Part shown: positions 1 to 64,000 of the stretch, piece by piece
How positions within the stretch are numbered: position 1 is the first letter of the stretch
Layout of the letters: each line of letters starts with the position of its first letter
Source of the DNA: Candidatus Micrarchaeia archaeon
Lineage (GTDB): Archaea; Micrarchaeota; Micrarchaeia; Burarchaeales; Fermentimicrarchaeaceae
Assembly: GCA_038871515.1 (NCBI GenBank)
Contig: JAVZHX010000001.1
Coordinates: forward strand, 248,212-312,211
Direction: 5' to 3'
Length of the DNA stretch: 64,000 bases
Position numbers and translations under genes: made by a program
The notes under the pieces: model-generated
The model's input: only the letters and a program-made list of their open reading frames with translations
Databases searched by the model: none
What the model was told of the DNA's origin: nothing

Positions 1-25
1 GCTCGGCATCTTTCCTTTTCTGTGG

Positions 26-595
26 TTGCACAGCGTGGTTCTACGCTCAAATCTGCCAACGAGTCTCTTCGTCTGCGCTAATACCTCAATAGTTCTTCTT
101 ATGTCGTACATAAGTAGGAGTTTGATGAACCAGACTGCGGTTGTTGTATTCGGGTTGCTCGCATTGCTATTTTCCGCCATCAGCGCAATCTATGATAAAA
201 AAATAAAAAGCTCCGTATCATCTCTCATAGCCGCGCAGACAGCATATATGTTTGTCAGCTTCTCATTCCTCCCTCTTTTCTCACTATTCATAGCTGTCAT
301 TTCCGATTTTCTTGTGAAGTTCACCCTCCTTGCTTCTGAGGAGAGGAGAGATGATATCGCACAGATTATCGTAGCGCTTTACTTCGCAGAGATGCCTCCC
401 TTCCCGACGTTTGCTGAGGAATTTGAGATTCTTGAGAGAAGCTTCAACATAGGAATTATTTTGAACATAGCCGGTTTGCTTATGATGGTGGCTCTTCTCA
501 TGCACAGGGTGAAGGGTGGCAAGAGCCTGGGAGCCAGAATTATTGGTGCAATACTGCTGTTGCTAGGATTGATAGTTCTGATGAGGGAGATATGA
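26..595 (+). CDS. Polytopic membrane protein, possibly a small membrane subunit of the adjacent energy-converting hydrogenase/Mrp-like module (first Met may be internal)
   Basis: Long hydrophobic segments; ends 4 nt before the NuoB-like gene in the same operon. Confidence 0.3.
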   Translation: MHSVVLRSNLPTSLFVCANTSIVLLMSYISRSLMNQTAVVVFGLLALLFSAISAIYDKKIKSSVSSLIAAQTAYMFVSFSFLPLFSLFIAVISDFLVKFTLLASEERRDDIAQIIVALYFAEMPPFPTFAEEFEILERSFNIGIILNIAGLLMMVALLMHRVKGGKSLGARIIGAILLLLGLIVLMREI

Positions 596-993
596 TGATT
601 AAAAAATCACCTTGGGTGTATCTGCTCGGTTTGGCCGGCTGCAACGGCTGCGACATAGAAATAGCCGCAGCGGTTGGGCCGAGATTTGACCCAGAAAGAT
701 TGGGGATAAAAATAGTGAGCTCCCCAAGACACGCGGACATACTCCTGGTGAATGGAACAGTTAACAAGAAAATGAAAAAAATTGTGAAAGAGGTGTACAA
801 CCAAATGTCAAACCCGAAGATTGTTGTGGCAGTTGGCTCATGCGCAATCTCAAACGGCCCATTTAGGGAATGCTATAATATGGAATGCAGAGTGGATGAG
901 ATTGTGCCCGTTTCAGTTTACATCCCCGGATGCCCGCCAAGGCCGCATGCGATACTTTATGGAATTAAAAAGGCATTGGAGCTGGTAAAATGA
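592..993 (+). CDS. NuoB-like [NiFe]-hydrogenase small subunit (MbhJ/EchC/HycG family)
   Basis: Motifs GCNGCDIE, GSCAISNGPF, GCPPRP match the proximal Fe-S cluster ligands of the NuoB/hydrogenase small subunit family; overlapping start with upstream ORF. Confidence 0.8.
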   Translation: MMIKKSPWVYLLGLAGCNGCDIEIAAAVGPRFDPERLGIKIVSSPRHADILLVNGTVNKKMKKIVKEVYNQMSNPKIVVAVGSCAISNGPFRECYNMECRVDEIVPVSVYIPGCPPRPHAILYGIKKALELVK

Positions 994-1829
994 TCGCACT
1001 TCTCATCGCATTTGTTTTTGGCATATTCGCATCGTGGTTGTTGAGAAATCTTGCTGCAAGGGCAGAGGGGAGAGTTGGGCCGCCGCTTCTTCAGCCAGTT
1101 TGGGATTTGATAAAACTGTTCAGCAAAGGCTCGGTTGGAGATGTTTCAGAAGCACTTCCCTTGCTCTCACTTCTGCTTGTTGCGTTTGCCGTAATCAATC
1201 TGCCCTCACCTAGTAACTGGGGCGGGAACCTGATTGTTGTGCTCTACTCCCTAACCGCTTCTTCAATATTCACGGCAATAGCCGGCTTTGCCTCATCCTC
1301 CCCGTTCTCAAGAGTTGGAGGCTCAAGGGAGTTACAGCAGACTCTTCTTTCTGAACTTCTCTTCCTCGCGGCAGGCTTCTCAGCAGTTGTTGCCGCGAAC
1401 AGCACTTCTTTTCAAGCGATTGCTCTGCACAACCACCTTCTACTCTTCATTAATTTTTTGATGATGCTTATTGCATGCCAGGCGAAACTGAGAAAAGCTC
1501 CGTTTGATATCCCTGATGCGAACGTTGAGGTTGCCGGCGGCCCTGCAACTGAGTTCTCAGGTTACGCATTGGGAATGCACGAGCTCACATATCTACTTGA
1601 GTTGTACTGCCTGCCAATGCTCGCCTCATTCCTGTTTTTAGGGCTGGATTACACGGCTTCACTTTTGGCAAGCCTACTGGTAATTCTTGTGTTTGGCGGA
1701 ATAGCTGCGCTGAGCGCTCGTTTCAGTGTTAAAAACTCTAACAAGCTGCTCTTTTTCGCTTTTCTCCTCTCAATGCTGATAACAACAATTCTTTACATAG
1801 GAGGTAGGTTTAATGGAACTTTTATCTGA
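990..1829 (+). CDS. NuoH-like integral membrane subunit (MbhM/EchB/HycD family)
   Basis: N-terminal GRVGPPLLQPVWDLIKLFSK resembles the conserved NuoH/ND1 motif; polytopic. Confidence 0.75.
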   Translation: MIALLIAFVFGIFASWLLRNLAARAEGRVGPPLLQPVWDLIKLFSKGSVGDVSEALPLLSLLLVAFAVINLPSPSNWGGNLIVVLYSLTASSIFTAIAGFASSSPFSRVGGSRELQQTLLSELLFLAAGFSAVVAANSTSFQAIALHNHLLLFINFLMMLIACQAKLRKAPFDIPDANVEVAGGPATEFSGYALGMHELTYLLELYCLPMLASFLFLGLDYTASLLASLLVILVFGGIAALSARFSVKNSNKLLFFAFLLSMLITTILYIGGRFNGTFI

Positions 1830-2139
1830 GATAATTAAGAAAATGGTGAGGAAACCTTCTACCGAGAAATACCCCTACGCCCCATCACCCGCTCCGCAAA
1901 AAACAAGAGCACGCTTAACAAGAGACAGAAAGATATGCATAAACTGCGGGGCTTGCACTCTTGTATGCCCCTCAAAAGCATGCTACTTCGTGCAAGAGAA
2001 AGATAAAAGAAGAGTTGAGTTCAACTTAGCTTACTGCACATTCTGCGCCCAGTGCGTTGAGGTTTGCCCTGTGAAATGCTTAAAAATGGTTAATGAGTAT
2101 GAACTTGCAACAAAGGATAAAGGAGAGCTGATAATCTGA
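1813..2139 (+). CDS. NuoI-like 2x[4Fe-4S] ferredoxin subunit (MbhN/EchF/HycF family)
   Basis: Two CxxCxxCxxxCP motifs (CINCGACTLVCP, CTFCAQCVEVCP); overlaps upstream gene. Confidence 0.75.
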   Translation: MELLSEIIKKMVRKPSTEKYPYAPSPAPQKTRARLTRDRKICINCGACTLVCPSKACYFVQEKDKRRVEFNLAYCTFCAQCVEVCPVKCLKMVNEYELATKDKGELII

Positions 2140-2162
2140 AATTCATAAAAAACATTGGGGTT

Positions 2163-2678
2163 GTGCTTGTAAGTTTGTACTTCCTTTTTTACGGAGCGTA
2201 CATCACAGTATATGCAAAAACATTTCTCACTGCAGTTGGGCTCACCCAATGCTTCGGTGAGCAGTGCTTGAAAATTGGCTTCCTCAGTTTGCTTGGCTGG
2301 ATACTTGTTGGGATTGGTTTGGTTTACATAATAACCGCTGTTCTCCTCCGCTTCCACAAACTTGGTTGCTACACCGCGATGGTTATCTCATTATTCAGCA
2401 TTCTCCTCATAATTGCATACTCCCTCAAACCAGATTTAACAGCTCTCTGGCTCATTTTCATTTTTCCAGTAAAACTTGCTACGACAACAGCAGCAAACCT
2501 TCCGGTGATTGGAGGTTTATTGCAAATTTTTGTGAGTTTAACAGAAACTCTAACCATCCTCGTCAATCTGATAATTTTCATTTACTTGCTCATTCTATTT
2601 GGAAAAGGAATTTGGAATGAAAAAATTGAAATCAGCAAGGAAATTGAGGAGTTAGAAGAAGAGAATAGCCGAGCCTGA
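2163..2678 (+). CDS. Hypothetical polytopic membrane protein
   Basis: Hydrophobic helices; follows the hydrogenase-like genes. Confidence 0.35.
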   Translation: MLVSLYFLFYGAYITVYAKTFLTAVGLTQCFGEQCLKIGFLSLLGWILVGIGLVYIITAVLLRFHKLGCYTAMVISLFSILLIIAYSLKPDLTALWLIFIFPVKLATTTAANLPVIGGLLQIFVSLTETLTILVNLIIFIYLLILFGKGIWNEKIEISKEIEELEEENSRA

Positions 2679-3047
2679 GTGGGTGGTGGATTAGAATTAG
2701 AAGGCCCGGCCATTCGAACATGAAAAGCCGTGAGTTTTGGAGATGCTACAGCTCCTTTTAGCAAGTGCAGAGAAAGGCTTTTAGTAGTGGACGGGCTCAC
2801 GGATCGCTTGCGCTTTCCGCTTACACCCCCACCCTATCAACAGGATCTGCTATCCTGGCCTTGGACTGCCTCGTTTTGAGAATGGCTTCGACCTTAGATG
2901 CTTTCAGGTCTTATCCACTGGCGCGTGGCTGCCCGGCAGTGCTTTTCACAACCGGTAAACTAGAGGCGCCGATTCCCTGTTCCTCTCGTACTCAGGGAAT
3001 CCTGCTCTCAGGCAGTCAGCACTCCTAGGAGATACTACCGAACTGTC

Positions 3048-3098
3048 TTTGTCGCCCCAGATGGCAAGAAAATTAATAGTGAAATTTGCCATCGGGGG
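3048..3098 (-). mobile_element. 51-nt ORF-less mini-intron in 23S (between consensus GTCGCGA and GACAGTTCGG)
   Basis: Insertion inside a universally conserved 23S sequence; contains internal hairpin GATGGCAA...TTGCCATC. Confidence 0.5.
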
Positions 3099-3109
3099 TC
3101 GCGACGTTC

Positions 3110-3144
3110 TTTAGGCTAGAAGGGGTTATGGATAACCACTCCTA
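3110..3144 (-). mobile_element. 35-nt ORF-less mini-intron in 23S (between GCTGGGTTCA and GAACGTCG)
   Basis: Insertion interrupting conserved GAGCTGGGTTTAGAACGTCG; leaves an 11-nt exon (3099-3109) between two introns. Confidence 0.5.
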
Positions 3145-3465
3145 TGAACCCAGCTCGTGTAGGTCTTTAATGGATGAACAACCCAACCCTTGGCGGCTCC
3201 TGCACCGCCAGGATGACCTAGGCCGACAGCGATGTACCAAACCGCGAGGTCGATGTGTACTCTCGCCCGCGACGAGCCTGTTACCCCCGGGGTAGCTTGT
3301 CTGACAGCTTGGACCCTCAACAAAAGGGATACCAAGGTTCGTTAAGCCCCTCTTTCGAGCCTGAATCCCACGCTTTTAAGGATTCAGTCAGCCCTGCATT
3401 TGTCTTTGACCCTTACCGGCGGATTTTCAGCCCCATAGCTAAGGCTATAGTGGATTCTGACCCGC

Positions 3466-4374
3466 CTAAGCAGAGCATTCCCCGGTTTTTAAACCCCGAC
3501 CTATAATTTTTTCCAAATCAGCAAGATCCGCGGTTACTGTTATTGGTAAATCAGAAAATTTATCTAATAAATTTTTATAAGTGTAGATGACAACATTGTA
3601 GCCAATACCAGTAAACACATGGACTTTTTCTTTAGTTCTTTTTATGTGCGGTTCCCAGTCAAATCCTACCACTTCTATTATCAAGTTTTTATTGGGTATG
3701 AGAAAGTCCGGGTAGTACCTAGTGACTTTTTTCTCGTATATAAAATTGATTCTTTTTTCTGTCAAAAATTTTGCTAACTCTATTTCCTTTAGACTTCTAT
3801 ACTGCTTTTCATCGAAAGATATTTTCTTTCTGAAAGATTTTCTGAATATTTTTTCAAGTCGTTTTTGTAACTGGGATTCAGACAACTTGGCAATTGAATT
3901 TCTTCCGCCAAGCCTGCCAATTTCTCTGTAAGGGTTTTCTCCATATTTTTTTGTTAATGCCGCTTTAGCTAGGATGCGTCTTTTTATCTCTATATTTTTA
4001 TTCCTCCTGGTTAATTCATCCAATTTAATTTTGCCTTTTTTACCTAACACACTATGTAAGTTTCTCCCATATTTTTTTCTTAACTTATTAATCCCCTTCT
4101 TGCTAGCAACCCTAAGAATATCCGAAATGCTTGTTTTTTTATAGCCGAAGTCATCAATATTGATTGAAAATTCATCGGCCCATTTTTTTACTAGCATTGC
4201 TGGCATTGTTCTCTCCCCTCTCCAGTACATTTTAAGACAACCATAGGGTAGTGCTAGTTTTTCTGTTAACTCCCTAAGCGTCGTAGAATTAGTTCTTAAA
4301 CTAAGCTCTAGAAAAAATCTCCGTCGCTCACTTTTTGATCTAAATTTTATTCTCTCATTCAATTCAATGTCCAT
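3466..4374 (-). CDS. Intron-encoded protein: N-terminal HTH region plus C-terminal putative PD-(D/E)xK (DUF559/Vsr-like) nuclease; putative homing endonuclease
   Basis: No LAGLIDADG motif; C-terminal YYPDFLIPNKNLIIEVVGFDWEPH resembles restriction-endonuclease-like core; paralogous to ORF 9862-10617 in the 16S intron. Confidence 0.45.
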   Translation of the reverse strand: MDIELNERIKFRSKSERRRFFLELSLRTNSTTLRELTEKLALPYGCLKMYWRGERTMPAMLVKKWADEFSINIDDFGYKKTSISDILRVASKKGINKLRKKYGRNLHSVLGKKGKIKLDELTRRNKNIEIKRRILAKAALTKKYGENPYREIGRLGGRNSIAKLSESQLQKRLEKIFRKSFRKKISFDEKQYRSLKEIELAKFLTEKRINFIYEKKVTRYYPDFLIPNKNLIIEVVGFDWEPHIKRTKEKVHVFTGIGYNVVIYTYKNLLDKFSDLPITVTADLADLEKIIGRGLKTGECSA

Positions 4375-4385
4375 GTTTTGTTATA
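3480..4385 (-). mobile_element. 23S rRNA intron (domain V) carrying a non-LAGLIDADG ORF; boundaries approximate
   Basis: 23S consensus resumes at about 4386 (GGCGGTACGCCCTCGATAAGG) and below about 3480; AT-rich insert with ORF. Confidence 0.55.
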
Positions 4386-5872
4386 GGCTTCCGGGTTTAA
4401 AATCCTTTGGGCGCCCTTGTTTCCTTATCGAGGGCGTACCGCCCCAGCCAAACTATCCATCTGCCGGTGTCCCCTTTCAGGTTAGGAACACAGCAGCTGT
4501 AGAGCGGTGTTTCACTTTCGCATTCACACCCCCCGCAAGAGGTGTTTCGACGCTCCCGCTTACGCTGTGCAACAACCACCGTATCCCAACGACAGACTAT
4601 AGTAAAGCTCCACGGGGTCTTCGTTTCCCCCTAGAAGTCCTCGGCATCTTCACCGAGTAGTGAGTTCACCAGGTCCCAGATAGGGACAGCGGGACGCTCG
4701 TTATGCCCTTCATGCAAGCCACCAATTAAGCGGCGAGGTATTACGCTACCTTAAGAGGGTCAGAGTTACCCCCGCTCTTTGCCGGCGCTTTGCTCCATTG
4801 GACTGGAGTTTGACGTACCGGTAGTGAGCAGGCATCGCCCCCTATACTAAGCCTTTCGGCTTTGCAGGGAGCTGTGTTTTTGGTAAACAGTCGACGTCCC
4901 CTTGTCACTGCGACCTGCGGTTGCAGCTTGCGCCACAACTGCAGGCATGGCTTCTCCCGAAGTTACGCCACTGGATTGCCGAGTTCCCTTACCTGGGTTC
5001 TCCTGACACGCCTTGGCTTCCTCTGCCAGCAGCACCTGTACGAGTTCTAGGTACGAGCTCGTGGAATCGCTGCCAGCTTCCTTTTCACGGGCTCAAGGAA
5101 TCAGCGGAACCACCTTGCGATGGCCTTCCCAGAGTTAGACTGCTTCTCCTCATAACGAGTCTCTGCAGTCTTGCAGAGGTTAGATGAGCTCTCGCTCACT
5201 CCACCTATCCCCAAGCGTCAGAAGCTGGCCTTGTGTCGCCACGTCTACCCACGAGGCACTGGAATCTTAACCAGTTTCCCTTTTGCTCCCGAGTAATTAG
5301 CTGGGAGCTTAGGATCGGCTTACTCTTAACTGACGAACATTGTTAAGAAAACCGTGTGCTATCCGGCGTCCAGGATTCTCACCTGGATTTGCTGTTACTA
5401 ACACCAAGATATTTGTTTCTGACAGGTCCATTGGAACTCACGCCCCAACTTCTGCCCTGCCAGAACACCCCCCTACCAGATGATGCTTGCGGCATCCTCC
5501 GGGGTATCGGCACCTGGCTTAGCCCCGGTAATCTTCAGAGCCTGCACTCTCGACTGGTCCGCTGTTACGCGTTGTTTAAAGGATGGCTGCTTCTGAGCCT
5601 ACCTTCCAGCTGTTTTAGAGTGGAGACTCCTTTGAGATTAGCACTTAGCCAGGATTTAGGGGCCTTAACCTCGGTCTCGGTCGTTCCCGTCCCGGCATGC
5701 TAGCTTACCCAGCACGCCCGACTCCCATCTTCTACGGTGATTGTGAATTCGGAGTTTGAAAAGACAGTAGAGCCTTTCGGCTCCGTTCTGCCTGATCAGT
5801 GCTCTACCTCACAATCCACCTCCAATGGGGCTATCCTAAGGGATACTTCGGGGGGAACCCGCTTTAGCGAGT

Positions 5873-6745
5873 TTAAAGGGCAGCATACAAAGATTCCATA
5901 TCTTTCTTTTTTCTTATAATTGGAAAATCTTTAAATTTGTAAAAATTGTTTATTCCATAAATGTAAAGAGCAAATTTGTTTTTGTATGAATAGATATGGG
6001 AAGTTCGGATACCAACCTCCTTTAAGATTTTTTTGATAAATTGTAGAGATTCTAGATTACTTTGGTAGAAAGCTAATTTTATCTTTCTTATTTTTTTATA
6101 GGTCTGTTTGCTTGTGACGTAGCCTTCTGCATCGAAAAATCCAGCCAGATAATACTTCCAACATTTTGGATTTTCTTTTATTATTCTTGGTGTTTTCCAG
6201 TATTTCTGATCCATCGGCATTTCAAAGATATTTTCAAAGAAGAGGACGATTGGTTTTGAATTTACACGAAGACGGTATGAATTTTTGTCCATGTCTATTT
6301 TTGCTTCAACCAAGAAAATCTCATTGAAAATATCTCGCATTAACTGGATCCACTGCAATGCACCATTACCTGACTGGGTTAAGGCAATTGTATATCGATC
6401 CCCTTCTAATTTTGAAACGGAACCATCTCTCAACACTCCGACAAGATAAGCAAGTTTTGAATCCAGAAATTGGGGGAGTCTGACCCCCTTTTTACTTCTG
6501 GATTTAAATTCAGAAATGTTTTGGAACACTTCATCATAATTTTTCTTGCGTTCGTCTAAGAGGTCAAGTAGATAGTCGAGAGGAGTAACTCCGCTACTCA
6601 AGCGATAATATTTAGTCGATTTTTTGAGTAGAGGAAACTCATCTCCGAACTGTCTTAGTATCTGAGGGTCTACTTTTACGTAGAGATTTTGGTTTTTCAG
6701 ACAACTTAGGTAATTTGGTATTGGTATCTTCCATTTTTCCCACAT
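5873..6745 (-). CDS. LAGLIDADG homing endonuclease (double-motif)
   Basis: Motifs LAYLVGVLRDGSV and YYLAGFFDAEGYV. Confidence 0.8.
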   Translation of the reverse strand: MWEKWKIPIPNYLSCLKNQNLYVKVDPQILRQFGDEFPLLKKSTKYYRLSSGVTPLDYLLDLLDERKKNYDEVFQNISEFKSRSKKGVRLPQFLDSKLAYLVGVLRDGSVSKLEGDRYTIALTQSGNGALQWIQLMRDIFNEIFLVEAKIDMDKNSYRLRVNSKPIVLFFENIFEMPMDQKYWKTPRIIKENPKCWKYYLAGFFDAEGYVTSKQTYKKIRKIKLAFYQSNLESLQFIKKILKEVGIRTSHIYSYKNKFALYIYGINNFYKFKDFPIIRKKKDMESLYAAL

Positions 6746-6800
6746 GTCACTAGATTTATTTGCTGCCCTTATAAACTTATCGCCAAGTTCGATAGGACTA
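5875..6800 (-). mobile_element. 23S rRNA intron (domain II region) with LAGLIDADG ORF; boundaries approximate
   Basis: Flanked by 23S sequences GGTAGAGCACTGATCAGG...GGTTAAGGCCCCTAAAT below and GGTGACCTGCGTGTAGGGG above. Confidence 0.55.
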
Positions 6801-7551
6801 TCACCCCTACACGCAGGTCACCCGAGCGGATATACCAGCACCGGTTGCGGGCCTCCACCAATCTGAGGATTGGCTTCGCCCTGCCCGCGTGTAGATCACA
6901 TTGGCTTCGGGTCTGATGAAAGTGATTTATGGCACTTTCGTACCACCTGCCTCGCCCTTTCGGGTTGCGCAGTCTCGCTTTCGCTCCGCCTTTCGGCTCA
7001 CCACTTCCATCAACTCCTTGGCTCTTGCTTCAAGAAGAACGATGCAACCCTGCTCAATCTCCCGTCGCTCTACATATTTCTACATATCGCTTCCAGGAGA
7101 CCGCATTCCTTTCGGGCCGCACCTTCTGTAGCCACTCAGTTTCAGGCTCTTTTAACTCCCCTTTCGGGGTGCTTTTCAGCGTTCGCTCGCGCTACTTGTG
7201 CGCTATCGGTCTCAGGTTATATTTAGAGTTGGAAGTTGATGCTCCCATGTTCGCGCCCAATACTCAATGGACGCTACTCCGCGCATCCCCTCCCCTCCTG
7301 TTTTTCGCTTACGAGGCTTTCACTCTCTTTGGCAGCGCTTTCCAGCGCACTTCAGCTAGACAGAAGGAGAATGGAATGCATCACATCTCCCACAAGTTGC
7401 CCTGAGGGATTCGAATTGCCTCTGTGTGGCTTTCAGTCGCCCTTACTCACCACATCCCATTTGGTTTCTTTTCCTGCGGGTACTAAGATGTTTCAATTCC
7501 CCGCGTGCTCCTTCACCTCTTTTGGAGGTGAATGATTCGGCAATCCCAGGT

Positions 7552-8469
7552 TCAAGGGCTGCCTGCGCCTATCAGGCTGCCGCAAAGAGATTTTTTAAAG
7601 AGCAAAGAATTTGGGTGGGAAACAGGTATCAATTTTAAAAATTTTAAAATATTCACGCGCGGTCTTTTATTCACATACAATCTAAATGCAAATGAATTTT
7701 TTCTAGGAAGCGACTTGTGTAGAGTCGATATTATTTCTTGCTTTTGAAGTATTTTTCTAATGTCCTCCAAAGGTGGACAGGCAGATTTATCGGACCATGC
7801 CTGATATAAACCTACCCTACCACTTTTCAAACTTTTATCCCCTTCCGCATCATAAAAACCTGCTATGTAATATTTCTGAAATTTGAATGGAGCGTTCAAA
7901 ATTATTTGAGGTGTTGGTTTGAATTTATTTTTGAATTGACCTACCACATCAAGAAAAGCATAGAGCGGCTTTGAATTTAAAGAGAATTCATGGGTGCCTT
8001 TTCTGAATCCTCTATAATGGAGCTTTAGAGCAAATGTTTTTTCTAATAATGGGTTAATTGTGTCAGTTATCCATCGTCTGTCTTTTTGGGATATGTGAAT
8101 CTGGTATTTGTGCGATGACATACCTCCATCTCTGAAAGCACCTAAAATATAACAAAGTTCTGGTGTTAGTTTTTTTACTAATTTCATTGGCTTGTCTGAT
8201 CTTTCACCTCGGATATACCCTATCTCTCTAAAAGTGAAATTCCATAGAGAAGTTTCTAGTTTTGCCAATTTTGAAATCAAATCTAAAGAGGGGTACCTAG
8301 ACTTGCATAGTATACATCTTAGTGTGCTTTCTTTGTAGTTAAGGTCAATCTCGTTTGTTTTTGCCGTTTTTATCAAAACTCTTAATTTTTTTATATATTC
8401 TCGTGTTGGTACTAATCTAAGAGTTGGATACTCCTGCGCCATCGAGGTTAAATAATTGGGTAGTAACAC
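7552..8469 (-). CDS. LAGLIDADG homing endonuclease (double-motif)
   Basis: Motifs LCYILGAFRDGGMS and YYIAGFYDAEGDKS. Confidence 0.8.
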   Translation of the reverse strand: MLLPNYLTSMAQEYPTLRLVPTREYIKKLRVLIKTAKTNEIDLNYKESTLRCILCKSRYPSLDLISKLAKLETSLWNFTFREIGYIRGERSDKPMKLVKKLTPELCYILGAFRDGGMSSHKYQIHISQKDRRWITDTINPLLEKTFALKLHYRGFRKGTHEFSLNSKPLYAFLDVVGQFKNKFKPTPQIILNAPFKFQKYYIAGFYDAEGDKSLKSGRVGLYQAWSDKSACPPLEDIRKILQKQEIISTLHKSLPRKNSFAFRLYVNKRPRVNILKFLKLIPVSHPNSLLFKKSLCGSLIGAGSP

Positions 8470-8500
8470 TATCCAATTTTGGATCCACCGTAATTTAAAG
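7570..8500 (-). mobile_element. 23S rRNA intron near the 5-prime end (about position 110-150) with LAGLIDADG ORF; boundaries approximate
   Basis: Exon TTGAACCTGGGATTGCCGAAT...GGGAATTGAAACATCTTAGTACCCGCAGGAAAAGAAA resumes below about 7556; upstream exon GCTGCGATAAGCCCAGGG at about 8520. Confidence 0.55.
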
Positions 8501-8709
8501 GTTTCATTTCCAATACTCTTCGCAGCAGAACCCTGGGCTTATCGCAGCTTGCCACGGCCTTCCTCGCTACCTGAGCCAAGCCATCCCCTGAGCGGCATGA
8601 CTCACTGCACTCGTTGATGCCAGGAACTGTAGCTTCTTCTCCTCTCACGGCTTCATGAACATCAGCCACTTCATTCAGAAAAACTTTCTGAATTGCATAC
8701 ATGTGCGGA

Positions 8710-8801
8710 TGGACTCGGCGAGATGTTCAGCAGTTTATCTGCTTTTGAACTCGCGGCCTCCTCCTCGCAAAGGAGGCGCTCTACCGCTGAGCTACGAGCC
8801 C
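8710..8801 (-). tRNA. tRNA-Ala(TGC) in the 16S-23S spacer, with an about 20-nt insertion in or next to the T-loop (possible non-canonical intron)
   Basis: Acceptor GGGCTCG/CGAGTCC with G3:U70, D-arm GCTC AGCGGTA GAGC, anticodon arm CCTCC TTTGCGA GGAGG; T-stem GCGAG/CTCGC encloses 27 nt (TTCAAAAGCAGATAAACTGCTGAACAT) instead of 7. Confidence 0.75.
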
Positions 8802-8947
8802 ATAAGAGGCTTCAAGAACATTAAGAGTGAGCTTTCGCCTTACGCTCGCCTTGCACTCACTTCCTCGTTCTCATTTCATAGAACGATTTAAGGAGGTGAT
8901 CTATCCGCAGGTTCCCCTACGGATACCTTGTTACGACTTAGCCCCTC

Positions 8948-9601
8948 TCATGAAGAATTAGCTCGACGAGACCCTTTCGAATCTCGCCTCACTAAAACCT
9001 CACTTGAGTGACTTGACGGGCGGTGTGTGCAAGGAGCGGGGACGTATTCATTGAGCTGAAGAGACACCAAACTTTTAGTTGGGACTGTCATGAAAAACTT
9101 TCTTACCTCTTGTCTACCATTTATATCCAGGCAGACACGTTTCCCACTCGTGAAAGTGGTCACTCGAATGCCGACACTTCGCAACAAAGTTGCGAGAAAA
9201 TCTCTTATTTCCCTAGAAACAACAGCGAACCTGATTCTTGGATATGGTGGTTTGCGCCTCTGGTCTTTCTCAAGCCAACCCTCACTATCAAACCAACCGG
9301 CTGCATAGGCGAGTTGCTCTTCCAGAGAACCACGCCGAATTGCTTGAGGCACAGAAAGTAAATATGACTTTCTTCCGCGAGGAATTTCATACTTCATAGT
9401 GAGCATATTAACTATGTTTATGGACACTAATCTCACTCGGCAGTTCCTCACATCTTCATGGGCTCCATCACTGCGGAACATTAATGCCACCTTTCTACGA
9501 AAGGATGGATTGAAAATACGAATATCAACCCGATTCCTCCTAGTTTCGATATGACCGTCTCCACTCACAAGACCCGCGAGATAAGCTTCTCTGGTACTCA
9601 A
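8948..9601 (-). CDS. LAGLIDADG homing endonuclease (double-motif); the last 35 codons of the ORF track are read-through into the 16S 3-prime exon
   Basis: Motifs LAGLVSGDGHI and LAYAAGWFDSEGWL; tail NEYVPAPCTHRPS... is a translation of conserved 16S exon sequence. Confidence 0.75.
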   Translation of the reverse strand: MSTREAYLAGLVSGDGHIETRRNRVDIRIFNPSFRRKVALMFRSDGAHEDVRNCRVRLVSINIVNMLTMKYEIPRGRKSYLLSVPQAIRRGSLEEQLAYAAGWFDSEGWLEKDQRRKPPYPRIRFAVVSREIRDFLATLLRSVGIRVTTFTSGKRVCLDINGRQEVRKFFMTVPTKSLVSLQLNEYVPAPCTHRPSSHSSEVLVRRDSKGSRRANSS

Positions 9602-9681
9602 ATAATCACCTCTGGTGTCTCCTCATCCGCTCGAGTTCACTCAGAATAGTTCAACTAGTGGACTATTCCGATTGGTGACAA
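9053..9681 (-). mobile_element. 16S rRNA intron (between AGTAATCGC and TGAATACGTCCC) with LAGLIDADG ORF; boundaries approximate
   Basis: 16S consensus AGTAATCGC ends at 9682 and TGAATACGTCCCCGCTCCTTGCACACACCGCCCGTCA resumes at 9052. Confidence 0.55.
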
Positions 9682-9837
9682 GCGATTACTAGGGATTCCA
9701 GCTTCATGAGGGCGAGTTTCAGCCCTCAATCCGAACCTGGGCCGAGTTTGGGGATTAGCTCCTCCTCTCGGAGTGGCAACCCATTGTCTCGACCATTGTA
9801 TGCCACGTGTAGCCCGGGAGATTCAGGGCATACTGAC

Positions 9838-10662
9838 TTCGGCTGAACAATTGGCGTAAGATTAGAAAATATTCTTGAGTTCATGTACTTTCGTACAGAT
9901 ATAATCGTAAGGTCCTTTCAACTCCTCATAATCGCTATGTTGAAGCGGTAGTTCTGTTTCGATAACTGCGATTAATTTAATCTTATTATTTAAGAATTTT
10001 GTTTTATATCCTTGATACGCCAGCTCTCTGATTCTTTCCGTTTGTTTTCTCCTGTTGATGGTGTGCAAACGTTTGCATTGAATACCGATATTAAATTTTT
10101 TTATGTATATATCGACAATTGATTTATTATTTATTGGATAATTTATCTTACATTCTATCCCTTTGTTTTTCAGAAAATCGGCTACTTCTTTTTCCTGAGT
10201 GCTAAATCTTTTTGCTAAGGATCTCTGCGCTCCTAGCTGCCTTGCTTTAGAAGCTTTCTCTGAAAGAGCATTTGCTTTGAACCATCCCTTGGATTCTTGT
10301 TCGGATTTTTTGAAATTATCTCTTATCCTATTTTCAGATATTCGTATGTTTCCGAGTTTTGCTAAGAAATTCTCTGCAGTTCTGATTTGCATTTTCTTTA
10401 CCTTTCCGGATTCGTATTTGTGCACATTCTTGCTGATGCCTAAAAATTTTTCAAATTGTGGTTGCGACATGCTTAGATTTAGTCTTAGTAAAAGAATATA
10501 CCTGGGGTTGTTGGAAAGAGTTTCCGCACTTATTTTTGTGTAATTCTTAGAATCACGTCTGAAATTCGCAATTAAATTTTCTAGTCCATATTTTGTTGTT
10601 GAAATTGCTGGCATAGTTATATTACGGAGCAAGGATATTTTAATCTTACGGACCAATTGTTC
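9838..10662 (-). mobile_element. 16S rRNA intron (between GGGCGACGGTAG and GTCAGTATGCCC), 825 nt, with non-LAGLIDADG ORF
   Basis: Exon ends map precisely to 16S consensus; intron termini are reverse-complementary (TGAACAATTGG / CCAATTGTTCA) as expected for a bulge-helix-bulge splice motif. Confidence 0.7.
9862..10617 (-). CDS. Intron-encoded protein: XRE-like HTH plus putative PD-(D/E)xK (DUF559/Vsr-like) nuclease; putative homing endonuclease
   Basis: HTH-like LSMSQPQFEKFLGISKNVHKYESG; C-terminal VADFLKNKGIECKINYPINNKSIVDIYIKKFNIGIQCK parallels ORF 3466-4374; ORF-track start at 10710 lies in the exon, first in-intron Met at 10617. Confidence 0.45.
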   Translation of the reverse strand, partial: TMPAISTTKYGLENLIANFRRDSKNYTKISAETLSNNPRYILLLRLNLSMSQPQFEKFLGISKNVHKYESGKVKKMQIRTAENFLAKLGNIRISENRIRDNFKKSEQESKGWFKANALSEKASKARQLGAQRSLAKRFSTQEKEVADFLKNKGIECKINYPINNKSIVDIYIKKFNIGIQCKRLHTINRRKQTERIRELAYQGYKTKFLNNKIKLIAVIETELPLQHSDYEELKGPYDYICTKVHELKNIF

Positions 10663-10747
10663 ATCTACCGTCGCCCTCTCCTTCCTCCTACTTAACGTAG
10701 GCAGTCCCAACAGAGTGCTTCATCTCCGGAGAGATGAATCGCAACTG

Positions 10748-11275
10748 TCAGCAAGGGTCTCGCTCGTTTCCGGACCGCATGAGTGCTTTTTGGGAGTGCT
10801 TGAGAAATTTTTTAACAAATGCAAAAAACTCTTTTGGAGTAAGAATTGCAAGCTTTCCTTCTATGAACCTTGCTCTGAACCCCAAAAGCTCCAGAAGCAT
10901 CTGCTCCTTTTCTGATGCTCTTGCGAGGTAAGGAGTATTTCCTTTTACTCCGCCGCAGGAGTCAAACAAACCTGCTAGGTATGAAGCAGAGTAGTCGTTC
11001 TTCTTCCTGAAAACATCAAGCTGATTTCTCTCAGCTTCCTCAAAGAATTTTCTGTATGCTGAATGGTAAAAGTAAATTTCATTTTCATTCAGCTGAATTT
11101 TCTGAGGAGGAATTTTGAGAGTTTTCAGCGCTTCTTTCAGGAAAATCTCGCGTATCTCTCCGCTTCCTCTTATTCCAACTCCTCTGGAAGCTTTCCTTCC
11201 TTTCCATAAACCAATCACATACGCCAGTTCAGGCGTCATTTTTATTTTCATCTCTCTCACTCCGGATGCACCCAT
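10748..11275 (-). CDS. LAGLIDADG homing endonuclease (small, double-motif)
   Basis: Motifs LAYVIGLWKG and YLAGLFDSCGGV; ORF reads about 20 nt into the downstream exon. Confidence 0.75.
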   Translation of the reverse strand: MGASGVREMKIKMTPELAYVIGLWKGRKASRGVGIRGSGEIREIFLKEALKTLKIPPQKIQLNENEIYFYHSAYRKFFEEAERNQLDVFRKKNDYSASYLAGLFDSCGGVKGNTPYLARASEKEQMLLELLGFRARFIEGKLAILTPKEFFAFVKKFLKHSQKALMRSGNERDPC

Positions 11276-11283
11276 GCGGTTTA
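10769..11283 (-). mobile_element. 16S rRNA intron (between GTTAAGTCCGGTAAAC and GAGCGAGACCC), about 515 nt, LAGLIDADG ORF
   Basis: Exon consensus on both sides; repeated CCGGTAAAC / CCGGAAAC at the junctions. Confidence 0.65.
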
Positions 11284-11326
11284 CCGGACTTAACCGGACA
11301 CTTCACAGCACGAGCTGACGATGGCC

Positions 11327-11432
11327 TTGTGCGAGAACGTCGCTTCTCCTTATAATCATAAATTGACGAGTGTCTGAGGACATTCAGAACAATATTCTTT
11401 ATATTTGTGTCTAATTAAGAGCGGCGTTCTCT
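11327..11432 (-). mobile_element. 16S mini-intron, about 106 nt, ORF-less (between GGTGGTGCAT and GGCCATCGTCAGCTCGTG)
   Basis: Insertion inside universally conserved GGTGGTGCATGGCCGTCGTCAGCTCGTG; AT-rich. Confidence 0.6.
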
Positions 11433-11535
11433 ATGCACCACCTCTCGGCTCGTCAGGCAAGATCTTCAGTCTGGCCTTCATACTGCCGTCGCTCCCGGTG
11501 ATATTCCCGGCGTTGAATCCAATTGAACCGCAGCT

Positions 11536-11608
11536 TGTGGAACTCCAACCCCTCGTTTACACTAACCGACATATACGCGTCGGAATTGGGTCAAGGGTTT
11601 GGAATTAA
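11536..11608 (-). mobile_element. 16S mini-intron, about 73 nt (between GGGGTGGA and AGCTGCGGTTCAATTGG)
   Basis: Interrupts conserved GGGGTGGAGCCTGCGGTTTAATTGGA. Confidence 0.55.
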
Positions 11609-11622
11609 TCCACCCCTTGTGG

Positions 11623-11651
11623 TATGGGAAACAATAAGAATACTTATTGTT
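11623..11651 (-). mobile_element. 16S mini-intron, about 29 nt (between GGGGGAGCA and CCACAAGGGG)
   Basis: Interrupts conserved GGCGGGGGAGCACCACAAGGGGTGGA; palindromic AACAATAAGTATTCTTATTGTT. Confidence 0.55.
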
Positions 11652-11667
11652 TGCTCCCCCGCCAATT

Positions 11668-11698
11668 CAGGAAGAACTAGCAATTGCTAATTCTTTTT
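11668..11698 (-). mobile_element. 16S mini-intron, about 31 nt (between AAAGG and AATTGGCGGGGG)
   Basis: Interrupts conserved AAACTTAAAGGAATTGGCGGGGGAGCAC; near-palindrome AAGAATTAGCAATTGCTAGTTCTT; only a 16-nt exon (11652-11667) separates it from the previous intron. Confidence 0.55.
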
Positions 11699-11724
11699 CC
11701 TTTAAGTTTCAACCTTGCGGCCGT

Positions 11725-11765
11725 AATTGGGGAAGCCCGCGCCGATAAATTTCGGTTAGGCTTCT
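11725..11765 (-). mobile_element. 16S mini-intron, about 41 nt (between CTGGGGAG and ACGGCCGCAAGG)
   Basis: Interrupts conserved GCCGCCTGGGGAGTACGGCCGCAAGG. Confidence 0.5.
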
Positions 11766-11792
11766 CTCCCCAGGCGGCAGACTTAACACCTA

Positions 11793-11833
11793 CGCTACGG
11801 CACTGCCGTAACCCTAAGTTACGGCAACACCAC
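11793..11833 (-). mobile_element. 16S mini-intron, about 41 nt (between GCAGACT and TAGGTGTT)
   Basis: Interrupts conserved GATGCGGACTAGGTGTTGGG; internal hairpin TGCCGTAAC...GTTACGGCA. Confidence 0.5.
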
Positions 11834-11866
11834 AGTCTGCATAATTTACTGCTAGGGCTACTCGGG

Positions 11867-11897
11867 TGTTTAGTAACTCGAGAAGGTGCTCGAATCA
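11867..11897 (-). mobile_element. 16S mini-intron, about 31 nt (between GGATTAGATA and CCCGAGTAGCC)
   Basis: Interrupts the universally conserved 790-loop sequence GGATTAGATACCCGGGTAGTCC; internal hairpin TCGAG...CTCGA. Confidence 0.55.
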
Positions 11898-12873
11898 TAT
11901 CTAATCCGATTCGTTCTCCTAGCCTTCGTCCCTCACTGTCGGACGCGTTTTGGCCAAGCGCCTTCGCCACTGGGAGTCCTCACAGGATTAACGGATTTTA
12001 CCCCTACCCCGTGAGTACTCTTGGCCTCCCCCGCTCCCAAGCCCGCCAGTATTCTCTGCACTCCTTCGAGTTGAGCCCGAAGATTTCACAGAGAACTTAG
12101 CAGGCCAGCTACGGACTCTTTAGGCCCAATATACGTGGATACCACTCGAGCTGCCGGTGTTACCGCGGCGGCTGTCACCGGTCTTACCCAGCTCTTATTC
12201 CACAAGCTCCTTAAGCTTGTGAAAAGATGCTCGCGTGGAGCATCACTCAGAATCCCCTCGTCACGCTTGCGCGCATTGCGAAGGTTTCGCGCCTGCTGCA
12301 TCCCGTAGGACTGGAGCCCTTGTCTCAGTGCTCCTCTGGGGGCGCCAACTCCCATTGCCCCCACCGATTATCGGCTTGGTGGGCCGTTACCCCACCAACT
12401 ACCTAATCGGAAGCAGTCTCATCCTAAGGCGGAAATGGCTGCATTTCGCCATTCCTTTTGGGCTATGAAGCGTTCCAGCATCCATAGCCTATGTGGTATT
12501 AGCCTCAGTTTCCCGAGGTTATCCCCCTCCTTAGGGTAGATTGACTACTCGCTACTCAGCCGTACGCCACCCCTCCTAGCAGAAGGGGTAGACTTGCATG
12601 GCTTAGTCGGATTCTGATAGCAGTACCCTCCAGCAGGATCAACTGGAGTTTTTCACGTTTAGAGCACACTTCCGCAAGTTCGGCGTAAGCACCACTAATC
12701 GCTCACTTCTCCTGTTCTTGAAGCCTCAGTCAAACCCAAACCTGCTTGGATTTCCATCAGATTGTGTGCTATAGAGGAAAGGTATCTATCACAGCACGAA
12801 ATGAGAATTCGCGCTCCATTTACGCCGGAGTCTATAGCGTCCGCACGGCGAATAAAGATTATACACACTCTTA

Positions 12874-12881
12874 TTTAAATA
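12874..12881 (-). promoter_or_regulatory. Candidate archaeal TATA box (TTTAAATA) for the rRNA operon
   Basis: AT-rich 8-mer about 225 nt upstream of the mapped 16S 5-prime end on the minus strand. Confidence 0.25.
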
Positions 12882-12929
12882 CTTTACGGTAGAAAAACCG
12901 TCGTGAAAGTTTTGGAATTTCTTTTTTAT

Positions 12930-13313
12930 TTATAAACATCTATCGCCGAGAAGAATGTATCTGAATTCCTCTCCCCTGCTGCATTTGTATGCCCCGTATA
13001 ATGCGTATAATGAAAGCAGTGAGTAAACAACAAATTCAATGCTCTTCACAAGCACCTCATCAACTTTCTGCGCTCTTCCATTTGGGGAGGGAAGCAGCAT
13101 TATCAACTCTGCGGAGAAGGAGATGAGTAGAAGAAGAAGCAAAGAAAAAATTTGGTAGTATGCTGCTTGCTTTGCCTGAAATTCAGAGTATTTTGTGTGT
13201 TTGACTGTTTTCCAAATTAGCAAAGGAAAAAGAAATGAGTAGCGAAAGAAAAAGCCAAACAGCATGCTTGCGTGTGCAAGGACTGCAATTCTCACTGAGC
13301 GCCTGTCCATCAA
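12930..13313 (-). CDS. Hypothetical small membrane protein
   Basis: Three predicted hydrophobic helices. Confidence 0.35.
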   Translation of the reverse strand: MMDRRSVRIAVLAHASMLFGFFFRYSFLFPLLIWKTVKHTKYSEFQAKQAAYYQIFSLLLLLLISFSAELIMLLPSPNGRAQKVDEVLVKSIEFVVYSLLSLYALYGAYKCSRGEEFRYILLGDRCL

Positions 13314-13318
13314 ATCAG

Positions 13319-13705
13319 CTAAAGATAATCTTTCAATAATTCAGCTGCTTTCTCTGGTTTATTCACCTTCACTGCAAAAACTCCCTTGTTATCCTCCTTC
13401 CTCAAAAAAAGAACACTCCTTATGTTTATTCCTGCTTCTGCAAGAGTTAAAGCAACCTTTGCAAGCTCCCCTGGCTGATCCTCTATTTTCAAAAGTAGTG
13501 TATCTGAAACAGTAACCTTGAAGCCTGCCTTCTCAAGCAGCTGTATAGCTTCATTTTCTTTTGATGCAACCAGATGAATCACTGCGTTCTTTCCAACTGT
13601 TTCCACTCCAACTGAATCAATGTTTATGTTGCTGTCGCCAAGAATTTTTGAAATCTGCGCGAGCAAGCCAACTCTGTCCTTTGCAACAATTATCAACTCT
13701 CTCAT
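13319..13705 (-). CDS. ACT-domain protein (tandem ACT-like small regulatory protein)
   Basis: Two repeats of a beta-alpha-beta-beta-alpha-beta-like pattern with conserved Gly (ILGDSNINIDSVGV / LAEAGINIRSV). Confidence 0.55.
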   Translation of the reverse strand: MRELIIVAKDRVGLLAQISKILGDSNINIDSVGVETVGKNAVIHLVASKENEAIQLLEKAGFKVTVSDTLLLKIEDQPGELAKVALTLAEAGINIRSVLFLRKEDNKGVFAVKVNKPEKAAELLKDYL

Positions 13706-13753
13706 TTTTTCACCAAAAGGGAATTGGGGAGGATATGTTTATAAGAATATCCA

Positions 13754-13825
13754 AGCCCCAGGCGAGGATTGAACTCGCGACCTTTTGCTTACCACGCAAA
13801 CGCTCTACCACTGAGCTACTGGGGC
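13754..13825 (-). tRNA. tRNA-Thr(GGT)
   Basis: Minus-strand cloverleaf GCCCCAG-TA-GCTC AGTGGTA GAGC-G-TTTGC GTGGTAA GCAAA-AGGTC-GCGAG TTCAATC CTCGC-CTGGGGC-T. Confidence 0.85.
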
Positions 13826-13831
13826 GGTGTT

Positions 13832-15142
<1,311 letters not shown>

Positions 15143-15197
15143 TTACTCCTTTTAAATTAATAATATTGTTAAGTGTGGTTAAGTGCATGCGCATTTA

Positions 15198-15521
15198 TTA
15201 GTAGTTCAACGGGCAGTCGAGCGATTCTAATTGTGGTAACAATCCAAGCTGCAATATGTAATAGATTACGATGGGGGCAAAAACTGCACTCACTATTGCA
15301 ATTATTCCTGCAATAAGAAGTGACAACATCCAGAATGAAATTTTAGCTTTTGTTTGAGAGTTGAATTTGAGGCTGATAGAGTATAGTAAGGCTGCAAGGA
15401 GCCAGTGCACCAGAGCGAGATTCACGATGCCTCCAAGTAGTAATATAAGACACGGAATTTTGAATCCATTTGAGATCCAGTCGAATACAACTTTGAGTAT
15501 ATAGCTAAACAGGAAGAGCAT
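15198..15521 (-). CDS. Hypothetical small membrane protein
   Basis: Hydrophobic ORF without recognisable motifs. Confidence 0.3.
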   Translation of the reverse strand: MLFLFSYILKVVFDWISNGFKIPCLILLLGGIVNLALVHWLLAALLYSISLKFNSQTKAKISFWMLSLLIAGIIAIVSAVFAPIVIYYILQLGLLPQLESLDCPLNY

Positions 15522-15664
15522 AAAGCTTGTGAGTAAGATTTTTATGTCTTCTATAATCCTCTTGTTGATAGGACCACCAGTTTACATTTTGATGATGCGG
15601 TATTTAAAGAATTAGGATAATAATTAATTGTTCTGTGGGTGGTTGCTTGAGGTTTCCTCCAATA

Positions 15665-16207
15665 ATGAGAAACTTGAAGAGAGGCCCGCAGGTTGTGCTT
15701 CCGAAGGATTTTGGGGTGGTGGTTGCTTTCACAGGAGTTGGAAGGAGAAGTGTTGTTGTTGATGCGGGAGCTGGAAGTGGTTTTCTTGCAGTTGCGCTTG
15801 GAAACGTGGCAAAAAAAGTAATCACTTACGAGAGAAGAAAGGAGTTTGCTGAGCTTGCTGAGAGGAATATAAAGAGAAGTGGTTTGAGGAATGTGAAGCT
15901 GAAGAGGAAGGATGTTTTCAAGGGAATTGATGAAAGGGAAGTTGATTTGGTAACACTTGACTTGGCGGATGCGGAAAAAGCTGTGAAGCACGCAAAGAAA
16001 GCATTGAGGGAAGGCGGTTATGTAGTTGGTTTTCTGCCAAACATGGAGCAGGTTAAATCATTTGTCAAAGAGTTGGAGAGAAATAATTTTTCAGAAATTT
16101 TTACTTTGGAGTGCATAACAAGGGAAATTCTTGTGAGGGAGCAGGGGATGAGACCGGAGAACACTGGGCTGATGCACACTGTGTATTTAACTTTTGGGAG
16201 GAAGTAG
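15665..16207 (+). CDS. SAM-dependent methyltransferase, TrmI/Gcd14-like (tRNA m1A methyltransferase family)
   Basis: VVDAGAGSGFLAVAL motif I after an N-terminal beta-rich region; size and order typical of TrmI. Confidence 0.55.
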   Translation: MRNLKRGPQVVLPKDFGVVVAFTGVGRRSVVVDAGAGSGFLAVALGNVAKKVITYERRKEFAELAERNIKRSGLRNVKLKRKDVFKGIDEREVDLVTLDLADAEKAVKHAKKALREGGYVVGFLPNMEQVKSFVKELERNNFSEIFTLECITREILVREQGMRPENTGLMHTVYLTFGRK

Positions 16208-16741
16208 TTAAGGAAACTTCACCTCATGAACATTCTCATAAATCGGCCCTTCTGGAGTTAAAGTGCTTTTCTTCAATATTATTCTATCAACTATGCACTC
16301 CCCAAATTCACTTTGGGAGTTTTCTTCCAAAAATTCATTAAGCGCCCCTTTATCTTTCAGAAATTTCACCCTTGCAAGCGTTATGTGAGGTGAAAACTCC
16401 TCCTTCTTAAAACCAAGCTGGGAAAGTTCCTTTCCAAGCTCTGAGTGTATTTTTTTAAGCTCGGGCGCTTCAACACCAACCCAGATAACTCTTATGTAGT
16501 TTCTGCTTGGAAATGCACCAACTCCCCTGCAACTAACCTCAAACTTGCCGAAGTTCATTTTGTTCATTGCTTGAATAACCCTCTCTTTCATTCTCTCATC
16601 AATTTCCCCAAGGAAGAAAAGAGTTAGATGTAAATTTTCTTTTTCAACAAGCTTCACCCCTTCAATTGAGAGATTCTTCTGAAGTGTTGCGATTTTTTCC
16701 CTTAACTCATCGCTCACCTCAACTGCAATGAAAGCACGCAT
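16208..16741 (-). CDS. 2H phosphoesterase / RNA 2-prime,3-prime-cyclic phosphodiesterase (LigT/ThpR family)
   Basis: Two HxT/S motifs (HLTLFFLG and HITLARV). Confidence 0.8.
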   Translation of the reverse strand: MRAFIAVEVSDELREKIATLQKNLSIEGVKLVEKENLHLTLFFLGEIDERMKERVIQAMNKMNFGKFEVSCRGVGAFPSRNYIRVIWVGVEAPELKKIHSELGKELSQLGFKKEEFSPHITLARVKFLKDKGALNEFLEENSQSEFGECIVDRIILKKSTLTPEGPIYENVHEVKFP

Positions 16742-16752
16742 AGTATTTTTAA

Positions 16753-17325
16753 ATGAAGCACAAATATAAGAGGGTTATGATTGTGATTGGAGTTGCTGGT
16801 TTGCGTGCTGCCGGAAAGAGCATAGTGAACGAAGTTGCAAAGGAGTTCGGAGTTAACTCTGTTGAGATGAGAAGCGTTGTTGTTGAGATGATGAAGGAGA
16901 AGGGAATTGAGATAACGAACAGGAGTTTAAGGGAGTTTGCAGATGAGCTTCGGAGGAAGGAGGGGTATGACGTTGTTGCTAGGAAGATGATTGAGAGAAT
17001 TAGAAAAATGAAAGAAAAAGCAATTGTTGTGAATGGGATAAGGGGGTATGAGGAGGTGAGGAGGTTTAAGGAGGCGTTTGGAGATAATTTTGTTCTGATT
17101 GGAGTTTTTGCTCCTCAAAAGATGAGGTTTGAAAGGGTGATTAAAAGAAATCTGCCAGAGGATCCGAAGAGCTGGGAGGAGTTTGTATGGGCTGATGAGA
17201 AGGAGCTTGGGTGGGGGACGGCAGATTCGTTTGCGTTTTCGGATTACATGGTTGTTAATATAGGGACAAGGGAGGAGATGGGGGAGCAGGTGAGAGGAAT
17301 TTTTAAGAGAATTATCAGGGGATAG
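16753..17325 (+). CDS. P-loop nucleotide kinase (archaeal UPF0200 / dephospho-CoA-kinase-like)
   Basis: Walker A-like GVAGLRAAGKS at N-terminus; about 180 aa. Confidence 0.5.
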   Translation: MKHKYKRVMIVIGVAGLRAAGKSIVNEVAKEFGVNSVEMRSVVVEMMKEKGIEITNRSLREFADELRRKEGYDVVARKMIERIRKMKEKAIVVNGIRGYEEVRRFKEAFGDNFVLIGVFAPQKMRFERVIKRNLPEDPKSWEEFVWADEKELGWGTADSFAFSDYMVVNIGTREEMGEQVRGIFKRIIRG

Positions 17326-17357
17326 GTTTTTATTGAACTTTTGAGATATGTGGTTAT

Positions 17358-18191
17358 ATGAGAAAAGAATTGTTGGTAATTTTAGTTTTGATGCTTGCGG
17401 TGAATGCAACCTATCTTAATATTAGGGAGCCGGTTATTTCAAGTGGTATGAGCGATGGAAGCAGTTTGTATATAGGAATTGCTGCTCCTGGCCAGACTGT
17501 TTACGTTGTTGCTGAAAGGGCAACGATAGACGCAGCAGGTGAGAGTATAAATTATATGGGGTGGGATAAGCTTGCTGTTGAGGGTTTGCCTCCTGGTTGG
17601 GTTGGTGAGGATAGCCCATGGTATGAAACTCCAATGAAAGCAAAAATAAGGATAGCACCTGATGCAGCAGATGGGAGGTATGTTTTCAAAATAAAAGCGG
17701 TTGATGAAGGAAACTATGATGGGTTAGGTGAGTTAACAATAAATGTTTCTGTTGCTGTGAGCAAGGAAGTTTTCAATATAGATGTTACTCCTTTAACTGT
17801 TGAGACTGGTGTTGGGCAACCCGGTGTTTATTACATAGATATAGAGAATATGGGGGCTGCAAGCGATACGTTCAGAATAAAATCGTCTGGGGTTCCTGCA
17901 TGGAGGTTCAGCAAGGATGTGCTTGTTCCGCATGCGGTTGACCCAAGTTTGGCTGCGAAGAAAACTGTTCCGTATGAGGTTGTTTTGAATGAGCAGAGCG
18001 AGGTGGATGTTCACATAAATGTCACTTCACTCTCAAGCGAGCAGATAAGCAGAGAGATGAGAGTGAGGTTGATTGCAAAGCCGTCTTTAATTTCGGATTA
18101 TAGGGCAACTGGGCATGGTTTGCTGGTTTTCCCGCTTGTGGAAAGCCCAATTTACTCATTAATGGCTTTCTTCTCAAAACTGCTGCTTTAG
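17358..18191 (+). CDS. Secreted/surface protein with N-terminal signal peptide and C-terminal hydrophobic anchor
   Basis: MRKELLVILVLMLAVNA signal; beta-rich; C-terminal hydrophobic tail. Confidence 0.4.
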   Translation: MRKELLVILVLMLAVNATYLNIREPVISSGMSDGSSLYIGIAAPGQTVYVVAERATIDAAGESINYMGWDKLAVEGLPPGWVGEDSPWYETPMKAKIRIAPDAADGRYVFKIKAVDEGNYDGLGELTINVSVAVSKEVFNIDVTPLTVETGVGQPGVYYIDIENMGAASDTFRIKSSGVPAWRFSKDVLVPHAVDPSLAAKKTVPYEVVLNEQSEVDVHINVTSLSSEQISREMRVRLIAKPSLISDYRATGHGLLVFPLVESPIYSLMAFFSKLLL

Positions 18192-19790
18192 GTGGGTTGG
18201 ATGAGTTTTTATAATGAGGAGGGGAGTGTTGAGAAGGCAGGCAGAGAGGTTGCAGAGCTTTTGCTTGCTGGAAAGATAAAAAATAAAGGTGAGCTTTGGG
18301 AGGCGAAGGTTAAAGCAAGCGAGAAGCATGGTGTTGCTGGCGTGATAAAAAACTCAGAGATAATTAAATGGATACCTGCTGAGAGGAGGAAGGAGTTTGC
18401 TGAGCTGGTTAGAATAAGGGCGGTGAGAACAATCTCTGGGGTGAATGTTATAGCAGTTATGACAAGAGGTGAGTGCCCCGGAAAATGCATTTACTGTCCA
18501 AGGGGGGAGAATGCACCGAAAAGCTATACGGGGAGGGAGCCTGCTGCAATGAGGGCAATTCAAAACGAATATGACCCGTTCAAGCAGGTTGTTTCAAGGG
18601 TGAAACAGCTTGAGGAGATTGGGCACAGGGTGAGCAAATGCGAGCTGATTATAATGGGTGGAACTTTCAATTCAATGCCGAAGGAGTATCAGGAGTGGTT
18701 TGTTAAGAGATGTTTTGATGCGATGAATGGGTTTGATTCAGAAAGTTTGGAGGAAGCAAAAGAAAGGAATGAGAACGCTGAGAGGAGGGTTGTTGGTTTA
18801 ACAATTGAGACAAGGCCGGATTGGGCAGGCGAGAGAGAGGTTGATGAACTGCTTCGCTACGGCACAACGAGAGTTGAGCTGGGAGTGCAGACGCTGGATG
18901 AGGAGGTTTATAAAAAGGTTAACAGAGGGCATGGTTTAAAGGAGGTTGTTGAGGCAACAAGGGTATGTAAAGACTCGCTTCTGAAAGTTCTTTACCACAT
19001 GATGCCTGGCTTGTTTTCTGATAAAGAGAGTGATTTGAGAAATTTCAGAGCTATTTTTGAGGATGAGAGGTTCAAGCCAGATATGCTGAAAATATATCCT
19101 TGTTTGGTGATGGAAGGAACTGAGTTATATGAGATGTGGAGGAGGGGGGAGTTCAAACCATATTCCCTTGAGGAGGCTGCGGATGTGATTGCAGAGGTTA
19201 TGAGAAGCATACCTCGCTACGTAAGGGTGATGAGGGTGCAGAGGGATATTCCTTCTTATTTGATTGCGGATGGAGTGAAAAAAAGCAATTTGAGGCAGAT
19301 TGTTGAGAGGAAGCTTGCTGAGCAAGGGATGCGGTGCAACTGCATAAGGTGCAGGGAGATAGGTTATAAAATTATGAAAGAGGGTATAGAGCCGGAGTTG
19401 GAAAGTGTTAAGTTGAACAGAATTGATTATGATGCTTCTGGAGGTAAGGAGATTTTTCTGAGTTTTGATGAGATGAAGCATGATGCGCTTGTTGGTTTTT
19501 TGAGGTTGAGGATTTTGTCTGAAAAGGCGCATAGAAAGGAGCTGAGGGGAGCTGCGGGAGTGAGGGAGCTTCATGTTTATGGGGAGATGCTTCCTGTCGG
19601 AGAGAAAAGAGTTAGTGAGTTTCAGCACATGGGGTTTGGGGAGAGGTTGCTTGAGGAAGCTGAGAGAGTTGCGAGGGAGGAGTTTGACTGCAGGAAGCTT
19701 GCGGTGATAAGCGGTGTTGGCGCTAGGGAGTATTACTTTAAGTTGGGTTATAAAAGAGATGGGGTGTATGTTTCAAAGGAGCTGGGGTAA
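18192..19790 (+). CDS. elp3: Elp3-like radical SAM plus GNAT tRNA modification enzyme
   Basis: CPGKCIYCP radical-SAM cluster motif, C-terminal acetyltransferase domain. Confidence 0.9.
   Translation: MGWMSFYNEEGSVEKAGREVAELLLAGKIKNKGELWEAKVKASEKHGVAGVIKNSEIIKWIPAERRKEFAELVRIRAVRTISGVNVIAVMTRGECPGKCIYCPRGENAPKSYTGREPAAMRAIQNEYDPFKQVVSRVKQLEEIGHRVSKCELIIMGGTFNSMPKEYQEWFVKRCFDAMNGFDSESLEEAKERNENAERRVVGLTIETRPDWAGEREVDELLRYGTTRVELGVQTLDEEVYKKVNRGHGLKEVVEATRVCKDSLLKVLYHMMPGLFSDKESDLRNFRAIFEDERFKPDMLKIYPCLVMEGTELYEMWRRGEFKPYSLEEAADVIAEVMRSIPRYVRVMRVQRDIPSYLIADGVKKSNLRQIVERKLAEQGMRCNCIRCREIGYKIMKEGIEPELESVKLNRIDYDASGGKEIFLSFDEMKHDALVGFLRLRILSEKAHRKELRGAAGVRELHVYGEMLPVGEKRVSEFQHMGFGERLLEEAERVAREEFDCRKLAVISGVGAREYYFKLGYKRDGVYVSKELG
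19488..19507 (+). repeat. 20-bp direct repeat copy 1 (CTTGTTGGTTTTTTGAGGTT) inside the elp3 3-prime region; putative att core
   Basis: Identical 20-mer recurs at 21143-21162, followed by about 85 percent identity for 50 further nt. Confidence 0.6.
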
Positions 19791-19836
19791 AAGGACAGTT
19801 CTTCAATCTAGAGGATAGAAATGGATATAAACATAT

Positions 19837-19867
19837 GCTAACAAAAATTTGTTAGCAATTGTTAGCA
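19837..19867. promoter_or_regulatory. Perfect palindrome GCTAACAAAAATTTGTTAGC plus an extra TTGTTAGC half-site directly upstream of the ATPase gene; candidate operator
   Basis: Seen directly; the same GCTAACAAA half-site recurs at the gene 3-prime end. Confidence 0.5.
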
Positions 19868-19876
19868 GGTTTTGAT

Positions 19877-21040
19877 ATGGTAAATCCCTTTACACCTGGT
19901 AACGGTATAGAGCCTCGATACTTGGCTGGCAGAGAGAGGCATATCGGTGAATTCATAAAATCTCTCCAAGCATCTGAAGATGGTTTACCAAGAAATATGG
20001 TTCTCTACGGTTTGCGTGGGACTGGAAAAACAGTGCTTTTAAGGCATTATGGGATAATTGCAGAAACAAAAAACTGGGTTTTTGTGGATAGAGAGTTTAA
20101 TGAAAGATACTGTGACGAAGCAGAGTTTGCCCAGATGTTTGGAAAAGATTTGGTGACATTAGCTTCAGAAGTTTCAATAAAAAAGAGGATAACGGAAACT
20201 GGGAAAAAGATTCTGGATTTCCTAAAACCAGAGGAGCTGAGTGCTTATGGCATTAGATATAGGCCATATTACGAGGATCGCGAAGGGATTCTGGAGGATT
20301 ATATAAGGGAGATGCTCCAATCGAACTGGTCTATTTTTGAAAAAGCGGACAAGAAAGGCGTGGTGTTTTTTTATGATGAATTCCACTCAATAAAAGACAG
20401 AAAAGAAGAGAAGCAGTACGTTCTATCCAGCCTTCTAGGTGCGTTATCCAGAGTTCAAAGAGAAGGGTATAGGTATTACCTGTGCCTTTCTGGTCTCCCA
20501 GCTATAAAAACGAATTTAAAAGAGGCCAAAACATATTCGGAGAGAATGTTTATTTTTCAGGATGTGGGAAACCTAAACCGCGAGGAATCAAGAAAAGCCT
20601 TGCTCGAACCGCTTAGTAAAACTCATTATAGTTTTGAGAATGAACTGGTAGATAGAATAATTGATGAAACAAAAGGCTATCCGTACTTTATCCAGTTTTA
20701 TGGCTACTTCCTGGTTGATGCTGTTGGTAGGAAGAGTATAAAACTTGGGGATTTGGAAACAAACAAAAATAAACTACTTGAGATGCTTGATAAAAGCTTT
20801 TTTGAGGATAGGTTTAACCTGGCTTCAGAAACTGAAAAAAAGGTTCTTGTATCTATGGCAAAATGTGGGGGTGATAAGGTAAGCGCAGCCCAACTTAAGA
20901 AAAAGGTGAGGATGAGCTATAAGTCTCTTCAGCAATACCTGTTTAGATTAATAGATAAGGGTTTAATTTATAGGGCTCAGAGGGGCTTCTATTCGTTTTC
21001 CATACCTTTATTTAGGGATTATCTTCTAAGACAAAGCTAA
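19877..21040 (+). CDS. Archaeal ATPase family protein (Arch_ATPase-type P-loop NTPase with C-terminal DUF234-like winged helix)
   Basis: N-terminal FTPGNGIEPRYLAGRERHIGEF, Walker A GLRGTGKT, Walker B VVFFYDEFH, C-terminal wHTH-like; probable ATG start at 19877. Confidence 0.65.
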   Translation: MVNPFTPGNGIEPRYLAGRERHIGEFIKSLQASEDGLPRNMVLYGLRGTGKTVLLRHYGIIAETKNWVFVDREFNERYCDEAEFAQMFGKDLVTLASEVSIKKRITETGKKILDFLKPEELSAYGIRYRPYYEDREGILEDYIREMLQSNWSIFEKADKKGVVFFYDEFHSIKDRKEEKQYVLSSLLGALSRVQREGYRYYLCLSGLPAIKTNLKEAKTYSERMFIFQDVGNLNREESRKALLEPLSKTHYSFENELVDRIIDETKGYPYFIQFYGYFLVDAVGRKSIKLGDLETNKNKLLEMLDKSFFEDRFNLASETEKKVLVSMAKCGGDKVSAAQLKKKVRMSYKSLQQYLFRLIDKGLIYRAQRGFYSFSIPLFRDYLLRQS

Positions 21041-21076
21041 CAAATACTAACATGCTCTTGTTATTCTTTGTTAGCT
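21035..21076. repeat. Inverted repeat AGCTAACAAA ... TTTGTTAGCT (22-nt spacer) overlapping the ATPase stop codon
   Basis: Seen directly; shares the half-site with the upstream palindrome. Confidence 0.5.
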
Positions 21077-21142
21077 TCAAGTTTTTTATCACCTGAACAC
21101 GCTGCTCAATACTGGGGTGGTTTATTAAAGGAGAGTGTCAAG

Positions 21143-21235
21143 CTTGTTGGTTTTTTGAGGTTAAGAATTCTTTCTGAAGAGGCGCATAGGGAGGAGCTGA
21201 AGGAAGCTGGGGTAATTAATTTATTTAAAGTGTAA
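21143..21235 (+). pseudogene. Displaced fragment of the elp3 3-prime end (begins with direct-repeat copy 2)
   Basis: Nucleotide-level homology to 19488-19560 (20/20 then about 85 percent); translates to LVGFLRLRILSEEAHREELKEAG, matching Elp3 residues LVGFLRLRILSEKAHRKELRGAAG. Confidence 0.6.
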
Positions 21236-21242
21236 AAGAATT

Positions 21243-21731
21243 ATGGAGTACGGAAGTTATAAGCTGCCTTGGAATAAGAGAAAGGTTGTTGTTCCTTTGC
21301 TGTTTACCGCTCTGCTCATTCTCTTTACTCTGGGTGCTCCTAACGAATTGCGAACGAAGGAAGTTGCAGTTCTTGGGTTGCTCTTTCTTCTACTTCTTGT
21401 CTCTCTCTTCTATTGTTCTCAGAGGGTAAAGGATTATGTGTATGAGGAAAGCTATGAGTGGATTAAAAGAAATATAAACTGCCCTGTTTGTGGAGGGAAG
21501 ATAACGAGATGTGAGAACGTATGGGGAGGCAGAGGTGGAGATATCTATGAGTTGCAGTGCGGGAATTGTAGGAAGGAGTTTATACTTACTCCTAAATTTG
21601 GTCGCTCTGGGCTTGTGCTTCAGGATAAAGCACCTGGAGCTTCTGCGAAAGTCTTGACACTGATATTTTTGATATCGATCGTGGTGATTGCAGTTATTGT
21701 TGTTTACTTTTTATTAAAAGGTAAGTGGTGA
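21243..21731 (+). CDS. Membrane protein with central Cys4 zinc ribbon (CPVCGGK...QCGNCRKEF), hypothetical
   Basis: N- and C-terminal TM helices flank a CxxC...CxxC module; paralog of 27538-28113. Confidence 0.45.
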   Translation: MEYGSYKLPWNKRKVVVPLLFTALLILFTLGAPNELRTKEVAVLGLLFLLLLVSLFYCSQRVKDYVYEESYEWIKRNINCPVCGGKITRCENVWGGRGGDIYELQCGNCRKEFILTPKFGRSGLVLQDKAPGASAKVLTLIFLISIVVIAVIVVYFLLKGKW

Positions 21732-21909
21732 GCGCTTTATGGTTGGGATGTAACCATGGTTACAAATGAAAGAGAGTTGATGTGGTGAATGGTGAATTTT
21801 CAATAAAGGCGTTTGCACAGATAAGCGAGGATAAAGTTTCGATAGTTGGGGGGTTCTACGCAAATTTAGATATGGGGTATAATAATAAGGAAGATGAAAA
21901 GGTGATAAT

Positions 21910-23226
21910 ATGTATTCCAAAAAAATTCAGGATAGGTTGAAATCACTTGGTGTTGAAGTTGGAGACACAGTTAAAGTGAAAAGAGGGGAGGAGGTTTATG
22001 AGGGAATATTGATGCCTAAAACCGAGCTTGGCGACCCAAACACAATTGTTATAAAACTCCAAAACGGCTACTCAATAGGTTTAAGCTTTGAGGGATTGGA
22101 AATTGAAAAGCTCGGGGGACATAGGAAAATAGGCTTCAAAAGCAGCGAGGAAAAAATGAAGCATGAGGCTGGAAAGCCAATTCTTTCAATAATAAGCACA
22201 GGCGGAACAGTTGCCTCTAGAGTTGATTACACAACAGGAGGTGTTTACGCATCTTATACTGCAGCTGATTTGGTTGCAACTGTCCCTGAGCTGAAGCAGT
22301 TCAACATTGACTCAAAGCTGCTTTTTAGCATAATGAGCGAGGATATGACTCCGCAGCACTGGAGAGAGATGGCAAAGGAAGTTTATAAACAATTAAAAGG
22401 TGAGGCAAGCGGTGTTGTTGTAACACACGGAACAGACACGATGCACTTCTCAACAGCTGCTCTTAGCTTCATGCTGAAAAATTTGAACAAGCCAGTTGTT
22501 TTCACTGGAGCGCAAAGATCAAGCGACAGGGGTTCAAGCGATTCTTTCATGAATCTGCTTTGTGCTGCCCACTTTGCAGCAAGAAGCGATGTTGCGGAAG
22601 TTTCCCTTGTTATGCACGGCTCCTCCAATGATGACTTCTGCTATGCGCACAGAGGAACAAAGGTGAGAAAGCTGCACACTTCAAAGAGAGATGCGTTCAA
22701 AAGTGTGAATGATGAGCCAATTGCAAAAGTTTTTCCAAACGGAAGAATTGAGGTGATTAACAAAAACTACAGAAGAAGAAGCGACTCAGAGGTTTCTCTT
22801 GATGACAAGCTTGAGGAGAAAGTTGCCTTAATTAAAGTTTACCCTGGAATTAACCCAGAGATATTTGATTTTTATCTTGAAAGAAAGTTTAAGGGAATTG
22901 TGATTGAGGGAACTGGCTTGGGGCATGTGCCAACAACAATTGAAAAGTATTCACTAATACCAAAAATAAAAGAAGCGACAAAAAATGGAATTCCTGTCTG
23001 CATAACCTCCCAGTGCATATTTGGAAGGGTGCATGAGTTCGTTTACGCAAATCTTAGGAAGGAGTATGAGGCAGGAGCAGTTTTCTGCGGTGACATGCTT
23101 CCAGAGGTTGCATATGTTAAGTTGATGTACGTTTTAGCTCATACAAAGGAATTGGAGGAAGTTAAGAAAATGATGTTAACCAACCTTGCTGGAGAGCTTA
23201 ATGAAAAAACTCCGGTGTTTGAGTGA
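21910..23226 (+). CDS. gatD: Glu-tRNA(Gln) amidotransferase subunit D
   Basis: Asparaginase-like domain with SIISTGGTVAS; followed by overlapping gatE. Confidence 0.9.
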   Translation: MYSKKIQDRLKSLGVEVGDTVKVKRGEEVYEGILMPKTELGDPNTIVIKLQNGYSIGLSFEGLEIEKLGGHRKIGFKSSEEKMKHEAGKPILSIISTGGTVASRVDYTTGGVYASYTAADLVATVPELKQFNIDSKLLFSIMSEDMTPQHWREMAKEVYKQLKGEASGVVVTHGTDTMHFSTAALSFMLKNLNKPVVFTGAQRSSDRGSSDSFMNLLCAAHFAARSDVAEVSLVMHGSSNDDFCYAHRGTKVRKLHTSKRDAFKSVNDEPIAKVFPNGRIEVINKNYRRRSDSEVSLDDKLEEKVALIKVYPGINPEIFDFYLERKFKGIVIEGTGLGHVPTTIEKYSLIPKIKEATKNGIPVCITSQCIFGRVHEFVYANLRKEYEAGAVFCGDMLPEVAYVKLMYVLAHTKELEEVKKMMLTNLAGELNEKTPVFE

Positions 23227-25040
23227 AATGCGGGATTGAGATTCACCAGAGGCTTGCAACAGAGAAGAAGCTTTTCTGCAGCTGCTCAGCTCAGCCAAGC
23301 GAGGAGAAGCCGGCTGGGGAGGTTGTGAGAAAACAGATAGCGGTTGCAGGTGAGCTTGGGGAGGTTGACTTGGCTGCTCTGCACGAGTACTCCCGTGACA
23401 GAACCTACCACTACCAACTATTCCCTGGAGCAACCTGCTTGGTTGAGCTTGATGAGGAGCCGCCTCATGAGATGAATAAGGAGGCTTTGGAAACCGCAAT
23501 TGAGGTTTGCCTTCTTCTCAACTCAAAAGTGGTTGATGAAGTGCAGGTGATGAGGAAAACAGTTATAGATGGAAGCAATACCTCTGGCTTCCAGAGAACT
23601 GCGATAATTGGAATTGGTGGTTTTATTGAGACAAGCAAAGGAAAAGTTTGTATACAAACAGTTTGTCTTGAGGAGGAAAGCGCAGGGATAGTTGCGGAGA
23701 GCAACGGACACATCACTTATAGATTAGACAGGCTGGGTATTCCTCTCATTGAAATTGCAACAGCTGCTGAGATAAAGGATGGGAAGCACGCAAGGGAAGT
23801 TGCTGAGAGAATAGGGATGCTTCTCAGGATGACAGGCAAGGTGCAGAGGGGAATTGGAACGATAAGGCAGGATATAAACATATCAATACCTGATGGAGCA
23901 AGGGTTGAGGTGAAGGGAGCGCAGGAGCTTGGGTTGATAGAGAAAATAATTGAGAAGGAAGTTGAGAGGCAGAGGAAACTTTTGGAGATAAAGGAGGAGT
24001 TGAAAAGAAGGTTTGGAGAGATGAAACTTGAAAAACCTCATTTCATTGATTTGACTGAACTATTCAAAAATACGGACTGCAGGTTCGTAAGGAAAGCAGT
24101 TGATGAAGGAGGGGTTGTGCTTGCGATGAAGCTTGAAAAATTTGGCGGGTTGCTTGGGGAGGAGCTTTATGAGAACAGAAGGTTTGGAACAGAATTAAGT
24201 GATTACGCTGTTGCAAAAGCAGGAGTTGGTGGGATAATTCACAGCGATGAGAAGCTTGAGAGGTATGGAATACGCGAAGAGGATGAAAAGAAGTTGAGAG
24301 GTAAGTTGAAAGCAGGGAAGGAAGATTCTTTTGTGATTGTTGTTGGGAAAAAGGAAATTTGTGAGAAAGCGCTTGAAGCAGTTTATGAAAGAGCGCTGAA
24401 TGCATTTGAGGGACCACAGAAGGAGGTTAGAAAGGTTCTCCCAGATGGAGGGACTGCCTACATGAGGCCAATGCCCGGAAGCGCAAGGTTATACCCTGAG
24501 ACAGATGTTCCCCCAATAAAAATAGAAAGGAAGTTAATTGAGAAAATAAAAGGAGAGCTTCCTGAAACTCCTGAGGAAAGAGAAAAGAAGCTTATGAAAA
24601 TTCTGAACCCAGAGCTTGCAAGAAAGATAATTGTTTCTGAGAATTATCATTTATTTGAGAAAATTGTGAATGAGCTGAAAGTTGAGCCAAAGTTGGTTGC
24701 AATGACGCTGGAGGAAACAATTGTGAGCTTGAGAAGGGAGGGAGCACCTGTTGAGAATTTGAATGAGAATAAGTTGATGGAGCTGTTCATTGAGTATAAA
24801 TGCGGCAGATTTGTGAAAGCAGCAATACCAGAAATTTTGAGGTATATTTCAAAAAACTCAACTGAAAGTGTTTCATACGCAGTTGGAAAGTTGAAGCTTG
24901 AAAAGATGAGTGAGGAGGAGTTAAAAGGAATTATAGAGAAGAAGAAAAAGGAAGGGAAGAAAGGAAAGGAGTTGGTTGAGGAGATAATGAGGGAATACAG
25001 GTTAAGGGTTGATGCAGGGGAAGTTTCTAGATATATTTAA
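23223..25040 (+). CDS. gatE: Glu-tRNA(Gln) amidotransferase subunit E
   Basis: N-terminal MKCGIEIHQRL...LFCSC GatE signature, GatB/YqeY-like C-terminus. Confidence 0.9.
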   Translation: MKCGIEIHQRLATEKKLFCSCSAQPSEEKPAGEVVRKQIAVAGELGEVDLAALHEYSRDRTYHYQLFPGATCLVELDEEPPHEMNKEALETAIEVCLLLNSKVVDEVQVMRKTVIDGSNTSGFQRTAIIGIGGFIETSKGKVCIQTVCLEEESAGIVAESNGHITYRLDRLGIPLIEIATAAEIKDGKHAREVAERIGMLLRMTGKVQRGIGTIRQDINISIPDGARVEVKGAQELGLIEKIIEKEVERQRKLLEIKEELKRRFGEMKLEKPHFIDLTELFKNTDCRFVRKAVDEGGVVLAMKLEKFGGLLGEELYENRRFGTELSDYAVAKAGVGGIIHSDEKLERYGIREEDEKKLRGKLKAGKEDSFVIVVGKKEICEKALEAVYERALNAFEGPQKEVRKVLPDGGTAYMRPMPGSARLYPETDVPPIKIERKLIEKIKGELPETPEEREKKLMKILNPELARKIIVSENYHLFEKIVNELKVEPKLVAMTLEETIVSLRREGAPVENLNENKLMELFIEYKCGRFVKAAIPEILRYISKNSTESVSYAVGKLKLEKMSEEELKGIIEKKKKEGKKGKELVEEIMREYRLRVDAGEVSRYI

Positions 25041-25706
25041 TCACTCCACTGCTTTCAGAAACTCAACTGCTATTTTTCTAACTTCTTCTGTGCTCTTTAT
25101 TCCCTTCCACGGGTCATCTGGCTCAACCACATTGACAACAACTATATCCGCCCCATTGAAAACAGCACTCTGAGCTTCTCTTAAATCAACTCCCCCAGCC
25201 GCAGATATCAAAACATCAAACTTGCTCTTTATCCTCCTTATGTGTCTGTACTGTATCACTTTTCCTCTCACCGTCTCCTCATCCCTCCCCAGGTGCAGTA
25301 TAACAACGTCTGGCGGTTGCCTTAGCTGCATAAGCACTTTCAACGGATCAACCACATTCAGCATGTCTATCATTGAGATTAAACCATACTGCTTGCACGT
25401 TTTTATGAAAAGCTCAATTGTTTCTTTGGAAGCTGCGCCGAGCACTGTTGCTCCCTTTGCCCCTGCGCTCGCAACCTCCTGAACTTCCTCCAGAGCGCCA
25501 TCCATTGTCTTTATATCCGCAACCACTATGCCTGGCCACCTGCTCACAATATAATAAATTCCCTCCTGCCCCTCCCTTTTTATGAAAGGAGTTCCAGCTT
25601 CAATTATTATTCTTTCATTAAAAGGAATTTGAGGGAGAATTCTGTTCACATCACGCACATTATCGTTGAACGCTATCTGCAAGTAGCGTTTCCCTTTTTC
25701 AAGCAT
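25041..25706 (-). CDS. Orotidine-5-phosphate-decarboxylase-fold enzyme, 3-hexulose-6-phosphate synthase-like (HPS/KGPDC family)
   Basis: LQIAFND..., IIEAGTPFI, VADIKTMD, ISAAGGV... pattern typical of HPS. Confidence 0.55.
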   Translation of the reverse strand: MLEKGKRYLQIAFNDNVRDVNRILPQIPFNERIIIEAGTPFIKREGQEGIYYIVSRWPGIVVADIKTMDGALEEVQEVASAGAKGATVLGAASKETIELFIKTCKQYGLISMIDMLNVVDPLKVLMQLRQPPDVVILHLGRDEETVRGKVIQYRHIRRIKSKFDVLISAAGGVDLREAQSAVFNGADIVVVNVVEPDDPWKGIKSTEEVRKIAVEFLKAVE

Positions 25707-25719
25707 GCTACCAACTGCG

Positions 25720-26475
25720 TTATTTCAGCTTCTCTATAAGCCCCTTCAGCTCGGTTGGAAGGAAAATCACTATTTTTTCAGATGGGTCTGCAGCTATCTC
25801 CGCAATCGTCTGCAGTGTTCTCAGATGCAACGCTCCCTCGCTCTTTGAAAGGTTTTCTGCTGCTTTCATAAGGTTCTTTGAGGCAGCCAGCTCTCCCTCT
25901 GACTTGATAACAGTTGCCCTCCTATCTCTCTCTGCCTCTGCCTGCTTTGCCATCGCCCTCTTCATTTCAGCAGGAAGCTCAATCTCCTGTATCTTTATTG
26001 CAGAAATATCCACTCCCCACTCAGAAGTTTCTGCATCAACAATCTTCTTTATGCTCTCCGCTATCTGCTCCCTCTGCGTGAGAACAACGTCAAGCTCGCT
26101 GTTACCAACAACATCTCTTAACGCAGCTTGCGTGTACTGGGAAACTGCAAAGTGGTAATCCTCTATTTTAATCACCGCATCCTCTGGCTTCTCAACCCTG
26201 AAGTAGACAACTGTGTTTGCCATTATTGGCACATTATCCTTCGTAATTATCTCCTGCTTCGGCACATCTGTTGTGGTTATTCTCATATCCACTATGCGTA
26301 TTTCCTGTATTATTGGTATAATCACGGTTAAACCGGGCTCTCTGACTCCGCTGAACTTACCCAAAGTGAAAACAACCCCTCGCTGGTACTCATATATCAC
26401 TCTCACAGCGGTGATGAGAAACACCGCAACCAGGAATATGCCACCGCATATTATCCCAAACAAGTCTGCTGCCAT
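25720..26475 (-). CDS. SPFH/band-7 (stomatin/prohibitin-like) membrane protein
   Basis: N-terminal TM, RVIYEYQRGVVFTLGKF and coiled-coil AKQAEAERD region. Confidence 0.8.
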   Translation of the reverse strand: MAADLFGIICGGIFLVAVFLITAVRVIYEYQRGVVFTLGKFSGVREPGLTVIIPIIQEIRIVDMRITTTDVPKQEIITKDNVPIMANTVVYFRVEKPEDAVIKIEDYHFAVSQYTQAALRDVVGNSELDVVLTQREQIAESIKKIVDAETSEWGVDISAIKIQEIELPAEMKRAMAKQAEAERDRRATVIKSEGELAASKNLMKAAENLSKSEGALHLRTLQTIAEIAADPSEKIVIFLPTELKGLIEKLK

Positions 26476-26565
26476 GCTTCACAATAACGCAGTTCGTATA
26501 TTAAAAAATATCGTTCAAAAGGAAAATAATGTATGTAAGATAAAGGAAATGCATTGGGTGATTGA

Positions 26566-27495
26566 GTGAATTTTAAAAGTATTATAAAAACTTCATTAAT
26601 ACCATTCGGGGTGCTAATTGGTCTTTATCTTATAGATTCTTTTTTGGGGTTGATTATAAAAGATAAACAAGGTGCTTTAGTTGACTCCCTAGATTTTGTG
26701 AGTATGGTAATAGCCATAGGCATCTACCCAATTACGGGTTATATAGTAGTTAAGAAATTTAGGTTGGACATTGCGAGCGCAGCATTAGGTGTTGCGATAG
26801 GTGCGTTTCTGGGAATTTCAGTTAGCACCGTAATTCACCTTATCCTCACTCTTGGGTTGGGCATACCGGCAGTTGGCTTGAAACCATCTGCCTATGCACT
26901 ATACCCCAATGCTGGAGTTAAGGAAATAACTGACTATGTCCTATTTGAAGCGCTGGACACGGCTTTTACAACAGTAGTCGGGGCGGTATTGGCAGCGATA
27001 GGAGCGGCTGTTGCAAAGGCTCTGGGAGCTAGCACTTCAGAAAAAAGCTTCGTTTTTGGTGCTGCAATACTCCCAATTTGCGCATTGGTGGTTGTTTTCA
27101 CAATAAAGGAACTCTTTAGCCTGCTTTTTCACAAATTCGCAATTCTGCTGTGTTTCGGAGAGATTGCGATGTGGTGGATAAACATTGTAGTTTATGTATG
27201 GACAGGTTATAACGCAGCCAAGAAATTTGGAGCGAATATTATTTCGGCAGCGTTTACTGGAACGGTGGTTGGTTTCATCGCAACTTCAATTGACGGGATA
27301 ATCCGTCTTGTGTTGATTTACGCCCTTCTGGTGATGATGGGGCCTTCGCCATTTGCGCAAGAGGTCGTTGGGATTACTGGAGAGATGACGCTGTTCTTCT
27401 TTGTTGGGGTTTCGATAGCAGTGATTATAATGTCTGCAGTAGGAACCGTGCTTGCTGCCATAGGTGGAGTGCTAGGTGGCGCAATGAGAAAATAA
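26566..27495 (+). CDS. Hypothetical polytopic membrane protein (Gly/Ala-rich helices)
   Basis: Multiple hydrophobic segments; no motif recognised. Confidence 0.35.
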   Translation: MNFKSIIKTSLIPFGVLIGLYLIDSFLGLIIKDKQGALVDSLDFVSMVIAIGIYPITGYIVVKKFRLDIASAALGVAIGAFLGISVSTVIHLILTLGLGIPAVGLKPSAYALYPNAGVKEITDYVLFEALDTAFTTVVGAVLAAIGAAVAKALGASTSEKSFVFGAAILPICALVVVFTIKELFSLLFHKFAILLCFGEIAMWWINIVVYVWTGYNAAKKFGANIISAAFTGTVVGFIATSIDGIIRLVLIYALLVMMGPSPFAQEVVGITGEMTLFFFVGVSIAVIIMSAVGTVLAAIGGVLGGAMRK

Positions 27496-27537
27496 TGTGT
27501 TCAAAAGTCGTTTTAAAGAAACAAATTAATACTCCGG

Positions 27538-28113
27538 ATGAGTTTTACTTGTATGGGATATGAGGAAACAGAGTGGCAGCCACCCCTCAGCGTCCTTCTT
27601 AAGGACCCTTCTGGCTTGCTGCAAGCTCTGATTGGTGTGGCAGTTGTTATCATGTTACTGGACACTGCATTTCCAAGCGATGTTTGGCGGGGGTACATGT
27701 GGTGGCTCCTTCCACCCCTTATATTACTTTTTGTTTTCTGTCTTCTGAGGCAGTATTTGTTTAGGGGAATTGGAAGTCCAATTGGCGCTTGGATTTTGGA
27801 GAATATCAGATGCCCAGCGTGCAATGGAAAGTTGGGAAGCTATGTGCTTGGTGAACCAGCATACATGTCTTCTAGACAGTCCGGTACTAGATACACGGCA
27901 CAATGCGGAAACTGCAAGAAGAAATTTGTATTTGGCTGGACGTTGATTGCACCAAATATTTATCTAATTGGAGAGGTTGACGAGAAAATGGAGAGGGAGT
28001 ATGTTGAGGAGATGAAGAAGGCAAGAAATGTTGGGTTGATTATTATACTGATATTTCTCGGGCTGATTATAATTGCATTCGTGTATTTTGTTCTAAGATA
28101 CTTGATTACTTGA
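27538..28113 (+). CDS. Membrane protein with central Cys4 zinc ribbon (CPACNGK...QCGNCKKKF); paralog of 21243-21731
   Basis: Same TM - Zn ribbon - TM architecture and conserved QCGNC(R/K)K(E/K)F motif. Confidence 0.45.
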   Translation: MSFTCMGYEETEWQPPLSVLLKDPSGLLQALIGVAVVIMLLDTAFPSDVWRGYMWWLLPPLILLFVFCLLRQYLFRGIGSPIGAWILENIRCPACNGKLGSYVLGEPAYMSSRQSGTRYTAQCGNCKKKFVFGWTLIAPNIYLIGEVDEKMEREYVEEMKKARNVGLIIILIFLGLIIIAFVYFVLRYLIT

Positions 28114-28119
28114 TAAGGA

Positions 28120-28193
28120 CGCCCCCACTGGGATTCGAACCCAGGACTCCGGCTCCGCAAGCCAGCATTTTATCCAGGCTAGACTATGGGGGC
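28120..28193 (-). tRNA. tRNA-Arg(GCG), atypical D-arm
   Basis: Acceptor GCCCCCA/TGGGGGC, anticodon arm CTGGC TTGCGGA GCCGG, T-arm CTGGG TTCGAAT CCCAG; D region GTCT AGCCTGGAT AAAATG does not form a standard stem-loop. Confidence 0.6.
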
Positions 28194-28246
28194 TTGAAAA
28201 TGGGTTATTTATACTTTACCCCATAAAACAATTAAAAGTGATGCAT

Positions 28247-28402
28247 ATGATGAAAATTTGCAGTTCGTGCGGCAAGCAAACCCGAGTGTATGCCGAGTTT
28301 CCCTGCCCGCACTGCGGAGAAGGGATAATAGTGAGGTGCCCCCACTGCAGGGAAGTGAGCAACACATATAGATGCGATAAGTGCGGCAAGGAAGGGCCGT
28401 AG
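28247..28402 (+). CDS. Small Zn-ribbon protein (51 aa, two CxxC pairs), COG2888-like, upstream of EF-1beta
   Basis: MMKICSSCGKQ...CPHCGEG...CPHCRE...CDKCGKEG; conserved archaeal neighbour of EF-1beta; not in ORF track (under 60 aa). Confidence 0.5.
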   Translation: MMKICSSCGKQTRVYAEFPCPHCGEGIIVRCPHCREVSNTYRCDKCGKEGP

Positions 28403-28410
28403 GTGATTGG

Positions 28411-28656
28411 ATGGGAGAGGTTGCAGTTGTTGCAAAAGTATTTCCGGATTCTATGGAAGTTTTTGATGAGCTGAAAGAGAATATAAAGAAAAAAGTAAAC
28501 CCATACAAACTTGAGGAGGAGGAAATTGCTTTCGGAATGAAAGCGCTGAGAGTAACTGTTATTGTTAAGGATGCTGGCGGAGAAGACGTTGAGGAAAAGC
28601 TGAAAAGTTTAAAAGGAGTCAGCGAGGTTCAAATTGAGGAAGTTGGAAGAATCTAG
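28411..28656 (+). CDS. Translation elongation factor aEF-1 beta
   Basis: About 82 aa; GEVAVVAKVFPDS...AFGMKALRVTVIVKDAGG..VEEKL typical EF1B fold. Confidence 0.75.
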   Translation: MGEVAVVAKVFPDSMEVFDELKENIKKKVNPYKLEEEEIAFGMKALRVTVIVKDAGGEDVEEKLKSLKGVSEVQIEEVGRI

Positions 28657-29123
28657 CGCTTCACCATCTCCCTTATAACTTCCAATTTTCTGTTTATTTT
28701 CTCCCAGTGAGAGCCCTCCCAAAAAACCTTCTTGCACTCCCTGCACATCCAGAAAACCTCATGCTTTGCAACTATCTCCTCAGGAACTGTTTTTTTAACC
28801 TCCTTCCTTCCAACCTGTTTTAGCGTTCCATTGCACAGAGGGCAGAAAACAGTTGATGGTGCGTTTGACAAATTTATTTTGAACCTTCTGACAAGAAGCG
28901 CAAGCTGCTCATCTGTTTCCCTTCGTGGCATGAGAAAAACTCTCACCCCCTGCTTCCTTGCTCGCTTGCACAAATCAGAATCCATTGTAAGCAGAATTTT
29001 GTTTTTTTCCTTTGCAAACTCAATTATTTTATCATCATCAACAGAAGGAGGGTAAAGAACCTCCACTCCAAGCAATCTTAACCACCTTGCAAGCTTCTTC
29101 AGCATCACATCCGCAACGAACAT
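28653..29123 (-). CDS. Mut7-C RNase-like (PIN-like) domain protein with C-terminal zinc ribbon
   Basis: N-terminal MFVADVMLKKLARWLRLLG... and CPLCNG...CRECKK pair. Confidence 0.65.
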   Translation of the reverse strand: MFVADVMLKKLARWLRLLGVEVLYPPSVDDDKIIEFAKEKNKILLTMDSDLCKRARKQGVRVFLMPRRETDEQLALLVRRFKINLSNAPSTVFCPLCNGTLKQVGRKEVKKTVPEEIVAKHEVFWMCRECKKVFWEGSHWEKINRKLEVIREMVKR

Positions 29124-29158
29124 ACATTCTTTTTAGTGTTAGTATTAAAAATAAATAC

Positions 29159-31426
29159 ATGATAGAAAAGCTCTGGCTGCGCAACTGGAAGTCGCACCAG
29201 GAAAGCTATTTTGAGTTTGGAAAGGGCACCAACCTGCTTGTTGGGCCGATGGGAAGCGGGAAAAGCACAGTGCTTGACGCTTTATGCTTTGCGCTTTTTG
29301 GAAGCTTCCCTGCTTTACAGCACAAGAGAGTTAAATTATCTGAAATTATAATGAGCAGGCCTGTTAAGGAGAAGGAAGCAGAGGTGAAGGTGGAGCTTGT
29401 TTGGGATGGGGTGAGGTATAGAATTGAGAGGAAAATCAGCTTGGATGGAAAAACAGAAGCAAGGATAAGCAGGGATGGAAAGCTTATTCAGGGACCACAG
29501 CCACAGAGGGTGAATGAGGAAGTTGAAAGGCTGCTTGGAGTTGACTATGATGTTTTCACAAGAGTTGTTTACTCAGAGCAGAACAGAATAGATTACTTTT
29601 TAACTTTGGGAAAAGGAGATAGAAAAACTCAAATTGATGAGCTTCTTGGGATAAGCAAGTTTGAAAACATGAGAACCAACCTCAGCACAATGCTCAACAA
29701 ACTGAGAGATATGAAAGAGAGCAGAAGCGAGCTTCTGAAAAATATGGATATTGAGAGAATAAAGAAGGAAGAAGCAGATGCGGAGGAGGAAGCTGAGAAA
29801 ATGAAAAGAGAGCTGAGTGAACTGGAAAGCAGGGAGAGGGAGCTTGAAAAAACAAAAGAGGAGGCGGAGAAGGAGCTTGAAAAATTTGAGGAGCTGGAGA
29901 GGGAGCACACGGCTCTCAGTGAAAAAAGAAGTGGGTTGACAAGAACAATTAGTGAGCTTGAGAGAGATGTTGAGAGGAAAACTGAGCTACTCAAAACAGA
30001 GAAAATTGAATTTGAAGAGAAGGAGTTAAGGAATTTGGAGAGGTTGTTGGAGGAGAAGAGGAAGGTTGTTGCGCGTTACACAAAGGAGATTGGTTCGTTG
30101 AGCGAAAGATTGAAAGTTGTTGAGGAGGAGGTTGAGGAGAGAAAGGAACTGGAGGAAAAATTGAGCAAAGAGAGAAGAGAGGGAGTTGAAAAGAAAAAAG
30201 AGAGTATTGAGAGGGAGTTGAGCGAAGTTAAGGGAAGTTTGAATTTTTCAAAGAGAAGAATTTCTGAGCTTGATGAAGTTATTGGTGAGTTAAGCAAAAA
30301 GTTAACCAAATGCCCTGTTTGTGAAACTCTTTTGAGTGAGGAGAGAAGAGTGGAGCTGCTGAGGAGAAGGGAGAAGGAGAGGGAGGAGGAGTTATCAAAA
30401 ATATCTGAGCTGGAAGCGAAAATTCAGGAGGGAAGCAAGGAGCTTGAAGAAGTTGCAAAGAAGTTGAAAATGTTAATTGAAGTTGAGGAGAGGTTGGGCA
30501 AGCTTAGGGATGAGAGGGAGCTTGAGAAACTGAAAGTTGTTTTGAGGGAGAGCGAGGAGAAGTTAAGAAAAGAGGAGGACGAGTTAAAGGAGCTTGAGAG
30601 AAAGGAGAAGATGATGAGAACGGCAAGCGAGGTAAATGATACAAAAAGGCGGATAAATGAATTGAAGAAGGAAGTTGAGGAAATTGAGGATAAAATTGAG
30701 AAGCTTGGGTTTGACAGAAAAGCTATGGAGGAGAGAAGGGAAATTGTTAAGAAGCTCAGCGTGGAGCACAGCAGAATTGCTGAGAGAGTTGAGGGAGTGA
30801 GGAAGGAGTTGAAGAGAGTTGAGGAAATGGTGAAAGTGAAAAAGGAGGAGAGGGAGAGGTATGAGAAGCTTGAGATGGAAGTGAAGAAGTACGATGAAAT
30901 TTATGGTAAGCTAGTTGTTTTTCAGAATGCAGTTCAAGAAACTCAGAAGGAGCTGAGGGAGGAGCTTGTTGAGGCAATAAACTCAGTTATGGGAAGCATA
31001 TGGAGCATAATCTACCCATACGGTGATTATAAAGGAGTAAGACTGAGCATAGAAGAAAACGACTATGAGTTGCAGCTTAACGCAGATGGGGTTTGGGTGA
31101 GCGTTGACGGAGTTGCAAGCGGTGGTGAGAGGACAAGCGCAACCATTGCGATGAGAATTGCGTTTGCGATGGTGCTTGTTCCAAATTTGGGATGGCTGAT
31201 ACTTGATGAGCCAACGCATAATTTAGATGAGGAGGGGAGAAAAGCGCTTGGGGCAGTTTTAAGCGAGCATGCGCCGAAAATAGTTGGGCAGATTTTTGTT
31301 ATAACTCATGATGAGGGTTTGAAGGATGCGATGAGCGGAAGGGTATACCGCCTGTGGAGGGATAAGGAGAGAAGTGGGCCTACCCAAATTGAGGAGGTAA
31401 ATATTTTAAATACCACGCAACAATAA
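29159..31426 (+). CDS. rad50: Rad50-like SMC-family ATPase with central CxxC zinc hook
   Basis: Walker A GPMGSGKST, central KCPVCETLL hook within long coiled coils, signature SGGERTSA, Walker B LILDEPT, H-loop VITHD. Confidence 0.8.
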   Translation: MIEKLWLRNWKSHQESYFEFGKGTNLLVGPMGSGKSTVLDALCFALFGSFPALQHKRVKLSEIIMSRPVKEKEAEVKVELVWDGVRYRIERKISLDGKTEARISRDGKLIQGPQPQRVNEEVERLLGVDYDVFTRVVYSEQNRIDYFLTLGKGDRKTQIDELLGISKFENMRTNLSTMLNKLRDMKESRSELLKNMDIERIKKEEADAEEEAEKMKRELSELESRERELEKTKEEAEKELEKFEELEREHTALSEKRSGLTRTISELERDVERKTELLKTEKIEFEEKELRNLERLLEEKRKVVARYTKEIGSLSERLKVVEEEVEERKELEEKLSKERREGVEKKKESIERELSEVKGSLNFSKRRISELDEVIGELSKKLTKCPVCETLLSEERRVELLRRREKEREEELSKISELEAKIQEGSKELEEVAKKLKMLIEVEERLGKLRDERELEKLKVVLRESEEKLRKEEDELKELERKEKMMRTASEVNDTKRRINELKKEVEEIEDKIEKLGFDRKAMEERREIVKKLSVEHSRIAERVEGVRKELKRVEEMVKVKKEERERYEKLEMEVKKYDEIYGKLVVFQNAVQETQKELREELVEAINSVMGSIWSIIYPYGDYKGVRLSIEENDYELQLNADGVWVSVDGVASGGERTSATIAMRIAFAMVLVPNLGWLILDEPTHNLDEEGRKALGAVLSEHAPKIVGQIFVITHDEGLKDAMSGRVYRLWRDKERSGPTQIEEVNILNTTQQ

Positions 31427-31453
31427 CTTTTCATTAAAAAATGGTGGGGAAGA

Positions 31454-31750
31454 ATGGAGGAAGAAAAGCAGTTGGAGCTTCTGAAAAACTCGGGAATTCT
31501 GTCTGAATTCGTGCAGAGCACTGGTGGGAACTGGAAGCATGAGGATTGGGAGAAGCTACTTGAGAGAGTGAGAGGGGAGAATATAACCCTCCCGCCGGAA
31601 GTGATTGGAACGCTGCTGGAAGCTGAGAGAGTTGCGTATATGGAGAAGTTAAGCAAGAGTGAGGGTGAAACTGCGGTGAATTTTGAGAAACTGACACTCA
31701 GAAAAAGAAGGAGGTATTTTGAGGAGGAAATTAAGAGGAGGATGAGGTGA
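31454..31750 (+). CDS. Hypothetical small charged protein, translationally coupled to the downstream MinD-like gene
   Basis: 98 aa, no motif; 4-nt gap to the next gene. Confidence 0.35.
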   Translation: MEEEKQLELLKNSGILSEFVQSTGGNWKHEDWEKLLERVRGENITLPPEVIGTLLEAERVAYMEKLSKSEGETAVNFEKLTLRKRRRYFEEEIKRRMR

Positions 31751-31754
31751 GGGA

Positions 31755-32489
31755 GTGATTATAACTGTTGCTTCTGGAAAGGGAGGAGTTGGGAAGAGCA
31801 ATTTGGTTGCAAACCTGGGTTTGTGCCTTGCTGACTTTGGAGTGGATACGCTTATTTTTGACGGCAATCTAACCAACGGAGATTTATCATGCATCCTCGG
31901 CCCTCCGTTCCCAGAGAGAACAATACAGGATGTTTTTTCAGATGGGATTAACTTCAACGATGTTATTTTCACCCACCCTGCAGGAGTTAAAATGATTGCA
32001 TCAAGCCTTTCGCTGGATGACATTGAAGCAGTCTCACCGCAGAACTTATGGAGGATACGCACCCAGCTGAGCAGGTCTGCGGACATTGTGCTTGTTGATG
32101 CGCCAGGAACGCTTGGAGGAAACACGCTTGAAGCGCTCAGAATAGCTGACAGAGTTATACTTATAACAACTCCTGAAATTACCTCTTTTTCAAACACGCT
32201 GAAAACAAAAATGGTTGCTGAGAGGAATGGAATAGAGATTTTTGGAACAGTGCTGAACAAAGTGAGGAAAAATGAGAAGGGAGTGAGAAGGCTTGCGAAG
32301 GAGTGGCTTGGAACGACTTTGCTGTGCAGCCTTCCTTATGACAACAATGTGATAAAATCATCTGAATACGGAAGGCCGGTTCTAAGACACAAGCCAAGAA
32401 GCCCGTACAGCATTGGGATAAGGAAGTTTGGAGCGAAGCTTGCAAACGTAACCTACAAACCAGGCAGAAAATCAAGGAAGCGCCGCTAG
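31755..32489 (+). CDS. MinD/ParA-family P-loop ATPase
   Basis: Deviant Walker A SGKGGVGKS. Confidence 0.8.
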   Translation: MIITVASGKGGVGKSNLVANLGLCLADFGVDTLIFDGNLTNGDLSCILGPPFPERTIQDVFSDGINFNDVIFTHPAGVKMIASSLSLDDIEAVSPQNLWRIRTQLSRSADIVLVDAPGTLGGNTLEALRIADRVILITTPEITSFSNTLKTKMVAERNGIEIFGTVLNKVRKNEKGVRRLAKEWLGTTLLCSLPYDNNVIKSSEYGRPVLRHKPRSPYSIGIRKFGAKLANVTYKPGRKSRKRR

Positions 32490-33449
32490 CTCGCTTGCTG
32501 CTTTTTCTGGCGGAAAAGTGTTGATTATTATATCGCTCCCTAGCTCAAAACCCGCAAGCTTTGCCAAACGAGGGCATATCTCAATATGAAAGTGATAATC
32601 CTGCAAGTGGGAGAGGTGCAGGTAATAATTATACGGTGGGTTGTTGAGCAACCTGTGAAGCTTGCTCAAAACTCTTTTCAATGCGTCTGCCATTGAATTT
32701 TTTTCCTCATCACTCAGCTCCGTTATGTTTTTCACGTGCTTCTTTGGGATAAGCCAAACTTCAAATGGAAAACGAGAGGCAAAAGGTGCAAAGCAGACAA
32801 AGTGGCTGTTTTCAAAAACCTTTCTTTCAGATTCAAGCTCCATTGCAATCACATCGCAGAAAATACACCTCTTATACTTTTCGTAATACTCCTTATACGC
32901 CTTCATCTCCTCCTCAACCAAAGAAGGTATTCTCGGAAGAGCAATTATCTGGCTGTGCTCATGAACAAGCGAGGTTCCTGCTTCCTCCCCATGATTCTTG
33001 AAAACCAGCACATATTCTATTCCTTTTATTTTTCTTATTTCATCAACGCGCATGCAATACATATCAATAACCTTTCTTATTCCCTCAGCTGGAAGCTCGT
33101 GAAGATTTAGTTTGTGCTGGTTTGTTTCCACAACAACCTCATGCTTACCAAATGCTTTTGGAAAGTTTGTTGAGGTTGCTGGGTACATATTTTCAAAGCA
33201 CCTCACCTCCCATTCCTTTTCGCCAATTCTTGCTATCTCCGGGGGAGTGAGCTTCTCATTCCCAGGGCAGAAAGGGCATGTTCCCTCCTTCAGAGGAGGA
33301 GCTGCTTTCGCGTATTCATGCGGTCTCCTGCTTCTGTTCTCTGCAATTATCACCCATCTATCCAGAATGCAATCCTTTCTTAATTCATTCATAAAATCAC
33401 TATAAGAATGCTTCAACCTCATTTTTCTTTTTTTCACCCAACTCCTCAA
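32472..33449 (-). CDS. Galactose-1-phosphate uridylyltransferase-like HIT-family nucleotidyltransferase (GalT / Ap4A phosphorylase family)
   Basis: CPFCPGNE zinc motif and HxHxQ-like VHEHSQ. Confidence 0.65.
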   Translation of the reverse strand: MRSWVKKRKMRLKHSYSDFMNELRKDCILDRWVIIAENRSRRPHEYAKAAPPLKEGTCPFCPGNEKLTPPEIARIGEKEWEVRCFENMYPATSTNFPKAFGKHEVVVETNQHKLNLHELPAEGIRKVIDMYCMRVDEIRKIKGIEYVLVFKNHGEEAGTSLVHEHSQIIALPRIPSLVEEEMKAYKEYYEKYKRCIFCDVIAMELESERKVFENSHFVCFAPFASRFPFEVWLIPKKHVKNITELSDEEKNSMADALKRVLSKLHRLLNNPPYNYYLHLSHLQDYHFHIEICPRLAKLAGFELGSDIIINTFPPEKAASELAALP

Positions 33450-34905
33450 ACCTCCTTGCTAAAACATCTATCTGCTCCCCTTTTAATGATTTTTTTGATT
33501 TTCTCTTCCTTATTTTAACAAACACTGGGAAGTTAAGCGCTTCCCCAACAATAAGCGCTTCCCCAACTCTCAGCGTTGTTATGTTTTTCAGCATGGACTC
33601 ATCAAGCGCCTCGCATCCCTCTCCAATATGTTTAATATCATTTGGGTTGGTTACCCTCATTATTATATGCGTGTTTGCCTGGGCAAGCGCAGTTGTGCTC
33701 AGCTGAACAGGCCTCTGGCTTATCAACCCAATGGATGCGCCGAACTTTCTCCCCTCCCTTGCTATTTTTTCTATTATACTTTTTGAAATCATATCCTCCT
33801 TTGACGCTTTCTCCTTCGCAAAGTTATGGGATTCCTCAACAAGCAGCACAAACGGGGGGATGCGTTCTTTTTTTCTTGCAGCAAAAAGCTTCCTCGCAAA
33901 GTATGCGACGATGAACTGCTTCTTCCTTAGTTCATTTATCTCGCTTAAATCTATCACTGAAAGCTTCCCTGGCTGAGCAAGCTCGTGCACGCTTGGCGAG
34001 TCATTCCTCCCAAACAACCTCATTGATTTTAAAGAGTAGAGAGTTGCAGCAAGCGATGCTTTTGTTGTTTCCTTTGTATCGCTCTCCTGAACTCTTTGAA
34101 TTACATCATCCAAGTCAAAAAGCTCTCCCTTGGTTTTCTTTTCCTGCTTAAGCTCAATCAAAATATTTTCAATATCCCTTTTCTGCGCAGAGCTGAGCTG
34201 CGGAAGGAACTCCCTCAGCATCTGCGGGGAAATCCTGCTCACTCCTATGCGCACCTTTCTTCCATCAAAAACATTTGTTTTGCTTGCATACTCCGGAGTG
34301 CTTTTGAAACCTCCATATTCTCCGTGGACGTCAACAATTATCACGGCAACCCTCCCCTGCTCAGGAGTTCTGTCAAGCAGCTCCTCAATTATCACGCTTG
34401 CCAGGTATGACTTTCCAGCCCCGCTCATCGCAAGTATTGCAAAATGCTTCTGAAGCAACCTGTTCAAATTCAGTTTCACATCAATTTTGTGATGCTCAAC
34501 TTCACCAATAAACAAACCTGCTGGGTCAAACCCAAGTATCCTTGTGAGTATATTCTCGTCTGCCAAGCTGACCTTGCTTCCAGGGGCGGGAGGGAATGCG
34601 TTGCGGAAAAGGTTTTCCTCCCTGTACGTGCCAAGAATTCTCACATCCGCAACTGTGTATTCCCACTCTGTTGTTGGGAAGTTCTTCAAGAGAGGCTCCC
34701 CTCCCCTTTCGTACTCGGCCACGCTCTCTGCCCTCTCAAAGTATCTATTCGCCCTTGTTATATCTGTTACAAAGCCAATGAGCAACCCATCCTCTGCTTC
34801 AATCTGCACATAGTGCCCTTTCCTAACTTTGCTGTTGTTAACAACAAATGAGAACTCGGTTGTTGAAGGACCATCAAACGTTGTTATCACAGTTCCAAGT
34901 TCCAT
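33400..34905 (-). CDS. herA: HerA-like (FtsK/HerA family, DUF87) hexameric ATPase/helicase
   Basis: Walker A AILAMSGAGKSY, Walker B VLLVEESHNF, about 500 aa, NurA gene upstream. Confidence 0.7.
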   Translation of the reverse strand: MELGTVITTFDGPSTTEFSFVVNNSKVRKGHYVQIEAEDGLLIGFVTDITRANRYFERAESVAEYERGGEPLLKNFPTTEWEYTVADVRILGTYREENLFRNAFPPAPGSKVSLADENILTRILGFDPAGLFIGEVEHHKIDVKLNLNRLLQKHFAILAMSGAGKSYLASVIIEELLDRTPEQGRVAVIIVDVHGEYGGFKSTPEYASKTNVFDGRKVRIGVSRISPQMLREFLPQLSSAQKRDIENILIELKQEKKTKGELFDLDDVIQRVQESDTKETTKASLAATLYSLKSMRLFGRNDSPSVHELAQPGKLSVIDLSEINELRKKQFIVAYFARKLFAARKKERIPPFVLLVEESHNFAKEKASKEDMISKSIIEKIAREGRKFGASIGLISQRPVQLSTTALAQANTHIIMRVTNPNDIKHIGEGCEALDESMLKNITTLRVGEALIVGEALNFPVFVKIRKRKSKKSLKGEQIDVLARRFEELGEKKKNEVEAFL

Positions 34906-34937
34906 AAACTCACTTATTCTCCTCTGTATTTAAATTA

Positions 34938-35663
34938 CTATAGAGAGGGTAACTTTCCAGTGATTAGGAAAATTAAAAGAACTGCAGAGATGATTGTTAA
35001 GAGAATGTGAATGAGGAATGAAATTGAGAAGGAGAGAACTGCGATTAATGGGTTGAAAGAGTGAATTTCCTTTATTGTTACGAGAGTTAGGAAAATTCCG
35101 TATAATGAAATTATCACAAACCCAATCAGGGAGAGGATGAAACCGAAGTATGGAATTGTTATAAGTATAGCTGCAAATATGTAGAATGGAGCAAGCGCCA
35201 ATGCAACATATGAGAGCAGGCATGCCTGCTCAACAAACGTTCCTTTTCCACCAAGCATTTTCGCTGGCAGGTATAGAATTGCTGATGAAACTAACCACGA
35301 TATAACTGCAATCCCAAACCCATAGATTGTTGTTATGAGCAAGCTGAATAGAGTTGATGGTTGCAACATAACTTCAGGAAGTCTCAACAGAAAGAGAACT
35401 GCAAGCATCACAAGGATTCGGAACGCAGTTGCAATTAAATACAGCAGAGAAACATTCATAAATCCTCTCAGAAGCGAGGAATGGTATTTGAGTTTTTTTA
35501 CAGCACGCAGCGGTTCAATGTATAGCGAAATTACTGCGTCAGTTATTTTTGGCGCGCTTTCCTCTTTGTAAAACTCCTCGGCGCTTCTGTCAAACGACAT
35601 AACTTCTTTAGGTGATGTGAGAAGGTTCCCACAAACAGGGCATTTTCCATTCAAGGAGAGCAC
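34938..35663 (-). CDS. Polytopic membrane protein (Yip1-like) with N-terminal CxxC zinc ribbon
   Basis: N-terminal GKCPVCGNLL then five or more TM helices; located between nurA and herA. Confidence 0.4.
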   Translation of the reverse strand: MLSLNGKCPVCGNLLTSPKEVMSFDRSAEEFYKEESAPKITDAVISLYIEPLRAVKKLKYHSSLLRGFMNVSLLYLIATAFRILVMLAVLFLLRLPEVMLQPSTLFSLLITTIYGFGIAVISWLVSSAILYLPAKMLGGKGTFVEQACLLSYVALALAPFYIFAAILITIPYFGFILSLIGFVIISLYGIFLTLVTIKEIHSFNPLIAVLSFSISFLIHILLTIISAVLLIFLITGKLPSL

Positions 35664-35745
35664 ACAGCCACCGCAGTAGTATAATTTGCACCTCTCGCAA
35701 ACTCCAACCGCATCCTTATCTGGATGATTTGAGCATTTTATAATA

Positions 35746-36792
35746 TCACCTGAAAGGCCTGCTGTTGCTTCTCAAAGGAAGGAATGAAACTCTTCTCCCA
35801 GCTCTGAGCAGAAGGTTCTGGCAAACTCTTTCAACCTCCTCTCTTTCCAACGCAGCCCTCATATCAGCTTCTATCAGCACTGCGGGGTATGCATACTTCT
35901 GGTTAATTCTGCTTAAGGAGTATATTAAAGATGCTACCTCAGAAGCCGTTCTCTCTGCTTTTAGAAACTCAACGCGCAGCGGTCTATCGTTTTTAACTGG
36001 TTTCACGTAAAATGCATGAACGCTCGCTCCCCACTTCCCCAAATCCTTCAGCACCTGGTGCTCCCTCTCAGGGCTTGAGTAGTGAAACTCAAAAACCCTC
36101 TCCCCTTCGTTTAGAAGAAAATGCAGGAAGGAGGTGTCGTTGGATGTTTTCAGAATCTCCCCCTCCGCAATAGTTTTTTCAACTATCTCTATAAACCTCT
36201 TCCCCCTGCTGTCCTTTATCACTCCTATCAACTGGCAGTTATTCTCTTTGCAGTAAGAATAAAGGGAGTTGTACAATTCAAGCAGTGAATTATAAAGCGG
36301 GCGCACCGATGAGTTTTCTGATGGTTTGTCAGAAATCTGAGGAACAATTGAGCCGTCAAGCAGAAGGTAATCTGGCTTGAATTTCTTTACTGTTTCACAA
36401 GCAGTTTCAACCTCCTTCTTCAACCTTGCAAGCGATTTATGCCATGTGAACTCGTGCGAGTCAAGCGCTGTGAGCGCGCTTGGCTCTGCTTCAGGAGCGC
36501 GGGATGGGTGGTAGCTGTGTGAAATTCTTTTTGAGTTTTTGTATTCAAATATCACCGAAACTGCTCTTGTTAAAACTAAATCAAACCCGTGAAACTCCTG
36601 CGCGCCCAACCCCCCATCAACAGCTGCAACCCTGCAGTTCAGCTCAACAGGTTCAACTTTGTGAATTAAACCTTTCTCAAGCGCTTCTGGATAAACCTCT
36701 CTCCCTTCCTCGCGAAGTTTCTCCGCCAACTCCGCCCTTTTCCTCTCAAGCTCATCCATTCTATTTATAAGCTCAGCCAGCTTTTCATGCAT
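35746..36792 (-). CDS. nurA: NurA-like 5-prime to 3-prime nuclease
   Basis: VAAVDGGLG motif (NurA catalytic Asp region), size about 350 aa, adjacent herA. Confidence 0.6.
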   Translation of the reverse strand: MHEKLAELINRMDELERKRAELAEKLREEGREVYPEALEKGLIHKVEPVELNCRVAAVDGGLGAQEFHGFDLVLTRAVSVIFEYKNSKRISHSYHPSRAPEAEPSALTALDSHEFTWHKSLARLKKEVETACETVKKFKPDYLLLDGSIVPQISDKPSENSSVRPLYNSLLELYNSLYSYCKENNCQLIGVIKDSRGKRFIEIVEKTIAEGEILKTSNDTSFLHFLLNEGERVFEFHYSSPEREHQVLKDLGKWGASVHAFYVKPVKNDRPLRVEFLKAERTASEVASLIYSLSRINQKYAYPAVLIEADMRAALEREEVERVCQNLLLRAGRRVSFLPLRSNSRPFR

Positions 36793-36833
36793 ATGTTTAT
36801 TTAATTTCAGGTGAATTTATAAATTAGATTGAG

Positions 36834-37178
36834 ATGAAGCAGGTGATAGTTGTCAGAAGTGATTTGAAGCTAGGCAAGGGGAAGCTGGCAGCCCACGTTT
36901 CGCATGCTTCCCTCGCAGGTTATAAGCTTGTCAAAAATAAGAAACCGGAGTTTGTTGGGGAGTGGGAGAAGGAAGGTGAGAAGAAGATAGTTGTGAAAGT
37001 TGAAAGCGAGAAAGAGTTAGTTGAGCTTTACGAGAGAGTTAAAAAAGAAATTCCTTCTGTGCTGATTAAGGATGCTGGTTTAACTCAAATTCCACCAGGA
37101 ACAGTTACCTGCCTTGTGATTGGCCCATGGAAGGATGAGGAAGTTGATGAATTTACTAGAAATTTGAAACTGCTTTAA
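36834..37178 (+). CDS. pth2: Peptidyl-tRNA hydrolase, archaeal/eukaryotic PTH2 type
   Basis: MKQVIVVRSDLKLGKGKLAAHVSHAS signature. Confidence 0.85.
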   Translation: MKQVIVVRSDLKLGKGKLAAHVSHASLAGYKLVKNKKPEFVGEWEKEGEKKIVVKVESEKELVELYERVKKEIPSVLIKDAGLTQIPPGTVTCLVIGPWKDEEVDEFTRNLKLL

Positions 37179-38089
37179 TAAGCGAACTCAAGCCATTCAT
37201 GATAACGCTCATCCTTTCCCTGCACAATCTCAAAGAACTTCTTCTGTATTTTTTCAGTTATCTTCCCTCTTCTCCCATCTCCTATTTTTCTGTCATCAAC
37301 CTCGACTATTGGAGTTACCTCCGCAGCTGTGCCTGTGAAGAAAGCCTCATCCGCAATGTACAGTTCCTCCCTCGGTATATCCCTTATTATAACCTCTATT
37401 CCCATATCCTTTGCAATTCTCATCACAGAATCCCTTGTCACCCCGATAAGTATTCCTGCGTGCACGGGAGGGGTGATGAGCTTGCCCTGCCTTACAATGA
37501 ATACGTTTTCACCAGAACCTTCCGCAACATAACCGCTTATATTCTGCATTATCGCCTCATCATACCCGCTTCTCAGCGCTTCAATTTTTGCAAGCAGAGA
37601 GTTTGCATAGTTTCCCGAACATTTTGCCTGCGGTGGAACAATCAATGGGTTTATTCTGCACCAGGAGGAAATTTTCACTCTAACTCCCTTCTCAATTTTA
37701 TCCTTGAAATAACGCCCAAAAACAACAGGTATTATTGCAACGTTAACGCTCAACCCCTCAGTTTCCAACCCAATGTGCTCGCTTCCGTAAAAAGCAATTG
37801 GGCGTATGTAACATTCCTTTATTTTATTAACTTTTATCAAATCAAGCGTTGCCTTTCTCAATTCTTCTTTTGAGTATGGAATGTTCATCATGTATGCTTT
37901 TGCGCTGTTGAAAAATCTGTTCAGGTGCTCCCTCAACCTGAAAACAGCAGACCCCTTCTCCGTATTATAACATCGTATCCCCTCAAATATCGCATTTCCG
38001 TAATGCAGAGAATGGCAGAGCAGATGAACCTTTGCATCGGCAAACATCACAAACTTCCCATTCATCCAAACTTTTGGGAAATGCTTCAT
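37175..38089 (-). CDS. ilvE: Branched-chain amino acid aminotransferase (PLP fold type IV)
   Basis: FEGIRCY, class IV aminotransferase pattern; likely start at Met 38089. Confidence 0.8.
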   Translation of the reverse strand: MKHFPKVWMNGKFVMFADAKVHLLCHSLHYGNAIFEGIRCYNTEKGSAVFRLREHLNRFFNSAKAYMMNIPYSKEELRKATLDLIKVNKIKECYIRPIAFYGSEHIGLETEGLSVNVAIIPVVFGRYFKDKIEKGVRVKISSWCRINPLIVPPQAKCSGNYANSLLAKIEALRSGYDEAIMQNISGYVAEGSGENVFIVRQGKLITPPVHAGILIGVTRDSVMRIAKDMGIEVIIRDIPREELYIADEAFFTGTAAEVTPIVEVDDRKIGDGRRGKITEKIQKKFFEIVQGKDERYHEWLEFAY

Positions 38090-38130
38090 AAAACCACCGA
38101 AATTATAAATTGGTTGAAGTTTATAACAAT

Positions 38131-38734
38131 TTGTATGGGATGGCAGGAGACTTTTGAGAAAGTTGCAAGCGAGCTTATGAAGAACCCAACGCATGACTTT
38201 GAGCATGCAAAGAGAGTATGCTCAATCTCATTAAAGCTTGCGAAGGAGGAGAATGCTGATGAGGAGGTTGTGGTTGCCGCTGCGCTGCTCCACGATGTTG
38301 GTTATTCTATTGATGAAAGGGAGCACGAGGAGAAAAGCCTTGAAATTGCAGCAACCCTTCTTGGGATGACTGACTTTCCAAAGGAGAAGAGAGAAAGGGT
38401 TATTGAATGCATAAAACACCACAGATTCAGCAAGGGAAGTGAAGCAGTCAGCTTGGAAGCAAAAATACTTCAGGATGCGGACAGGATTGATGCGATTGGC
38501 GCTGTGGGAATTGCGCGCTGTTTTCTTTGGAGCGGTGAGCACAGAAGAGTTTTGAAGGAAGCTGTGAAGCACTTCAGCGAGAAGCTGCTTAAACTGAGGG
38601 ATGAGATGAACACGGAAAGTGGAAGAAGAATGGCTGAGGAGAGACATAGATTTATGCTTGAATTCCTTCAGAAGCTTGAGGATGAGGGAGGGATTACTCC
38701 TCAAACCTCTTCCAAAGAGCCCTCTTATGGCTGA
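38131..38734 (+). CDS. HD-domain metal-dependent phosphohydrolase
   Basis: H...HD motif (AALLHDVGYS) and downstream D (DADRIDA). Confidence 0.7.
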
Positions 38735-38975
38735 GCTGCTCCTTTGCAACTGAAAGCAACTGAGTGCTTAACCTCAGCGCCTCGTCTGGAGAAAGCTTTA
38801 TCGCCTGAGCACTTGCTGAATTCATTATCCTCAGCGTAATCACCCCATCTCTTGGAAAACCATTCACCAGCTGAGGTTCCTCGCTCTCCACTCTAAGAGC
38901 ATTTCTGTGGCTCTCCCCTTTCTCATCCTTCCACCAATGCACAATTTCCTCTTCTATAGGCATATCGGTCGCCAA
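38694..38975 (-). CDS. Hypothetical protein (93 aa)
   Basis: ORF only. Confidence 0.25.
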   Translation of the reverse strand: MATDMPIEEEIVHWWKDEKGESHRNALRVESEEPQLVNGFPRDGVITLRIMNSASAQAIKLSPDEALRLSTQLLSVAKEQLSHKRALWKRFEE

Positions 38976-39040
38976 CTACCAAGTGGTTTGTGTTATTTAT
39001 AAAGCTTGGGAGGGGGTAACTTTCCAGTGAAGTATATAAA

Positions 39041-39478
39041 TTGTGGATGAGCAATTCTATGGGTGTTTTTATGAGGATACTCAGACCAGAAAGATCTGTG
39101 TTTTTCAACCCAGAAATGCAGGCTGCTTTGGAAAGGGAGAGAAATAGAAGGGCTGTGGAAATGCTGACAAGCAACAAAAGTGAGGAGCGCATGGAGGCTG
39201 CGGAGAGACTGCTTAAAGTTGTTAAAGACAGCTCAGTGAGAAAGGAGCTTGAGCTTGTGCGTGACATTGCAAAGGAGAGCAGAATAATTGAAAAAATAGA
39301 GAAAGAGGAGGGGAAGATTGATGCAATGCCAAAGGAGAAAGCTGCAAAATACGCTTCATACATAAAAGATTATACAGAGAGAAAGGAGGAAGCAGCAGAG
39401 AATATTGCAAGGTTTATATCTGAAAGAAAGATGAGCGATGTGGAGCTGCAGGAGAATTTGAAAAAAGTGCTAGCCTGA
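39041..39478 (+). CDS. Hypothetical coiled-coil protein (145 aa)
   Basis: Charged, heptad-like E/K/R-rich sequence. Confidence 0.3.
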   Translation: MWMSNSMGVFMRILRPERSVFFNPEMQAALERERNRRAVEMLTSNKSEERMEAAERLLKVVKDSSVRKELELVRDIAKESRIIEKIEKEEGKIDAMPKEKAAKYASYIKDYTERKEEAAENIARFISERKMSDVELQENLKKVLA

Positions 39479-40195
39479 TTTATAATAATCGCAGAGTTTA
39501 TTCAGCACACATAAGTTACATTCTGGATTCCTTGCTCTGCATATCTTTCTTCCGTGAAGTATGAAGTTTATGTGAAGGGTTTTCTTCTCATCAGAAGGGA
39601 TAAGTTCATTCATAATTTTATGGGCTTTCTCAGAGCTTGCTTCTTCTGGTATCAACCCCAACCTCTTGGCAATTCGCATATTATGTGTGTCCAGAGGCAT
39701 TGTTGGCTTGTTGAAGCAGAAAAGCAGAAGCACGCTTGCGGTTTTTGGCCCAATTCCGTCAATTGAGCGAAGGAATTCAAATGCATCATCAGCAGACATT
39801 TTACTTAGAAAATCCAGGCTCAGCTTCCCTCTTCTCCTCCTTATCTCGCTAAGCGCCTTTTTTATTCTACGCGCTTTTATTTTTGACAAACCACCTGGGC
39901 GAATTGCTTTCTGAATTTTTCCTAAATCTGCATCAAGAACAAGCTCCCATTTTGGAAACTTCCGTTTGAGACTGAAAAAAGCAGCTTGGGAGTTCCTGTC
40001 GCTTGTATTCTGAGATAAAATTGTTCCAACTAAAACGTCAAGGGGGTTGCTCCTTTCGTCTATGGAGTGAACCCCGTACTCCCGCTTCAAAATTTCTATA
40101 ACTTCTTTCAGCTTTTTCACGCATTTATTTAAAGCACGAAATAATAAATGACTACATGAAAGGAATTTGTTCAATTTGTGGAAGGGAAACCGCAA
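39470..40195 (-). CDS. nth: Endonuclease III (HhH-GPD DNA glycosylase with [4Fe-4S] cluster loop)
   Basis: LVGTILSQNTSD HhH-GPD region and C-terminal CxxxxxxCxxCxxxxxC (CRARNPECNLCVLNKLC). Confidence 0.8.
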   Translation of the reverse strand: MRFPFHKLNKFLSCSHLLFRALNKCVKKLKEVIEILKREYGVHSIDERSNPLDVLVGTILSQNTSDRNSQAAFFSLKRKFPKWELVLDADLGKIQKAIRPGGLSKIKARRIKKALSEIRRRRGKLSLDFLSKMSADDAFEFLRSIDGIGPKTASVLLLFCFNKPTMPLDTHNMRIAKRLGLIPEEASSEKAHKIMNELIPSDEKKTLHINFILHGRKICRARNPECNLCVLNKLCDYYKSG

Positions 40196-40295
40196 GCTTT
40201 ACGTGCAGTTTATGTGGTGCGCTTGTTGGGGTGAACTGCTACGACCCTGTGGGAAAGGTTTGCATACGCTGCAAGGCAGGAAGGATGATTAGATG
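40157..40295 (+). CDS. Small Zn-ribbon protein (45 aa; CSICGRE...CSLCGA...CIRCK)
   Basis: Cys pairs; overlaps start of the downstream primase-polymerase-like gene; not in ORF track. Confidence 0.35.
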
Positions 40296-41198
40296 AGCTT
40301 AGCTGAGCTTGCGAAGAATAAAGATGTAGTGAAACCATTTGGAGAAGTTGACGTTCTGCTTTACTATGGAATTGTGGGAAGCAAGCTTGTTGGTTTTTTG
40401 AAGGGAAAGGAGCTTGCAGCGAAAAACTGGTTCCCTCCAAAAGGTGGTTTGCCAACAGTTCTTAAAAGAGGTTCAAAGGAGGAGCCGCTTTACATAGATG
40501 AATTTGTTGATGCGATAACACCTGGGTTTCTCTCATTGAGAGGGAAGCACCTTGAGGAAGTTAGAGATAAACTCGCTCCTTCCCAGCAGAAAGTGTGGCG
40601 CTACTTTGTCCCAAGGAAGCTCTCTGATTTGTTTTATGCGACAAACAATGAGGGGGAAGGTAAATCTATCGACAGAATTTTCTTTGATTTGGATAGGGGG
40701 GAGGGAGTTACTTCTGAATATGCACAGCAGGTAGCAAGGGAGTTCCTTGCTGTTATGGAGGATGATTTGAGGGAGTTGAACTGCGAAAAAAGATTTGTGA
40801 TGTGGACTGGGAGCTCCTTTCATGTTTATCTATTTCTCAAGAAGAGAATGCCTCCCTCCTTTTACGAGGAAAACTTTCAGGTCAGCACAAAAGGTGGACT
40901 TCAAACAGCAGCGCAGAAGTGGGTTGATGAGTTGAAGAAAAAAGGGTTGAAGGTGAGCGGGAGCCATGAAAAAATTGCGGGAGTTGTTGCAATAGACCCA
41001 TCTCAAACTCCCTCAGGGAAATTGGCAAGAGCTCCCTTCTCGCTGCACATGCAGGATTATAAAACAATCAATGGGGTTGCAATTCCGCTTGATTTGAACA
41101 TGCTTGATGATAAGAAATTGGTAGAGGAGCTGAAGCAGTATACGCCAAACAGAGTCGTTGAGGAGCTGAACTCTCTTTCAAAAAGACTGCCATTGTGA
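40293..41198 (+). CDS. Archaeo-eukaryotic primase (AEP) superfamily protein resembling the LigD polymerase/primase domain (NHEJ PolDom-like)
   Basis: Motif I FFDLDRGE, motif II WTGSSFHVYLFL, motif III region VAIDPSQTPSGKLARAPFSLH (compare LigD aPYSlR). Confidence 0.6.
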   Translation: MSLAELAKNKDVVKPFGEVDVLLYYGIVGSKLVGFLKGKELAAKNWFPPKGGLPTVLKRGSKEEPLYIDEFVDAITPGFLSLRGKHLEEVRDKLAPSQQKVWRYFVPRKLSDLFYATNNEGEGKSIDRIFFDLDRGEGVTSEYAQQVAREFLAVMEDDLRELNCEKRFVMWTGSSFHVYLFLKKRMPPSFYEENFQVSTKGGLQTAAQKWVDELKKKGLKVSGSHEKIAGVVAIDPSQTPSGKLARAPFSLHMQDYKTINGVAIPLDLNMLDDKKLVEELKQYTPNRVVEELNSLSKRLPL

Positions 41199-41202
41199 TT
41201 TT

Positions 41203-41634
41203 ATGAAGTTTGAAAAACTAGTTAGGGGAAGGGTTGTTTTCATTGGAGTTGGAAACGAGCTGAGGGGTGATGATGGAGTTGGTGTTTACATTGCAAGAAA
41301 ACTGAGAAAGAAGAATGTAATTAATGCGGGAGTTGCACCTGAGAATTTTATTGGAAAAATAAAGAGGATGCAACCTGAAAGAATAGTAATTTTTGATGCG
41401 CTTGATTTTGGAGGGAAACCTGGAGAAGTGAGGGTGGTTGATGCAAGGAAAACTGAGGGAATAAAAATTTCAACTCACTCCCTACCCCTTTCATTTTTCT
41501 GCAAGCTTTTTGATGGAGTTGAAGTTTATTTGGTTGGGATACAGCCAAAAGAAAGGGAGTTTGGTGCTTCACTCAGCAAGGAAGTTGTGAGAAGCGCAGA
41601 CAGGTTAATTGCTGAGCTAGCGGTGTCTTCTTAG
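41203..41634 (+). CDS. [NiFe]-hydrogenase maturation endopeptidase (HycI/HybD family)
   Basis: GVGNELRGDDGVGVYIA signature and downstream STHSLPL. Confidence 0.85.
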   Translation: MKFEKLVRGRVVFIGVGNELRGDDGVGVYIARKLRKKNVINAGVAPENFIGKIKRMQPERIVIFDALDFGGKPGEVRVVDARKTEGIKISTHSLPLSFFCKLFDGVEVYLVGIQPKEREFGASLSKEVVRSADRLIAELAVSS

Positions 41635-42882
41635 GAGAGCTTCGTCTACGTAGTAGAGCGCTACGCCTGCTAACAGAGCAACTGCAGTAATCAACCACGT
41701 TTCCAGAAGAAGATAATATGCAAGCGCTGCAAAAGTTATAATACCAAGCAAAGGTGGTATTGGGTAAAATGGAATTTTGAATGGTGGTTTCACTCTCCTG
41801 TTCACCACAATTGCAGCATAGTTCACAAGTATATGGCTCAGTATCATAAGCACAGTTGCAAGGGAAGCAATTTCCTTTAAATCGCCAATAAAGGCAAGAA
41901 AAGCCATTGGTATTCCTGTGAGAAGTATTGAAACATACGGGGTGCCAAAAGTTGGGTGTATGTGGCTGATGAACCTTGCAGTTTGGTGGTTCCTTGACAT
42001 TGAGAAAATTATTCTTGAAACTGATAGGATAAGGGTGTGGAGAACTGTGGCAGTTGCGAAGATTGCTGCAAGCGAAACTAACCACGCAGCCATCTCATTT
42101 CCAGTCGCCTCCATCACATCCGCAAGCGGAGAGCCTGATTTTGCAAGCACATTGTAATCAACAACTCCAACTGCTGTGAAGCTAACGAGCAGATACAACA
42201 AAGCGGATATTGCTAGGGAGAGCAGTATTGCAAGAGGAAGGGTTCTCTGTGGGTTAATGATTTCCTCTGAGATTGTTGTGACATTGCAGTAGCCAAGGTA
42301 GGCGAACATCATAAGCGCAGCTCCACCTATCAAACCATTCAAACCATTTGGAAGCACATTCTGAAAATTCGCTGGTTTTATATGAGGTGCACCAAGCAAC
42401 ACAAAAAGAAGCAGCATGAGAATTTTAAGAATTACAAGCGCATCATTCACAATCTTTGACTGCTTTGCTCCCACAAGGTTAACCAAAGTGAAAAGAATGC
42501 ATGCTCCAACAGCAAGCAGGTTTGCTGGGAAAACCATAAGCACTGCAAGGTAATCCGCCAAACCAAGGCTGACTGCCGCACCTCCTACAATGCTGCCGAG
42601 TATGAGCATCCATCCTGTCAAAAAACCCCAGAAAGGAGAAACAACTTTAAAAACATACTCATACCCTCCCCCTTCTTTTGGTATAACTGAGGAAAGCTCC
42701 GCAAAGCTCAGAGCAGTGAAAAGAGAAACAACTCCCGCAAGAATCACTGAATAAATAACACCTGGGCCAGCCATCCCTGCAGCTATCCCAACAACTACAA
42801 AGATACCTGCTCCGATTATTGCTCCTAAACCTATAGAGATAGCGTCAAATAGGTTAAGTGCTCTTTTCAACCTGGTTGCCAT
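41617..42882 (-). CDS. Amino acid permease (APC superfamily transporter)
   Basis: 12-TM pattern with N-terminal FDAISIGLGAIIGAGIF motif. Confidence 0.85.
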   Translation of the reverse strand: MATRLKRALNLFDAISIGLGAIIGAGIFVVVGIAAGMAGPGVIYSVILAGVVSLFTALSFAELSSVIPKEGGGYEYVFKVVSPFWGFLTGWMLILGSIVGGAAVSLGLADYLAVLMVFPANLLAVGACILFTLVNLVGAKQSKIVNDALVILKILMLLLFVLLGAPHIKPANFQNVLPNGLNGLIGGAALMMFAYLGYCNVTTISEEIINPQRTLPLAILLSLAISALLYLLVSFTAVGVVDYNVLAKSGSPLADVMEATGNEMAAWLVSLAAIFATATVLHTLILSVSRIIFSMSRNHQTARFISHIHPTFGTPYVSILLTGIPMAFLAFIGDLKEIASLATVLMILSHILVNYAAIVVNRRVKPPFKIPFYPIPPLLGIITFAALAYYLLLETWLITAVALLAGVALYYVDEALLRRHR

Positions 42883-42970
42883 ATTGTTTGGTATTGCTCA
42901 CGCCTATATAAAATAGTTGGTTTGAATTTTTTTAGCAAGGAATTTAAAGAAAGCAAACCATAATTTTAGC

Positions 42971-43840
42971 ATGACGTACAGAATAGCAAAACCAGGTGAA
43001 ATAATTGTTGAAGCGCAGGAGAGGTATCCTGGCTCTTTTTACGATAAAGTTTCAAGCAGCAAGTACATGGATGAGTTCTATAAGAAAGCAGTTGAAGCAT
43101 CTGGTGTTGTGAAGCTGATTGAGAGCAGAGAGGATACGGTAAGGGTTGTTGATGTGGCCGGTGGAAGAGGCAGAGTTGGGGAGATGATAAGGAAGATGAC
43201 GGATAAGAATTTTGAATACATTGTAGTTGACATAAGCAGAAAGGAGATGGGAGATGATAAGGATAAAGTGAAAATTGTTGGCGACATGGCGCACATTCCC
43301 CTGAAGAATTCAAGTGCAGATGTTGTATTTTTCCTCAACATGCCAGTTCCAATTTCACTTATTAAAAGAAAGGCTGAGACGATGACTCCTGGAAGCTTGG
43401 TTGAGGTTGAGGAACTTTGGAGCATAAAAATGTATCTTGGCAATTCAATAGATGCAGCTTTCAGAAGCAATATGCTTGAGGGGCTTAGGGTGCTCAAGCC
43501 AGATGGAGTTCTTGTAACCGGTGCGAAGCATGTTGGGCAGTCCAAAGAAGTGGCAGAAGAGGCGTTTAGGGAGTTTCCGCTTAGGGTTGAGAAACAGGAG
43601 GTTGTTGAGCTTGACAGCAAAGTTATACCGCTGTGGAGAAAGTACGGTTTGGGGTTGGAGGATCCAAAGTTTGTTATCACGACTTACAGGAGAGTTGAAG
43701 GGAATGTTGAGAGCCTTATTGAGCATGAAAAAGAGAGATTGGAAAGGAATTTGGGAAAAGCGATGGAGATGGAGACTTTTTGGAAAGTTATGGAGGAGTT
43801 CAGGAAGGAGAAGTGGGTGCCGGAGGAATTTTCTGAATGA
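42971..43840 (+). CDS. Class I SAM-dependent methyltransferase-like protein, uncharacterised family (paralog A of tandem triplet)
   Basis: VVDVAGGRGRVG (motif I-like), acidic VVDISRKE, DVVFFLNMP; conserved C-terminal VIPLWRKYG. Confidence 0.55.
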   Translation: MTYRIAKPGEIIVEAQERYPGSFYDKVSSSKYMDEFYKKAVEASGVVKLIESREDTVRVVDVAGGRGRVGEMIRKMTDKNFEYIVVDISRKEMGDDKDKVKIVGDMAHIPLKNSSADVVFFLNMPVPISLIKRKAETMTPGSLVEVEELWSIKMYLGNSIDAAFRSNMLEGLRVLKPDGVLVTGAKHVGQSKEVAEEAFREFPLRVEKQEVVELDSKVIPLWRKYGLGLEDPKFVITTYRRVEGNVESLIEHEKERLERNLGKAMEMETFWKVMEEFRKEKWVPEEFSE

Positions 43841-43873
43841 AGCAATTAAATATGTTGGATGCGTAATTAAAGT

Positions 43874-44722
43874 ATGATTCATAAGATATCTAAACCGGAA
43901 GACATCCTTCTTGAAGCTCAGAAGCTCTACCCAACAAAGTTTCACGAAGTTTCCGAGAGCACTTACATGGATGAGGTTTACAGAAAAGCCGCTGCTCTTT
44001 CTGGAATTAAGGAGTATGTTGGAAAAACAAAGAGGGAAGTGAACGTTGCTGATATTGCTGGCGGGAGCGGAAGGCAGGGACATATAATCAGAAGCATGCT
44101 GAAAGATGAAGCGCGGAGAGTGACGATACATAATATAGATATAAGCAAGGAGGAGCTGAGCAAAAGAAAAGTGGATGAGAGAATTGTTGGCGAGATTATG
44201 CATCTCCCATTTGTGGATAGAAGTATGGATTTTGTTTTTATGAATAACATACCAATTCCAATTTCGCATGTGAGGAATTACGTTGCTTTTATGAAGGATG
44301 AGAGCGGAAGAAAAGGCATGATGCTGGAGATGCTTGAGCTTGCTGTTGACTCTGTTTATAAATTGAACACGCTTGAAGGTGCTAGGGTGCTTAAGGATAA
44401 TGGAGTTATGGTTGTCAGTGGTAAGTACACTGGACAGAGCAGCGAAAGCATTCAGAAAGGACTTGGCGAGCTTCCCCTAAAAGTTGAGAAATTTGAGGTT
44501 GTGGAGCTTGAGGAAGGAGTAATTCCTCTTTGGAGGAAGTATGGTATAGAGATAGAGAAGCCAACTTTTATGGTTGCCTCCTTTAGAAAAACATCTTCGG
44601 ATTTAAAGGAGCATTTTGAGCTGTATGAGCAGATGCTTTACACAAGCTTGGAGCAGTTGATGAGAATTGAGGGGTTTGAGGATGTTTTGAAAGAGATGCA
44701 CAGAAAAAATTTGAAATGGTAA
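43874..44722 (+). CDS. Class I SAM-dependent methyltransferase-like protein (paralog B)
   Basis: VADIAGGSGRQG, IHNIDISKEE, DFVFMNNIP, VIPLWRKYG. Confidence 0.55.
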   Translation: MIHKISKPEDILLEAQKLYPTKFHEVSESTYMDEVYRKAAALSGIKEYVGKTKREVNVADIAGGSGRQGHIIRSMLKDEARRVTIHNIDISKEELSKRKVDERIVGEIMHLPFVDRSMDFVFMNNIPIPISHVRNYVAFMKDESGRKGMMLEMLELAVDSVYKLNTLEGARVLKDNGVMVVSGKYTGQSSESIQKGLGELPLKVEKFEVVELEEGVIPLWRKYGIEIEKPTFMVASFRKTSSDLKEHFELYEQMLYTSLEQLMRIEGFEDVLKEMHRKNLKW

Positions 44723-44753
44723 AGTAATAAATCCGAAACTTCATAATTTATGC

Positions 44754-45664
44754 ATGGTGGAGAAGTTTGCAGAAGAAGAGAATCTTTTAAGAAAAGTGCA
44801 AATTCTCTATCCCGACTCCTTTTACGATAAAGTTTCAAGCAGCAAATTGATGGGCAAGTTCTATGAAAAAGCAATTGAGCTTTCGGGAGTTGTTGGGCTT
44901 ATTGAAAAGAGCACGCCAGGAAAAGTGAGCGTGGTTGACATATGTGGGGCAGAGGGATTGTTGGCGATAGAATAAAAAGTATGACGAATAAGGAGTTCAA
45001 CTATATAGTTGTTGATATAAGCAGAAGGGAGCTTGGAAGCGAGCAGTGGAAGAATAGAGTGATGGGAGATATGCTGCACATTCCTCTTAAAAATGAAACT
45101 GCGGATGTTGTGTTCTGTCTCAATATGCCGGTTCCACTTGCGCAGGTGAAGGAGCATGCAAAAGTGACGAAAGCAGATAATTTGAGTGAGGAGTGGGATA
45201 GGGAGAAAGTGATGAATATTTTGAATGACGCAGTGGATAACATATGTGAGCTGAACCTTCTTAACGCAGCAAGAATTCTCAAAAACAACGGTGTGCTTGT
45301 GCTCGGAAACTCATTTGCTGGGCAGACTGAGGAGGATGCAAGAAGACAGGTGAAAGAAATTCCAATGAAGCTTGAAAGATATGCGAGAGTGAAGCTGAGC
45401 AACCGAGTTATACCACTTTGGAAGGAATATGGAAGTGAGGTGAGTTCACCTGTTTTTGTGCTTGTGTGTTTCAGAAAAGTTGAAGGGAGTGTTGAGGAGA
45501 GCATTAAATTCAGGGAAGCTGCGCTCAGAGATGATTTTCAAGAGCTTGAGAGAAGCGAATTCTTCAAAAAAATTATAAAAGAAATGGAGAGGGGAGCTTC
45601 GGCGAAGAAAGGGGAAACGTTTGCAATTGATAAGAGTTTGTTTGAAAGTATAAAATGGGAGTAG
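44754..45664 (+). pseudogene. Paralog C of the methyltransferase-like triplet, reading frame broken by a 1-nt loss in a G-run at about 44949-44955 (pseudogene or homopolymer sequencing error)
   Basis: Frame 1 gives ...VVDICGAEGLLAIE*, while +2 frame continues GRGIVGDRIKSMT... matching paralog A GGRGRVGEMIRKMT. Confidence 0.5.
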
Positions 45665-45665
45665 T

Positions 45666-47858
45666 TTATTTTATGAGTTTTTCAAGAATCTCCTTTGCTG
45701 CTTTTTTATTCAAATTCCTGTTATTATTCCCGCACTGCGGATCCAGAATGCAGGAGGGGCAACCACTTCTGCACTTGCACTTCATCAATCTTTCATACGC
45801 CATCTTTTCAACTCTCTCAAACTTTTCAAAAATTATTTTTGACAATCCAGCTCCGTGAGGAGTTGAATCGTAAACATACATCCTCCCAGCAGGATAGCTC
45901 ACCCCTCCCAACTCAGATGGATCTGCTCCAGTTAAAGCAGGCATCATCGCAATTGAAACATGCTCAACTGCATGCAACCCAGATGGAAAATCATCTACGG
46001 AAAAAACAATTTTCTCAGGAAAATCAAACCAAACTGCAAGAGTGTCAAACTCATAATGCAACGGCTCATCAAGCGGAATTCTGCTGCTTATCCTCTCTTT
46101 CAAATAATCCTTCACAACATAACCGTAAACCTCATCTGAAATGTGAACTCTACCGTATGAAAGCTCCCCTCCCAAACACTCCCTTTCTCCAAGCAACTCA
46201 GTCACTTCGGCTTCTCTGTTGCGCAGAGCAACTGTATACTCAGATGTTTCATAACTGAGCTTTCTCACAAATGCAATTTTTCTCACCAAATCCAGCTTCT
46301 CAGAAACAAACTTCTCCCCTCCATGTAAGTAGATTGCACCGGGGAATAGCTCGCTGTACGCCATCGCCTCCTCCCTTTCACCTATGAACTTCTCTCTCTC
46401 CACATCATATATCCTTATTGACGAGCCAGCCGTCCTTATGCTCATCTCCCTCACAACCCTCAGCCCTCTCCTTGTAGGAATCCAGCAACCTGCAAACTCC
46501 TTGCACAGCTCCTCAGCTTTCAGCTGAGAGAAAAGCTTCTCCCCCATTGGAAATGAGTTGATTTCGTCAATGCTTGCTGGGTAATCCCGCATCATTGAGA
46601 GAAGGTGGGGTTTTAGTATAAACTCATTCTGGGGGTTTACGTAACAGCTCTCCGGCTCCCCTTTCAAATACTCATGTGGATTTTCAAAATAATACTGGTC
46701 AAGCGGGTTGTCTCGAGCGATGAAAACAGCTGTTGCCTCCCTTCCCCTCCTTCCTGCCCTTCCAATTCTCTGCCTCACCCTTGTAACCGTTCCTGGGAAG
46801 CCAGCAAGAATTACTAAGTCAACGGCACCTATATCCATCCCAAGCTCCAAAGCAGATGTTGCGACAAGCGCATCCGTACTGCCTGACTTGAACTCCTGCT
46901 CCAACTTCCTTCTCTCCTCCCTCTCCAATCCAGCCCGGTATATTTTTATTTCATGTAAATTCGTTTCCTTTGCAACTATCCCAATTCTCTCAACAACAGA
47001 GTGGCTGTTCCCAAATATCAGCAGCTTCCTTCCTTTTCCAATAAGCTGCCTTGCAACTTTCAAGGCAAGCGTTGTATAGCTCTCCCTCCCCTCCTCTGTT
47101 AAAGGAGGGTTCAGCAGTATGTGCTTAACCGTGCTTCTTGGAGCATAGCGCGCATCCACCAAAGAGAAAGGCACCCCTGCAAGCTGCTCGGCAAACTCCA
47201 ATGCATTCCCAACAGTTGCTGAACAGCAGATGAACTGCAGTTTATTTTTGGAGTATTTCAAGTGAACTCTCTTCAACCTTTTTATTATATTTGAGGAGTG
47301 GCTTCCAAACGTTCCCGTGTATGTATGTATTTCATCAATTACAACAAACTTCAAGTAAGAAAGAAACTTTTTGAACAGATGCGAGTTAAGGAGAATGAAG
47401 TGAAGCATATCCATATTTGTTATCAAAATATGCGGTGGCTCCTTCCTTATTCTTTCCCTAATATGCGCAGATGTATCACCATCATAAACCTCGCTTTTCA
47501 CACCAAGCAGAGCAAACTCCCTAAATCTTGCTAGCTGATCCCGCGAAAGCGCTTTTGTTGGGTAGATAACAATGCTCCTCTCTCCTTTCAACGCGGACTC
47601 AATAACTGGAATCATATATATTTCAGTTTTGCCAGAGGCAGTTGGAGCAGTTACAACAACATTCTCCCCTTCTCTCACTTTTTTGATTCCGTCTGCCTGA
47701 TGCTTGTAAAACTTCTCAATTCCTCTCCCATGCAGAATATGCATTATTTCCTCTGAAACTTCAACCTCCCCGAACTTCGCAGAATCTCCTTTCTCCAGAA
47801 ACTCCTTTACTTCCCCTTCTATAAGCACGAATATATTTCGTAAGAAAGCAATAAACAA
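45666..47858 (-). CDS. DEXH-box helicase with C-terminal DUF1998 (MZB) zinc-binding domain, YprA/MrfA-like
   Basis: Walker A APTASGKT, DEIH box, helicase-C, C-terminal four-Cys cluster CKCRSGCPSC...C. Confidence 0.75.
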   Translation of the reverse strand: MFIAFLRNIFVLIEGEVKEFLEKGDSAKFGEVEVSEEIMHILHGRGIEKFYKHQADGIKKVREGENVVVTAPTASGKTEIYMIPVIESALKGERSIVIYPTKALSRDQLARFREFALLGVKSEVYDGDTSAHIRERIRKEPPHILITNMDMLHFILLNSHLFKKFLSYLKFVVIDEIHTYTGTFGSHSSNIIKRLKRVHLKYSKNKLQFICCSATVGNALEFAEQLAGVPFSLVDARYAPRSTVKHILLNPPLTEEGRESYTTLALKVARQLIGKGRKLLIFGNSHSVVERIGIVAKETNLHEIKIYRAGLEREERRKLEQEFKSGSTDALVATSALELGMDIGAVDLVILAGFPGTVTRVRQRIGRAGRRGREATAVFIARDNPLDQYYFENPHEYLKGEPESCYVNPQNEFILKPHLLSMMRDYPASIDEINSFPMGEKLFSQLKAEELCKEFAGCWIPTRRGLRVVREMSIRTAGSSIRIYDVEREKFIGEREEAMAYSELFPGAIYLHGGEKFVSEKLDLVRKIAFVRKLSYETSEYTVALRNREAEVTELLGERECLGGELSYGRVHISDEVYGYVVKDYLKERISSRIPLDEPLHYEFDTLAVWFDFPEKIVFSVDDFPSGLHAVEHVSIAMMPALTGADPSELGGVSYPAGRMYVYDSTPHGAGLSKIIFEKFERVEKMAYERLMKCKCRSGCPSCILDPQCGNNNRNLNKKAAKEILEKLIK

Positions 47859-47878
47859 GCTTCGGTTATACGGAGTTA

Positions 47879-48142
47879 TTACAAACCAGCAAAATCCTTT
47901 GAGGTTTTTCCCTTTGGAAAAACAGTTCCATTTTTTGCTGAAATTGGAAGCTGATACTCCTCAGCTAACCTGATAAGCTCACTCATATCTATGAATTTAT
48001 CAATAGAAAGCACTGGGTATGCTCCAACAGGGGAGGGAATTCTCTTAACCACAAACTCCTGAAACTGCAAAGTGCCAGAGCGCATCACCTTTATATCCAC
48101 TTTTCCTTTTTTCAACGCATCCCTTGCAATTTTCGGCAACAT
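47879..48142 (-). CDS. Hypothetical small protein (87 aa), likely co-transcribed with the aminotransferase and helicase
   Basis: Adjacent stop/start with 48143 gene; 20-nt gap to the helicase. Confidence 0.3.
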   Translation of the reverse strand: MLPKIARDALKKGKVDIKVMRSGTLQFQEFVVKRIPSPVGAYPVLSIDKFIDMSELIRLAEEYQLPISAKNGTVFPKGKTSKDFAGL

Positions 48143-49366
48143 TTAACCCCTCATCAAATTCTCAATTCCCTGAGCAACTTTCTCCAAAACTTCAATTGGT
48201 GGAAGCACCGTTGTCCTCAGGTGGCCATCCAAACCAAAACCGCTCCCTCTTGTCACCCACACATGCTCCCTTCTGAGCAACTCTGTGCAAAACTCCTTAT
48301 CGTTTTTGAATTTTGTTTTTGAAAAATCAACTCTCGGAAACAAGTAGAAAGCTCCTTTTGCTTTCTGACAGCTCACCCCATCAATTTCATTCAACCTCTT
48401 CTGCATAAACTCGGCTCTCTCCTTTATGTTTTTCACCATATACTTCAGAAACTTCTTATGTGCTTTCACATTGCTCAGCGCTTCAACAGCTGCAACCTGT
48501 GCAGGTGTGCTCGCGCATAACCTCATCGTTGCAAGGTTGTTAATTCCTTCCCTTAACTTTTTTGAACCCTCATCCTCCTCAGGTATAATCACCCACCCAA
48601 TTCTCACGCCAGTGCAACCCCAGTTCTTTGACAAACCGTTCATTATCACATGCGGCACTCCCTTTGCAACCTCCCCAATGCACGTCATCCTCTCCTTCAC
48701 AAGTATCATCTCATCATATATTTCATCTGAAATAATAAGCAAATCATTGTTTTTCGCAACCTCAACAACATCCTCCAAATTCTTTCTGCTGCACATTGAA
48801 CCTGTTGGGTTGTTTGGGTTGATTATTAAAATAAACTTCAAGTCAACTCCCTCTGCTTTTGCTTTCCTCACCTTCTCCTCCAAATCCTCCTTTGAAGGAG
48901 CCCACCCGCTCTCTTCATTTAAGCTGCTCAGCACAACTGCTCCGCCAAATAGCCTAATCATAGGTGCATAAACTGGGTAGTATGGGTTGAAAAGAACTGC
49001 CCCCTTCCCATGTTCAATGAGGGATTCCGCAAGAAATGCAACCGCCTCACTCAAACCCTGGGTGACAGATATTTTTGATGAATCAAAATCAAGGTTATAC
49101 AATCTTTTATACCTCTTTGCAATCTCTTCAAGAAGCTCAAAAATTCCAGGTGAACGTGAGTAGTAAACCTTTCCTTCCTTCAATGCTTTGCAGTATGCTT
49201 TCATTATATACTTCGCAACTCCCAAGTAAGGAACAGGGTCTCCTATGCTCGCGTTATAAATTTCCGCCCCTGTTTTCTTTATCTCCTCAGCAATTGGAAA
49301 AAGCTCCCTTATTGGGTAGTGAGCATACTCCATTCTTCCAGCAAGCGTGCTGTTTGAAAATGACAT
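48143..49366 (-). CDS. PLP-dependent aminotransferase class I/II (aspartate/alanine aminotransferase-like)
   Basis: GLSKNWGCTGVRIGWVI (PLP-Lys region SK...G.R.G). Confidence 0.85.
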   Translation of the reverse strand: MSFSNSTLAGRMEYAHYPIRELFPIAEEIKKTGAEIYNASIGDPVPYLGVAKYIMKAYCKALKEGKVYYSRSPGIFELLEEIAKRYKRLYNLDFDSSKISVTQGLSEAVAFLAESLIEHGKGAVLFNPYYPVYAPMIRLFGGAVVLSSLNEESGWAPSKEDLEEKVRKAKAEGVDLKFILIINPNNPTGSMCSRKNLEDVVEVAKNNDLLIISDEIYDEMILVKERMTCIGEVAKGVPHVIMNGLSKNWGCTGVRIGWVIIPEEDEGSKKLREGINNLATMRLCASTPAQVAAVEALSNVKAHKKFLKYMVKNIKERAEFMQKRLNEIDGVSCQKAKGAFYLFPRVDFSKTKFKNDKEFCTELLRREHVWVTRGSGFGLDGHLRTTVLPPIEVLEKVAQGIENLMRG

Positions 49367-49465
49367 TTTACCTCCGAGTTAGTTTAAGAGGGCAAATTAT
49401 TAAAAAATATCAGCTTGTATGGACAGTAATAAATATTTTCCTTGCAAATAGATAATGGGGAGTGA

Positions 49466-51382
49466 ATGGAAAAGTTTGATTACAAAACTACCGAGGAGAT
49501 TAAAGTTCCTGAGAAACTGATAGACCAAGTTATAGGACAGGATAGGGCAGTTGCGATAATAAAGAAAGCTGCGAAACAGAGGAGAAACATTCTTTTGATG
49601 GGTTCCCCTGGAACCGGAAAGTCAATGCTTGCCCAGGCGATGGCAGAGCTTATGCCAGCAGAGGAGTTAGAGGATGTGCTTGTCTACCCAAACCCAATTG
49701 ATGAAAACATGCCTCTTGTAAGAGTTGTGAAAACATACCCAAAGGATAGAAAGCTTCCCCCAGGAGCGCCAGACATTGGGGAGGGGAGGAGAATAATTGA
49801 GGAAGTTAGGATGAGGAGGGTTACTGGTGGAGGTGGTTTATCCCCATCCTTCCTCATACTCAGCATACTTGTTCTTTTACTTATTTACCTTGCATTCTCA
49901 GGAGTGATTGAGGGTGAGAATAAATGGATTATTGCGGCTGCGGTGCTCGGTTTGTTTGTTTTTGGGGCTGCGATGGTTCTTGCCTCAGGCGTTTCAAGAA
50001 GAGTTGGAGTGTTTGAAAGCACCGAGCCGAAGTTGATAGTTGATAACTCCGGGAAGAAAACTGCCCCTTTTGTTGATGCAACAGGCGCGAAAGCAGGCGC
50101 GCTTTTTGGAGACGTGAAGCACGATCCTTTGCAGTCCGGGGGGCTCGGTACTCCTCCTCATTTAAGGGTGGAAGCAGGGGCGATTCACAGAAGCAACAAA
50201 GGAGTTTTGTTCGTTGATGAAATATCTTCTCTGGGACCGAAATCGCAGCAGGAGCTTCTCACAGCAATGCAAGAGAAGAAATACCCAATAACTGGGCAGA
50301 GCGAGCTGAGCAGTGGCGCAATTGTGAAAACAGAGCCAGTTCCAGCTGACTTCGTGCTTGTTGCGGCTGGCAATCTAATTGATATTCAGAAAATGCATCC
50401 AGCGCTGCGCTCAAGGATACGCGGTTACGGTTATGAGATATATATGGACGACACAATGCCTGATAATGAGGAGAACAGATGGAAGCTTGTGAGGTTTGTT
50501 GCACAGGAAGTTAAGAAGGATGGCAAAATACCTCACTTCACAAAAGAAGCTGTAGATGAAATTATAGAGGAGGCAAGAAGGAAAGCTGGGAGAAAAAACA
50601 GGTTGAGTTTGAGGTTCAGGGAGCTTGGCGGTTTGGTGAGGGCTGCAGGAGATATTGCAAGGGAGCAAGGAGCAAAATACGTTGAACTTAAACACGTGCT
50701 TGAAGCAAAAGGAGTTGCAAGAACTCTTGAGCAGCAGGTTTCCCAGCAGGTGATTGACTTAAGGAAGGATTACAGGGTTTTTCTGAACAGAGGTTACGCA
50801 GTTGGAAAGGTGAATGGGCTTGCGGTTATGGGAGACGGTTCCTCTGGAATAATAATGCCAATAGTTGCGGAGGTTACTCCTGCTTCATCAAAAAGTGAGG
50901 GAAAGTTAATTGCAACAGGCAAGCTTGGCAAGATAGCGAAGGAGGCTGTTGAAAACGTAAGCGCGATAATAAAGAAGCACATCGGCAAAGATGTATCGCA
51001 GTATGATATTCACGTGCAGTTCCTTCAAACCTATGAGGGAGTTGAGGGGGACAGCGCCAGCATATCAATCGCGCTTGCTGTCATGTCTGCAATGGAGGGA
51101 GTTGCTGTTGACCAGAGCGTTGCAATGACTGGCTCATTAAGTGTGAGGGGTGAGGTGCTTCCAGTTGGAGGGGTGACTGCAAAGATAGAGGCAGCTATAG
51201 ATGCAGGAATGAAAAAAGTGATAATCCCAAAGGCAAATGAGGAGGATGTTTACCTTGGAAAAAGAAGGGGAAAAATAAAAATTGTCACAGCAAACAACAT
51301 AATTGATGTCCTCCAGGAATCGCTGAAGAGAGGAAGTAAAAAAGAAAAGTTGATTGAGAAGGTGAGGGGAATTATAAGCTGA
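49466..51382 (+). CDS. lonB: Archaeal membrane-bound ATP-dependent Lon protease LonB
   Basis: AAA+ Walker A GSPGTGKS, two TM helices inserted in the ATPase domain, C-terminal Lon protease domain GDSASISIA (Ser-Lys dyad). Confidence 0.9.
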
Positions 51383-52603
51383 TTATTTTATAAGAACCCT
51401 GTCACCAAGCTCAGATATTCTATCAAAATCAAAATCAATTCTATGCCCAAACGGAGTTTGAACAACAATTAGACTTCTTTTCCTATCAACGCCAACTATC
51501 TTTCCGATATACGCGCCAAGCTCGGTGAGCACTTCTCTGTTTTCAAGCTTCATTGATGCAACCAAATCAATCTTTATTCTCTCCATTATTTTCAAAGAGA
51601 GGAATGCGATGACTGTTCCGAAGATGAGAACGGTTACAAAATCAGAGAAATAAACCCTTGCAAGTATCCACTGGCAGGCAACTGTGAAAACCGCCCAGAG
51701 AATGAACGTTGCAACTCCGTATAAACCATACTTCACAACTGCATACTTTCTCTTCTCATGCAGTAAATCAATTATTCTTCCAACAAGTATTAATGAAACT
51801 GCCCAGGGAAGCAGGAGAAGCATCCTCAACAAAACATAAGCACCAAGCTTCAGCATCTCTGGCGTTTCATTCAAGCGTGTCAGAAACTCCTGGTATCCAA
51901 GCGCAAATGATATGAGGGTGAGGGGTAGCGCAGAGAGGTATAATATGAAGCTTATCTTCTCAACGGAGAAGCGCAAACCTGAGAAGGAGCGCACTATCGT
52001 TTCTTCAAGCCCAAACGCAAATGCAAGCAAACCCAACCCAACAACTATTCCTGCAAGCTTCCAACCGTAGCCAAGCGCCTCGCTTATCACAAAAGTTAAT
52101 ATGAGCAAGGCAGGTATTCCAAAAATTATTCTCGCGTAGTGTGGCTCCTTTAACTTTTCAAGAAGCACAAAGTAGGTTTTCTCAAGCTCCTTTGCCTGCT
52201 TCATAACAACAAGCCTGACGGAGTCAATTTTAACTCTTGACTGAATTACTGGGATTATCTGCTCGTCGCTTGCCCCATCTGAAACGAATATGCAGGAATC
52301 TGCATGAAAGCTCCTCAACACCGAATCAAGCTGCTTTGCTATCTCCCTGTCAGCAAAATAACCCAGAGATTTATCACCTGTTAAAGTGACAATTTCCGCA
52401 TTGCTTTCCTTTGAGATTGAATCGTAAACTCTGACTGCTTCAAATATTGTGTTGGAGTCTGTTTCCTCCGGATCCTTTAAAGCAAGCTTTGTGGCTGCCT
52501 CTATGTTTGCTTCCTTCCCTATCACGGGACCGGTGATTTTTACTTTTTCGTACAAATCATTATCCCTGTCCACTGCGAGCACGAGCACTCTTTTCTTTGC
52601 CAT
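51383..52603 (-). CDS. Membrane protein with N-terminal soluble domain (DUF373-like)
   Basis: KRVLVLAVDRDNDL N-terminal region then 6-7 TM helices; start inferred at Met 52603. Confidence 0.4.
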   Translation of the reverse strand: MAKKRVLVLAVDRDNDLYEKVKITGPVIGKEANIEAATKLALKDPEETDSNTIFEAVRVYDSISKESNAEIVTLTGDKSLGYFADREIAKQLDSVLRSFHADSCIFVSDGASDEQIIPVIQSRVKIDSVRLVVMKQAKELEKTYFVLLEKLKEPHYARIIFGIPALLILTFVISEALGYGWKLAGIVVGLGLLAFAFGLEETIVRSFSGLRFSVEKISFILYLSALPLTLISFALGYQEFLTRLNETPEMLKLGAYVLLRMLLLLPWAVSLILVGRIIDLLHEKRKYAVVKYGLYGVATFILWAVFTVACQWILARVYFSDFVTVLIFGTVIAFLSLKIMERIKIDLVASMKLENREVLTELGAYIGKIVGVDRKRSLIVVQTPFGHRIDFDFDRISELGDRVLIK

Positions 52604-52722
52604 CAAACCACAAAAATGATATGGGGGAGGGGGTATTATAATATTTGCCCAAAAACTTCTTAGGGGAATAGATTTAAAAATAAGTAACAATATTAGTAGT
52701 AGGTGATTAATGAGGTGGTTGA

Positions 52723-53184
52723 ATGAGGAGAGCGCAGGCTGCAATTGAGTATTTGATTATTTTGGCAGTAGTTGTCATAATTGCCCTTATCGTCATTGGG
52801 GTGATTGGTGGTTTCCCTGGCATGACGAGGGGAATTAGCGAGAGGGATAGCGCAGCATACTGGGCGGGAGCGGATATTGGGATAACTAGGTATTATTTGT
52901 CTAAAACTGCTGCGGCAAGTCAGCTCGTAATTAGGAATAACAGGTTGTTCCAGATAAATCTCACAAGTATAAAATTTGATGGCGGTAGCAACATACTCAA
53001 TTACACAGATGGTGTTTTGATATCGCCAGGTTCCGCAGTGCTAGTTAACCTAACGGGCACCTCATGCGCGAATATTGGAGAAACAGTTACGAAGAACGTT
53101 GAGATACAATACAAGGATGCAACGTATGGAGTGACGTATACGTTCACTGGCGAGAAACCGCTTGTTGGAACCTGCCAGGACTGA
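52723..53184 (+). CDS. Type IV pilin-like protein with class III signal peptide (archaeal pilin/DUF361-like)
   Basis: MRRAQAAIEYLIILAVVVIIAL - charged start, conserved E at +5, hydrophobic helix. Confidence 0.5.
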   Translation: MRRAQAAIEYLIILAVVVIIALIVIGVIGGFPGMTRGISERDSAAYWAGADIGITRYYLSKTAAASQLVIRNNRLFQINLTSIKFDGGSNILNYTDGVLISPGSAVLVNLTGTSCANIGETVTKNVEIQYKDATYGVTYTFTGEKPLVGTCQD

Positions 53185-53268
53185 TTTCTTTTTTTAATTT
53201 TTCATTTTTAAACGAATGTATTTAAAGATTTGATGAGAAATCATTCTGCTCATTTTGAGAGTGATAGG

Positions 53269-53823
53269 ATGGAGTTTGCAACGCCAGGCAAGTTTCTTGG
53301 CACGGAGGAGGAGTTTGTTGGGGGAGATGGAGTATACAGCGAGGGAGGAAAACTTCACGCCTTCTATGCGGGAGATATAATCCTGGATAAACAAAGGAGA
53401 ATTTCAGTAAAAACAAAGTCAGTTCCAAGAATGGTGGAGCCAGGGATGATAGTTTACGGAAGAATTGAGGATATATTTGACCCAATTGCATTGGTTAAGC
53501 TTGAGCTTGTTGAGGGGGTTGGGATGAGGCAGGCTCAGGGAGATTACTTCTGCGTGCTTCACGTATCAAACGTTAAAAGAGGTTATGTTAAGGAGTTAAG
53601 GGATGAGGTGAGAATTGGGGATATAATAAAGGCAGTTGTTTGCGAGGTGAAAAGGGGAGAAGCATACCTTGATATGAGGGGTGCAGATTTGGGAGTGATA
53701 AAAGCATTCTGCAGCAACTGCAGAAACCCGCTGCGCCTGAAAGATAGGCTGCTTGTCTGCGATGCATGTGGTAATAAAGAGAGCAGAAAGCTTTCAACTG
53801 AGTACTCCCTGAGGGAGAGGTGA
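53269..53823 (+). CDS. csl4: Exosome subunit Csl4 (S1 domain plus C-terminal Zn ribbon)
   Basis: S1-like core and C-terminal CSNC...CDAC ribbon; conserved position upstream of rpoL. Confidence 0.8.
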   Translation: MEFATPGKFLGTEEEFVGGDGVYSEGGKLHAFYAGDIILDKQRRISVKTKSVPRMVEPGMIVYGRIEDIFDPIALVKLELVEGVGMRQAQGDYFCVLHVSNVKRGYVKELRDEVRIGDIIKAVVCEVKRGEAYLDMRGADLGVIKAFCSNCRNPLRLKDRLLVCDACGNKESRKLSTEYSLRER

Positions 53824-53827
53824 TTGT

Positions 53828-54094
53828 TTGAAAGTTAGAGTTTTGAAAAAGGAAAAAAACTTCATTGAGTTGGTGCTTGAGGGGGAGGAGCACAGCTTCC
53901 CAAACCTTCTGAGAGAAACGCTTCTTGAGGATGAGGATGTTGAGTTCGCTTCCTATGTTATTGACCACCCCCAGCTTGGCAACCCTCGCCTGATTGTGAG
54001 AACGAAGAAGAAAACACCTGAAGCAGCAATAAAGAACGCAGTTAAAAAAATTGAGAAGAAAGTAAGTGAGTTTGAGAAACTTTTGAAGAAATGA
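53828..54094 (+). CDS. rpoL: DNA-directed RNA polymerase subunit L (Rpb11 homolog)
   Basis: EHSFPNLLRE...FASYVIDHPQLGNPRLIVRT pattern. Confidence 0.8.
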   Translation: MKVRVLKKEKNFIELVLEGEEHSFPNLLRETLLEDEDVEFASYVIDHPQLGNPRLIVRTKKKTPEAAIKNAVKKIEKKVSEFEKLLKK

Positions 54095-54098
54095 TTAA

Positions 54099-54647
54099 AT
54101 GAAAGCTGGAGCAAGAGTGCTTGGAATTGATGACTCGCCGTTCACAGGAAAAACCACTAGAGTTCTTGTTATCGGAGTGGTTTGGAGGGAGGGAGTGATT
54201 GAGGGAGTTCTGAGCACATATATTAAAAAGGATGGGTTGGATAGCACAAAGAGGATTATTGAGATGGTAAAGAACTCTAAATTCTCCCAGCAGATAAGGT
54301 TGATTCTGCTGCACGGTGCAACGCTTGGTGGGTTCAATGTTGTTGATTTAAATGAACTGAACCGCGCGCTTTCAATTCCAGTAATTGCAGTTACAAGAAA
54401 GAAGCCGGATATGAGGAGGGTGAAAAGCGCTTTGAAAAATCTACCTTCGTGGGAGAGGAGAATAAGAATTCTTGAGTCTGCTGGCAAAGCGGTGAGATGC
54501 GGTAAGGTATACTGCCAAATTGCCGGGATAGAGGAGGGAGAGGTGAGGAAGTTGATTCTTTCTTTCAAAGGAATTCCTGAACCAGTTAGGCTTGCTCATC
54601 TAATAGGCTCTGGAGTTGTGAGAGGGGAATCTCATGGCAGAGTTTAA
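54099..54647 (+). CDS. DUF99/UPF0215 family protein
   Basis: RVLGIDDSPF...VIGVVWR N-terminus; conserved neighbour of rpoL in archaea. Confidence 0.65.
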   Translation: MKAGARVLGIDDSPFTGKTTRVLVIGVVWREGVIEGVLSTYIKKDGLDSTKRIIEMVKNSKFSQQIRLILLHGATLGGFNVVDLNELNRALSIPVIAVTRKKPDMRRVKSALKNLPSWERRIRILESAGKAVRCGKVYCQIAGIEEGEVRKLILSFKGIPEPVRLAHLIGSGVVRGESHGRV

Positions 54648-55626
54648 GAAAATTGTAAGGGAGAATGCGGGTTATTTGGTAATTGCGGCCCTTCTCATTT
54701 TATACGTGTTAACGCACCTTTCCGTCGTTGCAGTGCTGTGCGCACTGGCGATAGTTGGTTTTTTCGTTTATGAAACTGTGGAGGGAGCAAGAAAAAGGGG
54801 GTGGAAGAAGGAGCTTGAGGAGATAGTTGTTGCAGTGCTTGTTGGCGTGCTCATCTGGTTTGGAGCTGGTTTCATACTCAATACCTCCTCGCCTCTTGAC
54901 GCAGTTGTTTCTTGCAGCATGCTTCCCCACCTTGAAAGAGGCGATATGGTGGTGCTGAGAGGGAGTGAGGTAAAAGCCCCTAGCATTGAATTAACTTCTT
55001 CTGAGTGGGAGGAAGTTAAAGGGAGAATGCACACCACATTTACATGTGGCCCGTGCGTAAAGCAAGGTGATTACACCCCGTATAACTTCTCCCTCTGCAG
55101 AAGCTGTGGCAACTCCTGCCTGATAGCAATTGATGGAAAACCTGTTTTCTCAGAGCAGAACGACACTCTTTTCAGCTATAACTACGGGCTGTGCACCCTG
55201 AAAGGAAAGGAGGAAGTTTTAAATTCAGTATGCGTGCGCTCTGTTACTATAAAGGGGGAGGAGTTTGAGGAGAATTTTGGGAATGATGTGATTGTTTACG
55301 AGCCTGAGCAGAACAGCGTTTTCCAGAGTTTAACGATACACCGAGTGCTTGTGAGGGTTTCTGTGGAGAGGAAGGAATACTATCTTACAAAGGGGGATAA
55401 TAATGAAATTCTTGACGTGCAGGCACCCGGGTATGTGGTTAAAAGCGGAAATGAATGCAGGTTTTTCTCTGATTCAAGGAAGGAGAACAAGCCTGTTGAG
55501 AAGGGGAGGATACATGGAAGCGTGATTGCAAGAATTCCTTATTTGGGTTACTTGAAGCTGTTTCTGTGGGGTTACGTTGAGGTTCCACAAGGATGTGGGA
55601 CGGTTATTGAAAAACACAACGCATAA
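54634..55626 (+). CDS. Signal peptidase I (S26B/Sec11-type) with a long Cys-rich C-terminal extension
   Basis: Catalytic region VVSCSMLPHLERGDMVVL and TKGDNNEILD; insert with CGPC/CRSCGNSC. Confidence 0.65.
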   Translation: MAEFKKIVRENAGYLVIAALLILYVLTHLSVVAVLCALAIVGFFVYETVEGARKRGWKKELEEIVVAVLVGVLIWFGAGFILNTSSPLDAVVSCSMLPHLERGDMVVLRGSEVKAPSIELTSSEWEEVKGRMHTTFTCGPCVKQGDYTPYNFSLCRSCGNSCLIAIDGKPVFSEQNDTLFSYNYGLCTLKGKEEVLNSVCVRSVTIKGEEFEENFGNDVIVYEPEQNSVFQSLTIHRVLVRVSVERKEYYLTKGDNNEILDVQAPGYVVKSGNECRFFSDSRKENKPVEKGRIHGSVIARIPYLGYLKLFLWGYVEVPQGCGTVIEKHNA

Positions 55627-55655
55627 AAATGTAGAGGTGAAAACATATTCTAGAG

Positions 55656-56408
55656 GTGAAGTTGATGGTGGAGATAGAAATTGAGGATGCTAAGTATTGG
55701 AAGAGCTGTGTTGATTCAATAGTTAACCTGATTGATGAGGGGAACTTTGAAATTGATGCTGATAAAATATCACTCCGGGCGATGGATCCTTCCCAGATAG
55801 CGATGGTGTGCTTCTCCATTCCAAAAAGCGCATTCAGCAAGTACAAGGTTGCTGGAGCAACAAGGATAGGGGTTAACTTTGACAGCATGAGCAAAATTCT
55901 TTCAAGGAGCAGGGGGCAGGAGAAGCTGAGGATGAGCGTTGAGGAGAATAAATTGGTTTTGGAGTTTGTTGGGGAGGGAAAGAGGAGTTTCAAGCTTCCA
56001 CTTCTTGAGCTTCAGGAGGGAGTTCAAAAGGAGCCAAAAATAGATTTTGACTCGGTTGTTAAAATAAAAGCAGGCCAGTTCAAGGAAATACTTGGAGATG
56101 CAGCGTTGTTGAGTTCTCACGTTGTGCTTGAGGCAACTGGCAAGGGATTTTTTGTTGAGGTGCACGGTGATTCAGGAGATTTGAGGGTGGAGAGGGAGAA
56201 AACTGGTGAAGCAACTTTAAGCGTTGAGGTGAAGAAGGATTCAAGAGCGACATTCCCACTCCAATTCCTTGGTGATATGGTTAAAGCATGCCCTGATAAT
56301 GAAACTGTTTCCCTTCATTTAAAAACAAATTCACCAATAAAAGTGGAGTATAGCATTGGGGAGGCGAAGCTTGTTTACTACCTAGCTCCAAGAATAGAGA
56401 CAATCTAG
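55656..56408 (+). CDS. pcn: DNA polymerase sliding clamp PCNA
   Basis: About 245 aa, IGEAKLVYYLAPRIE C-terminus. Confidence 0.9.
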   Translation: MKLMVEIEIEDAKYWKSCVDSIVNLIDEGNFEIDADKISLRAMDPSQIAMVCFSIPKSAFSKYKVAGATRIGVNFDSMSKILSRSRGQEKLRMSVEENKLVLEFVGEGKRSFKLPLLELQEGVQKEPKIDFDSVVKIKAGQFKEILGDAALLSSHVVLEATGKGFFVEVHGDSGDLRVEREKTGEATLSVEVKKDSRATFPLQFLGDMVKACPDNETVSLHLKTNSPIKVEYSIGEAKLVYYLAPRIETI

Positions 56409-56465
56409 TTAAGAACTATTTTATATTTTAGCTGAGAAATCCATCCTACTGCAAATGCTATTTGA

Positions 56466-57428
56466 GTGATTAGGATGGAGCTTGCATTCTGCAGCAAATA
56501 CCCATTCACTAAGGAGGCGAAGGAGTTGGTTAGCTCCGCAAAGGTGAGCGATGAGTTCAGGCTTGTTGAGATGGGAAAAGAGAGAGTTGCGCGAGCAATA
56601 AAGGACGGGGTTATACCAACAGTGAATTTTGAGCTTGATGAATCACAGATTCTTCTTCAGGTTACTTCATATGCGATAAGCAGAATGATTGTTTCCATAC
56701 TTGGAAGCAGGTATTACATAAACAGATACTCGGTTGCAGAGGCGAAGAGAGCAGGAAGGTATTTGGAGGGGGACACTGATGAGAATGTGCTGAGGGTGGC
56801 ACGCGAGCTTGGAATTGAGTGCGAGATTGATGGCGACTACTCGGTGGGGTTTGAGAAGTATCTAAAATATGCGCCAAAATCTGTTGATTACAAGCTTGTC
56901 AACAGAAAGTTGAAGGGAGGGGTGGTGAAGCTGAAGAGAAGCGAGTTCATCAGGTTGATTGAAGAGGCGGTGAAGATGAAAATTGAGTCGGAGCTGCCCC
57001 TCAGAGTTGAGAATGTGCCAGCGAATATAAGGAAAGCAGCTGAATCTGTTAGGGCAAGCATCCCAAAGGAGCCAGTTCCGGCAAAAATCGCTCAAAAAGG
57101 CGATTTTCCACCATGCATAAAAAAACTGCTGGATGATTTGAAAACTGTTGAGAATTTGGGGCATACTGCGAGGTGGGCTTTGGCAGTCTATCTTCTCAAC
57201 AGCGGGATGAGTGTTGATGAGGTGGTGAGAATTTTCTCAACGTCTCCTGATTTTGATGAGAGAGTCACGCGGTATCAGGTTGAGCATGCGCAGAAAAGAG
57301 GTTATAAAATGCCAAGCTGCGCAAGCATGGATTCAAATGGGTTGTGCGTTGCAAACTGCGGGGTGAAAAACCCACTTAGCTATAGGAGGGGAGTTGTTGG
57401 AGTTACAGCTGAGGGTGAAAAACCCTGA
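56466..57428 (+). CDS. priL: DNA primase large subunit PriL (Fe-S domain)
   Basis: C-terminal Cys cluster PPCIKKL...MPSCASMDSNGLCVANCG. Confidence 0.8.
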   Translation: MIRMELAFCSKYPFTKEAKELVSSAKVSDEFRLVEMGKERVARAIKDGVIPTVNFELDESQILLQVTSYAISRMIVSILGSRYYINRYSVAEAKRAGRYLEGDTDENVLRVARELGIECEIDGDYSVGFEKYLKYAPKSVDYKLVNRKLKGGVVKLKRSEFIRLIEEAVKMKIESELPLRVENVPANIRKAAESVRASIPKEPVPAKIAQKGDFPPCIKKLLDDLKTVENLGHTARWALAVYLLNSGMSVDEVVRIFSTSPDFDERVTRYQVEHAQKRGYKMPSCASMDSNGLCVANCGVKNPLSYRRGVVGVTAEGEKP

Positions 57429-58563
57429 AGAGGATTATGCAAGAAGTAAATTCAGGCAGTATTACGAGAGGAATGAGATTAAACCTCCAGAGCAGATTGA
57501 GAAAAGGGAGTGGGGTTTTGGTGGGTGGGAGAAGAAAATAGAGGTGAGGCACCTTCAGATAGCCAGTAAGGATGAGCTTAAGAGCAGGCTTGTGAGGGAT
57601 GCTCCTCTCTTTGTCTCGTATTCAACTGCGTATTACGAGTTTCCTGACATGCGCCCAATGGAAAAGAAGAATTGGCAAGGTGCGGATTTGGTTTTTGATT
57701 TGGATTCGGATCATTTGGAAGTGCCGTGCAAGAAAACTCACGGAAGCAAGTGGGTATGCGATAGCTGTCTTGAAAAGGTAAAGGAGGAAACGGTTAGGTT
57801 GATTGAGCAGTTTTTAATTCCTGACTTTGGCTTCTCAAAGAAGGAAATTGAGGTGAACTTCTCTGGGAATAGGGGGTATCATGTGCACGTGAAAAAGGAA
57901 TCCGTCAGGGAGCTTGGGGGGTATGCGAGAAGGGAGATTGTGGATTATTTGAGTGGCACGGGAGTGGATTTTGAAGCAGTTGGCTTCACTTACGAAATGG
58001 TATCTGAGAGAAGGGAGAGAAAACTTGTTGGGCCAAAACCAAGCGATGCTGGTTGGGCAGGGAGAATTGCAAGGTTTGTTAGGGAGGCTGCTGTGGAGGG
58101 AAAGCTTGGGGAGGTTGGGGTGGAGGAGAGGGATGCGAGAAAAATTTACAAAAGAGTTGGGGAGTTCGCGCGTTTAATTGAGCAGGGGAATTGGGATGCG
58201 GTGAAAATTCAGAATAAGGATAAGTTTTGGAGAGGAGTTGTTGGAAGGTTGGGGGTGAAGCTGGGTGATAGAATAGATCAGAACGTTACTGCGGATGCGA
58301 CAAAGCTGATACGCCTTCCAGACAGCCTGCACGGGGAAAGTGGGCTTGTTGCGAGGAGAGTTGGAAGTATTGATTCCTTCGATCCTTTGAAGGATGCAGT
58401 TGTTTTCGGTGAGCAACCAGTAAGGATTAAAATTAGGAATGCACCTGAATTTAGGTTGGGTGAACAAACCTTCGGCCCATTCAGGAATGAGGAGAGGGAG
58501 CTGCCGGAGAGAGCAGCTTTATTCCTGATTTGCAAGAAGGAGGCAGTTTTATGGAAGAGCTGA
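57394..58563 (+). CDS. priS: DNA primase small catalytic subunit PriS (AEP)
   Basis: LVFDLDSDH (DxD) and FSGNRGYHVHV motifs. Confidence 0.85.
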   Translation: MLELQLRVKNPEEDYARSKFRQYYERNEIKPPEQIEKREWGFGGWEKKIEVRHLQIASKDELKSRLVRDAPLFVSYSTAYYEFPDMRPMEKKNWQGADLVFDLDSDHLEVPCKKTHGSKWVCDSCLEKVKEETVRLIEQFLIPDFGFSKKEIEVNFSGNRGYHVHVKKESVRELGGYARREIVDYLSGTGVDFEAVGFTYEMVSERRERKLVGPKPSDAGWAGRIARFVREAAVEGKLGEVGVEERDARKIYKRVGEFARLIEQGNWDAVKIQNKDKFWRGVVGRLGVKLGDRIDQNVTADATKLIRLPDSLHGESGLVARRVGSIDSFDPLKDAVVFGEQPVRIKIRNAPEFRLGEQTFGPFRNEERELPERAALFLICKKEAVLWKS

Positions 58564-59093
58564 CGTATGAGGAATTGAGAAGAATTCAGGCTAGGGAGAG
58601 GGCGAGCCCAGTTCTTCAGAGCTTGCCTCAGGGTTTTTACAAAGCTGTGGGGAAGTTGATTGAAAAAAAGAACAGCTCCCTTAAAAGTAACTTCAGTTTA
58701 ACAGAAGCAAAGGAATATGAAAATATACTAAAAGTTATTGAGGATATTTATGAGAGGAGGAAGCAGAAGATAGTGATGAAAGCGATGAGGAGCGGGGAGG
58801 AGGGCGCTTTGGCTGAGGAGGAGAAGGAGTTCTTCAGCAAGATTCGCAAGGTGATTGAGGAGGAAGCTGAGAGTTTTAAAAAGAATATTGGAGTTGTTGA
58901 GGGGGAGAGGGAAAGTATTAAAAGAATTAAAATTTTAAAACACCTTCCCAAGTTCGTTGGAAGCGATTTGAAGGTTTATGGTCCTTTTGAGGAGGGGGCA
59001 AGCGTTGAGCTGCCTGAGAGAGAGGCGCAGCTTCTTGTGAGGAGAGGAGTTGCGGAGTATACAGGAGGTGTCAAGGATGAAGTTCCCAAATGA
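58530..59093 (+). CDS. GINS subunit Gins51-like
   Basis: About 180 aa helical protein immediately after priS, the conserved position of archaeal gins51. Confidence 0.55.
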   Translation: MQEGGSFMEELTYEELRRIQARERASPVLQSLPQGFYKAVGKLIEKKNSSLKSNFSLTEAKEYENILKVIEDIYERRKQKIVMKAMRSGEEGALAEEEKEFFSKIRKVIEEEAESFKKNIGVVEGERESIKRIKILKHLPKFVGSDLKVYGPFEEGASVELPEREAQLLVRRGVAEYTGGVKDEVPK

Positions 59094-59358
59094 AATAAAC
59101 ACATACTGCCCAAAGTGCAGAAAGAAAACGAAGCATAAGGTAAAAGTTGCTTCAAAAGGAAGAGCAAGGAGCATGGCTTGGGGTAACAGACAGCACGAGA
59201 GAAAGATAAAGGGGTATGTTGGAAAGGTTGCTGGTGAGAAGCCAGTTAGAAAGCAGGGGAAGAAGCAGAAATTAATTTTGGAGTGCACTGTCTGCAAGAA
59301 GAAGCAGGAGAGAATTGTTGGGAAGAGGACAAAGAAGAAAATTGAAGTTAAGGCTTGA
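59077..59358 (+). CDS. rpl44e: Ribosomal protein L44e
   Basis: MKFPNEINTYCPKCRKKTKHKV...C..CKKK zinc ribbon; AGGAGGTG Shine-Dalgarno 6 nt upstream. Confidence 0.85.
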   Translation: MKFPNEINTYCPKCRKKTKHKVKVASKGRARSMAWGNRQHERKIKGYVGKVAGEKPVRKQGKKQKLILECTVCKKKQERIVGKRTKKKIEVKA

Positions 59359-59367
59359 GGTGTTTCC

Positions 59368-59529
59368 ATGAGCAAATTTTTAAGGGTGAAGTGCGAGTGC
59401 GGAAATGAGCAGAATATTTTTGGGAATGCAAGCAGCGTTATTAAATGCCTTGTGTGCAACAGAACGCTGGCTGAGCCAACTGGCTCAAGGGTGAAGGTGC
59501 ACGGAAAAGTTGTGAAAGTGATGGGTTGA
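59368..59529 (+). CDS. rps27e: Ribosomal protein S27e
   Basis: 53 aa, FLRVKCECGNEQNIFGNASSVIKCLVCNR C4 ribbon; not in ORF track. Confidence 0.8.
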   Translation: MSKFLRVKCECGNEQNIFGNASSVIKCLVCNRTLAEPTGSRVKVHGKVVKVMG

Positions 59530-59533
59530 GCGC

Positions 59534-60313
59534 ATGAGTTTGAAAGGAGAGCCAGAGCTGGATGAGTTCGTGATTGCTACTGTTAAGAAGATTTTTCCGT
59601 ACGGTGCTTTCTGCACCCTTGATGAGTATGATGGAAGGGAAGCATTCCTTCATGTTTCTGAGGTTGCTCCGCGTTGGATAAAGAACATACACGAGTTTCT
59701 GAAGGAGGATCAGAAAATTGTTGCAAGAATTTTGAGAATTGTCCCTGAAAAGAATCAGATTGACCTTTCCCTGAAAAGAGTCAGCGAGGCGGATAGGAGG
59801 AGGAAGATTGAGGATTATAGGAGGGAGAAGAGAGCAGTGAAGCTGTTTGAGATTGTGGAGTCAAGAATTGGCAAACCGCATGAGGAAGTTTGGAAGGGGA
59901 TGGGGGAGGAGCTTGTTGAAAAATTTGGAAACCTTTACTCCGCGTTTGAAGAAATTGTGCGCGATAAAAGATGTGTTGATTCATTGAAAGCACCGGAGGA
60001 ATGGAAGAGGGTGCTTGTTGAAGTTGTTTGCGATAGTATAAAAATACCACAAGTTAAAGTGAGTGGAACTCTTAATCTTACGTGCAGGGAGCCTGATGGA
60101 GTTGAAGTTATTAAGAAAGCATTATCGGAAGCAAAAGAAAGTGGAGGAAAGAATGCTGAGATAATCTACCTTGGCGCTCCGAGGTATAAGCTAAGCGTTA
60201 CTGCGCTGGATTACAAGAAAGCTGAGAAAGTTATTGATGAGATGGTTGAGAAAGTTAAGGAGTGCATGAAAGGAAAAGAAGGAGCTGTTAAGTTCGAGAG
60301 GGATGAAGTGTAA
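59534..60313 (+). CDS. Translation initiation factor aIF-2 alpha subunit
   Basis: N-terminal S1 domain (GEPELDEFVIATVKKI...AFLHVSEVA) and alpha-helical/C-terminal domains. Confidence 0.9.
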   Translation: MSLKGEPELDEFVIATVKKIFPYGAFCTLDEYDGREAFLHVSEVAPRWIKNIHEFLKEDQKIVARILRIVPEKNQIDLSLKRVSEADRRRKIEDYRREKRAVKLFEIVESRIGKPHEEVWKGMGEELVEKFGNLYSAFEEIVRDKRCVDSLKAPEEWKRVLVEVVCDSIKIPQVKVSGTLNLTCREPDGVEVIKKALSEAKESGGKNAEIIYLGAPRYKLSVTALDYKKAEKVIDEMVEKVKECMKGKEGAVKFERDEV

Positions 60314-60475
60314 ATGGAAAAGCTGAAAAAATGTGAGAGGTGTGGCTTGTACACAATGAAGGAGCAATGCCCGAAGTGTGGTGAGAGAACTAGAAGCGCA
60401 CATCCACCAAAGTTTTCCCCAGAGGATAAATACGGGAAATACAGGAGGATGGCGAGGTTTGGTGGTGTTGTATGA
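60314..60475 (+). CDS. nop10: H/ACA RNP protein Nop10
   Basis: 53 aa, KCERCGLYTMKEQCPKCGE...; classical position after aIF2alpha. Confidence 0.8.
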   Translation: MEKLKKCERCGLYTMKEQCPKCGERTRSAHPPKFSPEDKYGKYRRMARFGGVV

Positions 60476-61245
60476 AAGGGACTTTTATAATTTCAAAAAA
60501 AGGAGTTAAGCTGAAAAACCCAATTCTGATAGAGGGGCTGCCAGGCATTGGCTTGGTTGGAAAGCTTGCAACTGAGCATTTGATAAAGGAGCTGAAAGCA
60601 GAGAAGGTTGCTGAGCTGTATTCGGAGCACTTCCCGCATCAGGTGCTTATGCTGAAGAAAGGGACGTTGAGGATGCTGAAGAATAAATTCTATGCTTGGA
60701 AAAACCCAAAGAGGAATGAGAATGACCTTCTTCTGCTTGTCGGAGACGTGCAGGCGGTAACACCTGAAGCCCAGTTCAGAGTTTGCAATGCAATACTGGA
60801 TTATTTTGAGAAGATGAAGGGAAAAACAATATACACTTTAGGCGGTTATGGAGTTGGAAAGATTGTTGAAACGCCAAGAGTTTTTGGCTCAGCAACTCAT
60901 CCAGAAGTTGTTGAGGAGCTTAAAAAATATGGGGTTGTTTTTGGGGAAGCAAACGGCTCAATTATTGGAGCTGCTGGGCTTCTGCTTGGTTTGGGGAAAA
61001 TAAGAAGAATGAGGGGAGCATGCCTTATGGGGGAAACCCACGGCGGTTATGTTGATGCAAAATCAGCAAAAAGCGTTTTGAGCGTGCTCACAAAAATAAT
61101 TGGTGTGCAGGTTGATTTGAACAAGCTTGAGGAGAGGGCTAAGGAAACTGAAAAGTTTATGAAGAGGATGGAGGCAGAAATTGAAAAGCAGAAAAGCGGC
61201 AGGGAGGGAGTGCTGAAAGGGGATGAGCTGAGTTACATAAGATGA
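60472..61245 (+). CDS. PAC2-family protein (proteasome assembly chaperone-like)
   Basis: N-terminal ILIEGLPGIGLVGKLA motif. Confidence 0.6.
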   Translation: MKGTFIISKKGVKLKNPILIEGLPGIGLVGKLATEHLIKELKAEKVAELYSEHFPHQVLMLKKGTLRMLKNKFYAWKNPKRNENDLLLLVGDVQAVTPEAQFRVCNAILDYFEKMKGKTIYTLGGYGVGKIVETPRVFGSATHPEVVEELKKYGVVFGEANGSIIGAAGLLLGLGKIRRMRGACLMGETHGGYVDAKSAKSVLSVLTKIIGVQVDLNKLEERAKETEKFMKRMEAEIEKQKSGREGVLKGDELSYIR

Positions 61246-61246
61246 A

Positions 61247-61379
61247 GCGGCCGTCATCTAGAGGCACCCAGCGTGCGCTGGTGCTGGATAACCTGGTGGG
61301 CTTGAGGAATGCTCAAGCTCGGGCAGTAGGATCTGAGCTTCCCAAGCTCAATGCCCGGGTTCAAATCCCGGCGGCCGCA
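61247..61379 (+). tRNA. tRNA-Gly(CCC) with an about 60-nt intron in the D-loop
   Basis: Acceptor GCGGCCG/CGGCCGC, D-stem ATCT/GGAT enclosing 69 nt, anticodon arm TGAGC TTCCCAA GCTCA, T-arm CCGGG TTCAAAT CCCGG; closely parallels the adjacent tRNA-Gly(TCC). Confidence 0.65.
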
Positions 61380-61382
61380 TAT

Positions 61383-61455
61383 GCGACCGTAGTCTAGCCT
61401 GGTAGGACTTTGGCCTTCCAAGCCAACGACCCGGGTTCAAATCCCGGCGGTCGCA
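61383..61455 (+). tRNA. tRNA-Gly(TCC)
   Basis: GCGACCG-TA-GTCT AGCCTGGTA GGAC-T-TTGGC CTTCCAA GCCAA-CGAC-CCGGG TTCAAAT CCCGG-CGGTCGC-A. Confidence 0.9.
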
Positions 61456-61456
61456 C

Positions 61457-62638
61457 TCATTTTAATAAAAAGTAACCAACAGAAAAACAATCGCCAAGCC
61501 CAACTGTTATTTTCGGTTGAGGGATGAGCAGGGCGGGCGCAAAGGATGCATCGTTTTTGAATTTTGTTTTTTTGAATTCCTGATATTTTTTAACTCCCTT
61601 CCTATTCACCTTTGCTTCTTTTAAAAACCTCTCAAGCTCTGCAAATGAAGCATTCCTCCCTGTTGCCGCTTTGTATGCCGCAAGAAGAGAGCCGAAAAGC
61701 AAACCTTCCTGGCTGGGTTTGCCAACGTCAAATGAAAATGAAGGGGAATGGAATACAATGCTGTTGAATCTTTCGCACAATTCATCGCACGCTTCCAATA
61801 AGTTTCTATTTATCCGAAGCGCTTGCTTCAGCTGTTTCAACTCATACTCATCAAACCCAACGCTGCTGGAAAGAGGGAGGATGTTTGATGCAACCTCGCG
61901 GAGTATTTTCGAACTTTGGAAGTTTCCAAGCTCAACATGAATTTTTATTTTTCTGTTAATCCTCCTCCACTCCTCAAGCTGATTTGCCACTTCCTCTATT
62001 CTATGTTTAAATCTATCCTTCAAAGTCAAATTGTGAAAACCAGATATGAAAACGTGGTTGAGTTTTTTGATTATCTCTTTGCTGCACCTTGCAAATTCCT
62101 CATCAATTTTCATAACTGAGTTGCGAGGGTTCCATGAAAGGATGAGGCGGTTGGAAGATGGTGCAACAAATCTGCCAAGCCTATAACCTTTTTTGAATTC
62201 AAGCACAAGGTGAATTGGCACCTCACAGCTCACGGAAACTCTGTCAGCTGTTTTGAAACAATTCCTTGCAACAAAAATATTTTCTGGTTTTTCAAATAAT
62301 TTCATCTGCTTTCTGTCTTTTAATAAAACATGCACATAGGAGCGCACGCCGAGCATTGAGGCAGCATTCGCCATATTGCCCGCCTGCCCACCCATCCTCT
62401 CCTCATCAAAACCAAGCTTCTTAATAAGAGTTTTAATGGTTTTTTTGCTTGTTTGAATTTCCCTCTGCTTCCCTTCTTTAACACACGTGAGGAGAACACG
62501 TGATATTTGCTTTGGTGGTGTTTCATTTGTCAGGTGCTTTACAACATCCACATTAACATTATACGCAAACATTGCGTTTTTTGCAATTCCCTTTCTTGCA
62601 TGCTCAAGCGCACGCGCGTATAAGTCAACCCATTCCAT
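61457..62638 (-). CDS. ADP-dependent sugar kinase (ADP-PFK/ADP-GK family)
   Basis: GGQAGNMAN (GGNA-type) and C-terminal GLGDCFSVG (GxGD catalytic Asp) motifs. Confidence 0.7.
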   Translation of the reverse strand: MEWVDLYARALEHARKGIAKNAMFAYNVNVDVVKHLTNETPPKQISRVLLTCVKEGKQREIQTSKKTIKTLIKKLGFDEERMGGQAGNMANAASMLGVRSYVHVLLKDRKQMKLFEKPENIFVARNCFKTADRVSVSCEVPIHLVLEFKKGYRLGRFVAPSSNRLILSWNPRNSVMKIDEEFARCSKEIIKKLNHVFISGFHNLTLKDRFKHRIEEVANQLEEWRRINRKIKIHVELGNFQSSKILREVASNILPLSSSVGFDEYELKQLKQALRINRNLLEACDELCERFNSIVFHSPSFSFDVGKPSQEGLLFGSLLAAYKAATGRNASFAELERFLKEAKVNRKGVKKYQEFKKTKFKNDASFAPALLIPQPKITVGLGDCFSVGYFLLK

Positions 62639-62659
62639 AATCAGTATGAGAAAGAGGAG

Positions 62660-63541
62660 TTATTTAAATTGATTGAATATGTGGCTTAGGAATTTGTAAA
62701 TTAACTTTGCTGCAAGAAAATCGGAATGCGTTTCTCCAGGTATGGGGCAGAGCTCAACAACATCAAACCCAACAACGTTTCTTTTTGAGGCAACCTGCTT
62801 GAGAAGTGATAGCACTTCATACCAGTGAAGCCCACCTGGCTCCGGAGTTCCAACAGCCGGCACCTCGGACGGATCAAACACATCTAAATCAATTGTTACA
62901 TAGACATTCTTTTTCAGCTGAGGAATTATTTTTTCTTGTTTGAAATCCCTTGCATAGAAGATTTGAAGTTTTTTTCTCCTTGCAAACTCGGCTTCCCCCT
63001 TGCTTATGCTTCGTATTCCAACCTGAACAGTATGAGTTATTTCGGAAATTCTTCTCATAACTGAGGTGTGCCCGAATTTTGTTCCCTCAAACTCATCCCT
63101 CAAATCAGCATGAGCATCAAGCTGCAATACAGTTAATTCGCGGTGAATTTTTGAGAATGCTTTCACAACTCCAACTGAAATAGAGTGCTCCCCACCAAGA
63201 ACGACTGGAAATTTTTTGTTTTCCAATATCTCCTGAACTGCTCTTTCAACTCTGTTCATTGTTTCTTGAGGTGAATTTCTTGACGGCTCAAGCTCATCAA
63301 GAGTATGTATTCCAATTGTTGCTGGTTCCCATCCCATCTCCTCATCATACAGCTCCATCTGCCTGGAAGCAGTGATGATTGCATGCGGTCCATTTCTCGT
63401 TCCAGCGGTGTAGCAAACTGTTGAGTCGTATGGAACAGGAAGCACAACAACTTTTGCTTTATTAAAATCAGCATGCTCAGGCTCCAAACCAGCGAAGTTA
63501 TATGGAGGTAGCGAGTGAAGCAATCTCATAGAATCACTCAA
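62660..63541 (-). CDS. speB: Agmatinase/ureohydrolase (arginase family)
   Basis: GGEHSISVG, DAHADL, TIDLDVFDPS metal-binding motifs. Confidence 0.85.
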   Translation of the reverse strand: MSDSMRLLHSLPPYNFAGLEPEHADFNKAKVVVLPVPYDSTVCYTAGTRNGPHAIITASRQMELYDEEMGWEPATIGIHTLDELEPSRNSPQETMNRVERAVQEILENKKFPVVLGGEHSISVGVVKAFSKIHRELTVLQLDAHADLRDEFEGTKFGHTSVMRRISEITHTVQVGIRSISKGEAEFARRKKLQIFYARDFKQEKIIPQLKKNVYVTIDLDVFDPSEVPAVGTPEPGGLHWYEVLSLLKQVASKRNVVGFDVVELCPIPGETHSDFLAAKLIYKFLSHIFNQFK

Positions 63542-64000
63542 ACTTCAATTTAAATTCACCAGGCTCCCACCTGAAAACCGGCTTCTTCCTTCTCTCAGCA
63601 ATCCTCTCTGCTCTCTGCATAAGCGCATGCGCAACGATGGGAAGGGCAATTGTTGCATCGCAGTAGCACGTCACCATTTTAGCATTCGCATCGTATTTTC
63701 CCCAGCTCTGAGACTCCTCAAGAGTGCAACCGCTCAAACCACCCCACTGCGGCGAATCCATCGTTATCTGCAATCCATAGTTATGGCTTCTGTTGTGCTT
63801 CGTCTGGTATGTTGCAATAACAGCAGCTTGCTGTATGTAGTTTTTGGGAACTCCTCCACCAATGTAGATGCCTGCTGTCACTTTTGCTTTTTCACATATT
63901 TTTGAAATTTCATCAACATCCTTTAGACAATCAATAATCACCCTCTTCTGAACTCTCCCTTTCTTAATTTGAGTGGCAGTGGGCTTTCTGTTGGCGAACA
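63534..64000 (-). CDS. dys: Deoxyhypusine synthase, C-terminal part (gene continues beyond the window end)
   Basis: IGGGVPKNYIQQ region and Trp/Glu-rich C-terminus typical of DHS; overlaps the agmatinase start by 8 nt. Confidence 0.75.
   Translation of the reverse strand, partial: FANRKPTATQIKKGRVQKRVIIDCLKDVDEISKICEKAKVTAGIYIGGGVPKNYIQQAAVIATYQTKHNRSHNYGLQITMDSPQWGGLSGCTLEESQSWGKYDANAKMVTCYCDATIALPIVAHALMQRAERIAERRKKPVFRWEPGEFKLKFE

What the first reader, a model, noticed from the sequence alone, without database searches (positions are those of the whole stretch)
29159..32489. rad50 without adjacent mre11; followed by a coupled small ORF plus MinD/ParA-like ATPase
The Rad50-like gene has Walker A/B, a CxxC hook and the SGGE signature. 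It is 755 aa, shorter than most archaeal Rad50. No calcineurin-like Mre11 gene is next to it. Instead a 98-aa charged protein and a MinD/ParA ATPase follow with 27-nt and 4-nt gaps. This could be a reorganised DSB-repair locus. It could instead be an SMC-like ATPase working with a ParA-type partner, as in partition or defence modules.
Basis: partly seen in the sequence, partly recalled or inferred. Interest (0 to 1): 0.5.

Follow-up and report, generated by a model that had tools for sequence, protein, structure and literature searches.

The report
Micrarchaeal rad50 beside a MinD–partner gene pair
This is the ordinary, compact Rad50 DNA-repair ATPase of a tiny DPANN archaeon, in a shuffled repair neighbourhood that keeps herA and nurA but not mre11; the two genes after it are a separate pair, an archaeal MinD ATPase and a small undescribed partner protein.

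Summary
A 755-aa Rad50-type gene (29159-31426) has Walker A, Q-loop, a CPVC hook, SGGE, Walker B and H-loop. A conserved 98-aa ORF follows after 27 nt and an archaeal MinD after 4 nt. No Mre11 lies in the 64-kb window.

This is a rearranged archaeal DSB-repair neighbourhood, not an orphan SMC-like ATPase.

The window comes from a Micrarchaeota (DPANN) genome. Lengths of 738-800 aa are normal for this Rad50 clade. Orthologues in Aenigmarchaeota and a Hadarchaeota-type genome (34% identity, full length) sit in mre11-rad50 operons. They score lower on the Rad50 profile than this protein. Six Micrarchaeota lineages lack an adjacent mre11. Whether the genome has mre11 elsewhere could not be tested.

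orf98-minD is its own unit. The pair keeps a 4-17 nt spacing in lineages where rad50 is not upstream. More distant Micrarchaeota rad50 loci lack it. orf98 founds an undescribed family, probably a MinD adaptor or activator (inferred).

Nothing supports a Rad50-ParA machine or a defence system. Interest is modest.

The parts
29159..31426 (+). rad50: compact (755 aa) DPANN-type Rad50 ABC-ATPase with a coiled coil and a CPVC zinc hook
   Evidence: Pfam AAA_23, SMC_N and SbcC_Walker_B. Best NCBIfam model is Rad50 PRK03918 at 250 bits. Best PDB matches are P. furiosus and M. jannaschii Rad50 heads at 3e-30, plus hook fragments. It aligns over the full length at 34% identity to the Mre11-linked Rad50s of L005 and L006. 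No SD precedes the ATG, and an A/T-rich 35-nt region is shared with the divergent Mut7-C gene.
31454..31750 (+). orf98: small conserved protein, a founding member of an undescribed MinD-associated family. It has an acidic N-terminal helical module, a flexible linker and a conserved basic C-terminal helix.
31755..32489 (+). minD: archaeal MinD-type deviant-Walker-A ATPase, translationally coupled to orf98 (4-nt gap, GAGGTGA SD)
   Evidence: TIGR01969 minD_arch scores 186.4 bits against a cut-off of 201.75. Pfam ParA, CbiA and AAA_31. Best PDB match is A. fulgidus MinD-1 (1HYQ) at 3e-41. KGGVGKS lies at residues 9-15 and VLVDAP at 112-117. It is 98%, 84-90% and 66-67% identical in relatives whose Rad50 is only 73%, 55% and 61% identical.
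33400..34905 (-). herA: HAS-barrel plus FtsK-like ATPase, the DSB-resection helicase
   Evidence: Pfam DUF87/HerA central domain at 5e-37 and HAS-barrel. NCBIfam helicase_HerA at 185 bits and HerA_Thermprot at 180 bits, both above the antiphage HerA models at 120 bits.
35746..36792 (-). nurA: the 5'-3' nuclease partner of HerA
   Evidence: Pfam NurA at 4e-19, 69 bits against a cut-off of 21. Conserved at 77-90% identity in relatives.
34938..35663 (-). Yip1-domain membrane protein between herA and nurA. It is context only, and is absent in L009.
   Evidence: Pfam Yip1 at 4e-10.
32472..33449 (-). GalT/HIT-family nucleotidyltransferase, convergent with minD and directly downstream of herA. It is context only.
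   Evidence: Pfam GalP_UDP_transf N and C domains and DUF4921; TIGR00209 at 120 bits against a cut-off of 102.
28653..29123 (-). Mut7-C (PIN-like nuclease domain plus Zn ribbon) gene, divergent from rad50 with a 35-nt shared intergenic region. It is the conserved neighbour of rad50 in 4 of 6 Micrarchaeota lineages.
   Evidence: Pfam Mut7-C at 3e-45. It is 38-91% identical in relatives.

Best explanation
Two independent things lie side by side.

(1) Gene 29159-31426 is the organism's bona fide Rad50. It has an ABC-ATPase head, two ~220-235-residue antiparallel coiled-coil arms, and a CPVC zinc hook. It is the compact form typical of DPANN and Hadarchaeota archaea. In Micrarchaeota the ancestral mre11-rad50 operon has been broken up. 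herA and nurA stay 2-5 kb away on the opposite strand, so the locus is a rearranged archaeal herA/mre11/rad50/nurA neighbourhood. Rad50 is inferred to work as elsewhere: ATP-dependent head dimerisation on DNA ends, hook-mediated tethering, a nuclease partner, and then HerA-NurA resection. The nuclease partner is most likely an unlinked Mre11, but this was not shown.

(2) orf98 and minD form a separate, translationally coupled cassette. It encodes an archaeal MinD-type positioning ATPase and a cognate small partner from an undescribed family. The partner has an acidic four-helix N-terminal module, a flexible linker, and a conserved basic amphipathic C-terminal helix. It is inferred to act as MinE, ParB, McdB or PomX do for their ParA/MinD ATPases: it links the ATPase to a cargo or surface and stimulates ATP turnover through its basic tail.

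In one Micrarchaeota sub-lineage (Rad50 47-73% identical to the window's) the cassette sits just downstream of rad50. There it is probably co-transcribed: 25-51 nt gaps in the closest clade but 172 nt in L009, SD-like GGTG before orf98, and no SD before rad50. This is best read as operon hitch-hiking in a compact genome, not a Rad50-MinD machine.
For: Rad50 identity:
- The rank order of NCBIfam models is Rad50 250 bits, arcadin-4 195, ASRP 118, SbcC 64, SMC 59.
- The best solved homologues are archaeal Rad50 heads and hooks.
- All catalytic motifs are intact.
- Rad50s in true mre11-rad50 operons (L005 Aenigmarchaeota, L006) align over the full length at 34% identity. They score lower on the same Rad50 model (179 and 205 bits), with the Rad50 models again ranking first, above arcadin-4, ASRP, SbcC and SMC.
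- The 120 best homologues are mostly 738-800 aa, from Micrarchaeota, Aenigmarchaeota, Nanoarchaeota and Hadarchaeota.

Repair context:
- HerA and NurA are identified by Pfam and NCBIfam.
- They are conserved next to the locus in all close relatives.

Broken mre11 linkage:
- No Metallophos gene lies near rad50 in L001, L002, the P0030 contig, L004, L007 or L008.
- None is found in the 64-kb window.

The pair as a unit:
- The orf-minD gap is 4 nt in 11 loci, 14 nt in L009, 17 nt in L010 and 9 nt on the P0149 contig.
- L010 and the P0149 contig have other genes upstream, not rad50.
- rad50 loci at 35-39% identity lack the pair.
- MinD is far more conserved than its neighbours.

Operon signals: SD-like motifs precede orf98 and minD but not rad50.
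Against: - Rad50 falls below every NCBIfam equivalog cut-off (250 vs 700 bits), and Pfam Rad50_zn_hook did not reach E<0.01.
- No Mre11 was found anywhere I could look, so 'unlinked Mre11' is an assumption.
- The rad50-orf98-minD order persists to lineages with only 47-61% Rad50 identity. L009 shows it directly. P0131 probably lies on the same 14,181-bp contig as Rad50 P0017, but only matching contig lengths support this.
- The short rad50-orf98 gaps suggest co-transcription, which could reflect a functional link.
- The partner role of orf98 rests only on conserved adjacency and architecture. No interaction, structure of a complex, or similarity to a known activator was shown.
- MinD scores just under the TIGR01969 cut-off.
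Confidence: 0.62

Rival explanations
1. Mre11-independent Rad50. Micrarchaeota have lost Mre11 altogether. Their Rad50 works with another nuclease, either NurA-HerA encoded nearby or the divergently transcribed Mut7-C/PIN-like protein, or it acts purely as a DNA-tethering factor.
For: No mre11 lies next to rad50 in six Micrarchaeota lineages, nor in the 64-kb window, although sister lineages keep the operon. Mut7-C is the conserved divergent neighbour in 4 of the 6 lineages, with only 35 nt between the start codons here. DPANN genomes are reduced. A profile search with Mre11 listed no protein named as Micrarchaeota among its best 120 hits, which is weak evidence.
Against: Absence from the whole genome was never tested. 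One search's list was saturated by Hadarchaeota and Aenigmarchaeota close to the queries, so it is uninformative. aS21-EF1beta-Mut7C-rad50 is part of a generally collinear block, so adjacency may be plain synteny. From established knowledge, Rad50 without Mre11/SbcD is very rare in cellular genomes, and unlinked genes are the simpler explanation.
Confidence: 0.15
2. rad50, orf98 and minD form one functional module. A MinD/ParA-type ATPase and its adaptor would position or load the Rad50 complex on the nucleoid, or Rad50 would serve as an SMC-like chromosome organiser in a partition-like system.
For: The same-strand order rad50-orf98-minD is conserved in the Fermentimicrarchaeum-like clade and in L009. 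The gaps are 25-51 nt, with SD-like motifs typical of internal cistrons. orf98 has a basic tail that could bind DNA, and its N-terminal module is often fused to Lys-rich basic tails in other proteins.
Against: The pair occurs without rad50 (L010 and the P0149 contig). rad50 occurs without the pair. In L009 the rad50-orf gap is 172 nt while the orf-minD gap is 14 nt. In the clade with the triad, unrelated flanking genes (EF1beta, GalT, PTH2) are equally collinear. MinD evolves much more slowly than Rad50 or orf98, which points to an independent housekeeping role.
Confidence: 0.12
3. The locus is an anti-virus defence system built on an SMC-like ATPase (Lamassu LmuB, PARIS AriA, Wadjet JetC or Dnd/Pbe type), with HerA as a further defence ATPase.
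For: PADLOC profiles give weak hits: LmuB 119 bits, mad3 112, AriA 70; the defence HerA models score up to 182 bits.
Against: Rad50 profiles score twice as high, and the hook and solved Rad50 structures match. HerA scores higher on the DSB-repair models than on the antiphage models in NCBIfam (185 vs 120 bits), and it is paired with NurA. No effector, LmuA, AriB or JetABD partner is present. The locus sits in a stable housekeeping block that is collinear across relatives down to 55% Rad50 identity, not in a variable island. GC content is uniform.
Confidence: 0.02

Closest known systems
Archaeal Mre11-Rad50 and the herA-mre11-rad50-nurA cluster of thermophilic archaea (Sulfolobus, Pyrococcus; PMC2288612, PMC3326311)
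   Same: A Rad50 with the full set of ABC-ATPase motifs, a coiled coil and a CxxC hook. HerA and NurA are encoded within 5 kb. The presumed role is DNA-end recognition and resection.
   Different: No mre11 gene lies in the cluster or within 64 kb. rad50 and herA/nurA are on opposite strands, separated by unrelated genes (orf98, minD, GalT, Yip1). The coiled coil is roughly 50-60 residues shorter per arm than in the 880-aa enzymes. Scores fall below the NCBIfam equivalog cut-offs.
mre11-rad50 operons of Aenigmarchaeota and Hadarchaeota
   Same: They carry the same compact Rad50 subtype (788-800 aa), 34% identical over the full length, with Rad50 as the best-scoring profile family (PRK03918 first).
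   Different: In those genomes a 412-433-aa Metallophos Mre11 directly precedes rad50 or overlaps its start. Here, and in five other Micrarchaeota lineages, it does not.
Archaeal MinD (A. fulgidus MinD-1 1HYQ, Pyrococcus MinD 1G3Q/1ION; Haloferax MinD4 and MinD2, bioRxiv 10.1101/2020.04.03.021790, PMC11588486)
   Same: A deviant Walker A KGGVGKS motif and a size of ~245 aa. The best sequence matches are to these proteins. It is expected to act as an ATP-dependent dimeric positioning switch.
   Different: The score is just below the TIGR01969 cut-off. The protein ends in a highly basic tail (8 K/R in the last 20 residues) rather than an obvious amphipathic membrane helix. It is preceded by a dedicated small partner gene. 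I know of no partner of this family described for any archaeal MinD; this was not searched exhaustively.
Partner and activator proteins of ParA/MinD ATPases: MinE, ParB N-terminal peptide, McdB, PomX, and SegB of the archaeal SegAB system
   Same: A small protein is encoded in tight translational coupling with the ATPase. It has a folded module plus a flexible, positively charged terminal peptide, which is the general logic of ATPase-activating partners (from established knowledge).
   Different: There is no detectable sequence or fold similarity to any of them. The gene order is partner then ATPase. The protein is all-helical, so it is not the ribbon-helix-helix of SegB or ParG. The basic peptide is C-terminal. 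Activation and binding are untested.
Arcadin-4 (Rkd4) and archaea-specific SMC-related proteins (ASRP)
   Same: They are Rad50-like ABC-ATPases of similar length and give the second and third best NCBIfam hits (195 and 118 bits).
   Different: The scores are far below the cut-offs (860 and 300 bits) and below the Rad50 score. Mre11-linked Rad50s show the same secondary hits, so these reflect general Rad50 similarity. There is no crenactin/arcadin operon here.

Membership tests
Rad50 (archaeal DSB-repair ATPase) | ABC-ATPase head with Walker A, Q-loop, signature motif, Walker B, D-loop and H-loop split between the N and C termini | tested here: met
   GPMGSGKS 29-36, Q141, SGGE 654-657, WLILDE 679-684, PTHNLD 685-690, H717. 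The head matches PDB Rad50 at 3e-30.
Rad50 (archaeal DSB-repair ATPase) | Central CxxC zinc hook at the apex of a long antiparallel coiled coil | tested here: met
   CPVC lies at 385-388, midway along the protein. Sequence matches to hook structures 1L8D (1.6e-5) and 6ZFF (6e-5) cover residues 334-452. Residues ~170-590 have a charged, Leu-rich composition. Pfam Rad50_zn_hook was not reported at E<0.01 for this protein, but it is recorded for many orthologues.
Rad50 (archaeal DSB-repair ATPase) | Scores above the curated family cut-off of a Rad50 equivalog model | tested here: not met
   The best score is 250.5 bits against a cut-off of 700 (NF003034). Rad50s encoded in real mre11-rad50 operons score even lower, at 179 and 205 bits. 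The cut-off therefore excludes the whole DPANN/Hadarchaeota subtype.
Rad50 (archaeal DSB-repair ATPase) | Orthology to Rad50s that are partnered with Mre11 | tested here: met
   Full-length collinear alignment (q1-748 of 755) at 34% identity, E about 1e-122 to 1e-125, to the L005 and L006 Rad50s. These lie immediately downstream of Metallophos Mre11 genes. No formal tree was built.
Rad50 (archaeal DSB-repair ATPase) | A cognate Mre11 nuclease in the same genome (usually the adjacent gene) | tested here: inconclusive
   Adjacency is not met: none in the 64-kb window and none near rad50 in 6 Micrarchaeota lineages. Presence elsewhere in the genome could not be tested with these tools.
herA-mre11-rad50-nurA DSB-repair cluster | herA and nurA encoded with rad50 and mre11 in one cluster or operon | tested here: not met
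   herA and nurA are present within 5 kb. However, they lie on the opposite strand, are interrupted by unrelated genes, and mre11 is absent. This is a remnant or rearranged cluster, not the canonical operon.
Archaeal MinD (TIGR01969 minD_arch) | Deviant Walker A with signature lysine (KGGxGK[ST]) and the ParA/MinD fold | tested here: met
   KGGVGKS at residues 9-15 and VLVDAP at 112-117. Pfam ParA, CbiA and AAA_31. Best PDB match 1HYQ at 3e-41.
Archaeal MinD (TIGR01969 minD_arch) | Score above the curated cut-off | tested here: not met
   186.4 bits against a cut-off of 201.75. This is a near miss. The next best model is bacterial MinD at 77.6 bits, and ParA_partition scores only 37 bits.
Bacterial-type Min system (MinCDE) | MinE and/or MinC partner, and a C-terminal amphipathic membrane-targeting helix on MinD | tested here: not met
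   orf98 has no MinE or MinC hit in Pfam or NCBIfam. The MinD C-terminus is a basic tail, KPGRKSRKRR. No membrane binding was tested.
SegAB / ParAB-type partition system | ParA-type ATPase plus a site-specific DNA-binding partner (RHH or HTH ParB/SegB), with gene order ATPase then partner | tested here: not met
Lamassu / PARIS / Wadjet-type SMC-like defence ATPases | Best match to LmuB, AriA or JetC, with cognate effector or partner genes, in a variable island | tested here: not met
   LmuB scores 119 bits and AriA 70 bits, both below Rad50 at 250 bits. No partner genes are present. The housekeeping synteny is conserved.
Arcadin-4 (Rkd4) | Score above the cut-off, and location in a crenactin/arcadin operon | tested here: not met
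   195 bits against a cut-off of 860. No actin-like or arcadin genes are nearby. Mre11-linked Rad50s show the same secondary hit.

The most novel reading that the evidence does not exclude
Micrarchaeota have dispensed with Mre11. In one sub-lineage, Rad50 is expressed from a single transcript with a new MinD-adaptor pair. Rad50 would then act as an Mre11-independent, SMC-like DNA tether. Its placement on the nucleoid, or its coupling to division in these ultrasmall cells, would be organised by a MinD-type ATPase through the orf98 adaptor. Resection would be left to HerA-NurA or the divergently encoded Mut7-C nuclease.
Probability: 0.06. Interest if true: 0.75.

Novelty: new variant of a known kind. 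Interest (0 to 1): 0.3.

Why it matters
- The Rad50 gene itself is ordinary. The analysis mainly removes a false lead and corrects the picture by adding herA and nurA to the locus.

- mre11-rad50 linkage is among the most conserved two-gene arrangements in prokaryotes, from established knowledge. It appears to be broken throughout a DPANN phylum. A single genome-wide search would show whether these reduced archaea run Rad50 without Mre11.

- Archaeal MinD proteins are widespread, yet no dedicated partner has been described for them, to my knowledge. A small protein family translationally coupled to minD across rearranged contexts is a concrete, testable candidate for an archaeal MinD adaptor or activator.

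- The N-terminal module of orf98 is an unannotated repeat domain found in many other proteins.

Tried and rejected
**Approaches that led nowhere**
An alignment query would have been the better choice.
- The protein search with a two-sequence Mre11 profile listed only Hadarchaeota, Aenigmarchaeota and Hodarchaeaceae proteins in its top 120. It says nothing about Micrarchaeota.
- Literature searches for Mre11 or Rad50 in Micrarchaeota or DPANN, and for Rad50-MinD operons, found nothing pertinent. The 2026 archaeal Dip oscillator preprint (PMC13228585) concerns a GTPase system unrelated to MinD.
The 5-sequence alignment found only 7 loci, all from the same clade.
- The sigma-70 promoter and terminator scan is not meaningful for an archaeon and showed no enrichment.

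**Ideas tested and rejected**
- orf98 as a split-off Mre11 Rad50-binding domain: blastp against two Mre11s gave nothing better than E=3.
- Defence-system reading.
- The longer 804-aa rad50 ORF from the TTG at 29012: it overlaps the Mut7-C gene and is not supported by homologues.

Full report
**What is there**

- rad50 runs 29159-31426 (755 aa).
- A 27-nt gap follows, with GGTGGGG 5 nt before the next ATG.
- orf98 runs 31454-31750.
- A 4-nt gap follows, preceded by GAGGTGAGGGA.
- minD runs 31755-32489 and starts with GTG.

The mechanical ORF from the TTG at 29012 (804 aa) is not the gene. Its first 49 codons overlap the divergent Mut7-C gene, and all homologues start at MIEKL.

The Rad50 motifs are all present:
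- Walker A, GPMGSGKS, 29-36
- Q-loop, Q141
- CPVC hook, 385-388
- SGGE, 654-657
- Walker B, WLILDE, 679-684
- D-loop, 685-690
- H717

**Origin of the window**

The closest Rad50 homologues are unnamed metagenome proteins at 57-73% identity. They are followed by proteins named Candidatus Micrarchaeota and Ca. Fermentimicrarchaeum limneticum at 55-56%. An orf98 identical to the window's is annotated in a 'Candidatus Micrarchaeia archaeon' MAG, GCA_038883955.1. The window is therefore from a DPANN archaeon of the Micrarchaeota. GC content is an even 42-47% across the window, with no island-like discontinuity at the locus.

**Is it a real Rad50?**

- NCBIfam ranks Rad50 first (PRK03918, 250 bits). 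Arcadin-4 follows at 195, ASRP at 118, SbcC at 64 and SMC at 59. All are below their equivalog cut-offs.
- The best solved relatives are P. furiosus and M. jannaschii Rad50 heads (3e-30). The region around CPVC matches the solved Rad50 hook fragments 1L8D and 6ZFF.
- Two orthologues sit immediately downstream of 412-433-aa Metallophos Mre11 genes. They are the Aenigmarchaeota L005 protein (788 aa) and the L006 protein (800 aa), which is of Hadarchaeota type judging by Mre11 names.
- Both align with the window protein end to end at 34% identity.
- On the same NCBIfam models they score lower than the window protein (179 and 205 bits); the Rad50 models again rank first, and arcadin-4, ASRP, SbcC and SMC appear only as weaker secondary hits.

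The sub-threshold scores and the arcadin-4 and ASRP hits are therefore properties of the whole compact DPANN/Hadarchaeota Rad50 subtype. They do not indicate a paralogue. Lengths of 738-800 aa dominate the 120 best homologues, so 'shorter than most archaeal Rad50' is true but typical of the clade. Defence-ATPase profiles (LmuB 119 bits, AriA 70) are much weaker.

On the minus strand, just downstream, lie four genes:
- a GalT/HIT-family gene (32472-33449)
- herA (33400-34905; DUF87/HerA 5e-37, HAS-barrel; NCBIfam DSB-repair HerA 185 bits against 120 for the antiphage HerA)
- a Yip1 membrane protein (34938-35663)
- nurA (35746-36792; Pfam NurA 4e-19)

The locus is therefore a rearranged version of the archaeal herA/mre11/rad50/nurA neighbourhood (PMC2288612, PMC3326311), lacking only mre11.

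**Mre11**

No Mre11 is detectable in the window.
- A motif regex found nothing.
- tblastn with the L005 and L006 Mre11s found nothing below E=4.
- Pfam on the neighbours and the larger remaining ORFs found no metallophosphoesterase.

None lies within 6-10 kb of rad50 in six Micrarchaeota lineages:
- L001 at 73% Rad50 identity
- L002, Fermentimicrarchaeum, at 55%
- the P0030 contig at 37%
- L004 at 35%
- L007 at 35%
- L008 at 39%

The seven metagenome loci also lack it. The loss of linkage therefore looks phylum-wide, in contrast to the sister lineages.

I could not test whether mre11 exists elsewhere in these genomes. The Mre11 profile search was saturated by close relatives of the queries. 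The only genome-contig scan was wasted on a single-protein query. The literature held nothing. This is the main open point.

**orf98 and minD**

orf98 has no Pfam, NCBIfam or PADLOC match, but it is clearly a gene. Orthologues are 57-81% identical, with 45 invariant columns. AlphaFold predicts five helices at pLDDT 78, with a disordered linker at residues 70-77. No fold match is significant.

A profile search of 1.84 billion representatives gave 92 hits. Two observations follow.
- The N-terminal ~60-residue module (FVxxxxGxWxHxxWExxL...VGxLLE) is an unannotated domain. It also occurs in tandem copies in longer proteins and before Lys-rich tails.
- A subset shares orf98's full architecture: one module, a variable linker, and the C-terminal motif F[DE]xL..[KR][KR]R..Y. 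The members are P0124, P0129, P0131, P0140, P0148-P0152 and P0172.

Residues 1-65 are acidic (pI 4.7) and residues 66-98 basic (pI 10.5).

MinD is an archaeal MinD.
- TIGR01969 scores 186 bits, just under the 201.75 cut-off, while bacterial MinD scores 78 and ParA_partition 37.
- The best solved relative is A. fulgidus MinD-1 at 3e-41.
- KGGVGKS lies at residues 9-15.

**Which genes go together?**

The block EF1beta | Mut7-C <- -> rad50 orf98 minD <- GalT herA Yip1 nurA -> PTH2 is fully collinear in every locus of the Fermentimicrarchaeum-like clade. Adjacency there is no more informative for rad50-minD than for EF1beta-rad50.

The informative cases are the rearranged ones.
- L009 (Rad50 61%, orf 45%, MinD 66%) keeps rad50-orf-minD. 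The rad50-orf gap is 172 nt and the orf-minD gap 14 nt.
- L010 (orf 30%, MinD 67%) has a divergent TPR gene upstream instead of rad50, with an orf-minD gap of 17 nt.
- The P0149 contig has two small divergent genes upstream and a MinD 9 nt downstream.
- Conversely, rad50 loci at 35-39% identity have no orf98-minD.

The orf-minD gap is exactly 4 nt with a conserved AGGTGAG in 11 loci. MinD is also far better conserved than its neighbours: 98% against 73% for Rad50 in L001, and 84-90% against 55% in the Fermentimicrarchaeum clade.

I conclude that orf98-minD is the functional unit and that its position after rad50 is lineage-specific. Within that lineage the three genes are probably co-transcribed. 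The gaps are 25-51 nt, SD-like GGTG precedes orf98, and rad50 has no SD and sits 35 nt from the divergent Mut7-C start. This is inference from sequence only.

**Mechanism**

Shown here:
- the Rad50 domain and motif set and its orthology to Mre11-linked Rad50s
- the presence of HerA and NurA
- the MinD family assignment
- conservation and tight coupling of orf98-minD across rearrangements

Inferred:
- Rad50 acts in end recognition and tethering with an unlinked Mre11, upstream of HerA-NurA resection.
- orf98 binds MinD. Its basic C-terminal helix on a flexible linker stimulates MinD or recruits it, by analogy with MinE, ParB, McdB and PomX (established knowledge of ParA/MinD systems). Its N-terminal module binds a cargo.

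Neither interaction was testable with these tools.

**Rivals**

- An Mre11-less Rad50 is plausible for a reduced DPANN genome but untested. The conserved divergent Mut7-C nuclease is a curiosity here.
- A genuine Rad50-orf98-MinD module is disfavoured by the independent distributions of the parts.
- A defence system is disfavoured by profile scores, missing partners and stable housekeeping synteny.

**Verdict**

The locus is a reorganised repair locus. It is not an SMC-ParA partition or defence module.
- Novelty lies in the gene-order variant and in the undescribed MinD-associated small-protein family.
- Interest is 0.3.

Noticed in passing
window 2761-12649 (minus strand): The rRNA operon carries large insertions. 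The LSU rRNA spans 4876 nt for a 2987-nt model. The SSU rRNA is split by Rfam into 9631-12649 plus a 3' piece at 8902-9025. ORFs inside or next to these genes carry LAGLIDADG homing-endonuclease domains: 5873-6745, 7552-8469 and 8948-9601. Further ORFs without a clear family lie at 3466-4374, 9862-10710 and 10748-11275. These look like multiple rRNA introns with homing endonucleases.
   Followed up: partly
window 8746-8801 (minus strand): Rfam reports a weak tRNA match (40 bits) between the SSU and LSU rRNA genes that ARAGORN does not call. It may be a spacer tRNA that is degenerate or contains an intron.
   Followed up: no
window 28653-29123 (minus strand): A Mut7-C (PIN-like nuclease plus Zn ribbon) gene is transcribed divergently from rad50, with only 35 nt between the start codons. 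The same arrangement, with aS21 and EF1beta beyond it, recurs in 4 of 6 Micrarchaeota lineages. This may be plain synteny, or a nuclease linked to Rad50 where Mre11 is missing.
   Followed up: partly
window 31454-31650 (orf98 residues 1-65), and P0126, P0127, P0174, P0184 and others: The N-terminal module of orf98 (FVxxxxGxWxHxxWExxL...VGxLLE) is a domain not covered by Pfam. It occurs as 2-8 tandem repeats in proteins of 150-700 aa, often followed by Lys/Ala/Pro-rich basic tails.
   Followed up: partly
window 31755-32489 compared with L001, L002, L014-L020: MinD is strikingly more conserved than every neighbouring gene. It is 98% identical where Rad50 is 73%, and 84-90% where Rad50 is 55% and HerA/NurA are 76-79%. 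This suggests a strongly constrained housekeeping role.
   Followed up: no
window 39470-41198 and 45666-47858: Further DNA-repair genes lie near the locus: an HhH-GPD glycosylase, a stand-alone LigD-type primase-polymerase domain protein, and a DEAD-box helicase with an MrfA Zn-binding domain. The first two are also collinear in L001 and L002.
   Followed up: no
L005 11744-14263 (minus strand): In the Aenigmarchaeota locus the HerA homologue is 839 aa. tblastn splits it into two blocks about 1 kb apart, which suggests an intein or a large insertion. A Cas1-Cas2-Cas4 module follows.
   Followed up: no
L007 2040-5879: In another Micrarchaeota genome the gene upstream of rad50 is a 1279-aa T2SSE-type ATPase containing an intein with a LAGLIDADG domain.
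   Followed up: no

Follow-up and report, generated by a model that had tools for sequence, protein, structure and literature searches.

A LigD-PolDom-like AEP primase-polymerase from a Micrarchaeal genome belongs to a distinct archaeal family and is most likely a stand-alone DNA repair polymerase

The stretch of DNA from Candidatus Micrarchaeia archaeon that we analyzed, hereafter called the window, is 64 kb long and carries three ORFs on the + strand that either overlap or lie 4 nt apart, an operon-like arrangement already described in a first-pass annotation. The first ORF (40156-40296) encodes a Zn-ribbon protein (C-x2-C-x8-C-x2-C-x7-C-x7-C-x2-C) of 46 aa, for which 45 aa, starting from 40157, had originally been given, and its stop codon overlaps the start codon of the second ORF (ATGA). 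This second ORF (40293-41198; stop codon TGA at 41196-41198) encodes an AEP primase-polymerase of 301 aa that falls into the LigD-PolDom/Prim-PolC structural clade. Only 4 nt separate its stop codon from the ATG of the third ORF (41203-41634), which codes, as previously proposed, for a HycI-type [NiFe]-hydrogenase maturation endopeptidase of 143 aa. A sigma-70 promoter scan, used solely for its terminator output because its promoter model does not suit an archaeon, revealed no terminator-like site between these three genes on the + strand, and HycI is probably co-transcribed with the AEP. Divergently transcribed from this operon is the gene for an Nth-like HhH-GPD glycosylase of the endonuclease III family with an Fe-S cluster loop (39470-40119, - strand). 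The longest ORF reaches 40195, with translation probably starting from a GTG at 40119, and gene calling in L087 yielded 216 aa. The glycosylase matches Pfam HhH-GPD (60.9 bits) and EndIII_4Fe-2S as well as the NCBIfam nth model TIGR01083 (110.5 bits, below the cut-off), and the Lys of GIGPKTA and the Asp of LDTH can both be read in its sequence. The 36 nt between the two divergent units (40120-40155; gcatttatttaaagcacgaaataataaatgactac) are AT-rich with TATA-like runs and presumably form a promoter region shared by the glycosylase and the Zn-ribbon/AEP/HycI genes; this divergent pairing of glycosylase and AEP suggests co-regulation.

The HycI ORF scores 63.2 bits with Pfam HycI (cut-off 23), 100.5 bits with the superfamily model TIGR00072 (cut-off 47.45) and 118.5 bits with TIGR00142 (cut-off 119.1), and the motifs GNELRGDDG, DALD and THS are readable in it. 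A group-4 membrane-bound [NiFe] hydrogenase is represented at 592-2139 of the window (+ strand) by genes for its NuoB-like, NuoH-like and 4Fe-4S subunits, which match Pfam Oxidored_q6, NADHdh and Fer4, and the gene for the large subunit (376 aa in locus L088; NiFeSe_Hases and Complex1_49kDa) is located just upstream of the window. The C-terminus of this subunit reads DPCLSCTER, followed by a 16-aa extension. The profile matches and the cleavable extension at the end of the large subunit together identify the predicted product as a HycI endopeptidase, with the group-4 hydrogenase about 40 kb upstream as its presumed client. HycI follows the AEP gene solely in the window, L004 and L008, three close relatives, and is missing behind the 77%-identical AEP of L007. 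Because HycI has this hydrogenase as a substrate, its pairing with the AEP, which had been regarded as odd, is probably incidental, and HycI is probably a functionally unrelated passenger. An ordinary explanation of this neighbor removes a false lead.

The AEP contains the three sequence blocks recognized in the first-pass annotation, namely D132-L-D134, G173-S-S-F-H177-V-Y and A247-P-F-S-L-H252, and alignments place motif I at D132/D134 and motif II at S175/H177. Motif III, however, is D235 within AIDPSQ and not the APFSLH block to which it had been assigned; the latter is a PolDom-typical block downstream of motif III whose M. tuberculosis counterpart reads APYSLR. Among 32 relatives with 50-88% identity to the window AEP, the catalytic Asp residues of motifs I and III are conserved: D132, D134, S175, H177, D235, K243 and R246 are all invariant. 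Across phyla, 42 columns of the family alignment do not vary, which indicates strong constraint. The sequence resemblance to the LigD PolDom is marginal, as Pfam LigD_Prim-Pol (PF21686) is just passed (28.1 bits, GA 27.4) and NCBIfam TIGR02778 clearly failed (20.8 bits, cut-off 214.7). With a Pfam E-value of 1.9e-6 and a structural model predicted at a pLDDT of 94.3, the resemblance to LigD_Prim-Pol is far beyond chance. In a Foldseek search with this model (E 8.6e-11), the best match was an AEP and not a non-AEP fold, as was every other top structural match. The architecture of the model is of the PolDom type, nearer to PolDom than to replicative primases; its final 35 residues are helical, and the chain ends at residue 301. 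Pfam, Foldseek and the alignment thus agree with the initial assignment: the AEP resembles LigD-PolDom and has retained its catalytic residues. Our analysis establishes both the fold and the conserved active site, and with the catalytic fold and motifs I, II and III present, the protein is a member of the AEP superfamily.

The window also encodes PriL (56466-57428, + strand; Pfam DNA_primase_lrg, 93.6 bits) and PriS (57394-58563, + strand; Pfam DNA_primase_S, 67.1 bits), flanked by PCNA (PCNA_N/C) and Gins51 (Gins51_C) in a block spanning 55.6-59.1 kb. Since PriL and PriS are present at 56466-58563, we ruled out that the AEP described here is the DPANN replicative primase and regard it as a second, non-replicative AEP; the PriS model PF01896 has no match to it. 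Canonical priS/priL genes are reportedly retained by Micrarchaeota (PMC7414124), and the monomeric DPANN primase belongs to cluster 2 and is a different protein (PMC7414124; bioRxiv 10.64898/2026.06.17.729505).

The first-pass annotation considered stand-alone archaeal PolDom homologs to be rare, a view that can no longer be upheld: the family comprises 497 clusters at 90% identity, with at least 105 matches in species-representative genomes. Its hosts are Micrarchaeota, other DPANN lineages, Altiarchaeia, Hadarchaeota and about 15 Methanobacterium genomes; its members are 290-320 aa long, and Micrarchaeota and Methanobacterium proteins share 45-55% identity. The AEP of Ca. Fermentimicrarchaeum limneticum (CP058998.1) is 76% identical to that of the window. 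A search of the family profile against 1.84 billion representatives did not retrieve bacterial PolDoms, and the Methanobacterium and Hadarchaeota members are without a Pfam match. Judged by its sequences, the family is tight and separate, distinct and widely conserved in archaea, and our literature search found no paper describing it. An AEP of a mobile element or a defense system was ruled out as well, as no relatives were found in IMG/VR (peptide-pattern scan), PHROGs or PADLOC, which indicates that the family is cellular, not mobile.

We inspected the neighborhoods of the AEP gene in 83 non-redundant loci, counting neighbors within 3 kb and Ku in loci of up to 17 kb. A LigD 3'-phosphoesterase (PE, LigD_N) adjoins the AEP in 10 of these loci (a neighboring PE scored 153 bits with TIGR02777, cut-off 144), an ATP-dependent ligase is present in 15, and a NUDIX protein in seven. 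In Methanobacterium, the ligase gene overlaps the AEP stop codon; both there and in Hadarchaeota, the partner is a three-domain ligase of the dnl1 type, not of the LigD type. Fusion of the AEP to a ligase never occurs in the family. An Nth-like HhH-GPD glycosylase is encoded nearby in nine loci, the window included, all of which are from Micrarchaeota (9/23) and exhibit two different arrangements. The endonuclease III neighbor had been called odd; its recurrence and its parallel to the known link between Prim-PolC/LigC and BER (PMC5663958) show that it is not. About half of the loci (47/83) possess neither PE, HhH-GPD, ligase nor NUDIX genes within 3 kb. Ku was detected in a single locus, a count obtained with probes validated solely by the recovery of this one protein, which passed TIGR02772, so that the negatives elsewhere are reasonable without being exhaustive. 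As stated in the first-pass annotation, the window itself lacks Ku and ligase genes: phmmer found no ligase, LigD phosphoesterase or Ku in its 64 kb, nor did any appear among the Pfam-annotated called genes of the two 10-kb flanks. Consequently, among glycosylase, PE, ligase and Ku, the glycosylase is the only companion of the AEP in the window.

The AEP most likely acts in DNA repair as a stand-alone, catalytically competent polymerase, an activity predicted from the sequence and the structural model. Depending on the lineage, the family gene lies beside a PE, an ATP-dependent ligase, an Nth-like glycosylase, NUDIX or, rarely, Ku, and we therefore think it probable, albeit by no means certain, that the AEP contributes the polymerase module to a split, LigD-like repair kit and here fills gaps after base excision. 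In such a pathway, the glycosylase/AP-lyase would excise the damaged base and nick the strand, a 3'-end-cleaning enzyme would restore the 3'-OH, the AEP would fill the resulting gap of 1-3 nt in a template-directed, metal-dependent reaction via D132, D134 and D235, and an ATP-dependent ligase encoded elsewhere would seal the nick. We infer the gap substrate, the partnership with the glycosylase and the sugar preference. In a broader and much more tentative proposal, the family might represent a dedicated short-gap/strand-break repair polymerase of DPANN, Methanobacterium and several other lineages, a Ku-independent functional analog of Pol beta/Prim-PolC in archaea, in which an aromatic steric gate in place of the PolDom His would confer a preference for dNTPs, and a Zn-ribbon subunit would add priming or DNA-end recognition in one Micrarchaeal clade. 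Two questions have so far received poor answers in archaea, namely by which polymerase the gaps left by base excision and single-strand breaks are filled, and whether LigD-like end-joining modules are important beyond a few Ku-bearing species; a compact PolDom-like AEP bears on each of them. The recurrent linkage of this family to genes for phosphoesterase, ligase, Nth-like glycosylase and NUDIX, almost never to Ku, suggests that organisms with very small genomes possess a repair polymerase that does without Ku. Its Methanobacterium carriers include cultured strains, which makes direct testing possible.

Rather unlikely, in our estimation, is a role in classical Ku-dependent NHEJ, in which the AEP would extend and fill the termini of breaks together with a homodimeric Ku, a LigD-type ligase and a phosphoesterase whose genes lie elsewhere in the genome, as in Methanocella paludicola or mycobacteria. 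The fold is indeed that of NHEJ polymerases, a PE is found beside the AEP in the 10 loci mentioned above, and in the Aenigmarchaeote locus L021, where a PE precedes the AEP, an NHEJ-type ligase and Ku lie 5-7 kb away, scoring 286 bits with TIGR02779 and 265 bits with TIGR02772, respectively, both above the NCBIfam equivalog cut-offs. However, this is the one locus in 83 in which Ku accompanies the family, which leaves the label "NHEJ-type" given in the first-pass annotation uncertain; neither the window nor its flanks provide a Ku gene, and the dnl1-type ligases of Methanobacterium and Hadarchaeota are not what this pathway would employ. Loop 1 of PolDom is the synapsis hairpin. The model of the window AEP folds residues 60-105, the presumed counterpart of Loop 1, into helices, and no beta-hairpin is predicted.

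The Zn-ribbon ORF raises the alternative of a primase, in which the AEP, with the Zn-ribbon protein as its zinc module, would start chains de novo and restart replication past lesions like PrimPol. Many AEP primases need a zinc module for initiation, and priming is possible for AEPs of the LigD-PolDom/Prim-PolC clade. The Zn-ribbon protein, which yields only weak zinc-finger Pfam matches, every one of them below its cut-off, overlaps the AEP start, and its seven Cys residues are kept in the window, L004, L007, L008 and the Woesearchaeal locus L073. In the roughly 1.2 Mb of fetched loci, each copy lies no more than 90 nt from, and thus only beside, an AEP gene, and in one Woesearchaeote it is placed in the opposite orientation. 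The ORF is real but limited to five loci; a homolog search retrieved two proteins only, a number uninformative about distribution as small ORFs are seldom called. It is precisely this restriction to 5 of 83 loci that speaks against a primase, and fused forms are missing among the longer AEP family members. Moreover, the neighbors elsewhere are genes for end-processing, ligation and excision, not for helicases or replisome parts, and a full PriSL primase is already encoded in the window. We consequently deem a priming function improbable, and the translationally coupled Zn-ribbon protein may be a lineage-specific accessory subunit of the AEP. That the operon reflects a genuine functional connection of the AEP to hydrogenase maturation, or that the AEP is a decaying or mobile-element remnant without a cellular role, is highly improbable, since the 4-nt spacing to HycI and the lack of an intervening terminator-like site are set against the restriction of this pairing to three close relatives, the conventional group-4 substrate of HycI, the 42 invariant columns, and the absence of viral, PHROG or PADLOC relatives.

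Comparison with known systems sets the proposed gap-repair polymerase apart from its relatives. The LigD PolDom/Prim-PolD proteins (M. tuberculosis Rv0938, P. aeruginosa LigD; PDB 2iru, 2fao) share 14-24% identity with the window AEP, which, unlike LigD, is neither fused to nor in an operon with a LigD ligase, phosphoesterase or Ku; across the family, Ku is nearly always missing nearby. The 5'-phosphate pocket comprises N13/K16/K26 in Mt PolDom and N20/K23/Y25/K35 in Prim-PolC. The AEP possesses K10 and K14 beside the invariant P15 as possible equivalents, in a region where the N-terminal alignments are weak. The family profile matched PDB sequences (E 0.053) more weakly than the single sequence did and does not allow PolDom functional residues to be mapped. 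In PolDom, a His (Mt His111/Pa His651) contacts the 2'-OH and thereby confers a preference for rNTPs (PMC7072297). Instead of this His, the family has invariant Tyr/Phe residues in the corresponding segment: no His is conserved between residues 95 and 125 among the 32 relatives, in which W102, Y104, F105, F114 and Y115 are invariant, and His111 pairs with F105 in a pairwise alignment of low confidence that leaves the exact equivalent uncertain.

The stand-alone NHEJ polymerase of Methanocella paludicola (PDB 5dmu), part of an archaeal Ku/Lig/Pol/PE system, is about 15% identical to the window AEP; it is a typical PolDom that works with Ku, whereas the family described here forms a separate branch whose genomes or loci mostly lack Ku in the vicinity. 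With archaeal PriS/PriL the AEP has the superfamily in common, and recent work implicates PriSLX in the repair of double-strand breaks in archaea (PMC12019639). From mycobacterial Prim-PolC/LigC, the family differs in that it is archaeal and in that its ligase partner is of the dnl1 type rather than the LigC type, with none in the window. The hallmark of Prim-PolC (PDB 5op0, 6sa0) is Loop 3 (residues 313-333), a C-terminal extension by which short gaps are clamped, and such a loop is impossible in an AEP of 301 aa. In BER, short gaps with a 5'-phosphate are filled by Prim-PolC/LigC, whose genes share an operon with FPG in some mycobacteria (PMC5663958, PMC7442782); like Prim-PolC, the AEP is genomically associated with BER glycosylase genes, and the gap-filling role that we propose for it is the one shown for the mycobacterial enzymes.

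The 301-aa ORF at 40293-41198 (+ strand) is recognized by sequence profiles at the margin: Pfam LigD_Prim-Pol (PF21686) scores it at E 1.9e-6 and 28.1 bits, barely above the threshold of 27.4, and the NCBIfam ligD_pol equivalog gives 20.8 bits, far under its cut-off of 214.7. An alignment of 32 relatives (50-88% identity to the window protein) nevertheless contains 42 invariant columns, with D132 and D134 (motif I), S175 and H177 (motif II), D235 (motif III), and also K243, R246 and H252 among the invariant residues. The blocks DLD, GSSFHVY and APFSLH named in the first-pass annotation are all present; APFSLH had been counted among the three AEP motifs, but true motif III is D235 in IDPSQ, and APFSLH aligns with the APYSLR block downstream of motif III in the LigD polymerase domain (PolDom). 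A confident AlphaFold2 model (pLDDT 94.3, pTM 0.91), fed with the 32-relative alignment, matched in Foldseek the PolDoms of M. tuberculosis (E 8.6e-11; 18.5) and P. aeruginosa (9.6e-07; 18.1), Prim-PolC (2.6e-06; 17.5) and the Methanocella NHEJ polymerase (4.0e-06; 17.4), with replicative primase small subunits following at 7.0e-05 or weaker (10.8-12.8). Since the best structural match is an AEP fold and the motif aspartates are conserved, the earlier identification of this ORF as a PolDom-like AEP stands.

Stand-alone archaeal PolDom homologs, called rare in the first-pass annotation, are not: 497 relatives turned up among 5.8 billion proteins searched, and scanning species-representative genomes with a pattern yielded at least 105 loci, whose AEPs are all 44-77% identical to the query. 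These loci belong to Micrarchaeota, Aenigmarchaeota, Woesearchaeota, Pacearchaeota, Nanoarchaeia, Altiarchaeia, Hadarchaeota, Hydrothermarchaeota, Bathyarchaeia and about 15 Methanobacterium genomes, including the cultured M. oryzae DSM 11106, sp. ACI-7 and MBAC-LM; in a rough NJ tree, the sequences cluster mainly by taxon. A family profile matched only 117 sequences at E <= 1e-3 (about 45 full-length) among 1.84 billion representative proteins, running continuously from E 1e-139 down to fragments, all of family length or shorter and without a second population. Bacterial LigD PolDoms were evidently not reached, because their thousands would far exceed 117 matches, and similarity to PDB PolDom sequences was marginal (E 0.053). 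Judged by sequence, the AEPs are a tight, slowly evolving family of their own; judged by structure, they branch within the PolDom/Prim-PolC clade at about the same distance from each of its four solved members. Relatives were found in none of IMG/VR, PHROGs and PADLOC, so the AEP is a cellular gene. The identical protein in a 'Candidatus Micrarchaeia archaeon' MAG is annotated as hypothetical, and our literature searches found no publication describing the family. The AEP belongs to an uncharacterised yet widespread archaeal branch of PolDom-like AEPs.

A role as replicative primase can be ruled out, as the same window encodes PCNA (55656-56408), PriL (56466-57428), PriS (57394-58563) and Gins51 (58530-59093) in a compact replication cluster (55656-59093), all on the + strand. 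Separate PriL and PriS are consistent with reports that Micrarchaeota retain a canonical primase of two subunits, in contrast to the different, monomeric PriS-PriL fusion used by cluster-2 DPANN (PMC7414124; bioRxiv 10.64898/2026.06.17.729505). The AEP is thus an additional, non-replicative enzyme.

ORF calling places the AEP between a Cys-rich Zn-ribbon ORF of 46 aa (40156-40296, +), whose stop overlaps the AEP start as ATGA, and a HycI-type endopeptidase of 143 aa (41203-41634, +; also Pfam and NCBIfam) 4 nt downstream; a terminator scan of the + strand found no terminator-like site between the three genes. The Zn-ribbon ORF is a real gene. Its cysteines are conserved (7/7) in the window, three related Micrarchaeota and one Woesearchaeote, where it is divergent to the AEP. 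When about 1.2 Mb of loci were scanned for its motif, it never occurred more than 90 nt from the AEP gene; it is present in 5 of the 83 non-redundant loci fetched. Longer AEP family members held no Zn-ribbon/AEP fusions, and neither Pfam nor NCBIfam assigns a family; the NCBI name 'orotate phosphoribosyltransferase' lacks support from either. Possibly the protein acts as a lineage-specific accessory subunit. A B-box-like N-terminal Cys motif resembling the Zn-ribbon ORF occurs in relatives of a Yip1-domain membrane protein, which in the window parts HerA (33400-34905) from NurA (35746-36792) on the - strand (33400-36792).

Among the 83 loci, HycI (Pfam HycI 63.2 bits; TIGR00142 118.5 bits vs 119.1) sits behind the AEP in just three: the window, L004 and L008. 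It is absent from this position in L007, which has an AEP of 77% identity, and elsewhere. HycI processes hydrogenase large subunits that carry a C-terminal extension. The window starts with NuoB-like, NuoH-like and ferredoxin (Fer4) subunits of a group-4 membrane-bound [NiFe] hydrogenase (1-2139); directly upstream lies its large subunit, ending in DPCLSCTER plus a 16-residue extension. This hydrogenase is the likely client of HycI, which is therefore an ordinary neighbour, probably unrelated to the polymerase. The whole operon (window 1-2139 and 5194-11548 of L088, the locus beyond the window start) comprises Complex1_30kDa, antiporter-like, large, NuoB-like, NuoH-like and Fer4 subunits, an energy-conserving module that is notable in a Micrarchaeon. 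Next to it, the genes of the rRNA operon (2761-12649, -) are much enlarged, with an LSU of 4.9 kb vs a 2987-nt model and an SSU spanning 3.0 kb, a 3' piece of which lies apart at 8902-9025; the interrupting LAGLIDADG_3 ORFs (5873-6745, 7552-8469, 8948-9601) indicate rRNA introns with homing endonucleases. Beyond HycI lie three tandem paralogous methyltransferase-like genes (42971-45664, +), the third apparently split or frameshifted (44754-44975 and 44942-45664), and a DEAD/Helicase_C helicase (45666-47858, -) that bears an MrfA Zn-binding (MZB) domain at its C terminus. The helicase lies 4.5 kb away from the AEP, is syntenic in L004, L007 and L008, and in PADLOC is most similar to BrxH/DruE-type helicases.

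Upstream of the Zn-ribbon gene and divergent from it, across a 36-nt AT-rich spacer with TATA-like runs that presumably serves as a shared promoter, lies a gene for an Nth-like HhH-GPD glycosylase of the endonuclease III family with an Fe-S loop (Pfam, NCBIfam). It keeps the GIGPKTA lysine and LDTH aspartate, hallmarks of bifunctional glycosylase/AP-lyases. The first-pass annotation had found the AEP's surroundings odd; they resolve into a meaningful neighbour, the glycosylase, and an incidental one, HycI. Its observation that the window lacks Ku and ligase genes holds: neither these nor a LigD-type 3'-phosphoesterase (PE) were detected in the 64 kb, nor among Pfam-annotated genes 10 kb past either end, and the glycosylase alone is paired with the AEP here.

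To survey neighbourhoods, we called ORFs in the 83 loci, clustered neighbours within 3 kb of the AEP, ran probe searches and annotated representatives. PE genes (Pfam LigD_N 139 bits; TIGR02777 153 bits vs 144) occur in 10 DPANN loci, often abutting the AEP. ATP-dependent DNA ligases occur in 15 loci (13/15 Methanobacterium loci, plus Hadarchaeota); those adjacent to the AEP are three-domain dnl1-type enzymes (TIGR00574 484-498 bits), overlapping its stop by 4 nt in several loci, and Methanobacterium loci carry a second dnl1 ligase about 6 kb downstream. A phmmer probe found the glycosylase in 9/23 Micrarchaeota loci and in Micrarchaeota only, either divergent-adjacent to the AEP (window, L004, L007, L008, L014) or downstream beside PE (L005, L017, L020, L027). 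NUDIX hydrolases (Pfam NUDIX 57.2 bits) are present in seven loci, six of them Woese-/Pace-/Nanoarchaeia, mostly divergent, and one unclassified. In 36/83 loci, one or more of PE, HhH-GPD, ligase and NUDIX lies within 3 kb. The full Ku/Lig/PE/Pol set appears in only one, the Aenigmarchaeote L021 (65-8488), where PE-AEP is followed 5-7 kb off by an NHEJ-type ligase (TIGR02779 286 bits) and Ku (TIGR02772 265 bits), all within 8.5 kb; Ku was seen in no other of the 83. LigD's three enzymatic modules thus recur as separate AEP-linked genes, together with base-damage enzymes. The Methanobacterium operon (L062 7080-10690 and equivalents) joins glutaredoxin, a ferredoxin-thioredoxin-reductase-like protein with a rubredoxin domain, AEP and dnl1-type ligase, which may point to a tie between the AEP-ligase repair pair and redox or oxidative stress. 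In Woese-/Pace-/Nanoarchaeia (NUDIX/metallopeptidase flanks: L033, L037, L039, L045, L050, L054, L063, L072, L081), the divergent NUDIX is accompanied by a downstream 130-aa HExxH metallopeptidase (PF18894 'putative phage metallopeptidase', 82.9 bits; eight such loci and one unclassified).

Among analogues worked out so far, mycobacterial Prim-PolC comes closest. It binds and fills gaps of 1-3 nt with a 5'-phosphate, passes the nick to LigC and interacts with base excision repair enzymes; in some species it shares an operon with FPG (PMC5663958, PMC7442782). For the AEP, the fold, the active site and the gene linkage are established here, and a candidate activity, substrate and set of partners are proposed by this analogy. 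The Nth-like enzyme would remove an oxidised base and cut the strand; a putative 3'-end-cleaning activity, which PE would provide in sister lineages, would regenerate the 3'-OH; the gap would then be filled by the AEP and the nick sealed by a ligase whose gene lies elsewhere. For DPANN archaea and Methanobacterium, the AEP is a candidate gap-repair polymerase independent of Ku, and one that can be tested. It differs from the known enzymes in several respects. With 301 aa it is too short for Loop 3, which defines Prim-PolC, and the 5'-phosphate pocket of PolDom and Prim-PolC could not be mapped onto it. PolDom His111, which contacts the 2'-OH and confers rNTP preference (PMC7072297), has no conserved histidine counterpart in the family; the segment opposite holds the invariant W102, Y104, F105, F114 and Y115 instead. 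This aromatic segment recalls the Tyr steric gate of AEPs that prefer dNTPs (cited in PMC7072297), and we tentatively predict that the archaeal enzyme might share this preference.

Follow-up and report, generated by a model that had tools for sequence, protein, structure and literature searches.

Locus and gene layout

Three paralogous genes lie head to tail at one locus in the genome of a tiny DPANN archaeon (Micrarchaeia), and they raise the question of what kind of enzyme they encode, whether they are old or recent copies, and whether the third, whose reading frame is broken, has been lost. In the reading that we consider likely, they are paralogues of ancient divergence within a rare class I SAM-dependent methyltransferase subfamily that appears restricted to Micrarchaeota, and the third, C, has been freshly inactivated. 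ORF calling in the window (the whole 64-kb stretch of DNA analysed here) and alignment with related loci gave the following features:

41617–42882, minus strand: amino-acid permease (APC family), left flank, divergent (Pfam AA_permease_2, 6e-51)
42971–43840, plus strand: paralogue A, A-type predicted class I SAM-dependent methyltransferase, ORF of 289 aa
43037–43062, plus strand: 26-nt stretch in A encoding FYDKVSSS(K), within the conserved N-terminal lid motif
43874–44722, plus strand: paralogue B, ORF of 282 aa, the type kept most widely
44754–45664, plus strand: paralogue C as a whole, two overlapping ORFs split by the frameshift
44754–44975, plus strand: 5' fragment of C, ORF of 73 aa, family HMM positions 1–68
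44820–44845, plus strand: identical 26-nt stretch in C
44942–45664, plus strand: 3' part of C in the -1 frame, ORF of 240 aa, family HMM positions 65–285
44946–44949, plus strand: site of the frameshift, GGGG within motif I (glycine-rich, SAM-binding; alignment of the window, L009 and L005)
45666–47858, minus strand: DEAD/MZB helicase, right flank, convergent (Pfam DEAD, Helicase_C, MZB)

The spacers measure 33 nt between A and B and 31 nt between B and C. The ORFs and the pairwise amino-acid identities (A-B 38%, A-C 42%, B-C 36%) bear out the first-pass annotation of a tandem triplet from one methyltransferase family that has no characterised member.

Family assignment and architecture

A, B and C are predicted from their sequences to be class I SAM-dependent methyltransferases, which would bind SAM and transfer methyl groups. 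The Pfam model Methyltransf_11 (PF08241; cut-off 21.2 bits) is matched by A with 25.9, by B with 27.0 and by the 3' fragment of C with 21.6 bits, as it is by 14 of the 20 family members, and NCBI annotates A and B as class I SAM-dependent methyltransferases. The earlier statement that the family matches no known methyltransferase is therefore true of the subfamily, which is uncharacterised, but not of the methyltransferase class. AF2 models (pLDDT 86 and 89) show the fold of a class I methyltransferase, Rossmann-like alpha/beta with a seven-stranded sheet.

The conserved elements named at first pass, a GxGxG region, an acidic strand and a VIPLWRKYG block, proved invariant or nearly so across the 20 members. 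The first corresponds to D61-x-x-G64-G65-x-G67, with G65 and G67 invariant, and the acidic end of the strand to D87; D61 and D87 are each present in at least 90% of members, and V218, L221, W222, Y225 and G226 of the V-I-P-L-W-R-K-Y-G block are invariant or almost so. A and B have an intact motif I and an intact acidic residue of strand 2, as does C once its frame is repaired, and the G-D/E adenine-contact position is present in all three.

With Methyltransf_11 and class I enzymes in general the family shares the Rossmann-type seven-stranded core, the GxGxG of motif I, the acidic end of strand 2, a 'G-D-x-x-x-[IL]-P' before strand 4 and an 'R-V-L-K-x-x-G' before strand 5, with the Pfam match confined to residues ~60–125. 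The family adds several elements of its own to this core. Its N-terminal region is conserved and made of four helices (Y-P-x-x-F-H-E-K-V-S-S-S...), strand 4 is followed by a long inserted helix, the hairpin of strands 6 and 7 carries a short one (V-I-P-L-W-R-K-Y-G), and two further helices lie at the C-terminus. Neither Pfam nor NCBIfam has a model for the conserved first 55 residues, for the 30 residues of the helix that follows strand 4, for the VIPLWRKYG element or for the C-terminal pair of helices.

The family falls outside the better-defined groups that were compared. For UbiE/COQ5, PF01209 gave 15.6 bits against a threshold of 20.1 and TIGR01934 (MenG/UbiE) 19.5 against 158, and the NCBIfam search returned only UbiE, BioC and PRK05785, all far below threshold. 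The amino-methyltransferase motif IV, (D/N/S)-P-P-(Y/F/W) after strand 4, is absent; the family has N123-[MIT]-P-[VI]-P in its place, with the Asn in at least 90% of members, Pro-Pro-aromatic in none and NPPS in P0020 only. Among the PADLOC defence models, A matched only mad2 (5e-6), through a generic methyltransferase domain and without a defence context. Foldseek against the PDB likewise gave only generic class I matches (TM 0.35–0.50).

The thiol S-methyltransferases TmtA and GtmA and the enzymes OxaG and RoqN (PDB 5egp, 5jgj, 5w7k, 5w7m) are UbiE/COQ5-like enzymes of fungal natural-product pathways, with an identity to the family of just 16–18% at sequence E-values of 0.01–0.1. They belong to fungi and to other pathways, whereas the archaeal genes have no biosynthetic cluster around them. 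Hvo_0019 of Haloferax volcanii (Trm112-associated, PDB 6f5z) and PH0226 (1ve3) are shorter, at ~230 aa, and lack the family-specific insertions. Histamine N-methyltransferase (1jqd/1jqe) has an equal length (292 aa) and two weak collinear matches, one of them placing 'kLWkkYG' against VIPLWRKYG; a relationship was rejected, as neither significant sequence similarity nor preferential structural similarity was found.

Paralogue types and distribution

As judged by sequence comparison, A, B and C represent ancient, diverged paralogue types rather than recent copies. Neighbour-joining recovered an A clade (bootstrap 61%), a B clade (98–100%) and a C clade (100%), with the relations among the clades not resolved; C as a recent duplicate of A was rejected, since C forms its own deep clade. 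The family HMM found one, two or three copies per locus across related loci. B stands alone at the slot between permease and helicase in distant relatives, A and B occur together in Ca. Fermentimicrarchaeum and others, and the full triplet that the first-pass annotation had wanted traced in relatives occurs here and in one sister species, which has an intact C. B is thus the constant resident of a variable permease/helicase slot, and A and C are confined to sub-lineages.

The permease is the conserved left border of this slot (it also adjoins it in L003, L005, L011, L014–17, L019, L021 and L023), and the helicase, which adjoins related loci too, is its conserved right border. Because these genomes share their gene order over more than 15 kb, a neighbouring permease or glyoxalase gene is weak evidence of function.

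The family is rare: searches of 5.8 G proteins yielded 8 and 17 clusters, a search of 1.84 G gave 24 representatives at E <= 1e-10, and in 185,579 GTDB species representatives, scanned with two peptide patterns, two loci were confirmed. A profile word search using the 20-sequence alignment added almost no further members, and in the literature on Fermentimicrarchaeum and on SAM-dependent methyltransferases of Micrarchaeota nothing was found about this family. The four types A, B, C and D provide an orthology framework for a rare, uncharacterised DPANN methyltransferase subfamily. The practical value of this is modest, and the case is an ordinary one of gene-family evolution with no pointer to a new mechanism.

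Possible substrates

From the fold neighbours, the isoelectric points and a glyoxalase/VOC neighbour, we infer that A, B and C act on small molecules rather than on nucleic acids. TmtA, OxaG and Coq5, all of them small-molecule methyltransferases, come out best among the structural and sequence neighbours, albeit as generic fold neighbours (~170 of 289 residues aligned at 14–22% identity), with tRNA, rRNA and protein methyltransferases just 2–3 Z units below them. In loci with B only, a glyoxalase/VOC gene adjoins B.

That the target is instead a macromolecule (rRNA, tRNA or protein) appears doubtful, though it is the alternative to which we give most weight. Against it stand the pI, which for most members of types A, B and C is 5.4–6.5 and differs from that of typical nucleic-acid-binding methyltransferases, and the Pfam search, in which no RNA-binding domain (THUMP, PUA, S4 and similar) appeared; the top two fold matches of both models are small-molecule enzymes, and a copy number of one to three, with some copies inactivated in some species, is unusual for core modification enzymes.

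Within the preferred small-molecule reading, the paralogues would have diverged in acceptor specificity. A more far-reaching and, in our estimate, improbable proposal is that they form Micrarchaeota-specific small-molecule methyltransferases with a new substrate-binding architecture, built from the YPxxFHEKVSSS lid and the VIPLWRKYG hairpin insertion, that act on related acceptors and whose copy number tracks niche or host. If so, the paralogues might, for example, methylate a metabolite or toxin, imported or host-derived, in successive steps or as alternatives, and copy number (one to three, with independent inactivations) would follow the symbionts' ecological niche or host. The substrate, if found, could inform on Micrarchaeota metabolism or host dependence.

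The frameshift in paralogue C

The loss of one G that had been noted in the third copy is confirmed: the window reads TGT GGGG CAG where the intact orthologue of the sister species (L005/L018, an ORF of 301 aa) reads TGC GGGGG CAG, and the run lies at 44946–44949, slightly to the left of the interval 44949–44955 first given. Adding one G to the run restores an ORF of 303 aa in which motif I reads DICGGRGIVGD. The 5' fragment comprises ancestral residues 1–64, nine out-of-frame residues and a stop, and the 3' part comprises ancestral residues ~65–303 with no further stops, so that the protein is broken after strand 1 and before the glycine loop. Two 'hypothetical proteins' of the deposited MAG, QXF56_01795 (NCBI's entry for the 5' fragment) and QXF56_01800, are thereby shown to be the halves of one frameshifted gene.

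We propose that a run of five G in motif I lost one G and that the resulting run of four broke the reading frame, leaving C probably as a young pseudogene whose frameshift is genuine and whose inactivation is very recent. Repaired C is 74% identical to intact C of L005 with a dN/dS of 0.21–0.26, the branch-specific nucleotide changes show no excess in the window copy (47 versus 49 in L005), and no second lesion was found over the remaining 240 codons. Past purifying selection together with the lack of extra damage points to a recent lesion. C has roughly double the dN/dS of A and B, so that constraint on it may have been relaxed even before the lesion.

The same observations would also fit a C gene that is whole and working in the organism, with the frameshift due to an error in sequencing or consensus or to a minority allele: the lesion affects a single base of a homopolymer, C is otherwise undamaged, the gene bears the mark of purifying selection without acceleration of its branch, and C is intact in several sister-species samples (L005, L006, L007 and L018). 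We nevertheless regard such an error, be it a systematic one at the G run, or a polymorphic population as unlikely. The identical run of four G is found in a Logan contig (L009, SRR27170999) with no mismatch over 8,849 nt; this contig possibly derives from the same reads as the MAG, and a frameshift shared at 100% identity with an independent Logan assembly is not an assembler artefact. In short-read chemistry, runs of four to five bases are no error hotspot. Moreover, in another species (L008) the A orthologue has been independently frameshifted in a G run, which shows that the family undergoes such inactivations. A metagenome scan for the exact site, in its four-G or five-G version, gave no match, and a second scan recovered only the L005-type species.

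That full-length C is made through a programmed -1 ribosomal frameshift, or through slippage during transcription of the G run, is hardly credible: a -1 slip past the GGG codon would read GGC AGA GGG and restore C-G-G-R-G-I-V-G-D exactly, but there is no X XXY YYZ heptamer, re-pairing reaches just two of three positions, no stimulatory RNA structure lies downstream (z = -0.29), four G are too few for the polymerase to slip efficiently, and the five-G orthologue needs no such device. If, as we suppose, C has been inactivated, this would reflect the dispensability of accessory copies.

The 26-nt identity between A and C

The 26-nt string shared by A and C is exact and occurs exactly twice in the 64-kb window, as first reported; the chance repetition of a 26-mer is negligible in a sequence of this length, and the match therefore reflects homology. 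The first-pass annotation had taken it as a sign of recent gene conversion, a claim that our comparisons did not support. The string would rather represent a strongly conserved motif retained in preferred codons: the peptide F[YH][ED]KVSSS is kept in all A-, C- and D-type members, the codons of the stretch are those preferred by the genome, and at 17 of the 26 nt C of the window also matches the A gene of another species (L005), which makes these positions ancestral.

A short A-to-C conversion is possible, and the case for a tract of ~10–75 nt in this lineage has several points in its favour. The run of 26 nt exceeds the longest identical run in cross-genome A×C pairs (21 nt), between which conversion is impossible, and a column-shuffle test gave p=0.0004 for A and C of the window. 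TAC GAT (Tyr-Asp) is common only to these two genes, with TAT GAG and CAC GAG in orthologues. In codons 36–60 the window copy of C is A-like at eight sites and that of L005 at none, and the A-C nucleotide identity over columns 35–65 is 72% in the window and 61% in L005.

As the origin of the 26-nt identity, such a conversion is nonetheless quite unlikely. The shuffle test also gave p=0.014 for the A-C pair of L005, at a different motif, so that it responds mainly to the clustering of motifs. In a synonymous-codon test at same-residue columns, the identical-codon run is not unusual (p=0.13), while one cross-genome pair reached p=0.02. Gene-wide quartet site patterns are 16 concerted against 12 noise, on which large-scale concerted evolution was also rejected. 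The direction of change cannot be polarised from two C sequences only, and the flanks, at just ~60–70% identity, are a poor substrate for homologous recombination. Any exchanged tract would have been a micro-tract of at most a few nucleotides. Retention of a conserved motif in preferred codons, which we favour, carries a caution, namely that it can yield a long identical run between diverged paralogues.

An apparently lineage-restricted subfamily of class I methyltransferases

Three paralogues, A, B and C, lie head to tail on the + strand, and the tandem triplet of diverged copies read from the sequence by the first-pass annotation is borne out by the ORF list, with pairwise amino acid identities of 36-42% (A-B 38%, A-C 42%, B-C 36%).

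Features of the methyltransferase locus (ORF list and sequence; tract by exact string match)
42971-43840, + strand: paralogue A, 289 aa
43874-44722, + strand: paralogue B, 282 aa
44754-45664, + strand: paralogue C, split
44754-44975, + strand: 5' ORF of C, 73 aa (ORF list)
44942-45664, + strand: 3' ORF of C, 240 aa, -1 frame, overlapping the 5' ORF (ORF list)
starts at 43037 (A) and 44820 (C), + strand: copies of the 26-nt tract

A and B are identical to two NCBI proteins named 'class I SAM-dependent methyltransferase', MEM3555428 and MEM3555429, from a MAG labelled 'Candidatus Micrarchaeia archaeon' (contig of 541,696 bp), in which each half of C is entered as a hypothetical protein in its own right (QXF56_01795 and QXF56_01800). 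Pfam Methyltransf_11 scores A, B and the C fragment above its gathering cut-off and matches 14 of 20 family members. The AlphaFold models of A and B (pLDDT 86.1 and 89.3) both contain the seven-stranded class I core, to which the family adds four helices at the N terminus and two at the C terminus, a helix of ~30 residues that follows strand 4, and a short helix (V-I-P-L-W-R-K-Y-G) within the hairpin of strands 6 and 7. By every criterion tested, A, B and C are members of the class I/Methyltransf_11 superfamily. An NCBIfam search returned nothing beyond far-sub-threshold UbiE/BioC-like matches, the family reaches neither the UbiE/COQ5 nor the HNMT thresholds and does not fit the NPPY-type motif definition, and a PDB sequence search gave only borderline matches (PH0226, E=0.0011; OxaG, RoqN and HNMT, ~0.01).

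In the 20-member alignment, the motif I residues D61, G65 and G67, D87 at the end of strand 2 and N123 directly after strand 4 are invariant or nearly so, as are P110, D117, R173-x-L175-K176, G179, W222, Y225, G226, F234 and the N-terminal F23, V27, Y37 and S44. Outside the SAM site, conservation is highest in the lid and hairpin elements. The SAM-binding motifs are retained in all three types, so none looks like a dead partner.

Among 5.8 billion proteins, a word-indexed search returned 8 clusters with A as query and 17 with B, and a full HMM scan retrieved 24 of 1.84 billion representatives at E<=1e-10. Two peptide patterns based on the family alignment, run against 185,579 GTDB species representatives, confirmed two loci, in Ca. 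Fermentimicrarchaeum limneticum Sv326 and Micrarchaeota Sv368. The family is a rare, uncharacterised subfamily that appears to be limited to a single lineage; neither tandem paralogy nor a young pseudogene is out of the ordinary.

Copy number varies at a conserved slot

Slot occupancy was determined with the family HMM over all fetched loci together with the gene tables. The borders are conserved, with an APC amino-acid permease gene (divergent) on one side and a DEAD/MZB helicase gene (convergent) on the other. B is the sole occupant in Sv368 (L011) and in the related loci L019, L021 and L023; A and B occur in Sv326 (L003), L014-L017 and L008 (Logan assembly of SRR14702244); and A, B and C occur in the window and in one sister species (L005/L006/L007/L018), which shares about 81-85% DNA identity with the window and is collinear across 16 kb. 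Where C would lie, Sv326 has an unrelated gene of 311 aa (L003 9804-10739) that gave no Pfam match. The slot is variable, and the pattern of one, two or three copies reflects gains or losses that differ among lineages. A fourth type, D (P0007/P0008), lies outside the slot, with genes for a ParE toxin and a transglutaminase as neighbours.

A neighbour-joining tree (200 bootstraps) supports separate clades for A (61%), B (98-100%) and C (100%) and does not resolve the order among them; the separate clades imply that the paralogues are ancient. A recent origin of C as a copy of A is rejected by the same tree. In L014 (1248-3004), A is 70% identical to Sv326 A and B only 52% to Sv326 B, and this B groups with that of Sv368 (99% bootstrap), which suggests that B was replaced or recombined in the L014 lineage.

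In all genomes, each copy has an A/T-rich, TATA-box-like element ~24-33 nt upstream of its ATG, of the form ATT(T/A)AA(A/T) at about -32 to -24, and a second conserved element, TAATTTA, at about -12 to -6. Both are present in the spacers at 42925-42970, 43841-43873 and 44723-44753 of the window and at equivalent positions in L003, L005 and L008, and the permease-methyltransferase spacer is conserved whether A or B is the first gene. The pair looks like an archaeal TATA box and a proximal element, which suggests one promoter per gene and mRNAs that may be leaderless or nearly so. In that case, translation of the 3' part of C would be inefficient.

Long antisense ORFs (167-274 aa) run over the methyltransferase genes on the - strand at 43078-43680, 43445-44269 and 45001-45504; they probably reflect the purine richness of the coding strand and are not genes.

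Probable inactivation of the third copy

The single-base loss in a GGGG run proposed for C is supported by the repaired frame: one G added at 44946-44949 yields a 303-aa ORF that reads D-I-C-G-G-R-G-I-V-G-D across the glycine-rich loop, and the site is TGC GGGGG CAG in an intact C orthologue versus TGT GGGG CAG in the window. Window 39874-48722 is reproduced without a single mismatch, four-G run included, by a Logan contig of run SRR27170999 (L009), assembled independently from reads that may overlap those of the MAG; the MAG assembler and polishing are thereby excluded as the source of the lesion. A sequencing error or a minority allele is an unlikely explanation that still deserves weight. 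A and B have dN/dS values of 0.08-0.10 between the window and L005, and C has 0.21-0.26, which indicates that C was under selection for most of the time since the split. Lineage-specific nucleotide changes are balanced (47 in window C, 49 in L005 C, with the A genes as reference), and the 240 codons of the 3' part hold no second stop or indel. The most likely reading is that the frameshift is genuine and inactivated an accessory copy very recently. The models place the break between strand 1 and the glycine loop, so that neither fragment alone would be expected to bind SAM.

Expression of C through recoding at the frameshift is highly improbable: no canonical slippery heptamer is present at the site, and the 90 nt 3' of it show no unusual structure (z = -0.29).

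The dS of C (window 44754-45664 against L005 8001-8906) is 0.68-0.76, versus 1.1-1.5 for the adjacent A and B. The A orthologue of L008 has independently lost a G from a GGG run (about 379-389), which splits it into 99 + 189 aa; with one G inserted it gives 288 aa, 68% identical to window A. That genome lacks C, and B is its only intact copy.

The 26-nt tract shared by A and C

The string noted in A and C is present exactly twice in the 64-kb window; the recent gene conversion that it was taken to imply does not follow from it. The tract encodes FYDKVSSSK, within F-[YH]-[ED]-K-V-S-S-S; no N-terminal motif is more conserved, and every A, C and D member has it. GTT TCA AGC AGC AA also occurs in the A genes of L005, L008 and the related locus L001, and L005 C has GTT TCG AGC AGC AAA at this position. 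Window C and L005 A share a longest exact match of 17 nt inside the same tract, and L008 A and L005 C share 21 nt at the V-D-I-S-R-K-E motif; pairs unable to exchange DNA thus reach 17-21 nt. Where A and C residues agree, the codon is the same in 48% of columns. The run of eight identical codons between window A and C has a permutation p=0.13, and a cross-genome pair has a run of ten (p=0.02). A column-shuffle test gives p=0.0004 for the 26-nt run, but at another motif the L005 pair also reaches p=0.014; the test mostly picks up clustering of conserved residues.

Micro-conversion between A and C as the origin of the tract would fit TAC GAT, common to window A and window C only, and a local cluster of eight A-like sites in window C (codons 36-60), both unpolarised and based on two C sequences. 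However, given the cross-genome matches, the silent-codon run, the strongly conserved motif and tract codons that are those preferred by the genome (TTT 64%, GAT 77%, GTT 57%, AGC 35%), we regard it as quite improbable. Concerted evolution is rejected, as quartet site patterns comprise 201 orthology-type sites and 16 'concerted' versus 12 noise-pattern sites.

Proposed function

From the class I fold, the intact cofactor motifs and the family-specific elements, we infer that these proteins are SAM-dependent methyltransferases whose acceptor site would be built by the N-terminal lid (Y19, F23, Y37), N123-x-P-x-P after strand 4 and the W222/Y225 helix. A small-molecule acceptor is more likely than a macromolecule, because the closest neighbours in fold and in sequence are small-molecule enzymes, the pI is 5.4-6.5 with no RNA-binding domain found in the family, a glyoxalase/VOC gene directly follows B in L019, L021 and L023, and copy number is variable with independent inactivations. 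Methylation of a macromolecular target is a serious rival, if a somewhat doubtful one on these grounds. After B, the slot of the B-only genomes holds one or two glyoxalase/VOC genes along with unknown ORFs (glyoxalase/VOC and other slot ORFs at L019 8057-8452; L021 8032-8484; L023 7935-8327 and 9371-9763).

An interrupted rRNA operon

Elsewhere in the window, an archaeal rRNA operon (2761-12649, - strand) is heavily interrupted: the LSU spans 4,876 nt versus a 2,987-nt model and the SSU 3,019 nt versus a 1,478-nt model, with an extra SSU 3'-end piece at 8902-9025. LAGLIDADG homing endonuclease ORFs lie in or beside the insertions (5873-6745, 7552-8469 and 8948-9601), and an ORF at 9862-10710 has a faint REase_MTES_1575 match. 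A tRNA-like Rfam match in the spacer region (8746-8801, - strand; 40 bits), not reported by ARAGORN, may be an intron-containing or truncated tRNA.

Follow-up and report, generated by a model that had tools for sequence, protein, structure and literature searches.

Two putative BHB introns flanking a six-nucleotide micro-exon in the D-loop of a Micrarchaeota tRNA-Gly(CCC) gene

How can a tRNA-Gly gene whose acceptor, anticodon, and T arms are perfect give rise to a tRNA if its D-stem encloses 69 nucleotides? This question is raised by the first gene of a tandem tRNA-Gly pair in a stretch of 64,000 nucleotides (GC content about 43%) from a Candidatus Micrarchaeia archaeon (GCA_038871515.1 JAVZHX010000001.1:248212-312211), the whole of which is called the window here, with positions counted from its first letter. 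The tRNA-Gly(CCC) precursor occupies 61247-61379 of the plus strand (133 nt) and has a perfectly paired acceptor stem, GCGGCCG at 61247-61253 against CGGCCGC at 61372-61378, followed by the discriminator A61379, besides an anticodon arm at 61334-61350 (TGAGC/TTCCCAA/GCTCA) carrying the anticodon CCC and a T arm at 61355-61371 (CCGGG/TTCAAAT/CCCGG). A preliminary description, made from the sequence alone, had noted the perfection of these arms, the TTCCCAA anticodon loop included, and direct reading of the sequence bears it out. The same reading agrees with that description on the D arm, given that the sole candidate D-stem is ATCT (61256-61259) with GGAT (61329-61332), enclosing 61260-61328, which is exactly 69 nt. 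The description went on to propose a single non-canonical intron of about 60 nt within the D-loop. The non-canonical, BHB-type interruption of the D-loop stands, but the single intron does not, and its place is taken by two introns with a micro-exon between them: very probably, the D-loop of this tRNA-Gly(CCC) holds two BHB introns of 30 and 28 nt flanking the 6-nt micro-exon CCUGGU.

The second gene of the pair, tRNA-Gly(UCC) at 61383-61455 of the plus strand, starts 3 nt downstream of the first and is intron-less, as previously described, being recognized directly by ARAGORN and by Rfam with 70.1 bits; it is probably co-transcribed with tRNA-Gly(CCC). Neither gene encodes CCA. On the upstream side lies a gene for a PAC2 proteasome-assembly chaperone (60472-61245, plus strand; Pfam PF09754, 4e-53), whose stop codon ends 1 nt before tRNA-Gly(CCC) and which provides a conserved synteny anchor. 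The best homologues of this PAC2, where named, belong to Candidatus Micrarchaeota or Micrarchaeia, and the next ones, at 57-70% identity, to Gugararchaeum, Burarchaeum, and Anstonellales, which places the window in an uncultivated Micrarchaeota (DPANN) archaeon. On the downstream side, a convergent ORF for an ADP-dependent kinase on the minus strand (61457-62638) terminates 1 nt beyond tRNA-Gly(UCC), and the packing of genes is very tight at 61243-61247, 61379-61383, and 61455-61457. There is no obvious AT-rich promoter box upstream of the tRNA-Gly pair, and therefore both tRNAs may share a transcript with the upstream operon, which contains primase, GINS, the ribosomal proteins L44e and S27e, eIF2-alpha, Nop10, and PAC2.

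Standard tools do not see the tRNA-Gly(CCC) gene as it stands. Both ARAGORN and Rfam at its gathering threshold missed 61247-61379, and a permissive Rfam search returned a partial match at 61323-61379, of 26.4 bits against a cut-off of 29. This match covers only the 3' two-thirds of the gene, the expected outcome for an interrupted D-arm.

The insert was scanned for BHB motifs, in which two 3-nt bulges, one per strand, border a helix H of 4 bp, with a helix h' on the side of the intron; h' has at least 6 bp in both motifs that were found. The preliminary description had pointed to the region around 61258-61330 as the place for a BHB motif, and BHB-compatible folds are indeed present there, in the form of two separate motifs, with none spanning the insert whole. 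In the first motif, helix H is formed by AUCU at 61256-61259, the 5' strand of the D-stem, with GGAU at 61286-61289; the bulges are AG|A (61260-61262) and AA|C (61290-61292), helix h' comprises 6-9 bp within the hairpin 61263-61285, and the outer helix h is absent. In the second motif, H pairs CCUG at 61292-61295 with CGGG at 61320-61323, the bulges are GU|G (61296-61298) and CA|G (61324-61326), h' has 8 bp (61299-61306 with 61312-61319), and h is reduced to the single pair A61291:U61327. Since the first motif lacks h and the second has one A:U pair in its place, both are of the relaxed HBh' type, and motifs of this kind need an enzyme of broad specificity (PMC3239211, PMC5829648). When the 69-nt insert was shuffled 3000 times with its dinucleotides preserved, 448 shuffles contained one strict motif and 0 contained two consecutive motifs; taken together with the conservation of the gene next to PAC2, this makes the interrupted gene more than a product of chance.

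The limits of the introns follow from the site of cleavage, which lies between the second and third bulge nucleotides in the crystal structure of the ARMAN-2 enzyme with RNA (PMC12397907). With this rule, and all on the plus strand, exon 1 covers 61247-61261 (acceptor GCGGCCG, U8, C9, D-stem AUCU, A14, and G15), and intron 1 would be the 30 nt of 61262-61291, at position 15/16. The micro-exon CCUGGU (61292-61297) would supply residues 16, 17, 17a, G18, G19, and U20, that is, including the G18G19 pair of the D-loop, and intron 2 would be the 28 nt of 61298-61325, directly after U20, its ends being uncertain by 1-2 nt. Exon 3 (61326-61379) then brings G, U, and A21, the D-stem strand GGAU, C26, the anticodon arm with CCC, the variable loop AUGC, the T arm, and the 3' acceptor strand down to the discriminator A. 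The intronic total of this two-intron model is 58 nt. Since C61292 belongs both to the 3' bulge of the first motif and to helix H of the second, only one of the two motifs can be ideal at a time.

Evidence for these exons comes from orthologous genes. An exact pattern built from the 3' 37 nt of the 3' exon recovered 79 archaeal loci for Gly(CCC) among the species representatives of GTDB, and a family-specific pattern added 8 further loci in metagenomes. In all, the double-insert tRNA-Gly(CCC) is represented by 15 distinct sequences, derived from independent MAGs of Micrarchaeota and from metagenomes, in which the interrupted gene adjoins the same PAC2 gene wherever upstream DNA was retrieved and examined; on the contigs with PAC2 homologues at 82-91% identity, the interrupted tRNA lies directly downstream. 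In the alignment of the 15 sequences (A1), most exon columns and all six columns of the micro-exon are invariant, exon 1 being near-invariant and exon 3 invariant in all but 2 columns, while nearly all substitutions and every indel are confined to the two hairpins, whose interiors vary in sequence and length across the family. Intron-less Micrarchaeota genes for the same tRNA (L028, L049, L052, L019, L024, and others) have the D-arm ATCT-AGCCTGGTA-GGAT, which is precisely exon 1 (ending in ATCTAG, the point through which the interrupted genes agree with it), plus the micro-exon CCTGGT, plus the A GGAT of exon 3. The hexamer CCTGGT is thus the core of the D-loop, AGCCTGGTA, of intron-less orthologues in both Micrarchaeota and Aenigmatarchaeota.

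Each of the two predicted intron sites, 15/16 and after U20, occurs alone in relatives. A Ca. Micrarchaeum sp. gene (L062) has a single strict BHB intron of 39 nt, with helix H formed by CCUG/CAGG and the 5' splice site after CCUGGU, and its predicted splicing leads exactly to AGCCUGGU|A, with the D-loop AGCCUGGUA. The other site is represented by two Bilamarchaeum genes (L063 and L064) with inserts of 32 and 97 nt after A14-G15, where an intronic GGGC or GGAC can pair with the D-stem strand GUCU as helix H. These are compatible with an intron at 15/16, and would splice to AGUGGCA and AGUGGUA, D-loops that are found in intron-less Anstonellaceae genes.

These comparisons bear directly on the idea of one long intron of about 60-64 nt, for which hairpin 1 would contribute the 5' bulge and hairpin 2 the 3' bulge, with CCUGGU being discarded. 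ARAGORN still calls a tRNA-Gly in the single-intron products of 69 or 71 nt, and, the two-intron total being 58 nt, length alone does not discriminate between the models. We nevertheless hold such a long intron to be quite unlikely, given that the outer bulges are joined by no 4-bp helix, so that no single BHB extends across the insert, and that each hairpin has a complete BHB of its own. Its product would have the D-loop AGGUA or AGAGGUA, without a conserved G18G19: the sole remaining GG, that of AGAGG, is altered to AGAAG in L002, a change that keeps a pair of an intron hairpin. The CCTGGT that would be thrown away is invariant in 15/15 sequences and equal to the core of the intron-less D-loop.

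Could the gene instead be a decaying pseudogene or an assembly artefact, its GGG codons being read by the neighbouring tRNA-Gly(UCC)? The failure of the standard finders to detect tRNA-Gly(CCC) speaks for this explanation, and wobble could in principle let tRNA-Gly(UCC) read GGG, but the family makes it very improbable. The exons remain invariant in 15 sequences while PAC2 diverges to 82% protein identity, the substitutions in the insert preserve the hairpins, and the interrupted gene persists in most relatives though Gly(UCC) is absent at the locus. An artefact is opposed by the finding of an identical insert in independent assemblies (L001 and Logan).

Regarding the second gene, the tandem arrangement Gly(CCC)-Gly(UCC) recurs in L002, L088, L090, and L091. 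The tandem tRNA-Gly(UCC) is limited to this one subclade, compared here, together with the window, with another one (L003, L007, L030, L054, and others) that has a Lon-protease gene directly after the interrupted tRNA-Gly(CCC), and therefore the tandem pair is not an obligate unit. As to the tools, the calls of ARAGORN in L002-L007 begin inside intron 2 and rely on a spurious acceptor stem. Two of the recovered loci, L009 from a Saccharimonadales MAG and L046 from a MAG labelled "bacterium", carry an archaeal-type tRNA-Gly(CCC) near-identical to the Micrarchaeota genes, and these are probably mis-binned DPANN contigs.

The hairpins themselves are conserved as structures rather than as sequences. 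The sister subclade has a wholly different interior in hairpin 2, made up of a GC stem with a UUCG-type loop and a flanking UGAR/YGAN internal loop. Over the alignment, 97.3% of the cells are paired in the proposed fold, and displacing the partners by 1-3 columns lowers this figure to 28-43%. In both h' helices the first pair alternates between G:U, A:U, and G:C, that of the second motif passing from G:U to A:U or G:C. The covariation score did not exceed its shuffle control, 38-154 of 500 shuffles reaching the observed values, a consequence of the 92% identity within the family and of the constancy of the H helices; covariation is thus supporting evidence and not proof, and orthology is the stronger evidence.

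We also observed, in the region equivalent to 61303-61316 of the intron 2 hairpin, that the members of the sister subclade (L003, L007, L030, L054, L068, L070, L089, L090, and L092-L094) share a conserved symmetric internal loop, 5'-UGAR/5'-YGAN, with the potential for tandem sheared G·A pairs, under a GC stem closed by a 4-nt loop, which is UUCG, UUAA, UUAG, or AAAU. The window, L002, and L091 have a continuous Watson-Crick helix here.

That the hairpins are stable and conserved as structures would also suit a mature tRNA that retains the insert as an expanded D-arm with two extra hairpins. We give this reading hardly any credence, and we know of no precedent for a tRNA with such a D-arm. The intronic GGAU mimic holds the 5' strand of the D-stem in exact BHB geometry, the H helix of the second motif would sequester G18G19 and keep them from contacting the T-loop, and the hairpin sequences vary freely, unlike the functional parts of a tRNA.

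With two introns as the preferred reading, their exact boundaries have to be settled among several registers. For intron 1, the sequence of the window alone admits three overlapping registers, two of which, 61264-61289 (H CTAG/CTGG) and 61263-61290 (H TCTA/TGGA), were rejected for an A·C mismatch in helix H of 13/15 relatives. The mismatch arises from a T-to-C change at the equivalent of 61285 (alignment column 40) in those 13/15, and the same change turns a G:U pair into G:C within h' of the chosen register, 61262-61291, which is the only one to remain paired throughout the 15 sequences. For intron 2, the canonical register 61298-61325 is preferred because it has four standard H pairs in 15/15 sequences and because it accounts for the changing pair 61299:61319. 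The register 61299-61324 (H CUGG/UCGG, leading to a D-loop of 13 nt) is less favoured, since in L002 the C:G pair of its helix h is replaced by C·A and since it takes no account of the covarying pair 61299:61319.

The canonical register of intron 2 leaves a D-loop of 11 nt, and the approximately 66 intron-less orthologues that were recovered have 7-10 nt. It is here that a shifted intron 2 deserves consideration, with boundaries at 61297-61326 or 61298-61327, a relaxed or asymmetric BHB, and the 9-nt mature D-loop AGCCUGGUA, a variant differing from our best explanation in the boundaries of intron 2 only. Its product equals the D-arm of the intron-less orthologues, position 61326 varies (G, A, or C) as a base of an intron would, and the helix could slip by one position, with CCUGGUGG facing CUCGGG. 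We judge it to be a serious but minority option, since the 4-bp helix H would contain a mismatched A·C or A·A in every family member and the h pair would be lost, and since L062 has the canonical register working at that very site. Moreover, an 11-nt D-loop fits within standard tRNA numbering (17a, 20a, and 20b), of which it is the maximum.

Under the preferred boundaries, the archaeal splicing endonuclease, which in Micrarchaeota is probably of the broad-specificity epsilon2 type, would cut each predicted bulge between its second and third nucleotides, and an RtcB-type ligase would join the pieces into a tRNA of 75 nt with the D-loop AGCCUGGUGUA, reading ...CCUGGUGUAGGAU... across the junctions. 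The predicted product is GCGGCCG UC AUCU AGCCUGGUGUA GGAU C UGAGC UUCCCAA GCUCA AUGC CCGGG UUCAAAU CCCGG CGGCCGC A, in which U8, A14, G15 with C48, G18G19, and A21 are all present. If the 3' site of intron 2 were 2 nt further on, the product would be of 73 nt, with the D-loop AGCCUGGUA and the reading ...CCUGGUAGGAU. After in silico splicing, ARAGORN recognizes either the 75-nt or the 73-nt sequence as tRNA-Gly(CCC); the program accepts several spliced models, so that it does not discriminate among them. A search of the ORFs of the window with M. jannaschii EndA gave no match, a result of little weight given that it covers only 64 kb.

This arrangement would impose an order on the processing. 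The intronic GGAU mimic would hold AUCU until intron 1 is removed, and only thereafter could AUCU pair with the true GGAU at 61329-61332. Were ligation to begin only after all four cuts, the hexamer would keep no partner but the excised intron 2 and would be lost; one intron would therefore have to be cut and its exons ligated before the other is cut.

Thermodynamic folding was also considered. The minimum free energy (MFE) of the precursor is -68.2 kcal/mol, against -56.3 for the proposed BHB fold, and the MFE structure pairs GGATAACCTGGTGGGC with the T arm. The MFE structure of the mature tRNA is likewise not a cloverleaf, and because of this MFE folding cannot arbitrate between the models. 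When the 5' 87 nt are folded alone, the first BHB and hairpin 2 are obtained, which fits their formation during transcription. The complementarity behind the MFE structure extends from 61286-61301 (GGAT-AACC-TGG-TGGGC) to 61353-61368 (GCCCG-GGTT-CAA-ATCC), and it could compete with the correct folding of the precursor. The top hit of the raw scan, an apparent BHB with an intron at 61296-61363 (GGAT-AACC...TGGGC with the T arm), was dismissed because its cutting would delete the anticodon, and its pairing is broken in 4 family members that have GAGC; it is an effect of the complementarity between D-loop and T arm that also drives the MFE.

The interrupted tRNA-Gly(CCC) is not alone in this genome, in keeping with the preliminary description, which had linked it to other interrupted RNA genes, and the window confirms these in a tRNA-Ala and in the rRNAs. 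The tRNA-Ala(UGC) gene (8801-8710, minus strand), which has the G3:U70 pair, contains a T-loop intron of 20 nt (8743-8724) at 59/60, where introns have also been reported in tRNA-Cys and tRNA-Pro of ARMAN-2. Its motif is a strict hBHBh', with the T-stem GCGAG/CTCGC as h, TTCA/TGAA as H, GCAG/CTGC as h', and the bulges AA|A and CA|T; ARAGORN missed the gene, and Rfam matched 8746-8801 only. The rRNA operon around it (2761-12649, minus strand) is greatly expanded, and its rRNA genes match archaeal models, with the LSU spanning 4.9 kb against a model of 3.0 kb and the pieces of the SSU lying between 8902 and 12649. Inside the rRNA spans, ORFs with matches to LAGLIDADG homing-endonuclease domains are found at 5873-6745, 7552-8469, and 8948-9601, and three other ORFs in the spans (3466-4374, 9862-10710, and 10748-11275) gave no significant Pfam match. 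Micrarchaeota are mentioned in published work on archaeal group I introns (PMC6125680).

The individual elements of this structure are already published: introns in archaeal D-loops, tRNAs with several introns, and pairs of neighbouring introns within a single loop have all been described. The closest case is in ARMAN-2 (Ca. Micrarchaeum acidiphilum), also of the Micrarchaeota, where 56% of the tRNA genes are interrupted and an epsilon2 splicing endonuclease cuts relaxed BHB motifs (PMC3239211, PMC5829648), so that the lineage combines a broad-specificity enzyme with many interrupted tRNA genes, as the host lineage here probably does. In the pre-tRNA-Pro(GGG) of ARMAN-2, the T-loop is interrupted twice, by adjacent introns at 53/54 and 59/60 that lie 6 nt apart (Fujishima 2011, PMC3239211). 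Both tRNAs come from the same phylum and have two BHB introns in one loop with a 6-nt exon between them, but here it is the D-loop of tRNA-Gly(CCC), at 15/16 and after U20, and not the T-loop that is interrupted, and intron 1 is a relaxed HBh' with a D-stem strand as H, whereas the ARMAN-2 tRNA-Pro motifs are described as strict hBHBh'.

Single D-loop introns are known from Aeropyrum pernix pre-tRNA-Thr(UGU), where the intron is excised in vitro by the endonuclease alone (PMC3241643), and from Methanopyrus kandleri pre-tRNA-Glu(UUC), with an intron at 20b/21 in addition to the canonical one at 37/38 (PMC5829648). They resemble the present ones in being non-canonical BHB or HBh' introns of the D-loop, intron 2 lying approximately at the M. 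kandleri position, and differ in that each tRNA has one D-loop intron and no micro-exon and in that their hosts are Crenarchaeota or Euryarchaeota with (alpha-beta)2 enzymes. Multi-intron archaeal tRNAs are known too (PMC4033280, PMC8450103), with up to three introns in Thermoproteales, and the need to remove closely spaced introns sequentially was noted for tRNAscan-SE 2.0 (PMC8450103). These Thermoproteales tRNAs likewise have several BHB introns so close that their motifs interfere, unlike tRNA-Gly(CCC) in phylum and enzyme type. In the literature compared, from which the tables of Sugahara 2007/2008 and the supplement of Fujishima 2011 stood apart, we found no report of two introns in one D-loop.

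Given that ARAGORN and Rfam miss the gene, Micrarchaeota genomes would seem to lack tRNA-Gly(CCC), and disrupted tRNA genes yet to be identified were already suspected in these lineages (PMC5829648). Recognizing the double D-loop intron thus corrects the tRNA complements of DPANN MAGs. It also extends the double-intron loop from the T-loop of ARMAN-2 tRNA-Pro, the only comparable published case, to the D-loop. Relatives with zero introns, with one at either site, or with both make the steps of intron gain traceable within one phylum. We tentatively suggest that this tRNA may be the first to be described with a pair of introns in its D-loop, an arrangement conserved throughout a Micrarchaeota clade, that its micro-exon would be spliced in an ordered manner, and that 15/16 and 20/21 may be recurrent hot spots of intron gain in Micrarchaeota tRNA-Gly(CCC). 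With a micro-exon lying between two BHB introns, cleavage and ligation are constrained in their order or coupling, and, if the proposal is true, this tRNA would be a natural substrate for testing how the archaeal endonuclease and RtcB are ordered or coupled.
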